From: Blastocatellia bacterium
GTDB lineage: Bacteria > Acidobacteriota > Blastocatellia > RBC074
DNA length: 53,614 nucleotides
NCBI GenBank assembly: GCA_035280505.1
Contig: DATEFT010000166.1
Location: 1-53,614, forward strand
Direction: 5' to 3'
The position numbers and the translations under genes are program-made. A model generated the notes under the pieces. The model was not told the origin of the DNA. It saw nothing but the letters and a program-made list of their open reading frames with translations, and made no database searches. Shown one piece after another: positions 1 to 53,614 of this stretch; the first letter of the stretch is position 1, and the number at the start of each line of letters is the position of its first letter.

Positions 1-2164
<2,164 letters not shown>

Positions 2165-2165
<1 letters not shown>

Positions 2166-4024
2166 CAATTCTTGGAGAGCACTTCAAAAACATCCAGCGC
2201 ATGAGGGATCTTGCCGAACGGGGCCGAGACCTGCACGCCCTGAACGTAGGGCCGGACCTCCATCAGCATCTCCTGGGCGATCCGGACCCCCTCTTTCAGC
2301 GCCGCGGCGCCGTCGGGCGAGCGGCGCATCCGCTCGAGCACCGCGTCGGGCACCTCGACGCCCGGCACCTCGTTATTCAGAAATTCGGCGTTGCGATAGC
2401 TGGTCAGCGGCCAGATGCCCGGAATGACCGGGATCCGGCAGTGTTCGATCCGCTTCAGAAACCGTTTCAACTGTTCGGTATCGAAGACCGGCTGCGTAAT
2501 CGCATACTCGGCTCCCGCCTCGACCTTCCATTCAAAGCGGCGGATCTCGTTATCGAGTTCGATCGCGCCGGGATTGACGCCCACGCCGATCACGAAGGCC
2601 GTCGGCCGGCCGATCGGGTTGCCGCCCGGATCGATGCCGTGGTTCAAACGATTGACCAGGTTGGTCAATCCGATCGAATCGATATCGAAGACGGCGGTCG
2701 CGTCCGGGTAGGGTCCCATCTTCGGGGGATCGCCCGTCACCAGCAGGAAGTTGCGCAGACCCAGCGCCGCCGCGCCCAGCAGATCCGAGAACATGCCCAG
2801 CAGATTACGATCGCGGCAGGCGTAATGCGTGACGGCCTCGATTCCGACCTGCTGTTCGATGATCAGCGAGACCGCCAGCGCGCCCATTCGCGATTGCGCG
2901 CGGGGACCATCGGGGACGTTGACCGCATTGACCCCGGCCTCTTTCAGGGTCCGGACGCCCTCGATCATCTTCGAGGGATCGCACCCCTTGGGCGGCACGA
3001 TCTCGACGCTCGTCACGAACTCCCCGGCGGCGAGGCGGTGACCGAATCGCGAGCGTTGCGCCAGCGGAATCGGGTCGACTTTAACCCCCTGGTCTTCGAC
3101 CGTCACGGTCCGGATCGCCTGACGCCCCGGACTGAGGGCCCGCACGGCGTCGACCACCAGCTTGATATGATCCGGCGTGGTGCCGCAACACCCGCCGATG
3201 AACTTGACCCCCGAGTTGATCAACCGTTTCGCGTATTTGGCCACATACTCCGGCGAGGCCAGATAGATCTGGCGGCCCTGCACGCTGCGCGGCAGCCCGG
3301 CGTTGGGTTGCGCGGAGAGGCGGCGGGTCGTGTGGGCGCGCATGGTCTCGACCGCCTCGAGAATGACCTGCGGTCCGACCGAACAGTTGAGCCCGATGAC
3401 GTCGCTGCCGTCCTGGTTCAGCCATTGATCGAGGCGCTGGACGAAGATGACCGGCGAAGTGCCGTAGGCCGTCTCGCCGTTATCGTTGATGGTCATCTGC
3501 GCGAAGATGAGGTGATCGCACAACTCCCGCACGGCCCGGATGGCCTGGTGCATCTCCGCCAGATCGTGAAACGTCTCGAGCACGAAACCGTCGACGCCCC
3601 CCTCCAGGAGGGCCTGAACCTGCTCTTTGAACAACTCCCTGGCCTCGTCGACCGAGGTCGGCCCATACGGTTCGATCCGCACTCCGAGCGGCGAGATCGC
3701 CCCGGCGACGAAGACTTCATGCTTGGAGGCCTCGGCCGCCCGGCGCGCCAGCTTCGCCGCGGCGACATTGATCTCGGCCAGCGAGTGATCGAGCCCGGAC
3801 TGCGCCAGTTTGAGCCGCGAGGCGCCGTAGGTGTTGGTCTCGATGATCTCGGCGCCGGCCTTGATGTATTCCCGATGAATCTCGAGCACCAGATCCGGAG
3901 CGGAGAGATTCAGTTCGTCGTAGGAGCGATTGATGTAGACCCCTTTGTGATAAAGCATGGTGCCCATCGCCCCATCAAAGACGCGGACCCGGTCTTCCTT
4001 AATAAATTCCCGAAATTGACTCAT
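2165..4024 (-). CDS. yitJ: Bifunctional homocysteine S-methyltransferase / 5,10-methylenetetrahydrofolate reductase (YitJ-like fusion)
   Basis: 619-aa ORF. The N-terminal Hcy-binding domain shows [10 protein letters not shown] and [11 protein letters not shown]. The C-terminal MTHFR-like domain shows [21 protein letters not shown] and [11 protein letters not shown]. It sits directly upstream of metH and overlaps it. Confidence 0.9.
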
Positions 4025-4075
4025 AAAATTTGCCTGTCTGTGGCCGGCGAATAAACCTCATCGTCGTCCCGTGCC

Positions 4076-4116
4076 CCAAATGACAAAAGCCTCGCGTTCA
4101 GTTCACGCGAGGCTTT
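4076..4116 (-). terminator. Intrinsic-terminator-like hairpin inside the 5' leader of the yitJ-metH operon (attenuator or riboswitch expression platform candidate)
   Basis: Minus strand reads GAAAGCCTCGCG-TGAACTGAA-CGCGAGGCTTT followed by TGTCATTT. The stem is 11 bp and perfect (4086-4096 / 4106-4116), about 50 nt upstream of the ATG at 4024. Confidence 0.55.
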
Positions 4117-4225
4117 CGTCGATTCTCGTATTGCCGTTCTAAGAGCGGCTTTTTAGCAGTTTTTTCCGTGGAGCAAGATGCCTTAAATCGCCACGCGTTA
4201 AATTTGAGCCAGCAACCGAACGTTG

Positions 4226-4254
4226 ACTCTATCGCGATGGGTATCCAGTGTCAA
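4226..4254 (-). promoter_or_regulatory. Sigma70-like promoter candidate for the yitJ-metH operon
   Basis: Minus strand shows TTGACA (4254-4249), a 17-nt spacer and TAGAGT (4231-4226). This would give a ~195-nt leader. Confidence 0.4.
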
Positions 4255-4308
4255 GGTCCTGGTGAGAATGGCCTGGGGCGGGAAAGGGGCGCGGACGGGG
4301 CGTCGAGA

Positions 4309-4391
4309 CAGTATGGAGAGCGGAAGCGGCCCGATCAGATTGCTCTCAAGCGCTTCCGCCAGTAATCGGGTCGCTCGCGCTCCCCATACTG
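4309..4391 (-). other. 83-nt structured element of unknown class
   Basis: A 14-bp closing helix, CAGTATGGAGAGCG / CGCTCCCCATACTG, encloses nested complementary segments (GACCCGAT/ATCGGG, GGCGGAAGCG/CGCTTCCGC). The single non-Watson-Crick position is A.C on a plus-strand RNA but G.U on a minus-strand RNA, which favours the minus strand. Confidence 0.3.
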
Positions 4392-4511
4392 TTTGATCTA
4401 CTTAGAGGGGTTTGCTGAGTTGGCTTTGTTCAGTCAGTGTGCCTATCGAGCTGAGGTCGGGCTGAGTGAGGTAATTCAATCAAAGTTCGTCAAAAATTCG
4501 AGGTGATACTA

Positions 4512-4649
4512 CTCGGCGGCAGGCAAGTCGGTGAGCAGCAATCTCCGGTCCTGGTCTGAGATGCTGACCACAGCGCGTCTCTCCGCGAGGCGGCGCCCGT
4601 CCTACCCCGCCGCGCGGAGAAGCGCGCGAGCGTTATGCCTGCCGCCGAG
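4512..4649. other. 138-nt three-way-junction-like structured element of unknown class
   Basis: A perfect 14-bp closing helix, CTCGGCGGCAGGCA / TGCCTGCCGCCGAG, encloses two internal hairpins (GCAATCTC..GAGATGC and CGCGTCTCTCCGCG..CGCGGAGAAGCGCG). It lies in a non-coding gap between the wecB 3' end and the met-operon promoter. Confidence 0.35.
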
Positions 4650-4844
4650 TCTTGGGGCCACAGAGCGGCGTAACGGCGCGTATGGCGCCCCCGCACAACC
4701 CCTGGGCCAAATCAATAGCCGGTCATCGAAACAGAGAATCACTTTCAACTGCGCATTGCAGTTCTGAATTTCGCTCATGATCATGATCGGCGTTGAAGAG
4801 GTAAAGCTTTAGAGACTTTTGAGGTTTTTTAGCAGAATCCGAAA

Positions 4845-4892
4845 CAACGGAAAGCGCCGGCAGCCTTCGTCGGGGCCATGATCTTTCCGTTG
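4845..4892 (-). terminator. Terminator-like hairpin after wecB
   Basis: 10-bp stem CAACGGAAAG / CTTTCCGTTG. On the minus strand it is followed by TTTCGGATT, about 40 nt after the wecB stop. Confidence 0.4.
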
Positions 4893-4929
4893 CCTCGCAT
4901 TCTCCAGTCTCACGTGTAGGCAGATCTCT

Positions 4930-6081
4930 CTAGACGGCATAGCCTCGAGATCTGAGCTGAAGATAGGGTCGCTCCTGCCAGGCGGCTTCCCCCGCATCGG
5001 GCTGATGGAAGCTGGTCAGGATCCGGCACGCGGTCTCGGCGACCTGATTGGCTAAGTATTCGGTGGGCGGGCGCCAGGAGCGCTCTTCCCGAACCACCAT
5101 ATTGACCAATTGCAAAATCCGCTCCGGGTCGCACCCGGCGATCACGTTCGAACCGCATTCGAGCGTCTCGGGGCGCTCGGTCACGTCGCAAATGGTGACG
5201 TTGGGAACGCCGAGGATGCAGGCCTCTTCCTGAACCGGCCCGCTATCCGAAAGCATGCAGAACGCATCCTGTTCGAGCCGAATGAAATCGAAGAACCCGC
5301 ACGGTTCGATGAACTGCAGTCCGACGCATTCCAGATCGAGACCTAAATCTTTGATCTTCGACCGGAGATACGGATGCAACGAACAGACCACCGGCAGTTT
5401 GTACTGGACGCGCAACAGGCCGAGGGCGTCGATCAACTGGCGCAGACGTCCCGGATGATCGACATAGTCGGGGCGATGCAGGGTGACCAGAAAGTATTTG
5501 TCGGGATCCAGTCCCAGGTCGTCCAGCACGCTGCTTTCGGAGATGTAATCGGAATAATAATCGATGACTTCCTTGATCGGGTTGCCGGTCACATAGATCT
5601 TGTCGCTGGAGAATCCCTCCCGGAGCAGGTTCTCCCGGTTCCGCTCGGTATAGGGCATCAGAATCGTGCTGGCATGATCGATCACCCGGCGGTTGATCTC
5701 TTCCGGGGCCCGATTGAGGTGGCAACGAGTCCCGGCCTCCATATGATAGACCGGAATCCCCAGGCGGCGGGCGATCAAGGCCGTCAAACCGCCGTTGGCG
5801 TCGCCGAGAATCAAGAGGCGATCCGGGCGCTCTTCGAGCAGGAGCTGCTCGCTCTTGGCAAAAATCTGACCGACCTGGTCGGCGAAACCCTCACCCTTGA
5901 TCCCCAGGTCGAAATCGGGCTCTCGAACTCCCAGATCTTCGAAGAACAGGGGGCTCAATCTGGGATCCTCGCTCTGTCCGGCATTGACTAACACATGATC
6001 CGAATATGAATCGAGTAATCTAATGACCGAACTGAGGCGAATCACCTCAGCCCGCGTCCCGATAACAGTAATAATTTTCAA
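4930..6081 (-). CDS. wecB: UDP-N-acetylglucosamine 2-epimerase (non-hydrolysing, WecB family)
   Basis: 383-aa ORF reading MKIITVIGTRAEVIRLS...HMEAG.R......PEEINRR..DH....L.PYTE. This is the typical epimerase_2 pattern. TTG start with GGAGGTG 5 nt upstream. Confidence 0.9.
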   Translation of the reverse strand: MKIITVIGTRAEVIRLSSVIRLLDSYSDHVLVNAGQSEDPRLSPLFFEDLGVREPDFDLGIKGEGFADQVGQIFAKSEQLLLEERPDRLLILGDANGGLTALIARRLGIPVYHMEAGTRCHLNRAPEEINRRVIDHASTILMPYTERNRENLLREGFSSDKIYVTGNPIKEVIDYYSDYISESSVLDDLGLDPDKYFLVTLHRPDYVDHPGRLRQLIDALGLLRVQYKLPVVCSLHPYLRSKIKDLGLDLECVGLQFIEPCGFFDFIRLEQDAFCMLSDSGPVQEEACILGVPNVTICDVTERPETLECGSNVIAGCDPERILQLVNMVVREERSWRPPTEYLANQVAETACRILTSFHQPDAGEAAWQERPYLQLRSRGYAV

Positions 6082-6182
6082 ACAAGCACCTCCAGTCAGT
6101 CATCTACAAGATCATCCAAACACCGCGGTGCGGAACGGGAGCAATGTTGAGGGGGTAACCTACAGGGGGTAAGACCTTCGGC

Positions 6183-6237
6183 CTTCATTCTCCATTTCGA
6201 TCGGTCGTTTAACGACGGCTGGGGATGGAGAATGAAG
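6183..6237 (-). terminator. Long hairpin downstream of the 466-aa gene
   Basis: Perfect 13-bp arms CTTCATTCTCCAT / ATGGAGAATGAAG with an inner secondary stem. It lies 26 nt after the stop at 6263. No clear U-tract. Confidence 0.35.
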
Positions 6238-6262
6238 AGACCGAAATTTATTGCTCCAGCAC

Positions 6263-7663
6263 TTAAAATGCCAGATCTGATCCGCAGGCCGCGGCGGCGG
6301 CGACCTGCTTCGGAACCATGGGCTCCTCCAGATCGAAACTCGCGCTCACCAGGGTCCAGATCGGCAATCCCAACCCGATATCCAGCTTGCTCAACTCTTG
6401 CCTGAGCGCGGCCATATTAAAGGCACGTTGCAGTTCTATCATGGCCGTATTGAGGCCTTCTATCAGGATCACTTCTCGATTGCGGCGGCTTCGTTTGCGA
6501 TGGCGCGCCTGGTCGCTCAGGTAGAGACGCGCGCCGTCGTCCACCTGGCCGGTCGCCATGACCACCAGTTGCGAGGCCTCGGTCTCGTCCAGTTTCTCGA
6601 CCATCCGGCGGGCGTCCAGGACCGAGAGGTCGGCGTCCCGCAGAATGAAGAGAAACGACTCCCCGCAGGCACAGACCATGACCTGAACCTCTTCGGAGGC
6701 GATCGAGCCCACCGCGATCTGCTTCTCGGTAATTCCGCACCGGCTCAAGATGGTGTTGAGGGTATGGATCAGCCACGAGCCGTCGCTCAACAACTCCGAG
6801 ACCGGACCGGCCAGGGTCACCAGGTCCTCGATTCTCTCGTCGCTGATGGCGCCGCCGCAGAATTCGCATTTGGCGCGGCTCTCGGCGATCAAGGCCAGGG
6901 CCTCGGCCGATGAGAGCCGGAACAATTTCTGGCCCCGCCAATTGCAACGGATCAGAATCTCGCGTCTGAGCAGCCCCTTGCCCACCAATTTCTCGGTCAG
7001 GGCATTGACCAGGCTGCGATTCATTCCAAGGGCCAGGGCCTCGACGACCACTTCGTTGGCCTGGGCATCTTTGACCCGCTTGAGGAACTTCCGGACGTCC
7101 GGGTCCCCGATCAACTCCAGAATGCCCTGCCGCTCGGCGACGGTCTTCCCCCACCGGGAGACCTGCCCCCAGCGGCTGACGGCGCGTTCGAACTCCACCG
7201 GGATCCTCGGCACTCGCCGTTGCCATTGAAAGTAGTCCGGCGCCGGCGTTCCGCGCCCGGAGTGATTCACGCTCGGCGACTCGTTGAGCGCCTCGCTGAC
7301 CTTTCGGCAGAAGCCGTCCAGTTCGATCATCGGCTCGGTCGTATTTTCACGGGCGATAATTCCGGCCCGAATTCCCGCCACTCCCGCCTCCTCTTCGTCG
7401 AAGACCAGGAACAGGACGTGATTCCCGATACAGAAGATATCGCCCGCCAGATAGGGGCCGCGGCCTTCGGTCTCGGTCATCCCGGCGATCAATTGTTCGA
7501 ACCCTTTGACGCGCTCCGACCCCTGCAGGGCCAGCTCGTAGGCCTTCATTCGGGCCGATCGCACGAGGGGCGCCAGGCCCTGGGCCTGCAACCGATCCAG
7601 GATGTAGATGCGCGAGGCCACATCAAGATTACATTTCAAAGTCTTACATTCGACGACCAGCAT
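6263..7663 (-). CDS. Hypothetical protein, 466 aa, with a central winged-helix-like segment
   Basis: Long ORF with GGAG 8 nt upstream of the ATG and an in-frame stop 9 codons upstream. The segment MNRSLVNALTEKLVGKGLLRREILIRC looks wHTH-like. I recognise no family. Confidence 0.75.
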   Translation of the reverse strand: MLVVECKTLKCNLDVASRIYILDRLQAQGLAPLVRSARMKAYELALQGSERVKGFEQLIAGMTETEGRGPYLAGDIFCIGNHVLFLVFDEEEAGVAGIRAGIIARENTTEPMIELDGFCRKVSEALNESPSVNHSGRGTPAPDYFQWQRRVPRIPVEFERAVSRWGQVSRWGKTVAERQGILELIGDPDVRKFLKRVKDAQANEVVVEALALGMNRSLVNALTEKLVGKGLLRREILIRCNWRGQKLFRLSSAEALALIAESRAKCEFCGGAISDERIEDLVTLAGPVSELLSDGSWLIHTLNTILSRCGITEKQIAVGSIASEEVQVMVCACGESFLFILRDADLSVLDARRMVEKLDETEASQLVVMATGQVDDGARLYLSDQARHRKRSRRNREVILIEGLNTAMIELQRAFNMAALRQELSKLDIGLGLPIWTLVSASFDLEEPMVPKQVAAAAACGSDLAF

Positions 7664-7745
7664 ATTCAGGTCTCCACTTTCTCTCTCTCAGTCGGGGCGG
7701 TTGGACTAGGTTCTCCGGCAGGCAATCTGATCGCCGCTGCACTCC

Positions 7746-8234
7746 TCAGGCTCGGGCTGCGGGCGGCGGGGGCTGGTCATTGCCGGCCGACTTTCGATCG
7801 GAGGGCCTCCACACCGGAATCCATAACATTCCGACGCCGGCCTTCGGGGCCCGGGTGACGAAATCACCCTTCAACAGATCGTTCTGCAACAGTCTCGCGA
7901 TCCATTCGGCCTCCGCGGTCTCTCCTTCACCGCTGAACATCTCCTTGAAGTGAAAATGACGGGGCTCGACCAACAACAGTTCGAACTTCCCGTGTAACTC
8001 GTTGATCACCGGCAACCATGAGACCTCGCGGGTCTCCATGGCCACCTCAGTGACTTGCCATTCCGACAACCAATTCGCCAGCGGCTCCAACTGCGGCAAC
8101 ATCGCAAAGCCCTGGACCTCGGAGTCCGCCTCTCCATCCCCCACGACCCGCCGCCGGCACGCAATCACCCGCTCCATAGAGACGGAGAGCCCCGCCACCG
8201 ATCGGCCGCCATCCTCGACTTGCTCCAGCATCAT
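7746..8234 (-). pseudogene. IS110-family transposase N-terminal (DEDD) fragment, truncated and with degraded catalytic residues
   Basis: VAMETREVSWLPVINELHGKFELLLVEPRHFHFK....AEAEWIARLLQNDLLKGDFV aligns by eye to the IS110 pattern AMEATGVYWKPV.N.L...FEV.LVNA.H.K....KTD..DAEWIA.LL..GLL.GSFVP. The usual GIDV is GLSV and KTDxxD is GETAEA. The C-terminal transposase domain is absent. Confidence 0.7.
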
Positions 8235-8521
8235 TTCGCTATGACCTCACTTAACTTCGACAAATAACGGGTGATTGTCTCCGGATGCCGTGACCGGGCC
8301 AGGGCGTGGAGAAGGTGGATAGAGTGACCATGACCCGGCAGGGGTCGACGGTCGCGGCCCCGGAGGTCAGAGGATCGGAATCTGAAGATCGGTAAGGAAG
8401 AGACCAGCCGGAGGACCAGGAAGGTGATCACCGATGCGGCCGCGATCCCGGCACTGGCGGCAAGGCCCAGGGCTCGGGCCGAGCCTGGTGCCGGATAGTT
8501 GAGATCGTAATCGGCAGTCAT
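8231..8521 (-). CDS. Possible small hydrophobic protein (96 aa), doubtful
   Basis: Its stop overlaps the start of the IS110 fragment (ATGA). One hydrophobic segment, GIAAASVITFLVLRLV. No recognisable family or clear RBS. Confidence 0.25.
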   Translation of the reverse strand: MTADYDLNYPAPGSARALGLAASAGIAAASVITFLVLRLVSSLPIFRFRSSDLRGRDRRPLPGHGHSIHLLHALARSRHPETITRYLSKLSEVIAK

Positions 8522-9033
8522 CGGTACTTCTATCTGGAGCTAAAACTGAATTGTCAAAGAGTAGTCGCCGGTTCGCAGCCCGGGGGCCAGACAGAATGGC
8601 AATTCAAAAGGCGCCGGATACGGAGCCGCGAACGGTAGCCTGCGGGCCAACAGGCAAGTCACCTGCTTTATTCCGCCCCTTATCCCGCACGCTACCGCTC
8701 GCGGCTCCGTACCCTTCAGAGCGTTCGACCAGGCTTATATCGGATCCCGGTTGAGCGCTTCTTGATGCATTCGGTGAAAAAGATCTGTCGGTCTTCGTCT
8801 CAAGTTCATGCCTGAACCTTGAGATGGGAAGAGCGCTGCCTGCGGCTCTGCCTCTTGGGATCCAGAGCTGGCAGGCAGCAACCTGGGTGAGGACCCAACT
8901 GAAATGTCGCCAGGAGCCGCCGGGCATGGTGATGCCATCGTGATCTCGCCCTGAAACGACGCGCTTAATATTGATTCTACTCCGTTTAACGAGAAAGCCC
9001 CGGGACGCCCCCGGCTTCGCCGCGGCAGATCGA

Positions 9034-10734
9034 TCATCTGCCTTCGCGGGCGAAGCCAGGGCGGCCAGCATCTGTGATGTGTCTGAAAGTTGCTCGCTGT
9101 GGATGGGTATGTTTAGCTGAGGACTTTGATGCTGACCGCTGACCTGACTCTCGCTCGAATGCGCCGAGCACCCTTTCGGCTGCCAGCGCCATCTGGTGTT
9201 GAAACAGATCGCACAGGTACTTGGTATCGGGCAGCAGCACGCCGCTGTCCATTTCCCAGTACAGGTTGATGTATCCCCATTGCGCCCGGCCGGCGACCAA
9301 TGACAGCCGCAAGGACCAGAAAGATGGAGATTCGGTGATTTCGCTGACCTCGACCTGGTCTCGCGTCCAGGCCCAGAAGACCCCGTTATCCGCGACCGCG
9401 TCGGCCGGCGGGGGCGGCATCCGATGTCTGATCCCGACGGCCGTGGCCGCGGCGGCCGCCGCGGCGGCCACCTGCGGGCGTGCGCTCACGCCCCGGCTCA
9501 GTTCCACGGTGGCGCAGACGAAGCCGCTCAGGTCGAGCATCTCCCGCACCGCGCTGAAGACCTCGTCCAGAGTCTGGGCCTTGGCCAGCGCGCCGCTGGC
9601 CCGGCGGACGCCGATGTTATTGGCCATTCTCAACCGGCGATCGACAAAAGAAAATTCACGCTTCAGACCTTCACGCAGCTCTTCCATTTCGTGATAGTCC
9701 AGGCGGTTGACCGCGATCAGGACCGCCATTCCGACCACGAAGAGCCAAACTCCGGTCAGATGTCCGATCCCGTCGCCCGTCACAAAGAGCAGGGCGTTGA
9801 GGCCCAGGATCGCGCAGGCTCCGTAGAGCGAGAGCACGACCCGCCGCTGCGACCACCCTCGCGCGAGCAGCATATGATGAATATGCTCGCGGTCGCCTTT
9901 GAAGAGCGGTCGCCGGGCTAAAAATCTCCGGATGATCGTCAGGCCGGTGTCGATGACCGGCAGCCCGAAGGCCAGCAGGGGGATCGCCACCGCGACGGCG
10001 GTCGAGGCTTTCTGCGCCCCCTTCACCGAGAGGGCCGCCAGCACGAATCCGACGAAGAGCGCGCCGGAGTCCCCCAGGAAGATCGAAGCCGGATTGAAGT
10101 TATATCGCAGGAACCCGATCAGCGCCCCGGCCATCGCGATCGAGATCACCGTCACGAACCGGTGCCCCAGCGCGATCGAGACCACCACCATCACCAGGGA
10201 CGCGAAGAGCGCCGCGCCCGCGGCCAGCCCATCGACCCCGTCGATCAGGTTGAAGGCGTTGGTGACGGCCACCACCCAGAAGACCGTAATGGCGAATCCG
10301 ACGATTCCCGGCAGCTCGATCGAGCCGACGATCGGCAACGAGAGCGCCTCGACCCGCACGCCCAGGCCGTATAAGAGCATGGCCGTCGCGATCTGGGCCA
10401 TCAACTTGAATCGCGCATCGAGCCCCTTGAGATCGTCCCAGACGCCGAGCCCGAAGATCAGGGCCGCCGGAGTCAGGACCACCAACAACTGCGAGAATTC
10501 CGCCTGCAGCGAGTGTGAGATGTAGTTATCGGCCAGGGGCAAGACCGCCAGCGCGATGAGCAAGGAGGTAAAGACCGCGACGCCCCCCAGCCTGGGGGTC
10601 GCTTTGCCGTGGATCCGCCGTCGTTCGCCCGGCAGGTCCAGCCACCCATGACGTTCGCATAACCGTCGCACCATCGGAGTCAAGGTGAGCGAGGCGCAGA
10701 GCGCGATCAAAAAAAGGATGAGGTATGTTTTCAA
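9034..10734 (-). CDS. WecA/MraY-family undecaprenyl-phosphate GlcNAc-1-phosphate transferase with a ~230-aa C-terminal cytoplasmic extension
   Basis: Family motifs present: RRIHGKATPRLGG, NAFNLIDGVDGLA, NFNPASIFLGDSGALF. The maximal ORF reaches 10869 (TTG, no RBS). I prefer TTG at 10734, which is preceded by AGGAAAACG. Confidence 0.85.
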   Translation of the reverse strand: MKTYLILFLIALCASLTLTPMVRRLCERHGWLDLPGERRRIHGKATPRLGGVAVFTSLLIALAVLPLADNYISHSLQAEFSQLLVVLTPAALIFGLGVWDDLKGLDARFKLMAQIATAMLLYGLGVRVEALSLPIVGSIELPGIVGFAITVFWVVAVTNAFNLIDGVDGLAAGAALFASLVMVVVSIALGHRFVTVISIAMAGALIGFLRYNFNPASIFLGDSGALFVGFVLAALSVKGAQKASTAVAVAIPLLAFGLPVIDTGLTIIRRFLARRPLFKGDREHIHHMLLARGWSQRRVVLSLYGACAILGLNALLFVTGDGIGHLTGVWLFVVGMAVLIAVNRLDYHEMEELREGLKREFSFVDRRLRMANNIGVRRASGALAKAQTLDEVFSAVREMLDLSGFVCATVELSRGVSARPQVAAAAAAAATAVGIRHRMPPPPADAVADNGVFWAWTRDQVEVSEITESPSFWSLRLSLVAGRAQWGYINLYWEMDSGVLLPDTKYLCDLFQHQMALAAERVLGAFERESGQRSASKSSAKHTHPQRATFRHITDAGRPGFAREGR

Positions 10735-11191
10735 CGTTTTCCTTTCGAGATCGGCAGTCGTCGTCAGCGGCTTTCGCGGCGACAGGCGCGGATACCACCC
10801 CTTCCATATTTGCAGTATCCGCGCCCGGAGCACCACTCGCCGTGCTGGGGGCAACAACAAAGCGATCAAGATCAGCTCGAGCCGATCGTGAGAAAGGCCC
10901 GAACTGCGCCGGTAAAATGCGATGCGAAAGCAGAGGCGGAACCACGGTCCTCGGCGTCCCTCAAACGGGAACGCTGATCATGAACCTGGGTCCGACATAG
11001 CCTCTTACTCGCGAGTCATTTGATTCAGGGACGCCCTGCGGCGCCCCTTCGCCTAGTCCAACCTGGTGGAGACGGAAGATGGTTACTGAAAACGAATGTG
11101 GGATGCTGAATGGGCAATGCGGAGTGGCGGTCAGGTCTGATCCGCGGACCGCCGAGCTGGGCCTTCCGATGCGCGCTTCACAAAAATCGAG

Positions 11192-11470
11192 CTATTTCCG
11201 GTGCAATCCGATGCGCCTGGACGCCAAGGCTTCCCGCAGGTGATTGGGGCACGAGAGATTGAGCACCGTGTTGCTCAGGAGGACCATCGACTCCTCGTGT
11301 TCACGAAGAAACGAGCCGGTCAGCGGGTGGTCCTGGGTCTTGACGATCACGCCGTCCCGGACCCATTGCCAGAACTGAGACTGCGTCGTCCAGAACTGTT
11401 TCTCGTCCCTGCAAATAATCAACGCCGTTCGTTTCTTCTTCTTCTTCTCTTTCTCTTTCTTGTTATTCAA
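11192..11470 (-). CDS. Small hypothetical protein (92 aa) with a lysine-rich N-terminus
   Basis: TTG start with GGAGAT 6 nt upstream. Sequence begins MNNKKEKEKKKKKRTALIICRDEKQFWTTQSQFWQWVRDG... No family recognised. Confidence 0.5.
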   Translation of the reverse strand: MNNKKEKEKKKKKRTALIICRDEKQFWTTQSQFWQWVRDGVIVKTQDHPLTGSFLREHEESMVLLSNTVLNLSCPNHLREALASRRIGLHRK

Positions 11471-12024
11471 TCGCGTATCTCCAGGAACAATCGAACAGAT
11501 CTAGAGCGCTGCCCGCCATGCTCGCTCCGGCGGTTGAAGGCGAGGGCACGCGCTACCACAAGGGAAGCCTCTAACGCGAGGCGGCGTCGAATTGGGTCTT
11601 GATCGGGGCACACTGAGTTCGCTGTTGGTCAGGGTACACTGCTACGGGTAGAGATTGGCAAACGTTTCATCCGGACCTCTTGATGGATAATGTTGCTCTC
11701 TCCGAATCAGAGCCCTCTTCACCTGAGCCCGCACAATACAGCGCTGCGGGTGAAAGTGACTTTGCCGGTCGTCAAGTAGATGTAAGCTCTTACTGACTCT
11801 TGATGGTGGTCAGTTCTGATTAGTGCAGTGGGACGGTAGATAGACGCCGCTCGATTCAGATCGTTGTCACAATGGTGAGGTGTTCTACGATCCGAACCGG
11901 AACGAAGTCGCTGCTGTGAGTTTGAGACTCTTTCAAATCGAGTCACGAATCCGGCCGCTGCTGGGCACGCGAAATACACCAGGTTCGTAGATCAGGCAGA
12001 CATCGTCATAACCCTTGAGGATTT

Positions 12025-12183
12025 GGAGTAAGGACGCATTCCGTAACTGATTCAGTAGGCATCGGTAAACTGAACCAGCTACGGATGCGTCCTCTCGACT
12101 AACCAGCGATCTCCCCAAATCACTGGCGTCTTAACCACACTGTTGCAATCTTACTGGGCCCGCTTGAGGAATCCTTGAGGACG
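12025..12183 (-). repeat. Copy 1 of a ~159-nt structured repeat
   Basis: Roughly 85-90% identical by eye to 12411-12569. It has a long imperfect hairpin (GGACGCATTCCGTAACTG...CAGCTACGGATGCGTCC), a second hairpin (CCAGCGAT-CTCCCCAA-ATCACTGG), then TTAACCACACTG and CTTGAGGAATCCTTGAGG. Confidence 0.8.
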
Positions 12184-12398
12184 TTGGCGCGCAACCAGGA
12201 CCTAACGTTTGAACATTGCATCGAAGACTTCGAGCGTTGAAAGCGTACTCGCTCCGAATCTTCGTTCTCTGGCGCCACGGTCTCAATCGATACGATCTGA
12301 AGCAGGCAATCTCTCTCAGGCGAGCGGCTCTGGGCCGTCAACGGGGTCTCGCCCTGCTCACTCTCGATCTTGGCCGTTTGAATCGACTCTTCAAACAT
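12120..12398 (-). CDS. Possible 92-aa ORF downstream of repeat copy 2, doubtful
   Basis: AAGGAGAT sits 4 nt before the ATG at 12398. The acidic N-terminus reads MFEESIQTAKIESEQGETPL. The C-terminal third is encoded by repeat copy 1, so the reading frame may be fortuitous. Confidence 0.3.
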   Translation of the reverse strand: MFEESIQTAKIESEQGETPLTAQSRSPERDCLLQIVSIETVAPENEDSERVRFQRSKSSMQCSNVRSWLRANVLKDSSSGPSKIATVWLRRQ

Positions 12399-12410
12399 CG
12401 TGATCTCCTT

Positions 12411-12569
12411 GGGGTAAGGACGCCATCCGTAACTGGTCAGTAGGCATCGGGAAACTGATTCAGTTACGGATGCGCCCTCTCGACTAACCAGCGATCTCCC
12501 CAAATCGCTGGCGTCTTAACCACACTGGCGCAATCTTACGGACGAGGCTTGAGGAATTCTTGAGAACTG
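12411..12569 (-). repeat. Copy 2 of the ~159-nt structured repeat, abutting a strong SD and ATG on the minus strand
   Basis: Same architecture as copy 1. On the minus strand it ends ...GGCGTCCTTACCCCAAGGAGATCACGATG. The loop of the upstream hairpin (TTGGGGAGATC) is complementary to CCCCAA next to the SD and repeats GGAGATC. Confidence 0.8.
12549..12564. repeat. TTGAGGAATTCTTGAG motif (left copy of an inverted pair)
   Basis: Exact reverse complement of 12950-12965. A related direct copy, CTTGAGGAATCCTTGAGG, is at 12163-12180. Confidence 0.7.
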
Positions 12570-12661
12570 TCTGAGAATCGAAAAACAGTCTAGAAAAGTC
12601 GAAAATTCCGAGACGCGTGCTGCCAATTAAGGACTTATCGTCCTCTCTCTCTCATGTTATT

Positions 12662-12705
12662 TCCATGTTCGATCCATCTTCGATCCATGTTCGGTCCATG
12701 TTCTT
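12662..12705. repeat. Tandem 11-nt repeat, 4 units
   Basis: Units read TCCATGTTCGA, TCCATCTTCGA, TCCATGTTCGG, TCCATGTTCTT. Confidence 0.85.
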
Positions 12706-12949
12706 TCCGAATCCGGCCCCGTGCGCCCGGCCAGCCCCTGCCCCGCCCACCGGCCGGCTACTGGGCCGGTGGGAACCGCGGACCCGGTCGGATCATCGAG
12801 CCGGCTCCGGGGGCCGGATCGAAGGCGACCGGGAATTCGCCGGTCGGCGGCCGCGCCCGAGGGCCTGAAACGACCGGACTTTTTATTCAATCTTTTTATT
12901 CCCGCGCGCTCCATCCTATTGATCCTGAACCAGTAGATGGCCGGACGGG

Positions 12950-12965
12950 CTCAAGAATTCCTCAA
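12950..12965. repeat. CTCAAGAATTCCTCAA motif (right copy of the inverted pair)
   Basis: Reverse complement of 12549-12564. The pair brackets 385 nt of non-coding DNA. Confidence 0.7.
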
Positions 12966-13288
12966 TAGCCGCTAGTATCCTTGAGCCTCACGGCTTGGGA
13001 GGTTAAGGCGTGGAAGACGATGCTGGGTCTCCGGATTCGATACTTCATCTGATTCTTGCCGATAACTTGATTGACAACTGAGATCGAAAGTTGATGGCAG
13101 GACACATACCGGGAGGACAGTCCGCCAGTGCGGCCCGGGTAGCCACAGCGCCACCGGGCGGCGGTTGACTTTAAAGGTTTAGGTGGAGCTCAGTGAATTG
13201 GAGGCAGAGTTCTCACCGTCTCAGTGGTCGTGGATCGCAATTGATCGGTAACCGACTCCCGAGCCGTGAACCGAGATCAAAAGAACTA

Positions 13289-13303
13289 TTGACATTTTGT
13301 CAA
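13289..13303. promoter_or_regulatory. Perfect 6-3-6 palindrome TTGACATTTTGTCAA upstream of the PilZ gene (operator or -35 candidate)
   Basis: Read directly from the sequence, about 160 nt upstream of the PilZ ATG. Confidence 0.3.
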
Positions 13304-13462
13304 TGCTCCCTTCACCAAGCCACCGGAGGAAACAGATTGCGCCTCGCTCACAATACTCGGCATGTAATGACCAGTTGATGCTGAAGGATCAGCATAGGGC
13401 CAAGCGGAATCTACGAAGCGCAGTAACTTTCGGAAGACCCCCCTAAGCTGAGGAGTTGTGAG

Positions 13463-13825
13463 ATGAACATCGAGTCTAGTTTAGCCGAAGGTTTTTGGGC
13501 GACCAACCCCGCGCTGGAACGCCGGAGCAAGCAGCGGATCAAGAATCCGTTCCCGGCCCTGGTGCGTGGCCTGACCGCCGGTGGCAAGCAATTCGAACTA
13601 CGCACGGTTCTTGACAACCTCAGCGCGGGTGGGCTTTACTTGCGATTGCCTGAGCGAATCGAAACTGGCCATCGGCTATCGATCATGATTCAGTTATCGA
13701 ACGGCCTGACCGGTGGGAGGCCGGGGCTGCGGGTGTTGGTGCATGGTGAAGTGCTGCGAGTTGAACCGCAGCCGGGTGGGATTTACGGCCTGGCTGTGGC
13801 GTTCAAGCGCCATCGAATGTTTTGA
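13463..13825 (+). CDS. PilZ domain protein (c-di-GMP receptor type)
   Basis: 120 aa with RxxxR (RRSKQR) and D/NxSxxG (DNLSAGG) motifs at the expected spacing. GAGGAG lies 7 nt before the ATG. Confidence 0.85.
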   Translation: MNIESSLAEGFWATNPALERRSKQRIKNPFPALVRGLTAGGKQFELRTVLDNLSAGGLYLRLPERIETGHRLSIMIQLSNGLTGGRPGLRVLVHGEVLRVEPQPGGIYGLAVAFKRHRMF

Positions 13826-14297
13826 TCATCAGAGTTCGGCGGAGATCCGGGGGCTGCAATCGAAACCAGACCGCGGATCGGAACGAGCGGAATCACTGCG
13901 GGAGAAGAACGCTCCGCCGCCAATGCATACCAATTAACCAGAGCGTGGAATGGATCCGTTGCATGCAGTCGGCGGCGGCGAGAGGTCTCAGCCAATCCGC
14001 ACCAGACTGAAGGACGGGGGGAGGCGAGTTTCCGTTTATTTTACGCGCGATATCAACTTTTTCCTTATTTTCAGACCAGACCGGATCGATTAGAATATGG
14101 GTGTTACCAACACCCAAATTTACAACACCGATCTGCAGTTTCGTGGCCAGGCTATAAATCGGCAGCGCCAAGCATGGCAGTGTTGTGCACGATTGATGAT
14201 TGAAGTTCGGGCCGTCAGCCTCAGGCAGAAGTAAGGCCGCTGAAAGTTCGAGAGAATCGCACACCACACCACGAAGCGGCCGTCGAGGCACAAGTGG

Positions 14298-17200
14298 ATG
14301 ATCAACAGGCCATCATATCCAGAGGAACCGCAATCCGCGCCGCTGCCATCGTCAAATGATTCACCGATGGTCCAGCAAACACACTTCCTGGGCGCCAAAT
14401 TGATGCCGCCGCGCGTGACGCCGACTCTCTTGCCGCGCCAGCGGCTGGTCGACCGCTTGGTCGCCAACCTGGTGCGCTCGGTGACGCTGGTCGCCGCCAA
14501 TGCCGGATCCGGCAAGACCACCCTGATCGCCGATTTCCTGAGGTCCCACACGCGGCCCTTCGTCTGGTACCAGTTGGACCAGACGGATGCCTACCCTTCG
14601 GTCTTTCTCGGCTACATTACGCATGGCATTCGGCGCTTTCATCCGGACTTCGGTCGCGCCACGCTCGCCTATCTGAAACAGTCGGCGGCGGAGATCGATC
14701 AGCACCCGGAGCGGGCGGTCGATGTCTTTCTGAACGAAGTGCTCGATACCATCGAGCAGCAACTGATCGTGGTGCTCGACGACTATCATCAGCTCGGCAT
14801 CACGGGATCGGTCCATGCCGCCGTCGACCGGCTGCTGGCCTACCTGCCGGACGTCATCCACACCATCATCATCTCCCGCGACATGCCGCCGTTGCAGTTG
14901 GCGCGGCTGCGGTCCCAGGGCTCGCTCGCGATCATCGATCGCGACGATCTGCGGTTCACCCCGGAGGAGACCCAGGCGCTGTTCCGCAACGTCTTCGACA
15001 TGGAGCTGGTCCCGGAACAGCTCGCCGAATATACCGAGCGGACCCAGGGCTGGATCACCGGACTGCAACTGGTCCAGCGGGTGCTGCAGCGATCGGCCGC
15101 CGCCGTCCCCGGCGGGAAACGGCGAGCCGCCGTCAGAGCCGCCCCGGACCTGGCTGAAATTCTGCGGCAATCGGAACGCGAGATCTTCGAATATTTCGCT
15201 GAAGAGGTCTTCGGCGACGAATCGGATCCGGTTCGCAACCTGTTGCTGCGGCTCTCGCTGCTGGAACGGATCGATTCGGACCTCTGCGGCAGCCTCTTTC
15301 CCGAAGCCTACGGGCGGGCGATCCTGCCGTCCCTGGTCCGCCGCAACATCTTCATCACCTCGGCCAGCGACGGGCATGGCGAGGTCCATCGCCTGCATCC
15401 CCTCTTCCGGAATTTTTTGAAGAGCCGGTTCTACTCCGAGGTCGGCAAGGCCGGCGTGGCCGCCGAACACGTGCGGATGGCCGACTACTATCTGACCCGC
15501 GGAAACTGGGAGCGGGCCATCCATCATCTGATCGAAGCGGAAGAGTTCGAACGGGCCGCGCGAGTGATCGCCGAGAAGGGCGAGGCCTGGATCGCGTCCG
15601 GCGCGCTGGCCCTGCTGGTCTCGGCCGCCGACGCCGTCCCGCCCGAGATTCTGGAACGACACCCGCGCGCCCTGATCTATCGCGCCGAGGTCGCCCTGCG
15701 GCGCGGCGAACAGGATCTGGCCCAGACCTGGCTGCGCCGGGCGGCAGCCCTGCTCCATCAACAACACGACCCTGAAGGCGAGGGGGACGCGCTCCATTCG
15801 CTGGCGGCCATTGCCCGGCGCCGGAGCGACCTGACCGCCGCCTTCGAGCATCTGGGGCGGGCCATCGACCTGGTCGACGAGCGTTCCGCCGTCCGCGCCA
15901 AATGTGCCAATACCAGAGGACTCTGTTTCGCCTGGCTCGACCAATTCACCGATGCGGAGCAGGAGTTCCGGATGGCGCTGCAGTTGGCGGAAGAGCATGG
16001 CGACGTTCATCTGGTCCGAATGGTGATCCACAATCTCGGGGTGCCGCCGCTCTTGCGGGGAGACTTCAGCGAGGCCCTGCGCTGGTTACGCCAGTATCTG
16101 CGCGACGACCAGCAGGCGCATCTGCCGCAGGAGGCGATCGCGCATCTCAACCTGGCGCGTTGCTACCTCTATCGCGGCGAGATGGAGCAGTCCGAGCGCC
16201 ACCTGGATCGGGCGCTGGACTGTTGCCAGACCTTCAATCTCATTCCGGTTCGCGCCGAGACCTTCGAGACTTACGGCGATTGGTACCGCGAGCAGGGCGA
16301 CGTGGCGCGGGCCACGGAGTTCTACGATCGCGCGGAACGGGACTACGAAGGGGCCGTCCAGGACCTCGCCCGACGCGAACTCAACGAATCGCGGGCGATG
16401 CTCAAACTGAACCTCGGCGATCTGGCGGCGGCCCTCAATCTGCAGAACCAGTTGATCAACGCGCGCCAGGCGCTGCAGGATGAGAAGGGGACCCAGACGG
16501 CGACTCTGGCCAGAGGCCGGATCCTGATCGCCCAGGGCCAATACGAGACGGCGCGGATCGGGCTGGAACCGGCCCTGCTCTATTTCCGCCAACACGGGCT
16601 CTACTATTACGAGGCCCAGGCCTGCCTGGAGCTCGCCGCCTGCGAATCGGCGGCCGGCCGGGAAGACCAGGTCCTGGAACGGCTGCGCCGGATGCTGGAA
16701 TTGACCAAGCGCTACGATTACGACTACTGGTTGAGAAGAGAGGTGACCGCGCACCCGCAACTGTTCGCGCTGCCGGAGGCCGCGGAGCTCCTGCCGCCGG
16801 ACCTCCGCGAACAACTGGCGAGCCCCGCCTCGCTGCTGCTCCTGACCCGGTCGCGCGCGGCATCGTCGGTGCCCAAACCGCATGCCGACCTGACCATCAA
16901 TATGCTGGGGCCAGTCGAGATCTATCGGGATCCGCTGCGCCCGTTCGCGGCCGACGCCTGGACGACCAAACGCGCCCGCGACATTCTATGTTTCATCGCT
17001 TCCCGGCGGCATCGCCGGGCCTCCAAGGACACCATCATCGAGGTCTTCTGGGGCGAAGCCGAATTCGAGAGCGTCGCCAAGAACTTTCACCCGACGGTCT
17101 CGCATATCCGCAAGGCGCTCAACAGTAATCAACCGCTCAAGCAGAACTTTCTGCTCTATCGCGACGGAGATTACCAGCTCAACGCCGACTACTCCTACGC

Positions 17201-17645
17201 GATCGATACGGTCGAGTTCGAGCGGTTCGTGACGGAGGGCGAGGCGGCCCGCCGCGCCAGCCAGCACGAACGGTTCATCGCCTGCTACGAGGCGGCGGTC
17301 CAGCTCTATCGCGGAGAGTTCATGCAGGGTTGTTACGACGAATGGGTCGAGGAGCAGCGTTCTTACTATCGCGAGCAATACCTGCACATGCTGGAGGCGC
17401 TCGTGGTCGTGGCGCAGCGCGCCAAGGAGTGGCCGCGCTCGCTCCACCTCGCGCAACAGATCCTGAGAGACGATCCATTCCGCGAAGACATCCATTGCCT
17501 GATCATGCGCGCGCATGCCGCCCAGGGCAACCGGGTCGCGGTCAAAGAGCAGTACGAAGACCTGCGGCAACTACTAGGCAAGGAACTGGGCGTCGAACCG
17601 GCGGCCGAAACCCAAAAGATATTCAAACAGTTGCTCGCGCAGTGA
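14298..17645 (+). CDS. Large STAND-type regulator: MalT-like P-loop ATPase + TPR-like region + C-terminal SARP module (OmpR-type wHTH + BTAD)
   Basis: P-loop AANAGSGKTTLIADFL and Walker B LIVVLDDYH. The C-terminus reads LTINMLGPVEIYRD...TKRARDILCFIASRR...VSHIRKAL...YRGEFMQGCYDEWVEEQRSYYREQYL...REDIHCLIMRAHAAQGNRVAVKEQYEDLRQLLGKELGVEP. Confidence 0.9.
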   Translation: MINRPSYPEEPQSAPLPSSNDSPMVQQTHFLGAKLMPPRVTPTLLPRQRLVDRLVANLVRSVTLVAANAGSGKTTLIADFLRSHTRPFVWYQLDQTDAYPSVFLGYITHGIRRFHPDFGRATLAYLKQSAAEIDQHPERAVDVFLNEVLDTIEQQLIVVLDDYHQLGITGSVHAAVDRLLAYLPDVIHTIIISRDMPPLQLARLRSQGSLAIIDRDDLRFTPEETQALFRNVFDMELVPEQLAEYTERTQGWITGLQLVQRVLQRSAAAVPGGKRRAAVRAAPDLAEILRQSEREIFEYFAEEVFGDESDPVRNLLLRLSLLERIDSDLCGSLFPEAYGRAILPSLVRRNIFITSASDGHGEVHRLHPLFRNFLKSRFYSEVGKAGVAAEHVRMADYYLTRGNWERAIHHLIEAEEFERAARVIAEKGEAWIASGALALLVSAADAVPPEILERHPRALIYRAEVALRRGEQDLAQTWLRRAAALLHQQHDPEGEGDALHSLAAIARRRSDLTAAFEHLGRAIDLVDERSAVRAKCANTRGLCFAWLDQFTDAEQEFRMALQLAEEHGDVHLVRMVIHNLGVPPLLRGDFSEALRWLRQYLRDDQQAHLPQEAIAHLNLARCYLYRGEMEQSERHLDRALDCCQTFNLIPVRAETFETYGDWYREQGDVARATEFYDRAERDYEGAVQDLARRELNESRAMLKLNLGDLAAALNLQNQLINARQALQDEKGTQTATLARGRILIAQGQYETARIGLEPALLYFRQHGLYYYEAQACLELAACESAAGREDQVLERLRRMLELTKRYDYDYWLRREVTAHPQLFALPEAAELLPPDLREQLASPASLLLLTRSRAASSVPKPHADLTINMLGPVEIYRDPLRPFAADAWTTKRARDILCFIASRRHRRASKDTIIEVFWGEAEFESVAKNFHPTVSHIRKALNSNQPLKQNFLLYRDGDYQLNADYSYAIDTVEFERFVTEGEAARRASQHERFIACYEAAVQLYRGEFMQGCYDEWVEEQRSYYREQYLHMLEALVVVAQRAKEWPRSLHLAQQILRDDPFREDIHCLIMRAHAAQGNRVAVKEQYEDLRQLLGKELGVEPAAETQKIFKQLLAQ

Positions 17646-17897
17646 GCGACGAACCGGGCCGGATCCCGGTCGCAAGACCGAAGACCGGCCATCGAGCGAG
17701 ACGATCTATCAGAATGTGGCAAGTAATATCAAGATTATCGAACCGGCCTTCTCGACGATCGGAGCCGGCCCAAGCAAATATCTAAGGACTCAATCGATCT
17801 TTGACCGGCAATGAATTATTCCGCGGCATCTCAACAGGATGCCGTCTTTGGTGAGATGCTCGGCCATTGATCCGTACGCCAAGAATTAAACCGAGAT

Positions 17898-18536
17898 ATG
17901 GCTGAAACTGAATTAAATAGTCTTCCCAGTACTCAGCTTTTCCGGCTCTGCGCCACCCATTTTAGCGATAATACGTACTGGGAGGAGTTCGTCAGCCGGT
18001 ACAACCAGATACTGGTGCGCGGTGTCTATCACGGGTATCGACGCTTCGGCAGGCAGACCCCGCCTTCCAAGGAGGTGGTCGCGGACCTGTTGCAGGACGT
18101 TTACATCGAGGTCCTCAAGAACCAGTGCGCCAGCCTGCTCCGTTTCCGAGGCCAGACCGAGCTGGAAGCGCAAGCCTACCTCGTGCGTCTGGCCGCCAAC
18201 ATCACGTCCAATCATCTGCGCCGCACCGCGGCCTTAAAGCGACAAGCCATCAACGATCGTCTGGATGAACTCTTCCGCCTCGAAGAGGAGGTCAGCCGGA
18301 CGGCCGCGCCGGTGAGCGATTACACCGACTCCCTGGCCGACCGGGAGTTGATCGAATTGTTGCAGCGTAATCTCTCCGGAGAGAACTCGCGCCGGGATAT
18401 CATCCTCTATCTGCTCCATGTCAGAGAGGGGTTGACCATGTCGGAGCTGGCGGACTCCGGAATCTGTAGTCTCAAACCTTCCAGTATCGCGCAAATTATC
18501 CGACGAATTCGGACCGAGCTGAAGAAGATCTATTGA
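17898..18536 (+). CDS. ECF-type sigma-70 family sigma factor
   Basis: 212 aa with region 2 (DLLQDVYIEVLKN) and region 4 HTH (LTMSELAD....KPSSIAQIIRRIRTELKK). Clear paralog of 43031-43681. Confidence 0.85.
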   Translation: MAETELNSLPSTQLFRLCATHFSDNTYWEEFVSRYNQILVRGVYHGYRRFGRQTPPSKEVVADLLQDVYIEVLKNQCASLLRFRGQTELEAQAYLVRLAANITSNHLRRTAALKRQAINDRLDELFRLEEEVSRTAAPVSDYTDSLADRELIELLQRNLSGENSRRDIILYLLHVREGLTMSELADSGICSLKPSSIAQIIRRIRTELKKIY

Positions 18537-18542
18537 CGACCC

Positions 18543-18646
18543 GTTCCATTTTCCGTTCTCTCTTTTGACGATGGCCAGAACGGCCGGAGATATTTGAGGA
18601 CCTGATGACGACCAATCACCCACTATCGGAGAACGGAAAATGGAAC
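18543..18646 (+). repeat. 18-bp perfect inverted repeat (large hairpin) starting 7 nt after the sigma stop codon
   Basis: GTTCCATTTTCCGTTCTC (18543-18560) pairs with GAGAACGGAAAATGGAAC (18629-18646). The loop is 68 nt. Confidence 0.7.
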
Positions 18647-18650
18647 ACGA

Positions 18651-18697
18651 CCAGCATACATTTTCCCAGAATTTGCTACCATAGAATCATGAAGGGC
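18651..18697 (+). promoter_or_regulatory. Conserved ~45-nt block D (AGCATACATTTTCCCAGAATTTGCTACC...CATGAAGG), paralogous to 27781-27826
   Basis: About 85% identical by eye to the minus-strand block upstream of the 345-aa zf-HC2 gene. No intact gene follows it here. Confidence 0.5.
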
Positions 18698-19159
18698 GAC
18701 CTTGTTCAAAAGCCCCTTCTTGTTAGGTATTTGCCCCACCCCAACATCGGCAGAGGACTGACCGTGCCCAATGAAGGCCGGACCTCTTCGCGGGCGCGGT
18801 GCAGTTTCCGAAATAGCTGTCAATTAGAGAGACAAAAACAACCAGGTTTCATCCGTGTTGCAATCGACATGGTAACGAGTCATGCGAGTCGTAGGGCTCG
18901 TCGCCATTATTAAGCTGGTGAAGCAATGAGGCGGCTAGTAAGATCGTCGCCGCAGTTGCCGTCAAATAGGTCGTAGTTTAACCTCCTCGAGTTACACTGG
19001 GCTCATCGAGCTGCTTCAGCCTGACGGTAGACGGGCGATCGTCATTCCAAATACTAACCCACGCCGCCCAAGTGACCTTCCGTGTTATCCCGAGATCACG
19101 GCTGTCAACGGCTTCCTCATAATCTCATACACACACCAATTTTCACCTAGGGGGATTAT

Positions 19160-22114
19160 ATGGCGTTGCTCCGCTATAAATTGCTGAATATGATTCGTCA
19201 AACATTTGCGCTGATGCTGATTATTCTGGTCGGCCTCGGCGTAGCAAACGCAGGAATTCTGATCACCACTTCGAGTGGGATCTCGGCCACCGGGATGGAT
19301 GGTGTCAACTATGCCGATCCGGTAGGTATCTCCGCCACCGGGATGGATGGGTTGTTGGCCTTCGGGGCCAACGGCATCAACGCCCCCGTCCCGAACGGCA
19401 TCTCCTCAGTTGGGCCCGACGGCGTCACGTACCTCGGTTCCAGCGGCATCTCCGCCACCGGCATGGACGGGACGACCATGACTCGTTCCAGCGGCATCTC
19501 CGCCACCGGCATGGACGGACTCACGATCACGGTCGGTGACGGATCGACCTACACCGGAGACTCGCTGCTCGTCCGGCAGGCCGATGGCATCAGTGCGACC
19601 GGCATGGATGACATCATGACCTACAGCGCCGAAGGCATCGTCATCTCCAGCCCCGATTCCGGAACGATCGCCCACGCCGACGGAATCTCGGGCACCGGCA
19701 TGGACAGCATCGACATCTCGATGGCTGACGGCATCACCCTGACCCGAACCGACGGGCAGGTCGTCTCCATTCCGCCCGGACCGATCTCGATCGTCGGGGC
19801 CGAGCAGGCCATCTTCACGGACGTCGATCAGATCACCATCACCGGCGCCGACACCATCACCGGCACCGGAGTCACGGAACCGGTCCTGACCGGTCTCCAG
19901 AGCGTGGACCCCGAACTGGCCCTGCTGCTCAACCAGTTGACCGATGACAGCAACGTCAACGCCGCGATCGTCTATCACCAGACCCCGACCGAGGCCGACC
20001 TGGACGCCCTGCGGCAGATCGGCATCCTCGGCGGCACCCGGTATCGCGCGCTGCCGGTGATCCTGTTGACCGGCACCAAGCGGCAGATTATGGAGATCTC
20101 CCATCTCCCGGCCGTCCGGGCGGTCTACGGCAACCGCACTCTGAAACTGGTCGGCGAACCCGGCAACGGATTGACGGGGACCGAACGGGTCAAGGCGGAT
20201 CCCGATCTCGCCTATCGGAACAACGGGCTGCCGTACACCGGCCGCGGGGTGACCGTCGCGGTGCTCGATACCGGCCTTGACGCCACCCACGCCGATCTGG
20301 CCGGCAGAGTCACGCGCAACGCGGTGCTCGCCAGCACGCTGGGCGTGGGCCTCGGCTTCAACTACCCGATCGAGCTCAACCTGCTGCCCAATACCGATCT
20401 GGTCTCGGGTCATGGCACCTTCGTCGGGGGCGTGATCGCGGGCAACGGAACGCGTTCCGGCGGTCAATACAAAGGCGTGGCGCCCGATGCCAGGCTGGTG
20501 GGATTGAGCGCGGGCACGCTCAGTCTGTTCTTCGCGCTCGAGGGCTTCGACTACCTGCTCGTGCACGCGGAAGAGCTGGGGGTGCGGGTCGTCAACTGCA
20601 GCTTTTCGGCCAATCTCCTCTTCGATCCCAACGATCCGGTCAACGTGGCGACCAGGATGTTGACCGACCGCGGGGTCAACGTGGTCTTTTCGGCCGGCAA
20701 CGACGGCCCTTCCAACAACACGCTCAACCCATACGCGATGGCCCCCTGGGTCATTGGAGTCGGGGCGACCGATGAGCGCGGGCGATTGGCGGGGTTCTCC
20801 TCCCGGGGCAGCTTCAGAAACACGCTGGCGCGCCCCACGCTCGTGGCCCCCGGGGTCAACGTCACCAGCCTGCGGGCGGTCGGAGTCAACACGACGGCGC
20901 TCGGCGGCCTGCTGGGCAGCCTGGGCCTCTCGCTGCTGCAACAGCCCTACTACACCACCGGGAGCGGGACCAGTTTCTCGGCTCCACAGGTGGCCGGCAC
21001 GATCGCGCTCATGCTCGAGGCCAATCCGCAACTGACCCCGGCGCAGGTGCGGAACATCCTGCAGCGGACGGCCACGCCGCTGCCGCCCTATTATCAACAC
21101 GAGGCCGGCGCCGGCATGCTCAACGCGCATGCGGCCGTGCTGGAGGCCGCTTTCTCTGAACGCCGGATGGGGATGTTCCGGGCCGCGCTCGGCCGGGGCC
21201 AGGTCCGCTTCATCAGCGATCCATGGCAACAGTTCTCGGGGACCGTGCTCCCGGGCCTCACCAGTTCAACCAGCCTGGCCATTCCGGCCAATACCCTGCA
21301 GGCTTCGGTTCAGGTCTCATGGGGGCCGCTGCTCTCGCTCAACGACCTGGCCCTGAAACTGGTCGAACCCAACGGGACAGCTCGCGCGGAGGTCAACACC
21401 CTCAACCTGCCCGGATTGACGGGCAGGCGCGAGGCCGACGTCCTCTGGCAGCCCGCCCCCGGCAACTGGTCCGTGCGGCTCAGAAATACCCGCGGTCTGC
21501 TGGGGACGGCGCAACCGTTCCTCGGCGCCCTGGAATTGACCCGTGCCGAGTACGCGCCGTTGATCGATCTCGGCGGGCTGAACGCGAACGCCCAACAGGA
21601 GGTCTACCAGAACCTGCGATCACTCGTCATGTTCCCGATCGGCAACCGGTTCCGTCCGCAATTCAGCGTCTCCCGCTACGACCTGGCGTCGGCGCTGGTG
21701 CTCGGCGGGCGCGTGCCGCAATACCGGGCGGGCCAACCGACGTACCCCGACGCGGTCGATTCGTTGACGAGATTGATGGTCGAGAGCGTACAGGCCGCGC
21801 CGGCGGGAGCGATCTTTCCCGAGGTCACTCCGGGCAGCCTGTTCCGGCCCGATCAGCAGGCCGATCGTCTGACCGCCGCGATCGCCCTGGTCCGCGCCGC
21901 CGGGCTTCGGGCCGAGGCCGAGTCGCTCGCGGGCACCACGCTGCCGGTCGCTGACGGCAGTTCGATTCCCGCGCCATGGAGAGGCTACGTCGCCGTCGCG
22001 CTCTCACGCGGGTTGCTGACGGCGGAAGGCTCGCTGTTCCGCCCCTCCAGCGCGCTGACCCGCGCTGAACTTTCCCACGCCATGGTGTCGGTGACGAAAT
22101 TGGCAATCGGATGA
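19160..22114 (+). CDS. Secreted S8 (subtilisin-family) serine peptidase with an N-terminal repeat region and a C-terminal SLH-like region
   Basis: Signal-peptide-like N-terminus. Catalytic contexts VAVLDTGLD (Asp), GHGTFVGG (His) and GSGTSFSAPQVAG (Ser). The C-terminal segment IPAPWRGYVAVALSRGLL...FRPSSALTRAELSHAMV is SLH-like. Confidence 0.9.
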   Translation: MALLRYKLLNMIRQTFALMLIILVGLGVANAGILITTSSGISATGMDGVNYADPVGISATGMDGLLAFGANGINAPVPNGISSVGPDGVTYLGSSGISATGMDGTTMTRSSGISATGMDGLTITVGDGSTYTGDSLLVRQADGISATGMDDIMTYSAEGIVISSPDSGTIAHADGISGTGMDSIDISMADGITLTRTDGQVVSIPPGPISIVGAEQAIFTDVDQITITGADTITGTGVTEPVLTGLQSVDPELALLLNQLTDDSNVNAAIVYHQTPTEADLDALRQIGILGGTRYRALPVILLTGTKRQIMEISHLPAVRAVYGNRTLKLVGEPGNGLTGTERVKADPDLAYRNNGLPYTGRGVTVAVLDTGLDATHADLAGRVTRNAVLASTLGVGLGFNYPIELNLLPNTDLVSGHGTFVGGVIAGNGTRSGGQYKGVAPDARLVGLSAGTLSLFFALEGFDYLLVHAEELGVRVVNCSFSANLLFDPNDPVNVATRMLTDRGVNVVFSAGNDGPSNNTLNPYAMAPWVIGVGATDERGRLAGFSSRGSFRNTLARPTLVAPGVNVTSLRAVGVNTTALGGLLGSLGLSLLQQPYYTTGSGTSFSAPQVAGTIALMLEANPQLTPAQVRNILQRTATPLPPYYQHEAGAGMLNAHAAVLEAAFSERRMGMFRAALGRGQVRFISDPWQQFSGTVLPGLTSSTSLAIPANTLQASVQVSWGPLLSLNDLALKLVEPNGTARAEVNTLNLPGLTGRREADVLWQPAPGNWSVRLRNTRGLLGTAQPFLGALELTRAEYAPLIDLGGLNANAQQEVYQNLRSLVMFPIGNRFRPQFSVSRYDLASALVLGGRVPQYRAGQPTYPDAVDSLTRLMVESVQAAPAGAIFPEVTPGSLFRPDQQADRLTAAIALVRAAGLRAEAESLAGTTLPVADGSSIPAPWRGYVAVALSRGLLTAEGSLFRPSSALTRAELSHAMVSVTKLAIG
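19277..19730 (+). repeat. Seven copies of a G-I-S-(A/S/G)-(T/V)-G-(M/P)-D peptide motif within the S8 peptidase gene
   Basis: GISATGMDG occurs at aa 40, 56, 96, 112 and 143, GISSVGPDG at 80 and GISGTGMD at 175. The DNA repeats GGCATCTCCGCCACCGGCATGGACGG. Confidence 0.85.
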
Positions 22115-22199
22115 AGATCCAAACTAAGGTATCGGAACTTCTCTCCCCGACCAATCCCCCCACACTAAACCCAATCGGATAAGATTGGCCACCTACTTC

Positions 22200-22251
22200 C
22201 CCATTCCCCATTTTTCCAGGCTCTTAAGAACACTGTGAAATGGGGAATGGG
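22200..22251. terminator. Hairpin between the convergent S8 peptidase and SBP genes
   Basis: Perfect 14-bp arms CCCATTCCCCATTT / AAATGGGGAATGGG with a 24-nt loop. It abuts the SBP stop codon. No U-tract on either strand. Confidence 0.4.
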
Positions 22252-24021
22252 CTAACGCACAAACAACTCTTCCGCATTCCAGATCGCAAAGGGCTGGAAC
22301 GCACTCGGGCGAAAATTCCCGATTCGCCGATTCGCCGCACAGATCACATGGCGGGCGGTCAAGGGAATGACCGGCAGTTGATCAGCGAGGATAGTTTGAA
22401 TCTCACGAAAAATAGCGCGCCGCCGATCCAGCATGGTCTCTCGCGCCTGCGCCTCCAAGAGTTCGTCGATCCGCGATTCCCAGGCCGTCCCCGGCCGCGT
22501 TTGTCTAGGGTACCAATGTTGAGAGGGGCTGCTGCTGCCCAGCAGGTTGACATAAGAAGAGGGATCCGGCTCGCTGACGATGGCGCCCAGCAGAGCCGCC
22601 TCGTAATCGTAGGTCTGGGAGATGCGGCGCTGCAGATCGCCGAACTCGATCGGAGCCACGTTGACCTTGATGCCGAGCCGCGCCCAGTCTTCCTGAACCA
22701 CCGCCGCCATCTGCATTCGCGGCTGGCTCTCCACCGGCACGATCATCGTCAACTCCACGCGGTTTCCCGCGGCGTCGCGCAGTTCCGGACGATCCGGCTC
22801 TCCGCTCTGCGTAAAACCGGCCTCGCGCAGCAGAGCGCGCGCCTTCTCCAGATCATAATCGGTGCGGGCCAGACCCGTCGCCACCCACTCGCGGTTACCG
22901 GGCGAAACGAAGTTGTAGAGCGGAGTGGCCAATCCCTGGAGAGTCACCCTGGCCAGCGTCTCGCGATCGATCGAATGCGAGATCGCGCGCCTGAAGCGCA
23001 GATCGTTGAACCAGGCCCGTTTCATGGGGTTGACGAGGGGCTGCCCTTCCCGCTTGCCGGCGTTGAGATTGAACCAGAGATAATCGGTGCTCAGTCCCGG
23101 CCCCGCATCCACCGCATTGACCACGCCCGGCTGCTTCAGCAAGGCGGCATAGTCGGCCGGCCGAATTCGGTCATAGAGATCCAGACTCCCCTGGACCAGT
23201 CGCGCGAAAGCATTGTTGGCCTCGCCCGCGACCTCGATCACCACTTCGTCCAGATAGGGCAACGGCGCGCCCGCTTCGTCTCGCTTCCAGTAATGCGGGT
23301 TGCGCCTGAGCACCACTCGTTCGCCGGGCACGACCGCCTGGGCGATGAAGGCGCCGGCCGTCGCGATCTGCGACGGATCGCTGAGCAGGCTGTAGGCCTC
23401 GCGAAAGGCGCCCTGCTCCAGACTCTTTTCGAGCAGGTGCCGCGGCAGCACGGCGAGATTCGACAGATAGCTCTCCGGCACGGCGACCGGCTGAGGAAAG
23501 ACCAATCGCAGATGAGACGGATCCTGAACGCTGACCTGAATCTGAGCGCCGCCGATCGTCATGGCCGGGCCGAAGAGGGGCGAGGCCGTGCGCTGGTCGT
23601 AGAGGGCCCGAAAGGTGAAGCGGACATCCTCCGCCGTCAGCGGGCGGCCGTCCGAGAATTTGAGCCCCTGACGCAAGCTGAGATCCAGGGTCCGTCCGCC
23701 ACCGGCCGCCGTCCATTTTTCGGCCAGCGCCGGCAGATATCGATGCGTATCGTGATCGAATTCGACGAGCCTTCCGCCCATCAGGTAGAAGGCCACAATC
23801 AGCGTGGAATCATCCACCGCCATTAGATAATTGAACGTCTGGGGCGGCGAACCGATCCGGTATCGGAGCGCGCCTCCGGGCTTGCCGATCAAGCGCCCGT
23901 TCCGCGCCGTCTCCTGAAGCGAGTCGAGAGACGGGGGTTTGGGCCCGCCGGATCGGCAAGAGGTCGCCCAGCAAATTGCAGTAATCGAGGTGATCAAGGT
24001 GCAGAGTCGTAATAGATTCAT
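22252..24021 (-). CDS. ABC transporter substrate-binding lipoprotein, peptide/nickel (family 5) type
   Basis: SBP_bac_5-like throughout. I prefer the start at MNLLRLCTLITSITAICWATSC (lipobox-like). The maximal ORF reaches 24075. Confidence 0.9.
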   Translation of the reverse strand: MNLLRLCTLITSITAICWATSCRSGGPKPPSLDSLQETARNGRLIGKPGGALRYRIGSPPQTFNYLMAVDDSTLIVAFYLMGGRLVEFDHDTHRYLPALAEKWTAAGGGRTLDLSLRQGLKFSDGRPLTAEDVRFTFRALYDQRTASPLFGPAMTIGGAQIQVSVQDPSHLRLVFPQPVAVPESYLSNLAVLPRHLLEKSLEQGAFREAYSLLSDPSQIATAGAFIAQAVVPGERVVLRRNPHYWKRDEAGAPLPYLDEVVIEVAGEANNAFARLVQGSLDLYDRIRPADYAALLKQPGVVNAVDAGPGLSTDYLWFNLNAGKREGQPLVNPMKRAWFNDLRFRRAISHSIDRETLARVTLQGLATPLYNFVSPGNREWVATGLARTDYDLEKARALLREAGFTQSGEPDRPELRDAAGNRVELTMIVPVESQPRMQMAAVVQEDWARLGIKVNVAPIEFGDLQRRISQTYDYEAALLGAIVSEPDPSSYVNLLGSSSPSQHWYPRQTRPGTAWESRIDELLEAQARETMLDRRRAIFREIQTILADQLPVIPLTARHVICAANRRIGNFRPSAFQPFAIWNAEELFVR

Positions 24022-24267
24022 CTTTATGGCTTCCGAAGTAATTCGCCTAACTGGTAGCTGTTGGGGAATCGACAACCGTCTTCAAAGGAATGAGAAGAGA
24101 GGACCACAACCCCAAGACCCGACGGAAGTCCGGCGACTTCCGGAGTTGGCCTCGGCGCTGCCGGCGGTCAATCTGGCGGCGATTTTTCCGCTGAATCGCC
24201 CTCTAAACTTAGTAGCAAACGATAGCGAAATGAATGTCTACCACTCCGACAATCTGGGTACTCTGTC

Positions 24268-25215
24268 ATGTCCAAGATAAGTAAGCTGATCTTCTTCCGA
24301 GTCGTGCAGGCCGTTTTGGTGCTACTCGGGATCTCACTGTTGATCTTCGGGCTGCTGGCGATCGCCGGCGGCGACGCGCTGACCGCGCTGCATGGGCACG
24401 CGATGATCTCGGACGAGACGCTGGCGAAATGGCGCGGCATCTATGGTCTGGATCAACCGCTCTGGGTGCGCTACGGGCGCTGGCTGAGCGAAATAGTCAA
24501 CGGGAGCCTCGGGTACTCCCGCTCTTTCCAGGCGCCCGTGGCCAACATCATCTGGCCGCGCCTGTGGCGCAGTTTCGCGCTGGCCTCGGTCGCGATGGTG
24601 ATCTCGTGGACCGTCTCGTTGACGGTCGGGATCGCGGCGGCCGTGCGTTTCAACTCGTGGCTGGACCGCGTCTGCGACCTGGTGGTCCTGTTGTCGGCCT
24701 CGATGCCGCGCCTCGTGCTCTCGCTGACCGCGCTCACCTTCATCACCCATCTCGCCTGGTTCGGCGCCGACCAACCGACCGGCGAGACTCAGGTCGGAGC
24801 CTTCTCGCTCCAGGTCCTGCCGCCGGCCCTGATTCTGTGCGTGCCGCTGATCTCGCTCTTCCTGCCGCTGACCCGCACCAGCGTCAAGATGGTGCTCTCC
24901 CAGGAGTACGTCTCGGTCGCGCGCGCCAAGGGGCTGCCGGAGCGGATCGTCCTCTTCCGCCACGTCCTGCGACCGGCGCTCAATCCCATGCTGACCATCT
25001 TCGGTTACGAGTTGGGAAGCGTCATCAGCGGTTCGGTCATCGTCGAGAAGGTCCTGGGCTGGCCCGGATTGGGCGCCTTGAGCGTCTCGGCGGTGCAGAG
25101 CCGCGATCTGCCGCTGCTGATGGGAGTGGTGCTCGTCACCGCCACCGCAGTCCTGGTGGGCAACCTCCTGGCCGACATCCTGATCCGGCTGAACGATCCC
25201 CGGCTCCGCCAATAG
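24268..25215 (+). CDS. ABC transporter permease (DppB/OppB-like)
   Basis: 315 aa with an N-terminus typical of the BPD_transp_1 family (RVVQAVLVLLGISLLIFGLL). Multiple TM segments. Confidence 0.9.
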   Translation: MSKISKLIFFRVVQAVLVLLGISLLIFGLLAIAGGDALTALHGHAMISDETLAKWRGIYGLDQPLWVRYGRWLSEIVNGSLGYSRSFQAPVANIIWPRLWRSFALASVAMVISWTVSLTVGIAAAVRFNSWLDRVCDLVVLLSASMPRLVLSLTALTFITHLAWFGADQPTGETQVGAFSLQVLPPALILCVPLISLFLPLTRTSVKMVLSQEYVSVARAKGLPERIVLFRHVLRPALNPMLTIFGYELGSVISGSVIVEKVLGWPGLGALSVSAVQSRDLPLLMGVVLVTATAVLVGNLLADILIRLNDPRLRQ

Positions 25216-25230
25216 AGGCGACGGACCTCC

Positions 25231-26301
25231 ATGACGAGACTTTTCCGAACGGCCCCTTCCCGAATCGACCGGCGACTACTGAGGATTCTCGGAGGCGGCA
25301 TTATCTGCTGTTTCTATCTGACCGCGATCCTGGCCGATTTCCTGGCGCCCTACGACTACCGCGATCAAGCGCGGCGAGAACCGATGGCGCAGCCCAGCGC
25401 CGTCCGGTTTCGCGACGCCGACGGCGATTGGCACTTGCGGCCGCGGGTCTGCGCGCGGCTCTTAACCGATCCGCTGCAACTGCGCTATGAGGAGGATCGA
25501 TCGCGATGTCACCCGATCCGATTCTGGATCCGCGGTTATCGCTATCGGTTCCTCTTCTACTTCGAATCCGACCTCCATCTCTTCGGCGTGGACGGGCTGG
25601 GCCGAGAGGATGCGCCTCGCGCGCACCTCCTCGGCACCGACGCCGTGGGGCGCGATCGTCTCTCCCGGCTGCTGATCGCCACCAGATTCTCACTCATGGT
25701 CGGTCCGGCGGGAACGATCCTCGCCAGCTTGATCGGGGTGGTCCTCGGCTGCATCGCCGGTTATACGGGAAGATGGCTCGACGCCTTTCTGATGCGGATC
25801 GTCGATCTGGTCATGGCGTTGCCGCCGCTGGTCATGATCCTGGCGGCCCGCGCGACCTTTCCCCTGGAGCTCCCGCCATCTCGCGCCGCGCTCCTGCTGA
25901 TCGCGATCTTCGTCACCCTGGGATGGGCCGAGATGGCGAGGCTCACGCGGAGTCTGGTCGCGGAGCTGAGCGAGCGCGAATTCGTCCTGGCGGCCGTCAG
26001 CGTCGGCCTCCCCCCCTGGCGCGTGCTCTACCGCCATATTCTGCCGAACGCGGCGCCGCTGATCCTGGCCCAGGCGCTCCTCATGCTGCCCAACTTTCTG
26101 CTCTTCGAGACCGCCCTCTCGTTTCTCGGCGTGGGGCTGCAAGAACCCGATCCCAGTTGGGGCAACCTCCTGGCCGCGGCCAAAGACATCACCCTGCTGC
26201 CCGCGGATCAGGCGCTCCTGCTCCTGGCTCCCGCCCTGACCATCGTGGTCTTCGTCTTCGGCACCCGTCTCCTGAGAGACGGCTTGACCCCATCCTCCTA
26301 G
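25231..26301 (+). CDS. ABC transporter permease (DppC/OppC-like)
   Basis: 356 aa. The strings GTDAVGRDRLSRLL and EREFVLAAVSVGLPPWRVLYRHILPN are typical of OppC-type permeases. Confidence 0.9.
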   Translation: MTRLFRTAPSRIDRRLLRILGGGIICCFYLTAILADFLAPYDYRDQARREPMAQPSAVRFRDADGDWHLRPRVCARLLTDPLQLRYEEDRSRCHPIRFWIRGYRYRFLFYFESDLHLFGVDGLGREDAPRAHLLGTDAVGRDRLSRLLIATRFSLMVGPAGTILASLIGVVLGCIAGYTGRWLDAFLMRIVDLVMALPPLVMILAARATFPLELPPSRAALLLIAIFVTLGWAEMARLTRSLVAELSEREFVLAAVSVGLPPWRVLYRHILPNAAPLILAQALLMLPNFLLFETALSFLGVGLQEPDPSWGNLLAAAKDITLLPADQALLLLAPALTIVVFVFGTRLLRDGLTPSS

Positions 26302-26306
26302 ACCCA

Positions 26307-26370
26307 AACCGCGAAACACGCCAAATAGACGAAAGACACGGATCAAACACCTTTCGCGCGTTTCGCGGTT
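26307..26370. repeat. REP-like palindromic element, copy 1 (AACCGCGAAAC...GTTTCGCGGTT)
   Basis: 11-bp perfect arms plus 3 further pairs. Related in sequence and layout to 45427-45489. Confidence 0.6.
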
Positions 26371-26562
26371 CTATCCCAACTTTGTGAGCAAAGTACTCAG
26401 TCTCAATCGACTTGATCGATTCGGTTTGCTGGTGAAATGAAAGGAACAGTCTGAGGCTGGCGTGGGCTAATGGCCACGGGCTACCGGATTTGAAGAGAGC
26501 AGGCTAATTACAACGCGGGCGGAGGATAAGGCGGACGGGCCTAGGGGTTTAATCGCAGAGCA

Positions 26563-26611
26563 AACGCTGAGAACCAGGAGCCGTTTAGTGCGCTCTCAGC
26601 GTTTTCGCTCT
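26563..26611. terminator. Hairpin between the convergent permease operon and the zf-HC2/TPR gene
   Basis: 10-bp arms AACGCTGAGA / TCTCAGCGTT, followed on the plus strand by TTCGCTCTT. Confidence 0.35.
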
Positions 26612-26689
26612 TCGATGGACTCTTTCGATCGGGGGATCGCAATCGGATCGTTGTCTATCTGGGTTCTCGCGCTCACCGATGATCTCCCG

Positions 26690-27727
26690 TTAATCCCTTA
26701 GTTTGTCTTTCTCCTGGAGGTTCTTGAGCCTCTCTTGAGCCTCAGCTCCCCAGGGAGAGGTGGCATCGAGTTTCAGGTACTCTTCCCAGTCGTGTCGCGC
26801 TTCCTTGAATCGAGCCATCTGCTCGTAACAGAGCGCGCGATTGAACCAGGCTTCCTGCAAGTGCGGGTCGAGATCGACCGCCGTATCGTAATGCTCGATG
26901 GCCTTGGTCAGCAGCGGCATCGAGTCGGAATACTTGCTGCGTTCGTAGTAGAGCGAAGCGAGATCGACGTGAAGCTTAGCTTCGTACGGCGCATTCTGAA
27001 TCGCCAGCAACAGTTGTTCTTCAGCCCGGTCCAGGTTACCGAGTAACAGGTAGAGCCGACCCAGCGCGTGCCGGGATTCGGTCGTCGGGTGCGAAGCCAC
27101 CGCGTGAGTCAGGTCAGCCAAAACATAGTTGAATTGGTCGCGATCCACTCCCGAGTTATCCGCATCGCCGCGTTGACGTTCATAAGGTTGGTAAGCAAAA
27201 CCGCCGGTCACCCGAGTCTCCAAGACCCGATTATGACGGTGGACCAACTCCATCGCCATCAATCGATCCTCGGATCTCGAACCCGGGTTATAGATCATGT
27301 AACCGGCAATTCCGACAGTCAGCAGGAGTCCGACGGCCACGCCGTGTTTCAGGTAGGATTTAAGACTCCGGCTGGCATGGTGAAGGTCAGGTCGTGGATT
27401 CCAAGACGGGTTCGATGGTCGAGGTTTGTTAGTCGAGGGCTCTCCTTCTGCCGAAGAATCAGCATCAGCCTCACTAAACTGCCATCGCGCCAACGCCGCG
27501 GCTTCCAGCCCCAGCGAGAATAACGGCGCGAGGTGTCTCTCCTCCTCTTCCCGCCTCTCTCCATAACAGACGCGTAACATCACTGCCAGTTTTGCACGAC
27601 AGTCTTCACAGTTGAGGCAGTGTTCCTCTACCTCCGCCCGTTCCGCTGCGGTGCAAGTCCCAGCTACATAGGAAGCCATAACCTCCTCAGGGGTGTGGTC
27701 GATCTGCCATAATAGTCCGTTCTTCAT
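26690..27727 (-). CDS. zf-HC2 anti-sigma-like membrane protein with a TPR domain beyond the TM helix (~345 aa)
   Basis: SYVAGTCTAAERAEVEEHCLNCEDC shows H-x3-C-x2-C. TM segment GVAVGLLLTVGIAGYMIY. The region after the TM segment is strongly similar to aa ~160-340 of the CHAT protein. Preferred start is MKNG with AGAGG 6 nt upstream. The maximal ORF reaches 27823. Confidence 0.85.
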   Translation of the reverse strand: MKNGLLWQIDHTPEEVMASYVAGTCTAAERAEVEEHCLNCEDCRAKLAVMLRVCYGERREEEERHLAPLFSLGLEAAALARWQFSEADADSSAEGEPSTNKPRPSNPSWNPRPDLHHASRSLKSYLKHGVAVGLLLTVGIAGYMIYNPGSRSEDRLMAMELVHRHNRVLETRVTGGFAYQPYERQRGDADNSGVDRDQFNYVLADLTHAVASHPTTESRHALGRLYLLLGNLDRAEEQLLLAIQNAPYEAKLHVDLASLYYERSKYSDSMPLLTKAIEHYDTAVDLDPHLQEAWFNRALCYEQMARFKEARHDWEEYLKLDATSPWGAEAQERLKNLQEKDKLRD

Positions 27728-27780
27728 CGAGACCTCTTTGAGTTGTGTATTGATTTTAGTCTGTGAATTACTGACCTCTA

Positions 27781-27826
27781 CCTTCATGGGAAAGGTAGCA
27801 AAATGCTGGAAAATGTGTGCCATTCC
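27781..27826 (-). promoter_or_regulatory. Conserved ~45-nt block A upstream of the 345-aa zf-HC2 gene
   Basis: Minus strand reads GGCACACATTTTCCAGCATTTTGCTACCTTTCCCATGAAGG and matches block D at 18651-18697. An upstream GAGATATTT is also shared. Confidence 0.5.
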
Positions 27827-28204
27827 AGGGACTACCTAAAAATATCTCTGCGCGAACAGAGGTCATTTTGCTTCGATCTCCCGACAATCACCCAGTACCT
27901 GTATTGTGATTCCGCGGCCCCCCTAGCCAGTTTGAAACGAAATCACGCTCTGATTGCCTTCTGAATTAAGTCAGTCTCCGATTTAATTTCACTTGAACAA
28001 CATCGAGAACTTGTCGCATTAAAGCTGCTTTTGCCACAAACCGAAAGTTCCGGCTCAAGCGATCAATGAACTTGCCATCCTCGAATTTCTACTCAGCCGA
28101 CATCGACATTTCTACACTACCTACCTTGACTAATAGTTGAGTTTAGCTACAGAAGATTGGCGAAGAATGGATTGATTCCGGATTCTGATCGACCTTCGAT
28201 CCAT

Positions 28205-28276
28205 CCCTGATCTCTCCCTGATCTCTCTACTCCGATCGATCCTCACTCTCGATCCTCACTCTCGATCCTCACTCTC
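28205..28276. repeat. Short tandem repeats: CCCTGATCTCT x2 then GATCCTCACTCTC x3
   Basis: Read directly from the sequence. They lie inside the ORF-poor 27824-29509 stretch. Confidence 0.85.
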
Positions 28277-29509
28277 AACCAAGAGGCTCGCCGAACCGTG
28301 AGCACACCACAGTCGCAAACCCTGGTTGCGCAGTGAGTTGCCGCTGGAATCCGAATCCCGCTCGGCCGGCCGCCGCCGCCCGCTCTCCTCTGCGGTTAAT
28401 CGGTATCCTCACTCAGAATCAGCGATCCTAACAACTCTCCCGGGATGCTCTCAGTGCTCTCCTCCATCCTCGGAACTACTTTCTTGAGCGGCTCTCTCGA
28501 TCGGCTCCCATCTCTCCGGGCGCGAAATTCATGCTCCCGAAATAGATTCAATCGCAGACACTTATGAAATTAACTGGGCTTCATCCTCAAGATTTCCGGA
28601 CTTTTCCAGAATCATTCATGCATGTCCAAAAACAGTTTCACACGCCGATTGAAAGAGGTATAAATTTACTCAACTGACGCTCTCGGGCGGTATCTGACGA
28701 GCGCAAGATCGAATATTTTGCTCAAAGGCTTGCAATTTAATCGGGCCGGGACCATTCATTGAGGGTGTCGGTCCTTATATCCCCTTGCAAATAATATAGT
28801 TATCGAATTCGCCGAATCCTGTAAATTTTTGCTAAGTTATTGATTCCAGGAGAAATAATATCAAAAAATAGGGCCGCGCGAAAGAAAATAATTAAGTGTT
28901 TAATGCATGGTCGAATTAATGAGCGTCCGCTCCGTAGTCTGTCGACTCCAACAGACTACAGAGATCACTCCCAGATAGTAGATTCATTAAGACTGGCCAC
29001 TCACTCGGACTGGAGACAATCTATGAACCACGCCTTATTCCTATTCCACAGAGCTTCAGTTAATCATCAATATCATAGCATTATACTACCCGGCCTGCCA
29101 GATAAATCTCTCTTATTTAAGGGTGATATCATTATGATCTACTTGAGTTATAGGGGAATACCTTAAATTAACAGGTAAATACCCTAGATCTGCATTGCAA
29201 TTAAAAGCAAAGACTACTTTCAAGAAGAGAGTCATTATTCAAACCCCACCCAGATGGAGCTGACAGGATCAGTATGGTTCGACCAGGCAGGCGTCGAGCA
29301 GATGGGATTGAGCAGAATTGGCGAAGCTGGCAGCAATAGTTGATCGACCATCGAGGTAGATTGGGCGGCATGGTGGTGATCCGAGTTGTGCCGGTCTGGG
29401 AAAAGTAGCGTCGTTACTGCAGTCAATCTCCGGATTAGCGTGGAGCCGCATTTACTGGGCCCAACCCCTTTGTGACAAGATCGAGTTCGGACGCCAAAGG
29501 CTAAAACGT

Positions 29510-31963
29510 ATGATTATATGGTGGTCAGACCTGCGATACAGTCTTCGTGGACTCCTCAAACAACCCGGGATGACGGCGATCGCGGTCATCTCGCTGGGGC
29601 TTGGAATCGGGGCCAACAGCGCGATCTTCAGTGTCATCAATGCCGTCCTGCTCAAACCGCTGCCGCAGCGAGAGGTCGAGCGGTTGGTCATGATCTGGGG
29701 GTCGCACCAGCGCAGCGGGCGCAGGTACAACCCGAGTTCGCCCCCGGACTTCGTCGAGTGGAGAGCGCAGAACCATGTCTTCGAGCAGATTGCCGGTTCG
29801 CGTGACAACCTGGTGACGCTGACCGGCCGCGGCGACCCGGAACAGCTACTGGGTTACCGGATCTCGGCCGACTACCTGGAGGTCATGGGGGTGCAGCCGA
29901 TGCTCGGTCGAAATTTTCGTCCGGAGGAGGATCGGGCGGGGGGCCCGCGCGTGGTGATTCTCAACCATCGCCTCTGGCAGCGCCGTTTCGCGGGGGATCC
30001 GAAGATTCTCGGGCAGTCGCTGATTCTCAACGGCGAGAGCCACCTGGTGATCGGAGTCATGCCGCCCGGATATGAAGACCTGATCGGTTCTGAAGTATGG
30101 ACGCCACTGGCGCTGACCACCGGCGATTACAACAACCAGGAGTTGCGGATCTTGCGCCTGGTCGCGCGGCTGAAGCCCGGGGTCACGATCCGGCAGGCGC
30201 AGGACGAGATGAATGCCCTGACCGCCCGGCAGGAGCGAGAGGATCCGAAGCCGCACGAGGGATGGAGAGTCGAGCTCATCCCCCTGCGCGATCACTACTT
30301 CGGCGATATCAGCCCGGCTTTGAAGTTGCTCTCCGGAGCGGTCGGCTTCGTCCTGCTGATCGCCTGCGCGAATATCTCGAATCTACTGCTCTCGAAAGTG
30401 GCGGCGCGGCGAAGAGAGTCGGCGATCCGCGCCGCGCTGGGAGCCAGCCGGTTCCGCCTGATCAGACAACTCCTGACGGAGGGCGCGATCCTGGCCCTCC
30501 TGGGCGGGCTGCTGGCGCTGCCGCTGGCCAAGCTCTCGCTCCGGCTCTTCCTCGGACTCTTCTCCAACCACATCGCCAACGTGCGGCTGCCGCATGTCGA
30601 GCGGATTCCGATCGACGGCCGCGTCCTCGGGTTCACCTTGCTGGTCTCGATCGTCTCCGGGATCATCCTGGGGCTGATCCCGGCCCGGCAGTACTCCAGG
30701 ATCAACCTCAACGAGGCGCTCAAGGACGGGAATCGGGGAGCAGGGTTGCCGGACGTCCCCCGCACCTACTTCCGCTATCGCGTCAACGAATGGACGGTGA
30801 TTGCCGAGATCGCCCTCGCGCTGGTCTTGCTCGCGGGGGCGGGCTTGATGCTCAAGAACCTGCTGCGCCTGAGCGAGGTCAAACTGGGGTTCAATCCGAA
30901 AAACGTCCTGACCATGCGGGCGATTCTGCCTCTCGACCTGCTGATCCCGCAGCCGGAAAAACGGCGCCTCTTCTACCAGAATCTGCTGCCGCGCCTGGAA
31001 TCGCTGCCCGGAATCGAGAGCGCCGGGATCATCAACTTTCTGCCGCTCAGCGGGTGGGCCGCCTACTCTTACTTCACCGTCGAGGACGGGCCGTCGCTGC
31101 CTTCCGGCGAGAAATTCAGCGCCTACGGCCGGGCCGTCAGCCCCAACTATTTTCGGACCATGGGCATTCCCATGCTGAAGGGGCGGGCCTTCACCGAATA
31201 CGATAACGAACCCTCGCCGCCGGTGATCATCATCAATGAGACCCTGGCTCGCCGTTTCTTCGGCAACGGCGACCCCATCGGCAAACGCCTGTCGGTGCCT
31301 TCCCGATATGACGCGCCCCTGATCCCCCGAGAGATCGTCGGGATCATCGGAGACGTCAGGCACGACGGAGCCGAGAACGAAATTCAACCCGAGATCTATT
31401 TTCCCTTCGTCCAGGCGCCGTCCCCGGTGCTGAGCCTGGTCCTGCGGACCAAATCGGACCCGATGAGCCTGGCCGATGCCGCCCGCCGGCAGATCTGGGC
31501 CGTCGACAAGGATCAACCGGTCTCTTACGTGATGACGATGGAACAACTGGCGGCGGAATCGACCGCCGGCAAACGGATCTCCACGCTGATGCTCGGAATC
31601 TACGCGATTCTGGCCCTCGCGATGGCCTCGATCGGGATCTACGGAGTCATGACGCATGCCGTCAGCCAGCAGACTCGCGAGTTCGGGATTCGCACGGCGC
31701 TCGGCGCCACCTCGCGTGACGTGCTGCGTCTGGTGATGTGGCGCGGGCTCTCCCTGGTCCTGATCGGAATCGGGATCGGGCTGGCCGGCGCCCTGGCCCT
31801 GACCCGAGTCAGCGCCTATCTGTTATATCAAGTGAGCGCCGCCGATCCGCTCACCCTGGTCCTGGTCTCGATCCTCCTGATCGCCATCGCGATGATCGCC
31901 TGTTACATTCCCGCTCGCCGGGCCGCGAACCTGGACCCACTGATCGCACTCAGATATGAATAG
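29510..31963 (+). CDS. ADOP-family duplicated MacB/FtsX-type ABC permease
   Basis: 817 aa. The N-terminus WSDLRYSLRGLLKQPGMTAIAVISLGLGIGANSAIFSVINAVLLKPLP is characteristic. Both MacB-like/FtsX halves are present. Confidence 0.9.
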   Translation: MIIWWSDLRYSLRGLLKQPGMTAIAVISLGLGIGANSAIFSVINAVLLKPLPQREVERLVMIWGSHQRSGRRYNPSSPPDFVEWRAQNHVFEQIAGSRDNLVTLTGRGDPEQLLGYRISADYLEVMGVQPMLGRNFRPEEDRAGGPRVVILNHRLWQRRFAGDPKILGQSLILNGESHLVIGVMPPGYEDLIGSEVWTPLALTTGDYNNQELRILRLVARLKPGVTIRQAQDEMNALTARQEREDPKPHEGWRVELIPLRDHYFGDISPALKLLSGAVGFVLLIACANISNLLLSKVAARRRESAIRAALGASRFRLIRQLLTEGAILALLGGLLALPLAKLSLRLFLGLFSNHIANVRLPHVERIPIDGRVLGFTLLVSIVSGIILGLIPARQYSRINLNEALKDGNRGAGLPDVPRTYFRYRVNEWTVIAEIALALVLLAGAGLMLKNLLRLSEVKLGFNPKNVLTMRAILPLDLLIPQPEKRRLFYQNLLPRLESLPGIESAGIINFLPLSGWAAYSYFTVEDGPSLPSGEKFSAYGRAVSPNYFRTMGIPMLKGRAFTEYDNEPSPPVIIINETLARRFFGNGDPIGKRLSVPSRYDAPLIPREIVGIIGDVRHDGAENEIQPEIYFPFVQAPSPVLSLVLRTKSDPMSLADAARRQIWAVDKDQPVSYVMTMEQLAAESTAGKRISTLMLGIYAILALAMASIGIYGVMTHAVSQQTREFGIRTALGATSRDVLRLVMWRGLSLVLIGIGIGLAGALALTRVSAYLLYQVSAADPLTLVLVSILLIAIAMIACYIPARRAANLDPLIALRYE

Positions 31964-31971
31964 AAGTCTGG

Positions 31972-31997
31972 AGAAGTCTGGACTGTTCTAGACTTCT
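31972..31997. terminator. Small hairpin between the convergent ADOP and M91-like genes, preceded by the tandem decamer GAAGTCTGGA x2
   Basis: AGAAGTCT / AGACTTCT, 8 bp with a 10-nt loop. It fills the 34-nt gap between the two stop codons. Confidence 0.35.
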
Positions 31998-32828
31998 TCA
32001 ATAGCTCGTGCGGGCGGGCAACCTGGAGGGCCACTGGGCGCGGAACCGGTTCTCCGTAAACTCCTTCTGTTCGTAGGGTGGAAGACCGACGGCCTGGCAT
32101 TCGTAATGACGAACGCCATCGGTCATCTCCGGATCGAGACGTCCGTAAGCGGCGTCGTCGGCATGAATCAACTCGTGCGCCAGCCCGATCTCGGGCGGGT
32201 GCTGGCGCCAATCCTCACCGGTGCGGAAGAGTTTCATCTCGGGATTGTATTTGATGGTCGTGCTGGACCCCGCGCCGATGCCCTTGATGGTCTTCATCTT
32301 GCCGAATTGATCCCGCCACTTGAGGATCGTCCCTTTGGCCAGAGCGGCCCGGAAATCGTCGGGCGGCGCTTCACACATCCTGCACGCCGGAACGATCCGA
32401 ACCTGCTGCCCGCTGCGCAACAGGCTGCTCAACAAGCGGCGGCCCAGCGGCATCCGCGCCAGGGTCGTCAAATGGGCGGTCGTCTTCTCCACGAACCCCG
32501 CCGGCCCCTGGATCAGCAGCCGATGCTGGTATTCGATCTCGACCTGGTCCGCCGACATGAGCTTATCGACCGCCAGACGGGCGGCATTCGAGATCCGCCC
32601 GGATTTCAACAACTCGGTCAGCCGCCGCCGCATCTCCGGCGGCAGACTTCGCAACTCTTCGACCGAGAGCGCGTCGACAATTCGACGCACCACGCTCCCC
32701 TGATCGCTCCCGCGCGCCTGGGTCAACTGCTGATCGACCCACTGGGCGGTCCGGCACAGACCGACGCGTGGTTCCAAGGCCGCGCTCTTCCGGGCAACGG
32801 TTTTTGTGGCCTTTCTCACCATGACCAT
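31998..32828 (-). CDS. HExxH zinc metallopeptidase-like protein, M91 (NleD-type effector peptidase)-like
   Basis: 276 aa. The segment LLIQGPAGFVEKTTAHLTTLARMPLGRRLLSSLLRSGQQVRIVPA is followed by GLAHELIHADDAAYG. The family assignment is from memory of the M91 pattern. Confidence 0.6.
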   Translation of the reverse strand: MVMVRKATKTVARKSAALEPRVGLCRTAQWVDQQLTQARGSDQGSVVRRIVDALSVEELRSLPPEMRRRLTELLKSGRISNAARLAVDKLMSADQVEIEYQHRLLIQGPAGFVEKTTAHLTTLARMPLGRRLLSSLLRSGQQVRIVPACRMCEAPPDDFRAALAKGTILKWRDQFGKMKTIKGIGAGSSTTIKYNPEMKLFRTGEDWRQHPPEIGLAHELIHADDAAYGRLDPEMTDGVRHYECQAVGLPPYEQKEFTENRFRAQWPSRLPARTSY

Positions 32829-33135
32829 CCGTTAACTAGAAATCTAGTCGCTGATTTTCGATATAAATCTGGATATAAATGTTTTAATGGATCAATTCTC
32901 AGGAATATCTGAGCCAGTCTCTCCTATCAGAGGATTCCCTGGCAAGTTACTGCGTGATCCAAAATAGGAATAACCCACGGGCTGGAGGCTGTGTACCGGC
33001 GGGTGATCGTCACAAATGATTACGCGATTCGGAATAGACTCCGGCTTACCACCAAATTACGGCGTCGCAAGGCTACGGACCCAGCTCGGCCCAATCACCC
33101 GAGCCGGCCCGCTGAAGATCAATCCCGCCACGCCG

Positions 33136-33166
33136 GAATCTACTGCCTGAATCAGGCAGTAGATTC
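33136..33166. repeat. Near-perfect 31-nt palindrome GAATCTACTGCCTGA-A-TCAGGCAGTAGATTC
   Basis: 15-nt arms, located ~135 nt after the stop of the 257-aa gene. Candidate terminator or protein-binding site. Confidence 0.6.
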
Positions 33167-33301
33167 GGCAATATCTTTTATTGTCTGCCGCGATTCTCCT
33201 AGATGATGCTCTTCCGTAACGCCAGCCACTTGCAGCCGGATCGATACTCTCGCAGGTGGCCGGAAGCTACGGAATTTTCTCACTCAACTCCGACTTGACG
33301 A

Positions 33302-34075
33302 CTACTTCTTGGTTCGAGACTTCGGCATGGGATACTCGGACTTGCTGAGACGCGATCCCATACAGTAATAGTTGCCCCAACCCAGGGTCGGAGCCGCGCC
33401 CTGCCAACCTCCGGCCGAGATCGGAACCAGCCGTTGTTTGGGCTTGGGCTTCACGATTTTATAGAAATAACCGAAATGGCGGAAGTCCATGGCCTCCGCG
33501 CGGTTGACGATCTCGACCTCGTAGTTCCGTCCGCCCTTGAAGACGAAGTCCTCGGTATCCCCCTCGAAATGCAGGACCGCGTATCCGTGGGCCGGAATTT
33601 CGATGTCCAGGCCGACTTTGCTGGCCGCGGTCAATTTATGGCCGCTCGGCTTCTGCGTCTTTTCGTCGGCGAAGACGGTGTCGGGATGATAGGTGATCGT
33701 ATAGAACTCCCCGTTGTTGAAATAGAATCGGGCGCGACAGGCTTTGGCGTCGGCCTTCATCTTCTCACGCGGGTAGAGTTGTTTCTCGATGTCGACGATA
33801 TAGTCGGGCGATTGGCGCGCGTCACGCCGCGACTTGGGAACGTAATTTTTGAAAGGCTCGCCTTTCGGATAGACATCCAGAGTAATGTCGCCATGGATCT
33901 CGGTGAAGTCACGATACTCGCGTTTGACCACGCCGTTCTCCTTGATCACGATGTGGGGACGATGAACATTTTCGGGAGCCTCGTCCTCGGTCGAGATCAT
34001 GCCTACCATCAATCTGGACGGGTACTTCGTAAAAAACGCGCATAGGTCTTCGAAAGTAAAATTGATAGTGCTCAT
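33302..34075 (-). CDS. Hypothetical protein, 257 aa, no recognised family
   Basis: GGAGGATAACC precedes ATG (MSTINFTFEDL...). The protein is K/Y/F-rich with no signal peptide or TM segment. It lies 137 nt downstream of the CHAT gene. The maximal ORF reaches 34132. Confidence 0.75.
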   Translation of the reverse strand: MSTINFTFEDLCAFFTKYPSRLMVGMISTEDEAPENVHRPHIVIKENGVVKREYRDFTEIHGDITLDVYPKGEPFKNYVPKSRRDARQSPDYIVDIEKQLYPREKMKADAKACRARFYFNNGEFYTITYHPDTVFADEKTQKPSGHKLTAASKVGLDIEIPAHGYAVLHFEGDTEDFVFKGGRNYEVEIVNRAEAMDFRHFGYFYKIVKPKPKQRLVPISAGGWQGAAPTLGWGNYYCMGSRLSKSEYPMPKSRTKK

Positions 34076-34212
34076 GGTTATCCTCCGAGTTTGGATCGCG
34101 GGCCGACCTGACCGGCGATCGTAGGGCAACAAACGTCCAGCGGCGACCTATCACCTGGCGTCAGGATGGCCGCCGGGTCGTGTTACATCGCAATCTGGCG
34201 AGGAGAGAGCGA

Positions 34213-37200
34213 TCAGTTTTTCTGTGGGCTATCGCATCCATTACCGGCGAGCAGGAATGCCGCCCAGTAATATGGATGTTGGCGTCTGGAATCGGCGCCG
34301 TGAATCAGCGAGCATTGCGCCTGGCGTAGGCTTTCGCTGAAATTCTGGTGTTTGACGCGGTATTGATAGTGAAAGGTCCGCATCAGATCGGATGTGCTGT
34401 CGTCGTCGACGTCCCAGAGGCTGGCAATCACCGTCGGGACGCCGGCGGCGAGAAAGGCCTGGACCAGTCCGCTCAGGGCCTCGCCCCGAGTATAAACCCC
34501 CAGCGCCGAACGGCAACCGGAGAGCAGGACCAGGCGCGTCCGCGCCAGCTTGAGCTGATAGATCTCGTAAGCCTGCCAACTGCCGTCAAAGACCCCTTTC
34601 CGGGGCAGCCGGTCCGCCGATAGTTGATGATTCTCTTCGGCCAGCACAATTGACGAGAGCAGCGGCGATTGTTCGTTGATCAAGACATGGGTGGCCAGAT
34701 GGACGATGTCGTAGTCGCCGATCTGGCGGGTCAGAGCGCTCTCGGTCGCCTGCTCGCGACTGAGGATCTGAGCCTTCGGATAATCGGGTTTGACCCGCGT
34801 GACCTCTTCTTCGGCCGACGGCAGCGGGGGCAGTTCCGGAAATCGCTGGCGATTGAACCGCGGATTGCCGAGCCCCAGAAACGATTCGGTTCCGGCGCTC
34901 TTCCGCGCCTTGCTGCCGATGGCCATCGCCCGCGCCATGACGCTCGCGCTGGGGTTGACGGCCAGGGCATAGTCTTCGACCAGGTAGCGAGACGGCTCCG
35001 GCGAGACCAGCGCGCCGAAGGGCAACTGCGACAAGATGCCGTCGGGCACGATGCACAGGACGCGATTGCGATCGAGTCGCGCCGCGATCGGCGAGATCAG
35101 GATCTGGTACAGGTCCACCGCCTGGCGTCTGAGCAGGACCGTATCGGCCCGCGCCCGCAGACTGTCCAGATAGTCCTTGACCAGCCGGCGCAGCCGGTCC
35201 GACTTGATCTCGATGCTCTCCGAAAAGATCTCGTCCCGGGTCACCAGCCAGATCAGGAGACGATCTTCCCCGGAGCTATACTCCAGCAACTGGGCGTTGG
35301 GCGGCAAGGTCGATTGGACCTGCTTCATGGTCAGCGGACGAGCGCTGCCGGAGACCCGCAGCGTTTTGCTTCCGTCGCTCTCGCCCGGTTCGATGCGCCC
35401 GGTCAGGATGTCCAACAGGTCCCGGCTCTTGGAGATCTCGGCATAGTTGAAAGCCTGCGCCGAATCGTGCTTGGTGACGGATTGGAACTCCATCATGGCG
35501 CGATAGACATCCTGCCGACTGAAGAGGTAGACGCTGCGGCCGCGGGCGTCCTTGATCTGCTGGCGGTCGCGTTCGGCCAGCCGGATGCTGGTCTGCAGTT
35601 CGGCCTCAGCCTCGGCGATCCGTCCCTGCGCGCGGTAGGCCGCCGCCAAGCCCTGATGAATCGCCGAGAGAAAGATCCGATGATTGGTCTTGCCCAGGAT
35701 CGTCAGCGCCTGCTGGTACGCGGTGATCGCCTTGGCCGCTTCGTTCTGGCGCAGGTAGAAATCCCCGAGCGGAGTATAGAGTTCCACCTGCAGCAACAGG
35801 CGCGCCGTTCGATCCGTGATCGCCTCGGTCCGCAGAATCGCATCGTTGAGCTGAGTGACGGCCTCCTCCTGCCGGCCCAGCTTCCAGTAGTTCAGCCCCA
35901 GGCGACCGGCGAGGGCCGCCAACAAACCCGGATTGTTCAACTGCTCCGCCACCTGCCAGCCCTCCTGGTGGTAGTCGAGCGCCCGCGGGTAGTTGCCGGT
36001 CAGAAGCAGCGTCTCGCCCATGTTGGCGTGGATTCTGGCCGTGTGGAACGGAGAGAGCGGAGAGTCGCGCAGGAGGCCGATCGCCTCGAAGTTCTTCTGC
36101 TCGGCCCGCTCATAATCCCCCATCCGCAGGTAGACGTTTCCGGCCGACACCAGGCCGATGATGGCCGTGTCGGCGTCGTCGATCTCCTTGGCGATCTTGG
36201 CCGCTTCGAGGCTCAGATCCAGGGCTCGCGAAAACCGCAGCGAGTTGATATAGGCATTGGCGAGGGCGGTCAGCGCCCGGGCCTGCAACTGCCGGTGGCG
36301 ATGGCTCTCGGTGCTCGCGATCAGTTTTTTGCTGGCCGCCTCCAGGCCATGAAAGTTGGGGCGGAGGTTGTAAAAACGGGCCAGGTTGATGGCGGCGAGC
36401 TCCGCGTGACACTGGTCGCCGATTCGCTGCGCCATCTCATGCGCCTCGGAGAAATGCTGGAAGGCGTCGTCAAAGGCCCCGCCGGTATTCTCCCGGCCGC
36501 CCTGTTGCAGCAGGAACCGGATCTTCTGCAGTTCCCGGCGCTCCGTCGAGTTGGCCTTGCCGACGAAATCGACCAGATCGGCGATGTACCGGTCCCCCTT
36601 GATCTCGGCCACCAGTTGGCCCACCAGAGTCAACGTTCGGAGGCGGGCGGAGGCGAAGACGCTCTCACCGTTGACCGCCGCTCTCAAATATTCATCGAAG
36701 AGATCCTGCGTCGCCAATTGACTGACGGTGGCGAAATTTTCCGTCACCAGCCGGTGCAGCACCTGTTCGTCATTGGACGCCGCCGCCTCGCGAAGCTGAT
36801 GCTGGACTCGCTTGTTCTGATCCGTGGACTGCTGCTGCCAGTTCTGCAGCCGCTTCAGCCCCTCGCGCGCCTCGGCCGCCCAGGGCGAATCGGAATCGAT
36901 CTGCAGGTACCGCTCCCAGTCGGCCCGGGCCTTGCTGAAGAGCGCCATCTGATGATGGCAGAGCGCCCGGTTGAACCAGGCTTCGGCCAGTTGCGGATCC
37001 AGCTCGAGGGCCCGGTCGTAATGATCGACCGCCTTGGAGAGCCAGAGCAGCGGATCGCCCTTGTAGCTCCGCTCGTAGAAGAGAGCGCCCAGATCGGTAT
37101 ACAACCGGGCATCTCCGGGCGTCTTCTCCAACGCCAGCGTCAGTTGCACCTCGGCCTTGTCGAAATCACGCCCCAGCAGGTAGAAGAGCCCCAGCACATG

Positions 37201-37836
37201 CCGAGCCTCGACCGTCGGTTTGGTGGCCACGGCTCGCGTCAACTCGACGAGGTCCTCGCTGAACTTCTCGGCCTCCGGGCTGGCCGTCGCCGACGAACCC
37301 CGTTTACGCTCGTAGGGCCGATAGGCGAATCCGCCCGTAATCCGCGCCTGCAAAGGCCGGCTATGTCCGTAACTGCGGTAGAGGATCGCGAGACTGTCCT
37401 GACCTCGCGGTCCCCGCCACCATCCCCGATAATAGAGTAGTCCCGAAATAATCAAGACGGTCGTCACGAATAACAGGATGTAGAACTGCTTGCGGCCCAC
37501 CTGAAATTTCGATAAGGGCCAGAACCGGAATCTTCTGGTATCGGCTTGACGATTCTTTCGAACGGCCTCGGAAGCGAGCCGGCTCACACGCTGGAGGGCC
37601 TGTCTGATCGCTTCCTTCCCCGTCGAGAGATTCTTTCCCGCGTTGGGCGGCTCCTCCACTCCATCCGTCTCACTGTAAAGATGGAGCAGGACCGCGATTC
37701 GCGTACAGCACTCCTTACAGGAGAGACAGTGCATCTCAACTTCGTACTCTTCTCCCGGGTTACATTCCCCGGCAACATAAGCAGCCATCAACCTATTTGA
37801 GATGTGCCCATCACGTTCCGGGTGATGATCTTTCAC
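34213..37836 (-). CDS. zf-HC2 anti-sigma-like domain + TM helix + TPR array + C-terminal CHAT (caspase-like) protease, ~1207 aa
   Basis: AAYVAGECNPGEEYEVEMHCLSCKEC is the zf-HC2 signature. TM segment FYILLFVTTVLIISGLLYY, followed by a long TPR-like region. CHAT dyad contexts are DIVHLATHV and LVLLSGCRSALG, with the tail HPYYWAAFLLAGNG. Preferred start is GTG at 37836 after GAGGAGG. The maximal ORF reaches 37860. Confidence 0.9.
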   Translation of the reverse strand: MKDHHPERDGHISNRLMAAYVAGECNPGEEYEVEMHCLSCKECCTRIAVLLHLYSETDGVEEPPNAGKNLSTGKEAIRQALQRVSRLASEAVRKNRQADTRRFRFWPLSKFQVGRKQFYILLFVTTVLIISGLLYYRGWWRGPRGQDSLAILYRSYGHSRPLQARITGGFAYRPYERKRGSSATASPEAEKFSEDLVELTRAVATKPTVEARHVLGLFYLLGRDFDKAEVQLTLALEKTPGDARLYTDLGALFYERSYKGDPLLWLSKAVDHYDRALELDPQLAEAWFNRALCHHQMALFSKARADWERYLQIDSDSPWAAEAREGLKRLQNWQQQSTDQNKRVQHQLREAAASNDEQVLHRLVTENFATVSQLATQDLFDEYLRAAVNGESVFASARLRTLTLVGQLVAEIKGDRYIADLVDFVGKANSTERRELQKIRFLLQQGGRENTGGAFDDAFQHFSEAHEMAQRIGDQCHAELAAINLARFYNLRPNFHGLEAASKKLIASTESHRHRQLQARALTALANAYINSLRFSRALDLSLEAAKIAKEIDDADTAIIGLVSAGNVYLRMGDYERAEQKNFEAIGLLRDSPLSPFHTARIHANMGETLLLTGNYPRALDYHQEGWQVAEQLNNPGLLAALAGRLGLNYWKLGRQEEAVTQLNDAILRTEAITDRTARLLLQVELYTPLGDFYLRQNEAAKAITAYQQALTILGKTNHRIFLSAIHQGLAAAYRAQGRIAEAEAELQTSIRLAERDRQQIKDARGRSVYLFSRQDVYRAMMEFQSVTKHDSAQAFNYAEISKSRDLLDILTGRIEPGESDGSKTLRVSGSARPLTMKQVQSTLPPNAQLLEYSSGEDRLLIWLVTRDEIFSESIEIKSDRLRRLVKDYLDSLRARADTVLLRRQAVDLYQILISPIAARLDRNRVLCIVPDGILSQLPFGALVSPEPSRYLVEDYALAVNPSASVMARAMAIGSKARKSAGTESFLGLGNPRFNRQRFPELPPLPSAEEEVTRVKPDYPKAQILSREQATESALTRQIGDYDIVHLATHVLINEQSPLLSSIVLAEENHQLSADRLPRKGVFDGSWQAYEIYQLKLARTRLVLLSGCRSALGVYTRGEALSGLVQAFLAAGVPTVIASLWDVDDDSTSDLMRTFHYQYRVKHQNFSESLRQAQCSLIHGADSRRQHPYYWAAFLLAGNGCDSPQKN

Positions 37837-37895
37837 GGAAACCTCCTCAAAGGGACCCACGCCACGGTTAACCCCTTGAAAGATACCAAAATCCC

Positions 37896-37924
37896 CTACA
37901 GATAAAGTAGCAAAATAGAGCCAG
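37896..37924 (-). promoter_or_regulatory. TTTGCTAC-core motif upstream of the CHAT gene (block B)
   Basis: Minus strand reads CTGGCTCTATTTTGCTACTTTATCTGTAGGGG. It shares ATTTTGCTAC.TT with block A and TTTGCTACT...TAG.GGG with 24205-24225. Confidence 0.35.
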
Positions 37925-38274
37925 AAGAACTCTAGTCAAGTTTATGCGTCAGGGAAAAAAATATCCGCAACCATGGTTTCCCTGGAGACCTGCCCAGAAT
38001 CTGGCAGAATCCTGCCGATCCGCCATCCCACCGAATGGCTCGCCATGGAGGATCATTAATTTGTGTGAGCGTCACTGGAGTTGTTATCGAAAACAGCCCC
38101 CGGTGGAGCCATCCTTCGAGTTTCGCAGCCGCCCATTATCCACTTATTGGTAGACTATTTCCACTCGGCGGGCGCGATCATGGTTCAAAATAGTGAGGCC
38201 GCCGGGAGTTGGCCGGCCGGGCCCGGGAAGGTCGGAACCCGGGCCCGGCCCGGATTCGTCGCCACCATGGAGGA

Positions 38275-39315
38275 TCAAGAGGCCCGGAAACGATCCTGCA
38301 GGATCGCCAGCGCGATTCGGACATGGGAGATAAAGAGCTCCGCCGAGAGCTGGTCGCTGTGCATCGGCATCAGTACCCGGTAAGGTTCCAGCTTACTCCA
38401 GGCGTGTAGAATCTGGGTGGGCAGTTCCGGCGTGATGTTAACGTAGAGCTCCAGTTGGCGCACGAACTCCTCGAGCGGAAGATAGAGCAAGCTCTCGAAG
38501 ATCTCCGCGTGACAGATCGTCAACACCTGCTCCATGGTCTCGGGGCCGAAGCGCCGGGCCAGCTCTTCGTGATAGTACCGCCCGCTGTTGTAGTCACGCG
38601 TCGACGAGATGTAGGTCAATCCCAGGAACTCACTGCGCGCCCCCGACAGCTCGCGGCGCTTGAACTCCTCGAGGGCCAGCTCAACCTCTACCTTCCGGAC
38701 CGGCCGGCGCCAGCCCTCGCCGGGAGGCCCCGCCTGCAGAACCTCGCTGGAGTAGGTCTCCTCGATCAGCGCCCGGTGTAACCGGGCCGCATCGAGCCCT
38801 CGCAGCCGGTCGCTGAACTCGCCCTCCATCCGCCATCCGATCCGCGCCAGCCACAGTCCGAGGCGGGAGAGGTAGTACGGACCGCAGACCGGAACCAGCG
38901 ACTGTAACAGGGCGGACGAGAGTCGAAAGAGCGCCAGGCATCCCGCCAGCTTCAGTTCGGAACCGGGCTTGAAACCGAAGTACGGCCGGAGAATCACGCG
39001 CTGCAGATCGGTCAATCGATCGATCTGCCGCCGCGACTGCCGCAGCCAGGAACGGATCAGGGCCTGGCGTTCGCGCTTGAAGAGCTGCCGGAGCGGCCTC
39101 GACGACTGCCGGCCGAGAAAGTCCCAGTCCATCCTCAGGAAGATTCTGGTTACCAGCTCCCTGGGCAATACCTTCAATTCAATCTGGACCGGCGCTTCCA
39201 GTGATCCGGAGGATCTCGGTTGATCACCGCTCACCTTCCTCACCGCAACTAGAAACGAACCCAACAACCAAATAGGAGCGCAAGCCAGCATGACTAGGAG
39301 GATCTCTACGACCAT
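38275..39315 (-). CDS. Hypothetical membrane protein, 346 aa (fused form of the 41149-41703 and 40610-41044 pair)
   Basis: N-terminal TM helix and a central hydrophobic hairpin. The C-terminal domain LGLTYISSTRDYNSGRYYHEELARRFGPETMEQVL... matches the 144-aa protein, and RIFLRMDWDFLGRQ...QLFKRERQALIRSWL matches the 184-aa protein. Confidence 0.75.
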   Translation of the reverse strand: MVVEILLVMLACAPIWLLGSFLVAVRKVSGDQPRSSGSLEAPVQIELKVLPRELVTRIFLRMDWDFLGRQSSRPLRQLFKRERQALIRSWLRQSRRQIDRLTDLQRVILRPYFGFKPGSELKLAGCLALFRLSSALLQSLVPVCGPYYLSRLGLWLARIGWRMEGEFSDRLRGLDAARLHRALIEETYSSEVLQAGPPGEGWRRPVRKVEVELALEEFKRRELSGARSEFLGLTYISSTRDYNSGRYYHEELARRFGPETMEQVLTICHAEIFESLLYLPLEEFVRQLELYVNITPELPTQILHAWSKLEPYRVLMPMHSDQLSAELFISHVRIALAILQDRFRAS

Positions 39316-40150
39316 TCCTGCCCCCCACTACCCGTTGGTATCAGATATGTTCAGTAACTCGCACAGCGATCCCACCTGACCCCTGGGCAAGCCACACCTC
39401 TACCCACATTTTATTCGGTTGACCTCTAGTCGCTCTCGCCCTGCAATTCCATGACCCGGCATGGATGAACGCCCCGGAACCTCGCCCCACGCCCATACCG
39501 CATCACGTAAACAACTGATTTTCATCATCTTTGAGCAGATGGTCTGAGAGAAAAAATGAGGGATCTGCTCACTCGGTTGGGCCTCATCTTACACCAATCG
39601 AGGCGGATTTGTTAGTAAAAAAGGTATTCCCCTTCAACCGCGATAACTCGAATAGCAGATTGTGTATGGCTCCGATGCATCCGAATACCTCTCTTATTTA
39701 GAACCTCTTCTGCACCGAGCTTTGTACGTGGTCTCGGAAGGAGAGGTATCGGAGGTTTCGGTTATCCGAAATTGGGAATCGATTCTAGGCCGGGTTGACA
39801 GGCTCCACGACTGAGGCCCCGATTCAAGGCCGGAGCCACAACTTATAACATTTAGCTCATGATTCAACTATAAATAACAATACAAATATATGACAATCAA
39901 GGTGACAACCTAAGCCGACATTTGTTATCTTATCAAAAAGGCAATTCAATAAAGCAAGACGTTACAAATTGACATCGGTATCACCTACATATGGTTGGCG
40001 AGGTCTCACCAGTCGAACGATGAACGTCGCCGTGATGATCAAAATAATCGGACTCACGGCGCTAGCATCTGTCAGAATGATAAGGCTCTTAAATAAGAGC
40101 AGCTTTAGGTATGGTGCCGTTTTATGTCACCTATCAGGAGGAATAACCTG

Positions 40151-40435
40151 ATGGGAAGAACCTCTCGCTTAAGACCTAAAAGACTGGCGGAGAAACTACT
40201 GAAGATTCGCCAGGCCTTGGGTCTCTCACAAGGGCGCCTGATCGATCATCTGCAGTTAAACGAGGTGATCTATCCCGGCTACATCTCCGACTACGAAAAC
40301 GAGAAACGTGAACCATCGTTACAGGTGCTGCTGGCCTATGCGCGGGCGGCGGGGATCTGTTTGGACCTGCTGGCGGACGACGAGTTGGATCTTCCGGAGC
40401 AGTTGCCGAGCGTGCCGACCCATCAAGGTAGGTAG
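40151..40435 (+). CDS. XRE-family helix-turn-helix transcriptional regulator (94 aa)
   Basis: LLKIRQALGLSQGRLIDHL......YISDYENEKREPSLQVLLAYARA is a Cro/C1-type HTH. AGGAGGAA lies 7 nt before the ATG. The maximal ORF starts at 40124. Confidence 0.8.
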   Translation: MGRTSRLRPKRLAEKLLKIRQALGLSQGRLIDHLQLNEVIYPGYISDYENEKREPSLQVLLAYARAAGICLDLLADDELDLPEQLPSVPTHQGR

Positions 40436-40497
40436 CAGACCGGAAGCGAGCGCGCGGGTTGCAGGCGGGTTCGAGGACGGTGGAGAGCGGAAAGAGG

Positions 40498-40556
40498 AAC
40501 CGCGTCAGGAGTCAACTGGCCTTACTAGAGGCTGTACCCCTGACGCGGTTTTTTGC
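40498..40556. terminator. Intrinsic terminator between the convergent XRE gene and the sigma-operon end
   Basis: 12-bp perfect stem AACCGCGTCAGG / CCTGACGCGGTT, followed by TTTTGCG on the plus strand. Confidence 0.6.
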
Positions 40557-40609
40557 GAACCGCGGTAGTTCGCTGATGGCTGAGGCGATCAAAATCCATT
40601 CGATAATCT

Positions 40610-41044
40610 TCAGCCTCCTTCACAGATCACGGCCGCCGCCTGGCGGGCATGCAGGACGGCCAGGGCGACCTTGATATTTGAGAAGAAGAGCTCGGCGGTC
40701 AGCGGCTCGCAGTCGCCCGGCGGCAGCACGCGGTAGGGAGCGAGTTGATCCCAGAGGCGTGAGGCTTCGGTCCAGGGCGACATGGCGGAGCAGAGATAGC
40801 TCTCCAGTTGCTCGACGACCTCCGTCAGAGGGCTGAGCGCCAATCGTTCAAAGACTTCGCGGTGGCAGGCGGCCAGCGCCTGGTCTACCATCTCGTCCGA
40901 GTAGTGATAGGCCAGGAAGTCATGGTGGTACCGGCTGGCACGATAGTCCCGGGTCGAGGCCAGGTAGACCAGCCGGGCGATATCCTCGCGAATAACTTGC
41001 AGGAACACCTGTTCGATCTCTTGAATCACCATTGCTAATTCCAT
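40610..41044 (-). CDS. Hypothetical soluble protein, 144 aa (C-terminal-half homolog of the 346-aa protein)
   Basis: AAGGAG lies ~8 nt before ATG (MELAMVIQEIEQ...). LVYLASTRDYRASRYHHDFLAYHYSDEMVDQAL aligns to the 346-aa protein. The maximal ORF reaches 41194. Confidence 0.7.
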   Translation of the reverse strand: MELAMVIQEIEQVFLQVIREDIARLVYLASTRDYRASRYHHDFLAYHYSDEMVDQALAACHREVFERLALSPLTEVVEQLESYLCSAMSPWTEASRLWDQLAPYRVLPPGDCEPLTAELFFSNIKVALAVLHARQAAAVICEGG

Positions 41045-41148
41045 GTTCCTAGCTCCTTCGCTGCCGCAGGCCTCGCATGAAATTACCGGCGTCTTCGATC
41101 CATAGCTTCCCACAGCGCGCCCCCGCGCCGTGCCCTGCGCGGCGTCGA

Positions 41149-41703
41149 TCATCGATGGAGTCGAACGACCGGCGCGGGCAGTTCTTGAGAGCAACGTTTC
41201 AGAATGGTCACCACCCAGGAGGCCAGATGGTCGGCGTAGACCGGGTTACCCCATCGAATCATCACAAACAAGATGGCACACAGACTCAAGAAGAGGGGGT
41301 AATAGGTAACAACCTTGAAACCGGCCGTCATGCGGGGATGATGATCGCGTGGGGATTCGATCAGGTGCCGGTAGGCCACCCAGGTCGCGTGCTGGCGAAC
41401 ATGAAACAACCATTGAAACGCCAGCGACCGGCGTTCCCGAATAAATAACTGTTGAACCGAGGTGGTCTCCTGCTCGACTACCGCCCAGTCCGCTCGATTG
41501 AAGATTCTTCGGGCCAACTCACGCCAAGGATCCACGGAGCGGAGGGTGCTCAAGTCATAACCTGATGATGTGGTATCTCTTCTGCCCATGCTGAAACCGT
41601 GCCGGATCGAGGTGGCCGGCACCCCTTCGATCCCGGGAGCGCACTCTACCGACGTGTTAGGGCTGTGCAGAAAACGTCTGTCACTCGCTGGGCGTTTGGC
41701 CAC
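41149..41703 (-). CDS. Hypothetical membrane protein (N-terminal-half homolog of the 346-aa protein); start uncertain
   Basis: ARRIFNRADWAVVEQETTSVQQLFIRERRSLAFQWLFHVRQ plus a hydrophobic hairpin, FKVVTYYPLFLSLCAILFVMI. No clear RBS at either candidate start. Confidence 0.6.
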   Translation of the reverse strand: MAKRPASDRRFLHSPNTSVECAPGIEGVPATSIRHGFSMGRRDTTSSGYDLSTLRSVDPWRELARRIFNRADWAVVEQETTSVQQLFIRERRSLAFQWLFHVRQHATWVAYRHLIESPRDHHPRMTAGFKVVTYYPLFLSLCAILFVMIRWGNPVYADHLASWVVTILKRCSQELPAPVVRLHR

Positions 41704-41949
41704 AGACTAGCACGTCGGAAGAGTACGCTCTCAGGAAGAGTTCAGGGGAATAGATCGGATCCTCTAGAGATCCCCAAACAACGCTCGACCCTCCGCAAGC
41801 CTCTGGCTCGCGGCTCGGGCGGCCACCGATACGGCGGTTCGGTCAAAGACGGGACAAAACAGAGATGGATCGTGGGGGCAAAACCTAGGCGAACCTGCTG
41901 CAAATTCTTCTTTACGCATACCTTTGATCTGGTTGAAATCATGCCTACA

Positions 41950-42657
41950 TCAGAGCATCCGATGCGAGATCTGGCCGTTGATAATCGTCGCCCCTGGCCC
42001 GACGCCCCCAACTCCGGCGGCGCGCCTCGGCGATCTTTGGTATCGGTACATCAACCCTTCTTGTCGATAACTCCGGACCCGGCCGGCGGGATGGCCCCAC
42101 CCCTTCGGCCCTTCGTTCGGCCATAGATCCGAGTGGGCCGAGCGGGCCGTTTCGCCGGTCATCCACAACTGAAGCCCGGGCGAGCTACCAGGAAAATAAC
42201 CCAGGTGGACCAGGAGGCGTTCGGGCGAGTCCGGCGAAGGCCCGTGCCACCAGGCCGAGCAACTGAGCAGTCCGCCCAGCATGAAGATCCCCAGGATCAC
42301 GGCGGAGGGCAGCGGAACCCAGTTCCCCTCCTGGCCCTGGCTGGAGACTCGCTCCGGCATTCGACCGGGTTGTTCTTCTCGCTCCGCCAACTGGCGAGCG
42401 CGCGCCGCAGCTTCCCGACCCAGCGGGAGGAAGGCCTCCCAATCGCGTGACTCATCTTCAATCTCGAGGGCGACTTTCAGATTGATCAAAACCGTGAGCT
42501 GGGCTCGACACGTGACGCATTCCAGGCAATGCACTTCAATCGCCTTCTTCTCAGCCGGTGAACAGGCTCCTGCCGTGTAATTGATCAGCGTCTGCCCATC
42601 TTGATGAATATTCCGATCGTCTTGCTCCATTACCACCTTGCCCATTTCTAATACCAA
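41950..42657 (-). CDS. zf-HC2 anti-sigma factor, single TM helix (235 aa maximal ORF)
   Basis: INYTAGACSPAEKKAIEVHCLECVTCRAQL shows H-x3-C-x2-C. TM segment LPSAVILGIFMLGGLLSCSAWW. It lies downstream of the ECF sigma on the same strand. Confidence 0.8.
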   Translation of the reverse strand: MVLEMGKVVMEQDDRNIHQDGQTLINYTAGACSPAEKKAIEVHCLECVTCRAQLTVLINLKVALEIEDESRDWEAFLPLGREAAARARQLAEREEQPGRMPERVSSQGQEGNWVPLPSAVILGIFMLGGLLSCSAWWHGPSPDSPERLLVHLGYFPGSSPGLQLWMTGETARSAHSDLWPNEGPKGWGHPAGRVRSYRQEGLMYRYQRSPRRAAGVGGVGPGATIINGQISHRML

Positions 42658-43030
42658 TCCGCCCTGCTTCTATACAGAACCTGGCTCCAATCCTCTAGCA
42701 AACTCCTAAATAGAGTTTGCCTTTATTCACTCTATAAGGACGCAAAACGAAGTTGAATTTGCCTACTCCGGGAATATTTTTATTCTTAATCAAGTAGTTA
42801 TGGATCGGTGGAGTTCAACGTCGGAATAATTGACAGCAGGCGCCTAATCTCCCTATCTACTGATCAGGGAAGACGTAAGGGATGGAGTCTCGGCCGCTGA
42901 AATTCCACTCGACTTCGAGTCTTAGTTAATTATTACTCTTTTTCGGTATTGCTAATCGATGAGAAGAGGAGCTGGAGGTAAGAACCACGGCGGACTGTCG
43001 GTTCAACAGCCCGGCAGCCCGGGAGCGGTC

Positions 43031-43681
43031 TCAGTTTCTGATCGAGACGAATTCCCGGAGCTTATTACGCATCCGCTCCAGGGCATGGGCAATGCTGGTC
43101 GGTTTGAGATCGCAGATATTGGCTCGGGCGATCTCTCGCGGAGTGAGCCCTTCACGAAAATGGAGCATAAAAAGCAGGATGTCGCGTTCGCTGTTCTTCC
43201 CGGTGAAGGTCCGACGCAGAAGTTTGATCAGTTCGCGTTCGGCCAGCTCTTCCGTGTAAGGGTTGGGCATATCGATTCGCCACTCACGCGCCTCCTCCGA
43301 TGAACGTGAGTCCTCGATCGACTCGACGCGGACGTGACGTTTAAGGGAATGTTGGCGGCGAAGGTAGTCGAGAGTCACGCTGATCGCAATATGCATCAGG
43401 TAGACTTCGGCTTCGATCTCGGCTTCTCCACGGAAGGTACGGAGCGAGGAACATTTGTTCTTGAGAATCTTAACGTAGGTGTCCTGCAGAAGTTCCGCGA
43501 CGATCCATTGTGGCGGTTGCGCCTCGCCGCTGAAACGGCGATAGGTATAATAGACACAACGCGTCAGGCTTCGGTTATAACGTCGGACAAACTCCTCCCA
43601 GTATTGGCCATCTTCAAAACAGGATGCACATAACTCGAAGAGTCGTATGCTGGGGAGGGCTTCTAACTCAGCTTGTTTCAT
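43031..43681 (-). CDS. ECF-type sigma-70 family sigma factor (paralog of 17898-18536)
   Basis: 216 aa. MKQAELEALPSIRLFELCASCFEDGQYWEEFVRRYN...ELLQDTYVKILKN...LTPREIARANICDLKPTSIAHALERMRNKL is colinear with the other sigma. Confidence 0.85.
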   Translation of the reverse strand: MKQAELEALPSIRLFELCASCFEDGQYWEEFVRRYNRSLTRCVYYTYRRFSGEAQPPQWIVAELLQDTYVKILKNKCSSLRTFRGEAEIEAEVYLMHIAISVTLDYLRRQHSLKRHVRVESIEDSRSSEEAREWRIDMPNPYTEELAERELIKLLRRTFTGKNSERDILLFMLHFREGLTPREIARANICDLKPTSIAHALERMRNKLREFVSIRN

Positions 43682-43983
43682 GCTCTATCTGATCCGATAA
43701 GTCATCTCATCGATGATGAGGCTCAAATGAGAATGCAGAACTTCCACGTGCGATGCGTATTCCGCGCCTATACTATCCACATAATATTCATCGGAGTGCA
43801 ACAAATCAAGCGATGTTTGTGAGGTCGACAGATTGGCCGCACCTCGAGTCACATTTTTACCCGGAGTCGACTCGCCGCACCTCCGCTCCGTCAAATTTGT
43901 CGTCCTTTCCGTGGATCGATTAGAACCACGGCCCGAAACTAAAGAGAATTTTGACGAAGAGTTGAAGAGTCCTCAGGCGCGGC

Positions 43984-45204
43984 TTACGCGACGGCCGGCG
44001 CGGCGAAAGCGGGAGCCGCGACCAGCACGGCGGCGCCGCGGAGTCTGGGATAATCATCGAGCGGGACAGTCCGGATCTCGGTCGCCGCGGCATCCGGCGA
44101 GAGGGCGCGTTCAGCCAGCGCCGCCCGCACGGAGGACTCGATCAAGTCCCAGGCGGCGACGATCTCGCCGCCGATATAGATGCGTGTCGGGTCGACCGCA
44201 TTGATCACCGAGGACAATCCCAACCCGAGGTACCTGGCCGTGGACTGGAGGGCGGAGACCGCGACGGCATCCCCCGTCCGCGCCCGGACGATCAGATCTT
44301 CGATCGTGAAGCTCGCAATCTCCTCCGAGATGGTGCGGGGCTCCCGCAGGTCCCGGCCAAAGTAACGTGAGAGGGTCGCCAGGTTGGAGATGTATGCCTC
44401 CCAACAACCGGTCGCGCCGCACGAGCATCGCGGCCCGTCGATGCTCAACGGGACATGGCCGAACTCGCCGGCGATATTGTACCGGCCGCGCAGGACCTCT
44501 CCGTTGACGATCACCCCCACGCCGACGCCGTCCGAAATACTGACGAAGACCAGGTCGCCGATCGCCGCCCCGTCTCCGCGGGTGGCCCACATCTGGGCCA
44601 GCGCGCAGGCTTTGCCCGAATTCTCGACATAGACCGGCAACCCCGTGGCGGCCGCCAGCGATTCCCGGATCTCCACATCATGCCAACCCAGCGTCGGGGC
44701 ATTGATAATCCGGCGCGTATGGCGATCGACCATCCCCGGCACCACCACCCCGATCCCCTCACACTCGCCGAACTCCTCGTGATCGGCCAGGACCTGCCGG
44801 ACCCTCCGGTTCAAGGCCGAGACCAGTTCCTGGGGCTCGCGCTCGGTCGGGAAATTACTGGTGGTCACCAGTTGCCGCCCGATCAGATCGCTCACCTGCA
44901 GATAGGTCCGGGTCACCCGGATATCCACGGCCACCACACATCGCTGACGCGTATCGATATAGAGAAAGGTCGGTTTCCGCCCCCTCTGACTCTCGCCGGT
45001 GGCCCCCTCGAAGATCAAGCCCTCGTCCAGCAGATCGTTCACGATCAAACTGACCGCGCCGCGGTGCAAGCCCATGATCCGCGCCAGATCGGCGCGTGAT
45101 ATCGGCTGATGGGCTCGAACCAGATTGAGGGCGATCTGGCGATTGATCTCTCGCGAGGTGCTACGGGTAGCGATCCGGAAATTATCTGGGTTGATTTTAC
45201 GCAT
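43984..45204 (-). CDS. ROK-family transcriptional regulator (NagC/Mlc type)
   Basis: N-terminal wHTH (NRQIALNLVRAHQPISRADLARIMGLHRGAVSLIVNDLLDEGLI) followed by a ROK sugar-kinase fold with CSCGATGCWEAY. Confidence 0.9.
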   Translation of the reverse strand: MRKINPDNFRIATRSTSREINRQIALNLVRAHQPISRADLARIMGLHRGAVSLIVNDLLDEGLIFEGATGESQRGRKPTFLYIDTRQRCVVAVDIRVTRTYLQVSDLIGRQLVTTSNFPTEREPQELVSALNRRVRQVLADHEEFGECEGIGVVVPGMVDRHTRRIINAPTLGWHDVEIRESLAAATGLPVYVENSGKACALAQMWATRGDGAAIGDLVFVSISDGVGVGVIVNGEVLRGRYNIAGEFGHVPLSIDGPRCSCGATGCWEAYISNLATLSRYFGRDLREPRTISEEIASFTIEDLIVRARTGDAVAVSALQSTARYLGLGLSSVINAVDPTRIYIGGEIVAAWDLIESSVRAALAERALSPDAAATEIRTVPLDDYPRLRGAAVLVAAPAFAAPAVA

Positions 45205-45426
45205 ATATTATACTTCGTCTCATTATAAGACTAATCACGCCCCCACAACAAAAGCTCAAGCATTTTTAATACTCCAAGTCCAATCGCAGTCACCTCGATC
45301 TTTTTTGCCAGGTGAAAATAATACCGCAGATGGGCGACCTGAAACAAAACGCGGGGGGATTTCAAAATCTTCCGGAGCGAGGTGTGAGAAGATCGATAGG
45401 ATCTGCGCAGATGGGCTGAAAGTTTA

Positions 45427-45489
45427 ACCGCGAAATGCGCAAAATACGCTCAATCGAGCGGCTTTCGCAGATCTTGCGCATTTCGCGGT
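45427..45489. repeat. REP-like palindromic element, copy 2 (ACCGCGAAATGCGCAA...TTGCGCATTTCGCGGT)
   Basis: 16-bp perfect arms and a 31-nt loop containing CTTTCGC, as in copy 1. It lies just after the NB-ARC gene stop. Confidence 0.65.
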
Positions 45490-45507
45490 CTGTAGATCAA
45501 GTTACGT

Positions 45508-48387
45508 TTAGGTCCGTCTCTTTGTCTTGGCCTTCTCCCGAATCTCGCGGACGCGGGCAAACAATCCGGCCGCTTCGTTGCTGCGGTTCATGAGGCGCAA
45601 GAGAGCGCCATAGTTCTCCAGGATGGTGGCGACGTTGAGGTGGTCGGGACCCAGCACCTTCTCCCGGATGGCAATCGCGCGCTGATAGAGGGGCTCCGCC
45701 TCTTCGTACTTCCGCTGCGAGGAGTAGAGCAGGGCCAGATTGTTGAGGCTCTGGGCCGTATCCGGATGGTCGGCCCCCAGGGTTCGTTCGCGGATCGCCA
45801 GCGCCCGCTCGTAGAGCGGTTCGGCCGCCTGATACCTCCATTGCGAATAGTAGAACGCGGCCAGATTGTTGAGGCTCTGGGCCGTATCCGGATGATCGCT
45901 CCCCAGCGCCTGCTCGCGAACGGCGAGGGCGCGCTGGTAGAGAGGTTCGGCCTCACCATACTTGCCCTGCGCGGTGTAGATCGCCGCCAGATGGTTCAGA
46001 CTGTTGGCCGTCTCCGGATGGACGGCGCCCAATGACCGCTCGCGGATCGCCAGCGCCCGCTCGTAGAGCGGTTCGGCCTCTCCGACCTTACCCTGCCCGG
46101 AGTAGATCACCGCCAACTGGTCGATGGCGTTGACGATCACCGGATGTTGATCCCCCAGGGGTTGCTCGTAGACGGTGATGATCCGTTTATAGAGTCGCTC
46201 CGCGACCCCGTACTTGCCCTGCACCCGGTAGAGGTCCGCCAGGCTGCTGAGACTCTGGGCCGTGTCCGGGTGTTCGGCTCCCAGGGCCTGCTCCCGGATC
46301 GTCAGCGCCCGCTCATAGAGCGGTTCGGCCTCTCCGTATTTGCCCAATGAATCGTGGAACGAGGCCAGGTTGCTGAGACTCCAGGCCGTCCAGGGATGGA
46401 GCGCCCCCATGGCCTTCTCGTAGACGGCGACGACCCGCTTATAGAGCTGTTCGGCCATCCCGAACTTGCCTTGGGCCCGGTAGAGCCCCGCCAGATGATG
46501 CAGAGTGGTGGCCGTATCCTGATGATCGGCGCCCAGGACGCGTTCCCGGATGGTCAGCGCGCGGTGGTAGAGCGGTTCGGCCTCGCTGTACCGCGCCTGT
46601 CCGGCCAGGTAGGAACCCACCTTGATCAGGAGCCGGGAGGCGGCGGGAAACTCGAAGTCGTAGCGGTCGATCAGTCCGGCCAGCGCCTGCGCATGCTGAA
46701 TCAGACGCTCACACTCCGGCCGGTTGGTGGATTCCACCTCCGGAAAGGCCGCATTGACGGCGCGGACCAGCCGTTCCGCCCATAATCGTTTGGCCGGATC
46801 GAACATTCCGCCTTTCAGCAGATCCTGCAGCAGGCGATGAAGACTGAGCGTTCTGGCCTGCGGATCGCGCCGCAGCATCGAAAAACGCTCGGCTTCGCCG
46901 ATCGCCTCGATCAACCCGCCCGGTCCGTCCGGAGTCTCGACGGCGCAACCCAGGGCCTCGCCCAGTTCGGCCGCTCCCCGGTCAAAGAGCTCTTCGGGAA
47001 TCGCGTCGGGCTCCATGAAAGCACAGAGGCGTAACAGGTCGGCGGTGGCGGGGTTGCGGTCCGACACCTGCTTGAAGGTCATCCCGAAGCTGGCCGAGAC
47101 CGCGACCGAATGGTCGTCCGGAAGATCCCGGCGGCGGTCCCGCAGTTTGGCGCTTTCGGACCGGTACGATTCCAGATACTCCGCCAGGGTCGACGAAGTC
47201 TCGCCGAGATAGGCCGCCGCCTGCTCGAGCGCGAGCGGGAGCCCGCCCAGTTCTCTTGACAACTCCTCCGCCTGTGAACGGATCGCGGGCGGCGCCGCAT
47301 CCAGGGTGGCCTCCCGCGGGGATTGGCGGATCTTCCGCCACAGGAAGAGCGCGCCCTCCTGCGGCGACCAGCCCTCGACGAGATGGCAGGTGGCGACCCG
47401 GCCGCCGGTCTGGGCCCGCGTCGTCAAGAGGACATGGCCGGTCGCGCCCCTCGGAATAAACTCTCTCGCCATCGTCGGATCGTCGGCGCTGTCGAGGATC
47501 AACAGCCAGCCGTCATTCTCTTCCAGCCACCCCCGAACCACTTTGACGGCCTCGCCCCAGTCCTCGGAGGCACGTTCGGGAATGTCGAGCAGCCCGGCCA
47601 TGGCGACGAAATCGGCCATCAGCATCTCTTTGGTTCGGGCCCGCCCCCACAACATCACGCGGTAGCGGTCGCGATGCCGGGACGCGTACTCCAGCGCGAT
47701 CCGGGTCTTGCCGATGCCGCCCCGCCCGTTCAGCGCCTGCACCGATTGCCCGCTGTCGAATCCATTCTCCAGCACCCGCAGGATGGCTTCACGCCCGGTG
47801 AAGTATTCATGATTGAAATTCGGGAGATTGGACATCCAGCGTTCCCAGGGGGGCGCCCCATTGAGGGCCGGCCCCGGCACGGATCGTGAGATCGGCGGCG
47901 GCAACACAGGTTCCGACTCCGCGGCCATCAAGTAGTGATGGTATCCGTTGCCGTTCCCGTTCCCGTTGGGCATTCCGCCGACGCCCGGAGTATGATCGAG
48001 ACGATCTTCCCCGAACACCGCGCCATGACGGCCGGTGATCAGGTGCGCGTCACCATTCGTTCTTCTCTGATTGAATATTTTCTTGATCTCTTCAGCCAAC
48101 GCTCGATCGGTCGAGAGGATATCTTCCAGTTCCACCTCCAAAACCGTCTGGTACTTGGCGTTCCCCGGCGAGGCCACCACCCGATGTGCGGCATTGAGGG
48201 CCATGGGCTTCTCCTCAATCTTCCGCATCAACTTATCGATCCACGCGGTCTCCCAGTCCTCCGCAGTCGCGTCCTCCAGGAGATTATCCAGGCTCTCACC
48301 GTCGGTGAACTTTCCGGTTTCGATCATCGCGGGCAGGTACCGAATGAGGTACGGCATGACTAGTGGCGCAATATTTGTGACGTCCAT
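45508..48387 (-). CDS. NB-ARC-type STAND NTPase with a C-terminal TPR array and an unassigned ~200-aa N-terminal domain (NLR-like)
   Basis: P-loop GRGGIGKTRIALEYA and Walker B WLLILDSADD. Eight clear 42-aa units of the type AEPLYERALAIRE..LG..HPDTAQSLNNLA.LY. AGAGGAAG lies before the ATG. Confidence 0.9.
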   Translation of the reverse strand: MDVTNIAPLVMPYLIRYLPAMIETGKFTDGESLDNLLEDATAEDWETAWIDKLMRKIEEKPMALNAAHRVVASPGNAKYQTVLEVELEDILSTDRALAEEIKKIFNQRRTNGDAHLITGRHGAVFGEDRLDHTPGVGGMPNGNGNGNGYHHYLMAAESEPVLPPPISRSVPGPALNGAPPWERWMSNLPNFNHEYFTGREAILRVLENGFDSGQSVQALNGRGGIGKTRIALEYASRHRDRYRVMLWGRARTKEMLMADFVAMAGLLDIPERASEDWGEAVKVVRGWLEENDGWLLILDSADDPTMAREFIPRGATGHVLLTTRAQTGGRVATCHLVEGWSPQEGALFLWRKIRQSPREATLDAAPPAIRSQAEELSRELGGLPLALEQAAAYLGETSSTLAEYLESYRSESAKLRDRRRDLPDDHSVAVSASFGMTFKQVSDRNPATADLLRLCAFMEPDAIPEELFDRGAAELGEALGCAVETPDGPGGLIEAIGEAERFSMLRRDPQARTLSLHRLLQDLLKGGMFDPAKRLWAERLVRAVNAAFPEVESTNRPECERLIQHAQALAGLIDRYDFEFPAASRLLIKVGSYLAGQARYSEAEPLYHRALTIRERVLGADHQDTATTLHHLAGLYRAQGKFGMAEQLYKRVVAVYEKAMGALHPWTAWSLSNLASFHDSLGKYGEAEPLYERALTIREQALGAEHPDTAQSLSSLADLYRVQGKYGVAERLYKRIITVYEQPLGDQHPVIVNAIDQLAVIYSGQGKVGEAEPLYERALAIRERSLGAVHPETANSLNHLAAIYTAQGKYGEAEPLYQRALAVREQALGSDHPDTAQSLNNLAAFYYSQWRYQAAEPLYERALAIRERTLGADHPDTAQSLNNLALLYSSQRKYEEAEPLYQRAIAIREKVLGPDHLNVATILENYGALLRLMNRSNEAAGLFARVREIREKAKTKRRT

Positions 48388-49195
48388 GGGCTTCCTCTTT
48401 GGGGGTGAATATTTTGATGCGGTGACGCATCATAAACAGGTCGCCTGGTCTCTCAGAACCGGAGCATTCGGCGTTGGCCGCCCTTGCAATCAAAGATCAA
48501 TAACGGCGCTCTCCTGCGCGATTAAGATACCCGGTGATTCCTGACCTTTAATTTATTGAGCGATTCCTGTGCCACCCTGGATGTAGTGACAGCTTTGTCA
48601 GCGATGTGCCGTCTCTGATGAAAAATCTCCAGCATTGAAGAGGGGATGAAAATATCAACCTCGATCAGGCCCACTCGGCCGTCTTTCGAGTTGATTCGGC
48701 GTAGTATCGCTACTGTTTCAGAATCGTTCGGTCAGCAGAACCACAGGCAGATCTTAAAGAGAGTTACCGATCCCTGATCTGTGCAATTATGCCCCATTCT
48801 GAAGGCGGCAGATTTGCTGAAATCGATCGCGCCGGGGCCGGCGAGATCCGACTTCAACACCGTGAGGGTGCCGCTTACATCAATACTACCATTGAGTTAT
48901 ACACGCCAAGCGGGAACGCTCGACGCGTCAAGTGCTGCGCCCTGATCCTTCCATGGATTGAAAGTGGTGACGACTCCCGATCAATGCAAGAAATCAGTAC
49001 ATTGATTTATTGTGCCCTTGCACCAACTTGAGACACACAACATCAGAGACAAAAGCCTCAATTCCCGCCATTGTGGGTGATAGAACTATTGGCAAGCGCA
49101 AAGATCATGGACGTACTTCTTCGATGGCATGGCCTGGCTTTTGCGCTATCAAAAATAGCAGCACTCACCGAAATAATCCACAGAATTCCCGATTT

Positions 49196-49891
49196 TTACT
49201 CACCGGGATTGAAACGATAGCCGGTCCAGGGCTCGGTCAGGAGGTAGCGGGGTTTGGCCGGGTCGGGTTCGATCTTCTTACGCAGATGGCCGACGAAGAC
49301 GCGGAGGTATTCGGTCTGTTCGACGTAATCGCCGCCCCAGATCGCCCCCAGCAGCAGGCGATGGGTCAGGACCTTATTGGGGTGGCGGACGAAATGGAGC
49401 AACAGTTCGTACTCTTTGGGGGTCAGGTGGAGTTCGCGGCCCAGGACGGCGACGGCGCGGTTTTCGAGATCGATCCGGAAGTCCCCGATCTCGATCAGCT
49501 TCTGCTCCGGCCCGGTCGCCAACTGCGGGCGGCGCAGCACCACCCGCACCCGCGCCAACAGTTCATCCATCCCGAAGGGCTTGGTCACGTAATCGTCGGC
49601 GCCCGCATCCAGAGCCTCGACCTTGGTGCGCTCCTCGCCCTTGGCCGAGAGGACGATGATCGGCACGGATGAGATCGCTCTCAGGCGCCGGCAGAGCTCC
49701 AGTCCGCCCATATTGGGCATGGCCAGATCGGTGACCACCACCTCGGGCCTCCAGAGCTGGAAAGCGGCGAGGGCCTCTTCCCCCTCGGCCGCCACCTGCA
49801 CGTCATAGCCGTGGCTCGACAGGCTGCGGCGCAGAACGCGGGTAATCTGCGGCTCGTCGTCGACCACCAGGATGCGCCGTGGTTCACTCAT
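49196..49891 (-). CDS. kdpE: OmpR-family response regulator, KdpE-like
   Basis: Receiver domain (ILVVDDEPQI...VVTDLAMPNMGG...SAKGEE) plus wHTH. YLRVFVGHLRKKIEPDPAKPRYLLTEPWTGYRF closely resembles E. coli KdpE as I recall it. There is no adjacent kdpD. Confidence 0.85.
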   Translation of the reverse strand: MSEPRRILVVDDEPQITRVLRRSLSSHGYDVQVAAEGEEALAAFQLWRPEVVVTDLAMPNMGGLELCRRLRAISSVPIIVLSAKGEERTKVEALDAGADDYVTKPFGMDELLARVRVVLRRPQLATGPEQKLIEIGDFRIDLENRAVAVLGRELHLTPKEYELLLHFVRHPNKVLTHRLLLGAIWGGDYVEQTEYLRVFVGHLRKKIEPDPAKPRYLLTEPWTGYRFNPGE

Positions 49892-50079
49892 GACAGTCTC
49901 CTCTCGATCGCGCGCCGCTCTCCGCCGAGCCGGACGCGCGCATTCAAAATACTCTCTTTACTGCGGTTTGGCCAATACTCTATAATTCCTCTCATTCTAC
50001 CCCCGGCATCGCTTCCATTCGCTCCCGGTTCAAGGGAGGGTTGTTGTGGCTAGTAGGATGCCTATTCGGTTCGTCCCAC

Positions 50080-51138
50080 ATGAAGATTTGCAGTTTGAAA
50101 AGATACGCTCGCGTTCAAGCCCGCTGGCTGATCATTCTGGCCTTGGGTCTCGCGGCCTTCTCACCGGGACCTCGCGACGGCGTCGGCGCCCAGGCGACGA
50201 GGCAACGGCGAGTCGGATCCAATCTCCCGGAACCCCAGGCGGGGGGAGAACAGACGATCCGGGTCGGAACCCAGTTGGTCAACGTGCTCTTCTCCGCCAC
50301 CGACAAAGAGAATCGATATCTCAACGATCTGACGAAGAGTGAGGTCACGGTCCTGGAGAACGGCAAGCCGCAGGAGATCTTCACTTTCAAGCGCGAACAG
50401 GACCTTCCGCTCACGATCGCGATCCTCGTCGATGTCAGCAACAGCGTGATCCCCATCCTCCCGCGGTTGACGGTCGCCAGCTCCCGGTTCATCAACTCCG
50501 TCATGCGTCCGGGCCAGGACCAGACGGCCCTCATCCAATTCGACAACGAGGCGGTCCTGATCCGGGATCTCACCTCCGATCCGCTGCGGCTGCGCAACGG
50601 ACTGCGGGAGATTGCGGAGAATGCGCCGCCCCCGCCGAGGAGAATCTACGGCGGGTTGCCGCCGCCGGTCATCTTCGGATCGCGAGTCGGGGGCACGTCG
50701 ATCTTCGATTCGATCAGCGTCGCCTGTTCCGATCTGCTGGCCGGAAAAACCGGGCGCAAAACCGTCATCCTCTTCACCGACGGGTTCGATACGACCAGCA
50801 AATTGAGGCGGTTCGAGGCGGTCGAGGACGCCCTGCGGGCCGAAACGGTCATCTATGCGATCGGAGTCGGCGATGCGGCGGGAGAAGGGGTCAACAAAGG
50901 CGAGTTGAATCGAATCTGCGAGCCCACCGGCGGCCGGGCCTTCATTCCCAGGGATGCCGAAGAGCTGGATGAAGCCTTCGCCGAACTGGAACGGGAGATG
51001 CGCCAACAATATCTGCTGGCTTACGAGCCGACCGACGATACGGCCGACGGCAGTTTCCGCAAGATCGAGGTCCGCATCCCCAAGCGCCGCGGAGTCCGCG
51101 TGCGCCATCGTCTCGGCTACTACGCGCTGCCCAGGTGA
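50080..51138 (+). CDS. VWFA-related Acidobacterial-type (TIGR03436-like) VWA domain protein
   Basis: Signal-like N-terminus. TIRVGTQLVNVLFSATDKENRYLNDLTKSEVTVLENGKPQEI and LTIAILVDVSNS (MIDAS-like). The maximal ORF starts at TTG 50041. Confidence 0.85.
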   Translation: MKICSLKRYARVQARWLIILALGLAAFSPGPRDGVGAQATRQRRVGSNLPEPQAGGEQTIRVGTQLVNVLFSATDKENRYLNDLTKSEVTVLENGKPQEIFTFKREQDLPLTIAILVDVSNSVIPILPRLTVASSRFINSVMRPGQDQTALIQFDNEAVLIRDLTSDPLRLRNGLREIAENAPPPPRRIYGGLPPPVIFGSRVGGTSIFDSISVACSDLLAGKTGRKTVILFTDGFDTTSKLRRFEAVEDALRAETVIYAIGVGDAAGEGVNKGELNRICEPTGGRAFIPRDAEELDEAFAELEREMRQQYLLAYEPTDDTADGSFRKIEVRIPKRRGVRVRHRLGYYALPR

Positions 51139-51156
51139 TCCCGGCCCCTCTCGGAT

Positions 51157-52218
51157 CTATTTCGGGAGCGCGAAATATCCCTCTTTCGCCCGAATATAGA
51201 GATCAGGCCGGTTCCCCGGCCGATGGAGCTTGATCTTGATCTTCCGCCACTGGCCATTGCGCTGATCGTTGTTCGGAATATAACCGAGGCTGTACTGGTG
51301 GCGTAATTCCAGAGCGATCCGGGTCGTGGCGTCTTCCAATTCCGGGCCCGAACGAGGAAAGAAGGCCTTGCCTCCGGTCATGTCGGAGAGCGCTTCGAGA
51401 AACGACTGTCCGGTGACCTCGAGCACGTCCGCGCCGAACCCTCTCGAGACGATTCCGATGCTGTAGATCTGGACGTCGGTCTCTTTGAGCAGGTTTCGTA
51501 ACTCGTTGTAATTATATCGCGAGGCATTGTCCTGGCCGTCGGAGATGACCAGGATCGCGCGCTTGCTATGACGCCCCTGCTGGACCTTCTCCAACCCCAG
51601 ATAAGCGGCATCATAGAGCGCGGTCGGCCCGCTCGGAACGACCGTGGCCATCTTACTGAGAATGGTATTGCCGTCGGTGAACTCCGCGACCAACTGGGCC
51701 CGCTGGTTGAAGGTGATCAGAAAAAAATCGTCATCGTGATGGCAGGTTTCGATGAAGGCCCTGAGGGCTTCACGGGCGTACTTCATCTTGCGCTCCATGC
51801 TGCCCGAGAGGTCGAAGAGGATGCCGACGCTGAGCGGCGCATCCTCGTCGCTGAAAAATTCGATGTTCTGTTTGACCTTGTCCTCGAAGACCTCGAAATT
51901 CTGACGATCCAGCCCCGTCACCAATCGATTCTTGCGATCGGTCACGGTCACCGTCAGGGTCACCACATCGGTCGTCAGCTTGACGGTCGAGCCGTCCTTG
52001 ATCGGATCCGCGGACTTCTTGGACAGGATCGAGGGCTGGCTCTGGGACGGGACGGGAGAAGTCTTCGTCTGACCATCGGGCTGGACTCCCCCTCGCTCCG
52101 GATCTTGCGGCCGAGCGGATCGGGCCGGGCGCGCGGAGAGAGCAATCAACCCCAGGGCAAACAAAAGATAGAGCACACTCATCCGATGAAGGCGCAACGG
52201 ACTGAACATCAGGATCAC
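51157..52218 (-). CDS. VWFA-related Acidobacterial-type VWA domain protein (second copy, convergent)
   Basis: VKLTTDVVTLTVTVTDRKNRLVTGLDRQNFEVFEDKVKQNI and LSVGILFDLSGSM. Same architecture as 50080-51138. Confidence 0.85.
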   Translation of the reverse strand: MILMFSPLRLHRMSVLYLLFALGLIALSARPARSARPQDPERGGVQPDGQTKTSPVPSQSQPSILSKKSADPIKDGSTVKLTTDVVTLTVTVTDRKNRLVTGLDRQNFEVFEDKVKQNIEFFSDEDAPLSVGILFDLSGSMERKMKYAREALRAFIETCHHDDDFFLITFNQRAQLVAEFTDGNTILSKMATVVPSGPTALYDAAYLGLEKVQQGRHSKRAILVISDGQDNASRYNYNELRNLLKETDVQIYSIGIVSRGFGADVLEVTGQSFLEALSDMTGGKAFFPRSGPELEDATTRIALELRHQYSLGYIPNNDQRNGQWRKIKIKLHRPGNRPDLYIRAKEGYFALPK

Positions 52219-52498
52219 CCCAGTTCTCTAAAATCGATCAAATCTTCGCGAGGCGAAAGAACACGGTGGGCCCATCATACTACATTTATTCGTTTTTGCT
52301 CTCCCTCAGGAGACGCTTTCGCTAATTCTCCGGACGCCAGCCGCGCGCGCTTATGGCACCCTCCTTGCAGCCTCCACGTTACCGACCACTTCCCCCCTGA
52401 ACTGTAGATTTGACCGGACGGTTGGGCACAATTGAGGACACCCGACTGTCGTGGATGATTACGTCTGATGACTACAGAGAACAGAAAGGAAGATCACC

Positions 52499-53614
52499 AT
52501 GAATCAACTTCGTACCAGCCGCGGCGGGATCGGATTCTCGCTGCTCGCATTTTGTCTAATCGTGGCGGCGGCCGTCTTCGGCGCCTGCCGGAGCGACCTG
52601 CCGAATTGGCAGGCCGGAAGCGATCGAACGGATCCTAATGCGCCCCGGCTCGCCAACGGCGACTGGACGACCGACGCGCCCGGCGTTCGCCACAAATTGA
52701 CGCCGGCCGATCTTCCCCCGCCCTACGCCACCCAATCGTCCAGTAATCAACCGCGCCTGGTGGCGCCCCCGCCGGGCGCGATGCCGAAAGTTCCGGTCGG
52801 TTACCGGGTCGTGAGGTTCGTCGACAATCTGACCAACCCGCGGATGATCCGCACCGCTCCGAACGGAGACCTCTTCGTGGTGGAGTCGGCGGCGAATCGC
52901 GTGCGCTTGCTGCGGGATGCGAACGGCGACGGTCAGCCCGAGATCAACGAAGTCTTCACCGAGGGCCTGAATCAACCGTTCGGAGTCGCGTTCTATCCGC
53001 CGGGCCCGAGCCCGCTATACGTCTACGTGGCCAACACGGGCTCGGTCGTTCGCTTCCCGTACCAGAGCGGCGACACGCGACCGCGCGGCCCGGCCGAAAC
53101 GGTGGTCTCCAACATCTCCGGCGGCGGCCAGTTGCCGGGCGGCGGCCATTGGACGCGCGATCTCGTCTTCTCGCTCGACGGCTCGAAGATGTACGTCTCG
53201 GTCGGTTCACGCTCCAATGTCTCGGACGACGAATCGGAGGCGCGCCGCGCCCGCATCTTCGAATACACGCCCGACGGCCAGAACGAGCGGGTCTATGCTT
53301 ACGGCATCCGAAGTCCGGTCGGCCTGGCCATTCACCCCCTGACTGGCGAGTTGTGGACCTCCGTCAACGAACGCGACGAGCTCGGCGACGATCTCGTGCC
53401 GGACTACATCACGCACGTCCAGGATGGCGGCTTTTACGGCTGGCCCTGGTACTACATCGGCGGGAACCAGGATCCGCGTCATCAGGGCAAACACCCGGAG
53501 CTGAGAGACCAGGTGATCGTCCCCGACGTCTTGATCCAGGCGCATAGCGCCTCGCTCGGCATGACCTTCTATACGGGCAACCAGTTCCCGCCCGAATATC
53601 GAAATCTGCCCTTC
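52499..53614 (+). CDS. PQQ-dependent sugar (glucose/sorbosone) dehydrogenase-like beta-propeller lipoprotein; 3' end runs off the window
   Basis: Absent from the ORF track because it is open at the window edge. My translation reads MNQLRTSRGGIGFSLLAFCLIVAAAVFGAC...PRMIRTAPNGDLFVVES...NQPFGVAFYP...GGGHWTRDLVFS...GIRSPVGLAIHP.TGELWTSVNERDELGDDLVPDY...GGFYGWPWYY. Confidence 0.8.
   Translation, partial: MNQLRTSRGGIGFSLLAFCLIVAAAVFGACRSDLPNWQAGSDRTDPNAPRLANGDWTTDAPGVRHKLTPADLPPPYATQSSSNQPRLVAPPPGAMPKVPVGYRVVRFVDNLTNPRMIRTAPNGDLFVVESAANRVRLLRDANGDGQPEINEVFTEGLNQPFGVAFYPPGPSPLYVYVANTGSVVRFPYQSGDTRPRGPAETVVSNISGGGQLPGGGHWTRDLVFSLDGSKMYVSVGSRSNVSDDESEARRARIFEYTPDGQNERVYAYGIRSPVGLAIHPLTGELWTSVNERDELGDDLVPDYITHVQDGGFYGWPWYYIGGNQDPRHQGKHPELRDQVIVPDVLIQAHSASLGMTFYTGNQFPPEYRNLPF

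Follow-up and report, generated by a model that had tools for sequence, protein, structure and literature searches.

Probable DdvA-type transmembrane anti-sigma factor with a TPR-CHAT module in an acidobacterial gene cluster

DdvA of Myxococcus xanthus is the transmembrane anti-sigma factor of the ECF sigma factor DdvS, described in NAR in 2018 and Sci Adv in 2024, with structures 8ROT, 8RW5 and 8RLZ in the PDB (PMC6061681, PMC11506125). In the published survey, proteins resembling DdvA came only from Myxococcota and a single Comamonas. Mutants of the catalytic dyad behaved like wild type under the conditions tested, the active site, which lacks a three-helix motif, is described as incomplete and resting, and autoproteolysis by the CHAT domain is unproven even for DdvA (PMC11506125).

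Csx29 of the type III-E Craspase also combines TPR repeats with a CHAT caspase-fold protease and is functionally tied to an ECF-type sigma. Unlike the protein described here, however, it is cytoplasmic and RNA-guided through Cas7-11, has neither a zinc-binding anti-sigma domain (ZASD) nor a transmembrane helix, and has a separate protein, Csx30, as its substrate. Separase (C50) likewise has helical repeats followed by a caspase-fold domain, but it is a much larger eukaryotic protein of the cytoplasm or nucleus. The class I zinc anti-sigma (ZAS) proteins RslA, ChrR, RsiW and RsrA carry H/C-x24-H-x3-C-x2-C on a three-helix bundle, and are either soluble or have small extracytoplasmic domains (a cupin in ChrR); we know of no TPR-CHAT module in any of them. 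Zinc sites of the HHCC/CHCC type can be redox-sensitive, as is established for RsrA and ChrR.

We analysed a gene for a TPR-CHAT protein in a window of 53,614 nucleotides from a Blastocatellia bacterium (Table 1). The longest open reading frame (34213..37860, minus strand) begins with GTG and encodes 1215 residues. The GTG at 37836 gives 1207 residues, in agreement with the database gene call (P0001, identical, 1207 aa) and the N-termini of orthologues. The domains follow in the order ZASD, transmembrane helix, helical scaffold with TPR superhelix, and CHAT, and the AF2 model has a pLDDT of 89.6 and a pTM of 0.83. The initial annotation had described this fusion, which is borne out by the family ligands, hydropathy, Pfam and AF2. 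It had also named Craspase as the only TPR-CHAT/ECF-sigma link known, and so missed DdvA and DdvS (PMC6061681, PMC11506125). The architecture is thus not new, as DdvA is already characterised and structurally solved. What is new is the acidobacterial family and its different neighbour genes, including a 254-aa protein without a known fold. Taking the whole explanation together, we think it probable that the protein is a DdvA-type anti-sigma factor that crosses the membrane once.

Table 1. Features of the locus; residue numbers, here and throughout, are those of the 1215-aa frame starting at 37860.
Feature	Coordinates	Strand	Basis or remark
Gene for DdvA-like transmembrane anti-sigma factor	34213..37836	-	ORF listing, database protein, Pfam domains, DdvA fold match
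Cytoplasmic ZASD, three-helix bundle	37669..37812	-	ligand columns, profile matches, AF2 helices
ZASD ligand codons H19; H44; C48; C51	37804-37806; 37729-37731; 37717-37719; 37708-37710	-	
Single transmembrane helix, residues 127-148 (YILLFVTTVLIISGLLYY)	37417..37482	-	hydropathy 2.1, AF2 helix
Juxtamembrane motif RPLQARITGGFAYRPY, residues 168-183	37312..37359	-	family alignments, AF2
Predicted extracytoplasmic helical scaffold and TPR superhelix, residues ~195-820	35401..37278	-	Pfam TPR, AF2, DdvA profile match
CHAT caspase-fold domain, residues ~823-1207	34240..35394	-	Pfam, dyad conservation, DdvA alignment
CHAT dyad codons H1058; C1116	34687-34689; 34513-34515	-	
Partner gene unk254, 257 aa from ATG at 34075	33302..34075	-	25/25 orthologous loci
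Peptidase_M91, NleD/XopG-like zinc metalloprotease, HELIH motif	31998..32828	-	PF14891 E=3.2e-18
MacB_PCD/FtsX duplicated permease (ADOP type), recurrent neighbour	29510..31963	+	Pfam, orthologous loci
Upstream neighbour unk346, 346 aa	38275..39315	-	system membership uncertain
Candidate cognate ECF-like sigma sigA, 216 aa	43031..43681	-	TIGR02937, Pfam Sigma70_r2, orthologue clustering
Sigma-like paralogue of sigA	17898..18536	+	47% identical to sigA
Short paralogue of anti-sigma N-terminus, ZASD + TM + ~85 aa	41950..42657	-	blastp, HxxxCxxC

By sequence and predicted fold, the protein is homologous to DdvA along its whole chain. DdvA is the best natural PDB protein for the full-length family profile, matching collinearly at E=9.2e-41 (8rot_B; profile 16-629, chain residues 7-587). 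A profile of the CHAT domain alone matches DdvA at 2e-15, Csx29 at ~1e-5 and separase at 2e-4. With the AF2 model as query, Foldseek ranked DdvA first (8rw5, E=1.4e-20, TM 0.67 over 1081 columns), then 8rot_A at TM 0.64. Csx29 matched at E ~1e-12 to 1e-14 with a TM of 0.39-0.44, and separase reached only 0.21-0.38, although its catalytic Cys context aligns and the acidobacterial protein has a weak Pfam Peptidase_C50 match. Like DdvA, the protein has a zinc-binding three-helix domain, one transmembrane helix, a flexible juxtamembrane linker, a scaffold with a long central helix, a TPR superhelix and a CHAT domain with a His/Cys dyad. However, sequence identity is only ~15%, and the acidobacterial protein exceeds DdvA by ~220 residues, among them an additional cytoplasmic helix that the AF2 model places between ZASD and transmembrane helix. 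Its zinc ligands are HHCC, whereas those of DdvA are CHCC (PMC11506125). The CHAT-bearing family is widespread in Acidobacteriota, and is new relative to the published survey.

The zinc domain carries the motif H-x24-H-x3-C-x2-C. Its H-x3-C-x2-C part had been recognised earlier as an anti-sigma signature, and H44, C48 and C51 are indeed invariant in 28 homologous N-termini. The fourth ligand, 24 residues upstream of H44, is H19 here and Cys in distant members. Pfam zf-HC2 gave the single sequence only 16.4 bits, under the cutoff of 22.2, but 20 of the 28 N-termini match it at E<0.01. The invariant ligands and these family matches indicate that the domain is real despite its sub-threshold score. 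In the PDB, the N-terminal family profile matched only zinc anti-sigma domains at E<1e-4: RslA (1e-7), ChrR (2e-6), the N-terminal domain of DdvA (8RLZ, 4.7e-6), RsiW (6e-5) and full-length DdvA (8e-5). The domain folds as three helices in the AF2 model.

As first proposed, there is one transmembrane helix, the sole strongly hydrophobic segment of the N-terminal part. Lysine and arginine are biased towards its N-terminal flank in 27 of 44 homologues, with the opposite bias in four. Some family members have nothing but a signal peptide or a lipoprotein-like anchor ahead of the TPR-CHAT body. This positive-inside bias and these homologues, together with the cryo-EM structure of DdvA, predict an N-in, C-out topology with the TPR-CHAT region outside the cytoplasm, as in DdvA. 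A cytoplasmic sigma or Csx30-like protein would then not be cleavable by the CHAT domain, and the Craspase analogy of the initial annotation is mechanistically misleading. We consider it highly improbable that the sigma is freed by cytoplasmic action of the CHAT domain on a substrate that is Csx30-like or an anti-sigma. One point in favour of such action comes from NCBIfam, where a type III-E CRISPR-associated RpoE-like sigma is the second-best model for the sigma-like proteins of the window, with the match (E=4.5e-8, 33 bits) far under the cutoff of 100. The topology, the signal-peptide homologues and the much weaker fold and profile matches to Csx29 speak against it. Nor does the window hold cas genes: neither a CRISPR array nor a Cas7-11 gene was found there, as had been stated. 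The DdvA model fits better than Craspase-like cytoplasmic cleavage.

Beyond the helix lies a juxtamembrane motif with the family consensus R-x-[ILV]-E-x-R-[LIV]-T-G-G-F-x-Y-x-P (AF2 pLDDT ~92). R168 and R173 are invariant in alignments of 35 and 23 sequences, and 69 of 73 sequences carry the two together. The motif (RxxExR-TGGFxY) is family-specific, and a profile of the segment did not detect DdvA. The TPR-like repeats reported earlier are supported by many Pfam TPR families above threshold (residues 218-330 and 520-775), in a region of ~630 residues that is all-helical in the AF2 model. One helix within it, 36 residues long (model 310-345), is similar to the 'midrib' helix alpha12 of DdvA, which has 37.

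The CHAT domain, first recognised from its HLATH and LSGC contexts, matches PF12770 over residues 914-1207 (E=6.5e-68; 229.7 bits, cutoff 24). The catalytic dyad is intact. H1058 (in IVHLATH, with H1054) and C1116 (in LLSGC) align to the catalytic H862 and C907 of DdvA (DdvA numbering: PMC11506125). Both are at least 90% conserved in alignments of 35 and 73 sequences, and 69 of the 73 members (~94%) keep the dyad, which argues for selection on catalysis. Three members (P0067, P0070 and P0074) have lost it and retain the juxtamembrane arginines, so the Arg-Arg motif is not evidence of a cleavage site. These three members, the wild-type behaviour of the DdvA dyad mutants, the active site of DdvA described as incomplete and resting (PMC11506125) and a zinc site of the type that can be redox-sensitive, as in RsrA and ChrR, would suit a DdvA-type anti-sigma factor whose CHAT domain acts without catalysis, as a sensor or steric plug. 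The sigma would then be released entirely by a separate site-1 protease, or by oxidation or zinc loss of the ZASD. Given the conservation of the dyad across diverse members and the strong, full-length CHAT match, we regard this as unlikely.

The neighbours of the gene differ from those of DdvA, which are CBASS, type III-B CRISPR and a C25 peptidase. The logic of the operon resembles that of DdvA, the acidobacterial order being anti-sigma factor, unknown protein and peptidase. A survey across Acidobacteriota had been suggested. In the orthologous loci with enough flank, unk254 is never more than 1.3 kb from the CHAT gene (25 of 25), and 21 of these loci also have the M91 gene. The 114 homologues of unk254 are all 'hypothetical' and without a Pfam domain. 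The protein is predicted to be all-beta, and neither the PDB nor BFVD yielded a fold that matches its AF2 model (pLDDT 91.2, pTM 0.89). The M91 protein has a weak NCBIfam XopG-family match. The ADOP permease occurs, in varied gene order, in seven orthologous clusters (L007, L012, L014, L016, L017, L021 and L022) and at the distant locus L085.

This constant association, set against a sigma-like gene nearby in only 7 of 26 loci, could suggest that the protein is mainly an extracytoplasmic protease or scaffold, anchored in the membrane and working with unk254, M91 and ADOP on envelope or periplasmic substrates. The zinc domain would then be a cytoplasmic anchor or a redox or zinc sensor, with no control of a sigma. 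The near-universal dyad fits such a role, and, since many members have just a signal peptide or a membrane anchor ahead of it, the same TPR-CHAT body can work without an anti-sigma domain. We nevertheless find it improbable. The zinc ligands and helices of the anti-sigma domain are invariant across deep divergence, with profile matches only to sigma-binding ZAS proteins, and the same-strand gene directly upstream of distant members that carry the domain is usually sigma-like. In addition, neither unk254 nor M91 has a signal peptide, so they would not meet a periplasmic protease.

The initial annotation had noted two paralogous sigma-like genes elsewhere in the window, which we also find, and the absence of an adjacent one. 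The latter is literally true, and is a difference from DdvA in this copy and most orthologues, but it is incomplete. sigA is on the same strand as the CHAT gene, 5.2 kb upstream, and its orthologues (39-61% identity) lie immediately 5' of CHAT genes in L001, L025 and L026 and elsewhere in the cluster in L012, L014, L016, L017 and L021. At 26 orthologous loci we examined flanks of 4.5-10 kb, and at 18 of these loci no sigma gene was found. Among ORFs upstream of ASD-bearing family members, 13 of 18 match Sigma70_r4_2. In the distant loci L083, L084 and L085 an ORF lies directly upstream; those of L084 and L085 match Sigma70_r4_2 weakly, and that of L083 has no Pfam match. Divergent ECF-type sigma genes are thus genetically linked to the CHAT family. 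The two proteins of the window match TIGR02937 (sigma70-ECF) at E=7e-11 and 3e-9; for sigA the match is nearly full length (E=6.8e-11; 42.1 bits, cutoff 42.9), with Sigma70_r2 at E=8e-4. The sub-cutoff score, and a family profile without a significant match to ECF sigma structures, suggest that these sigma-like proteins are divergent.

Directly downstream of sigA is a gene for a short ZASD-TM protein, 26% identical to residues 15-151 of the CHAT protein by blastp, with no TPR-CHAT remnants downstream of it. This short protein, and not the CHAT protein, could be the true partner of sigA.

By analogy with DdvA (PMC11506125), the cytoplasmic zinc domain would sequester an ECF-like sigma at rest, for which SigA is the best candidate and its paralogue the alternative. 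The TPR-CHAT region would sense a signal, probably a protein, from the envelope or periplasm, and its bulk would sterically block the site-2 protease. Activation might remove this periplasmic module, perhaps through CHAT self-cleavage of the juxtamembrane linker or through another site-1 protease. RseP-type intramembrane cleavage and degradation of the cytoplasmic anti-sigma domain would then free the sigma (PMC11506125). From gene linkage, the freed sigma may drive the genes for unk254 and M91, perhaps with that for the ADOP permease, and these would replace the CBASS/CRISPR output of Myxococcus. The regions upstream of the cluster genes yielded no ECF-type promoter motif in common. The CRISPR-independent, protease-coupled trans-membrane sigma switch proposed earlier fits what has been shown or proposed for DdvA, and the whole-chain homology, although its architecture was not the novelty it had seemed.

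Upstream of the CHAT gene, unk346 has no Pfam or NCBIfam match. A paralogue of it is split into 41149..41703 and 40610..41194, and a split pair resembling this paralogue comes after the CHAT gene in L021.

The CHAT gene encodes a protein in which a cytoplasmic zinc-binding anti-sigma domain (ZASD), one transmembrane (TM) helix, a TPR array and a CHAT protease domain follow one another. Residues are numbered on the 1215-aa reading frame, and the window coordinates of the key residues were checked by translation; a start at 37836 gives 1207 aa and agrees with an identical database protein (P0001) and with the N-termini of orthologues. Pfam CHAT (PF12770) matches residues 914-1207 over its full length (HMM positions 4-289 of 289; E=6.5e-68, 229.7 bits against a cutoff of 24), with the catalytic His and Cys present. 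These are H1058 and C1116, which stand in the HLATH and LSGC contexts picked out in the initial annotation. Each is conserved to 90% or more in alignments of 35 and of 73 sequences, and the dyad is kept in 69 of 73 family members. The TPR-like repeats and the single hydrophobic helix described there were also borne out, the former by many Pfam TPR families above threshold at residues 218-330 and 520-775, the latter by one strongly hydrophobic TM helix at residues 127-148.

The proposed zf-HC2 N-terminus is likewise real, although the single sequence scores below threshold (16.4 bits against 22.2). Across 28 aligned N-termini, two window paralogues included, the ligands H44, C48 and C51 do not vary, and 20 of the 28 match zf-HC2 individually. 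The fourth zinc ligand, 24 residues upstream, is a His (His19) among close family members and a Cys among distant ones. When the N-terminal family profile was compared with the PDB, only zinc anti-sigma domains were returned at E<1e-4. They belong to RslA, ChrR, RsiW and DdvA, the last both as its separate N-terminal domain (8rlz, E=4.7e-6) and as the full-length protein.

Coordinates of the CHAT gene and of the other features discussed
Feature	Position	Strand	Remarks
Target ORF (ZASD, TM helix, TPR, CHAT)	34213..37860	-	1215 aa from GTG
unk254	33302..34075	-	
M91 (Peptidase_M91)	31998..32828	-	
ADOP permease (MacB_PCD/FtsX)	29510..31963	+	
Sigma-like gene sigA	43031..43681	-	5.2 kb upstream of CHAT gene, same strand; directly before short paralogue
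Second sigma-like gene	17898..18536	+	47% identical to sigA
Paralogue: ZASD, TM helix, first TPR block	26690..27823	-	377 aa
Short paralogue: ZASD, TM helix, short tail	41950..42657	-	235 aa
346-aa protein	38275..39315	-	
Split 346-aa paralogue, first ORF	41149..41703	-	184 aa
Split 346-aa paralogue, second ORF	40610..41194	-	194 aa
Small HTH_3 protein	40124..40435	+	
NB-ARC/DUF7779/TPR STAND-type NTPase	45508..48387	-	959 aa
BTAD/AAA/TPR (AfsR-like) regulator	14298..17645		
Peptidase_S8 subtilase with SLH domain	19160..22114	+	984 aa
34-nt repeats inside the subtilase gene	19269..19518		five copies
VWA-domain protein	50041..51138	+	
VWA-domain protein	51157..52218	-	

DdvA, the anti-sigma factor of the Myxococcus xanthus ECF sigma DdvS, has the same order of parts in roughly 990 residues: the zinc anti-sigma domain on the cytoplasmic side, a single TM helix, then on the periplasmic side a TPR-CHAT region with a His862/Cys907 dyad, solved by cryo-EM and NMR (PMC6061681, PMC11506125). 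Its defining features include the lack of a three-alpha-helix active-site motif and a dimeric, arrow-shaped assembly (PMC11506125). Sequence searches of the PDB reached DdvA only with family profiles. Single-sequence PDB searches were dominated by designed TPR proteins when the whole protein was used, and gave only weak separase matches with the CHAT domain alone. A full-length profile of 35 sequences aligned collinearly with DdvA (chain 8rot_B) from the ZASD through the TPR region (profile 16-629, chain 7-587; E=9.2e-41), and in the PDB only designed consensus-TPR proteins outscored it. A CHAT-only profile put DdvA first (2e-15), followed by Csx29 (about 1e-5) and separase (2e-4), and lined up H1058 and C1116 with the catalytic H862 and C907.

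AlphaFold2 (AF2), run on residues 17-1215 with 73 homologues, gave a confident model (pLDDT 89.6, pTM 0.83) made up of a three-helix N-terminal bundle, the TM helix, a TPR superhelix and the CHAT beta-sheet domain, with a central helix of 36 residues that recalls the DdvA 'midrib' alpha12. Foldseek against the PDB placed DdvA on top (8rw5, E=1.4e-20, TM-score 0.67 over 1081 columns; 8rot_A, TM-score 0.64), with TM-scores of 0.39-0.44 for Csx29 and 0.21-0.38 for separase. As the full-length profile, the CHAT profile, the model and the Foldseek search agree, the protein is, on sequence profiles and predicted structure, an anti-sigma factor of the DdvA type that shares about 15% sequence identity with DdvA. 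The initial annotation had seen here a CRISPR-independent, protease-coupled transmembrane sigma switch. Homology to DdvA suggests that the function was broadly right, but the novelty in its headline was not, and the implied newness of the architecture was overstated, as DdvA had already been published with the same design.

The two proteins share domain order, predicted topology, fold and catalytic dyad, but differ in detail. The zinc ligands are HHCC in the target and CHCC in DdvA, and the target is about 220 residues longer. A cognate ECF sigma gene immediately upstream, whose product the ZASD binds, belongs to the DdvA-like type, whereas the candidate sigma gene of the target is non-adjacent. 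The published survey reports DdvA-like proteins only from Myxococcota and one Comamonas species, while the protein described here is from Acidobacteriota. An antiphage island (CBASS or type III-B CRISPR) lies under the control of only a subset of DdvA-like pairs and is not strictly defining. The conserved neighbours at the target are instead unk254, M91 and an ADOP permease, without the CBASS or CRISPR that go with DdvA; the cluster proteins gave no specific match to PADLOC defence models and no CRISPR array was found in the window.

We scanned one genome per species for the pattern with the close-family alignment A3, which gave 342 relatives, and kept and fetched 75 loci. Almost all are from Acidobacteriota (Blastocatellia, Vicinamibacterales, Thermoanaerobaculia). 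Because this large acidobacterial family has the whole architecture, the DdvA-type design is, judged from sequence, ancient and widespread, and independent of CBASS or CRISPR.

The orientation of the protein decides how far it can be compared with Craspase, the type III-E system that the initial annotation had taken as the only known link between a TPR-CHAT protein and a sigma factor. Among 44 ZASD-bearing homologues, 27 have more Lys and Arg on the N-terminal flank of the TM helix and 4 have more on its C-terminal flank. Many family members carry a plain signal peptide or a lipoprotein-like anchor in place of the ZASD and TM helix, before the same TPR-CHAT body. The charge bias, the signal-peptide homologues and the DdvA structure together place the TPR-CHAT region, by prediction, outside the cytoplasm in an N-in protein. 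This predicted location excludes a Craspase-like cut of a cytoplasmic substrate. Csx29 is a cytoplasmic TPR-CHAT protein on Cas7-11, with Csx30 and RpoE nearby, whereas the target carries a TM helix, its protease is predicted to be extracytoplasmic, and its fold resembles Csx29 less than DdvA. No Cas domains were found among the scanned window ORFs of at least 150 aa. The Craspase analogy therefore fails on topology, and it overlooks DdvA.

One feature sets the family apart from DdvA. A juxtamembrane motif, R168-x2-E/Q-x-R173-[LIV]-T-G-G-F-x-Y-x-P, hardly varies within the family and is confidently modelled by AF2, but is undetectable in DdvA, to which a profile of the motif gave no match. We read it as an element for structural docking. 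It could, speculatively, be a self-cleavage site. A cleavage site would be expected to covary with the dyad and no such covariation was found; three members that lack the dyad retain both Arg residues, and it is this persistence that keeps the cleavage idea speculative.

The two sigma-like proteins, which the initial annotation had rightly noted as paralogues encoded elsewhere in the window, match TIGR02937 (sigma70-ECF) over almost its full length, both just under the cutoff (E=7e-11 for sigA and 3e-9 for the second). The sigA match covers positions 3-163 of 165 (E=6.8e-11, 42.1 bits against a cutoff of 42.9). ECF (group 4) sigma factors carry only regions 2 and 4 of sigma-70. Pfam Sigma70_r2 matches sigA below its cutoff (E=8e-4), and a profile of the sigma-like family gave no significant match to PDB ECF sigmas (E=0.096). 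The claim that no sigma gene is adjacent stands for the gene immediately upstream of the target, which encodes a 346-aa protein without a known domain. It passes over sigA, on the same strand, and orthologues in which a sigma-like gene is adjacent.

The window proteins were mapped onto the related loci, and 26 non-redundant full-length orthologues were used for counting. A sigma-like gene is directly upstream of the CHAT gene in two of these (L001, L025) and in the cluster in five (L012, L014, L016, L017, L021); within 4.5-10 kb of flank, none was found in 18 of the 26. A further locus outside this set (L026, 34% identity) has one directly upstream. In more distant members that bear an anti-sigma domain (ASD), 13 of 18 directly upstream ORFs match Sigma70_r4_2. 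Loci L083, L084 and L085 also have a directly upstream ORF, with a weak Sigma70_r4_2 match in the last two and no Pfam match in L083. unk254 is within 1.3 kb of the orthologous CHAT gene in all 25 loci with enough flank, the M91 metalloprotease is nearby in 21 of those 25, and the MacB/FtsX ADOP permease is in the cluster in 7 of the 26 orthologues. A remote unk254 relative (hhalign E=0.0018, 227 columns) and an ADOP permease are found downstream of the L085 CHAT gene. These counts across orthologous and distant loci show that the link of the TPR-CHAT family to ECF-like sigmas is real but loose in the orthologous clade, while the link to unk254 is tight.

The anti-sigma architecture itself having been published as DdvA, the new part is this conserved acidobacterial gene module, of which we found no description in the literature searched. 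The 254-aa protein unk254 has 114 homologues, all annotated as hypothetical and without a Pfam domain. Its AF2 model is mostly beta and very confident (pLDDT 91.2, pTM 0.89), and gave no meaningful match in the PDB or BFVD (TM-scores all at most about 0.2); the predicted structure may represent a novel fold. Y54, H200 and C238 are among its invariant residues. The M91 protein has an HELIH motif and a full-length Peptidase_M91 match. Neither carries a signal peptide, which makes a role as regulon outputs or cytoplasmic partners more probable for both than one as substrates of the periplasmic CHAT protease. They are concrete candidates for the regulon or for co-factors.

Beyond the architecture, DdvA homology, intact dyad, predicted topology and linkage to sigma-like genes documented here, the steps of a mechanism can be drawn from DdvA. 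By this analogy the ZASD would sequester an ECF-like sigma, and the periplasmic TPR-CHAT region would both sense a signal and block a site-2 protease. Removal of the periplasmic module would allow RseP-type cleavage and release of the sigma factor, and that removal may be CHAT self-cleavage in trans.

It is conceivable, though we think it improbable, that this acidobacterial DdvA-type sensor gates a protease-based effector module. The parts would be the divergent ECF-like sigma, the TPR-CHAT anti-sigma, unk254, the NleD-like M91 protein and the ADOP MacB-type permease. An envelope signal, for example a phage or competitor protein, would trigger CHAT-dependent self-cleavage near the RxxExR-TGGF motif, and the freed sigma would turn on a proteolytic effector response instead of CBASS or CRISPR. 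If this were true, the module would add a new class of outputs to protease-gated sigma switches and offer a way into what TPR-CHAT sensors detect.

Promoter searches found no ECF-type motif upstream of 10 window genes (DdvS-type GTAA-n16-CGT and generic GAAC-n-CGT included). Upstream of 10 orthologous sigma genes there was nothing in common beyond close relatives, and a generic sigma-70 and terminator scan was uninformative. ECF54, an actinobacterial ECF group with CHAT and subtilase neighbours, was dropped as it is described without an anti-sigma and in another phylum (PMC8999054). Second to the generic ECF model, the NCBIfam entry on which both sigma-like proteins score best is NF041236, 'type III-E CRISPR-associated RpoE-like sigma factor'. 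At 33 and 29.5 bits (E=4.5e-8 and 6.5e-7), far below the cutoff of 100, this is a curiosity and not membership.

In a sister TPR-CHAT clade (P0022-P0035; L034, L036-L040, L044, L085), the HxxxCxxC domain is replaced at the N-terminus by one of non-zinc type, with a consensus of roughly 'RRYLLGEL..xE...vE..LL.DdE' and the look of an anti-sigma domain that does without zinc. An ORF of about 190-205 aa precedes the gene in 7 of 8 loci, L034 being without upstream flank, and six of these ORFs are within the 18 scanned for Sigma70_r4_2. A different ORF, of about 270-300 aa, lies directly upstream in 15 orthologous loci (L003, L006, L009-L011, L013, L015, L018-L020, L023, L028, L029, L031, L048) and ends 110-230 bp from the CHAT gene. 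It matches Pfam AlkZ-rel (PF24741) in both loci checked (L003, L006), is unrelated to the window's upstream gene or to sigma, and could reflect synteny or a functional partner.

The 346-aa protein, without a Pfam or NCBIfam match, has a split paralogue in the form of two ORFs that lie downstream of the short anti-sigma paralogue. An ORF pair split in much the same way (176 and 165 aa, L021:13600-14668) comes after the orthologous CHAT gene of that locus; the 346-aa protein may be a recurrent cluster component. Decayed TPR-CHAT remnants were searched for after the short paralogue and none were found. The 377-aa paralogue, with zf-HC2 above cutoff (24.5 bits), a TM helix and the juxtamembrane motif, is 40% identical to target residues 4-339 and stops short of the main TPR-CHAT body. 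No ORF of 60 aa or more lies upstream on its strand, and in this upstream stretch, at 28-30 kb, GC is lower (0.51) than anywhere else in the window.

STAND and TPR signalling proteins are abundant in the neighbourhood, among them the STAND-type NTPase near the cluster and the AfsR-like regulator just upstream of the second sigma-like gene. The small HTH_3 protein, between the two anti-sigma modules, has weak PADLOC matches (HTH_VI, control protein, capH). The second sigma-like gene is followed by the subtilase gene, whose internal repeats are spaced mostly 48 nt apart and once 72 nt. The two VWA-domain proteins are convergently encoded paralogues, 26% identical over 285 aa.
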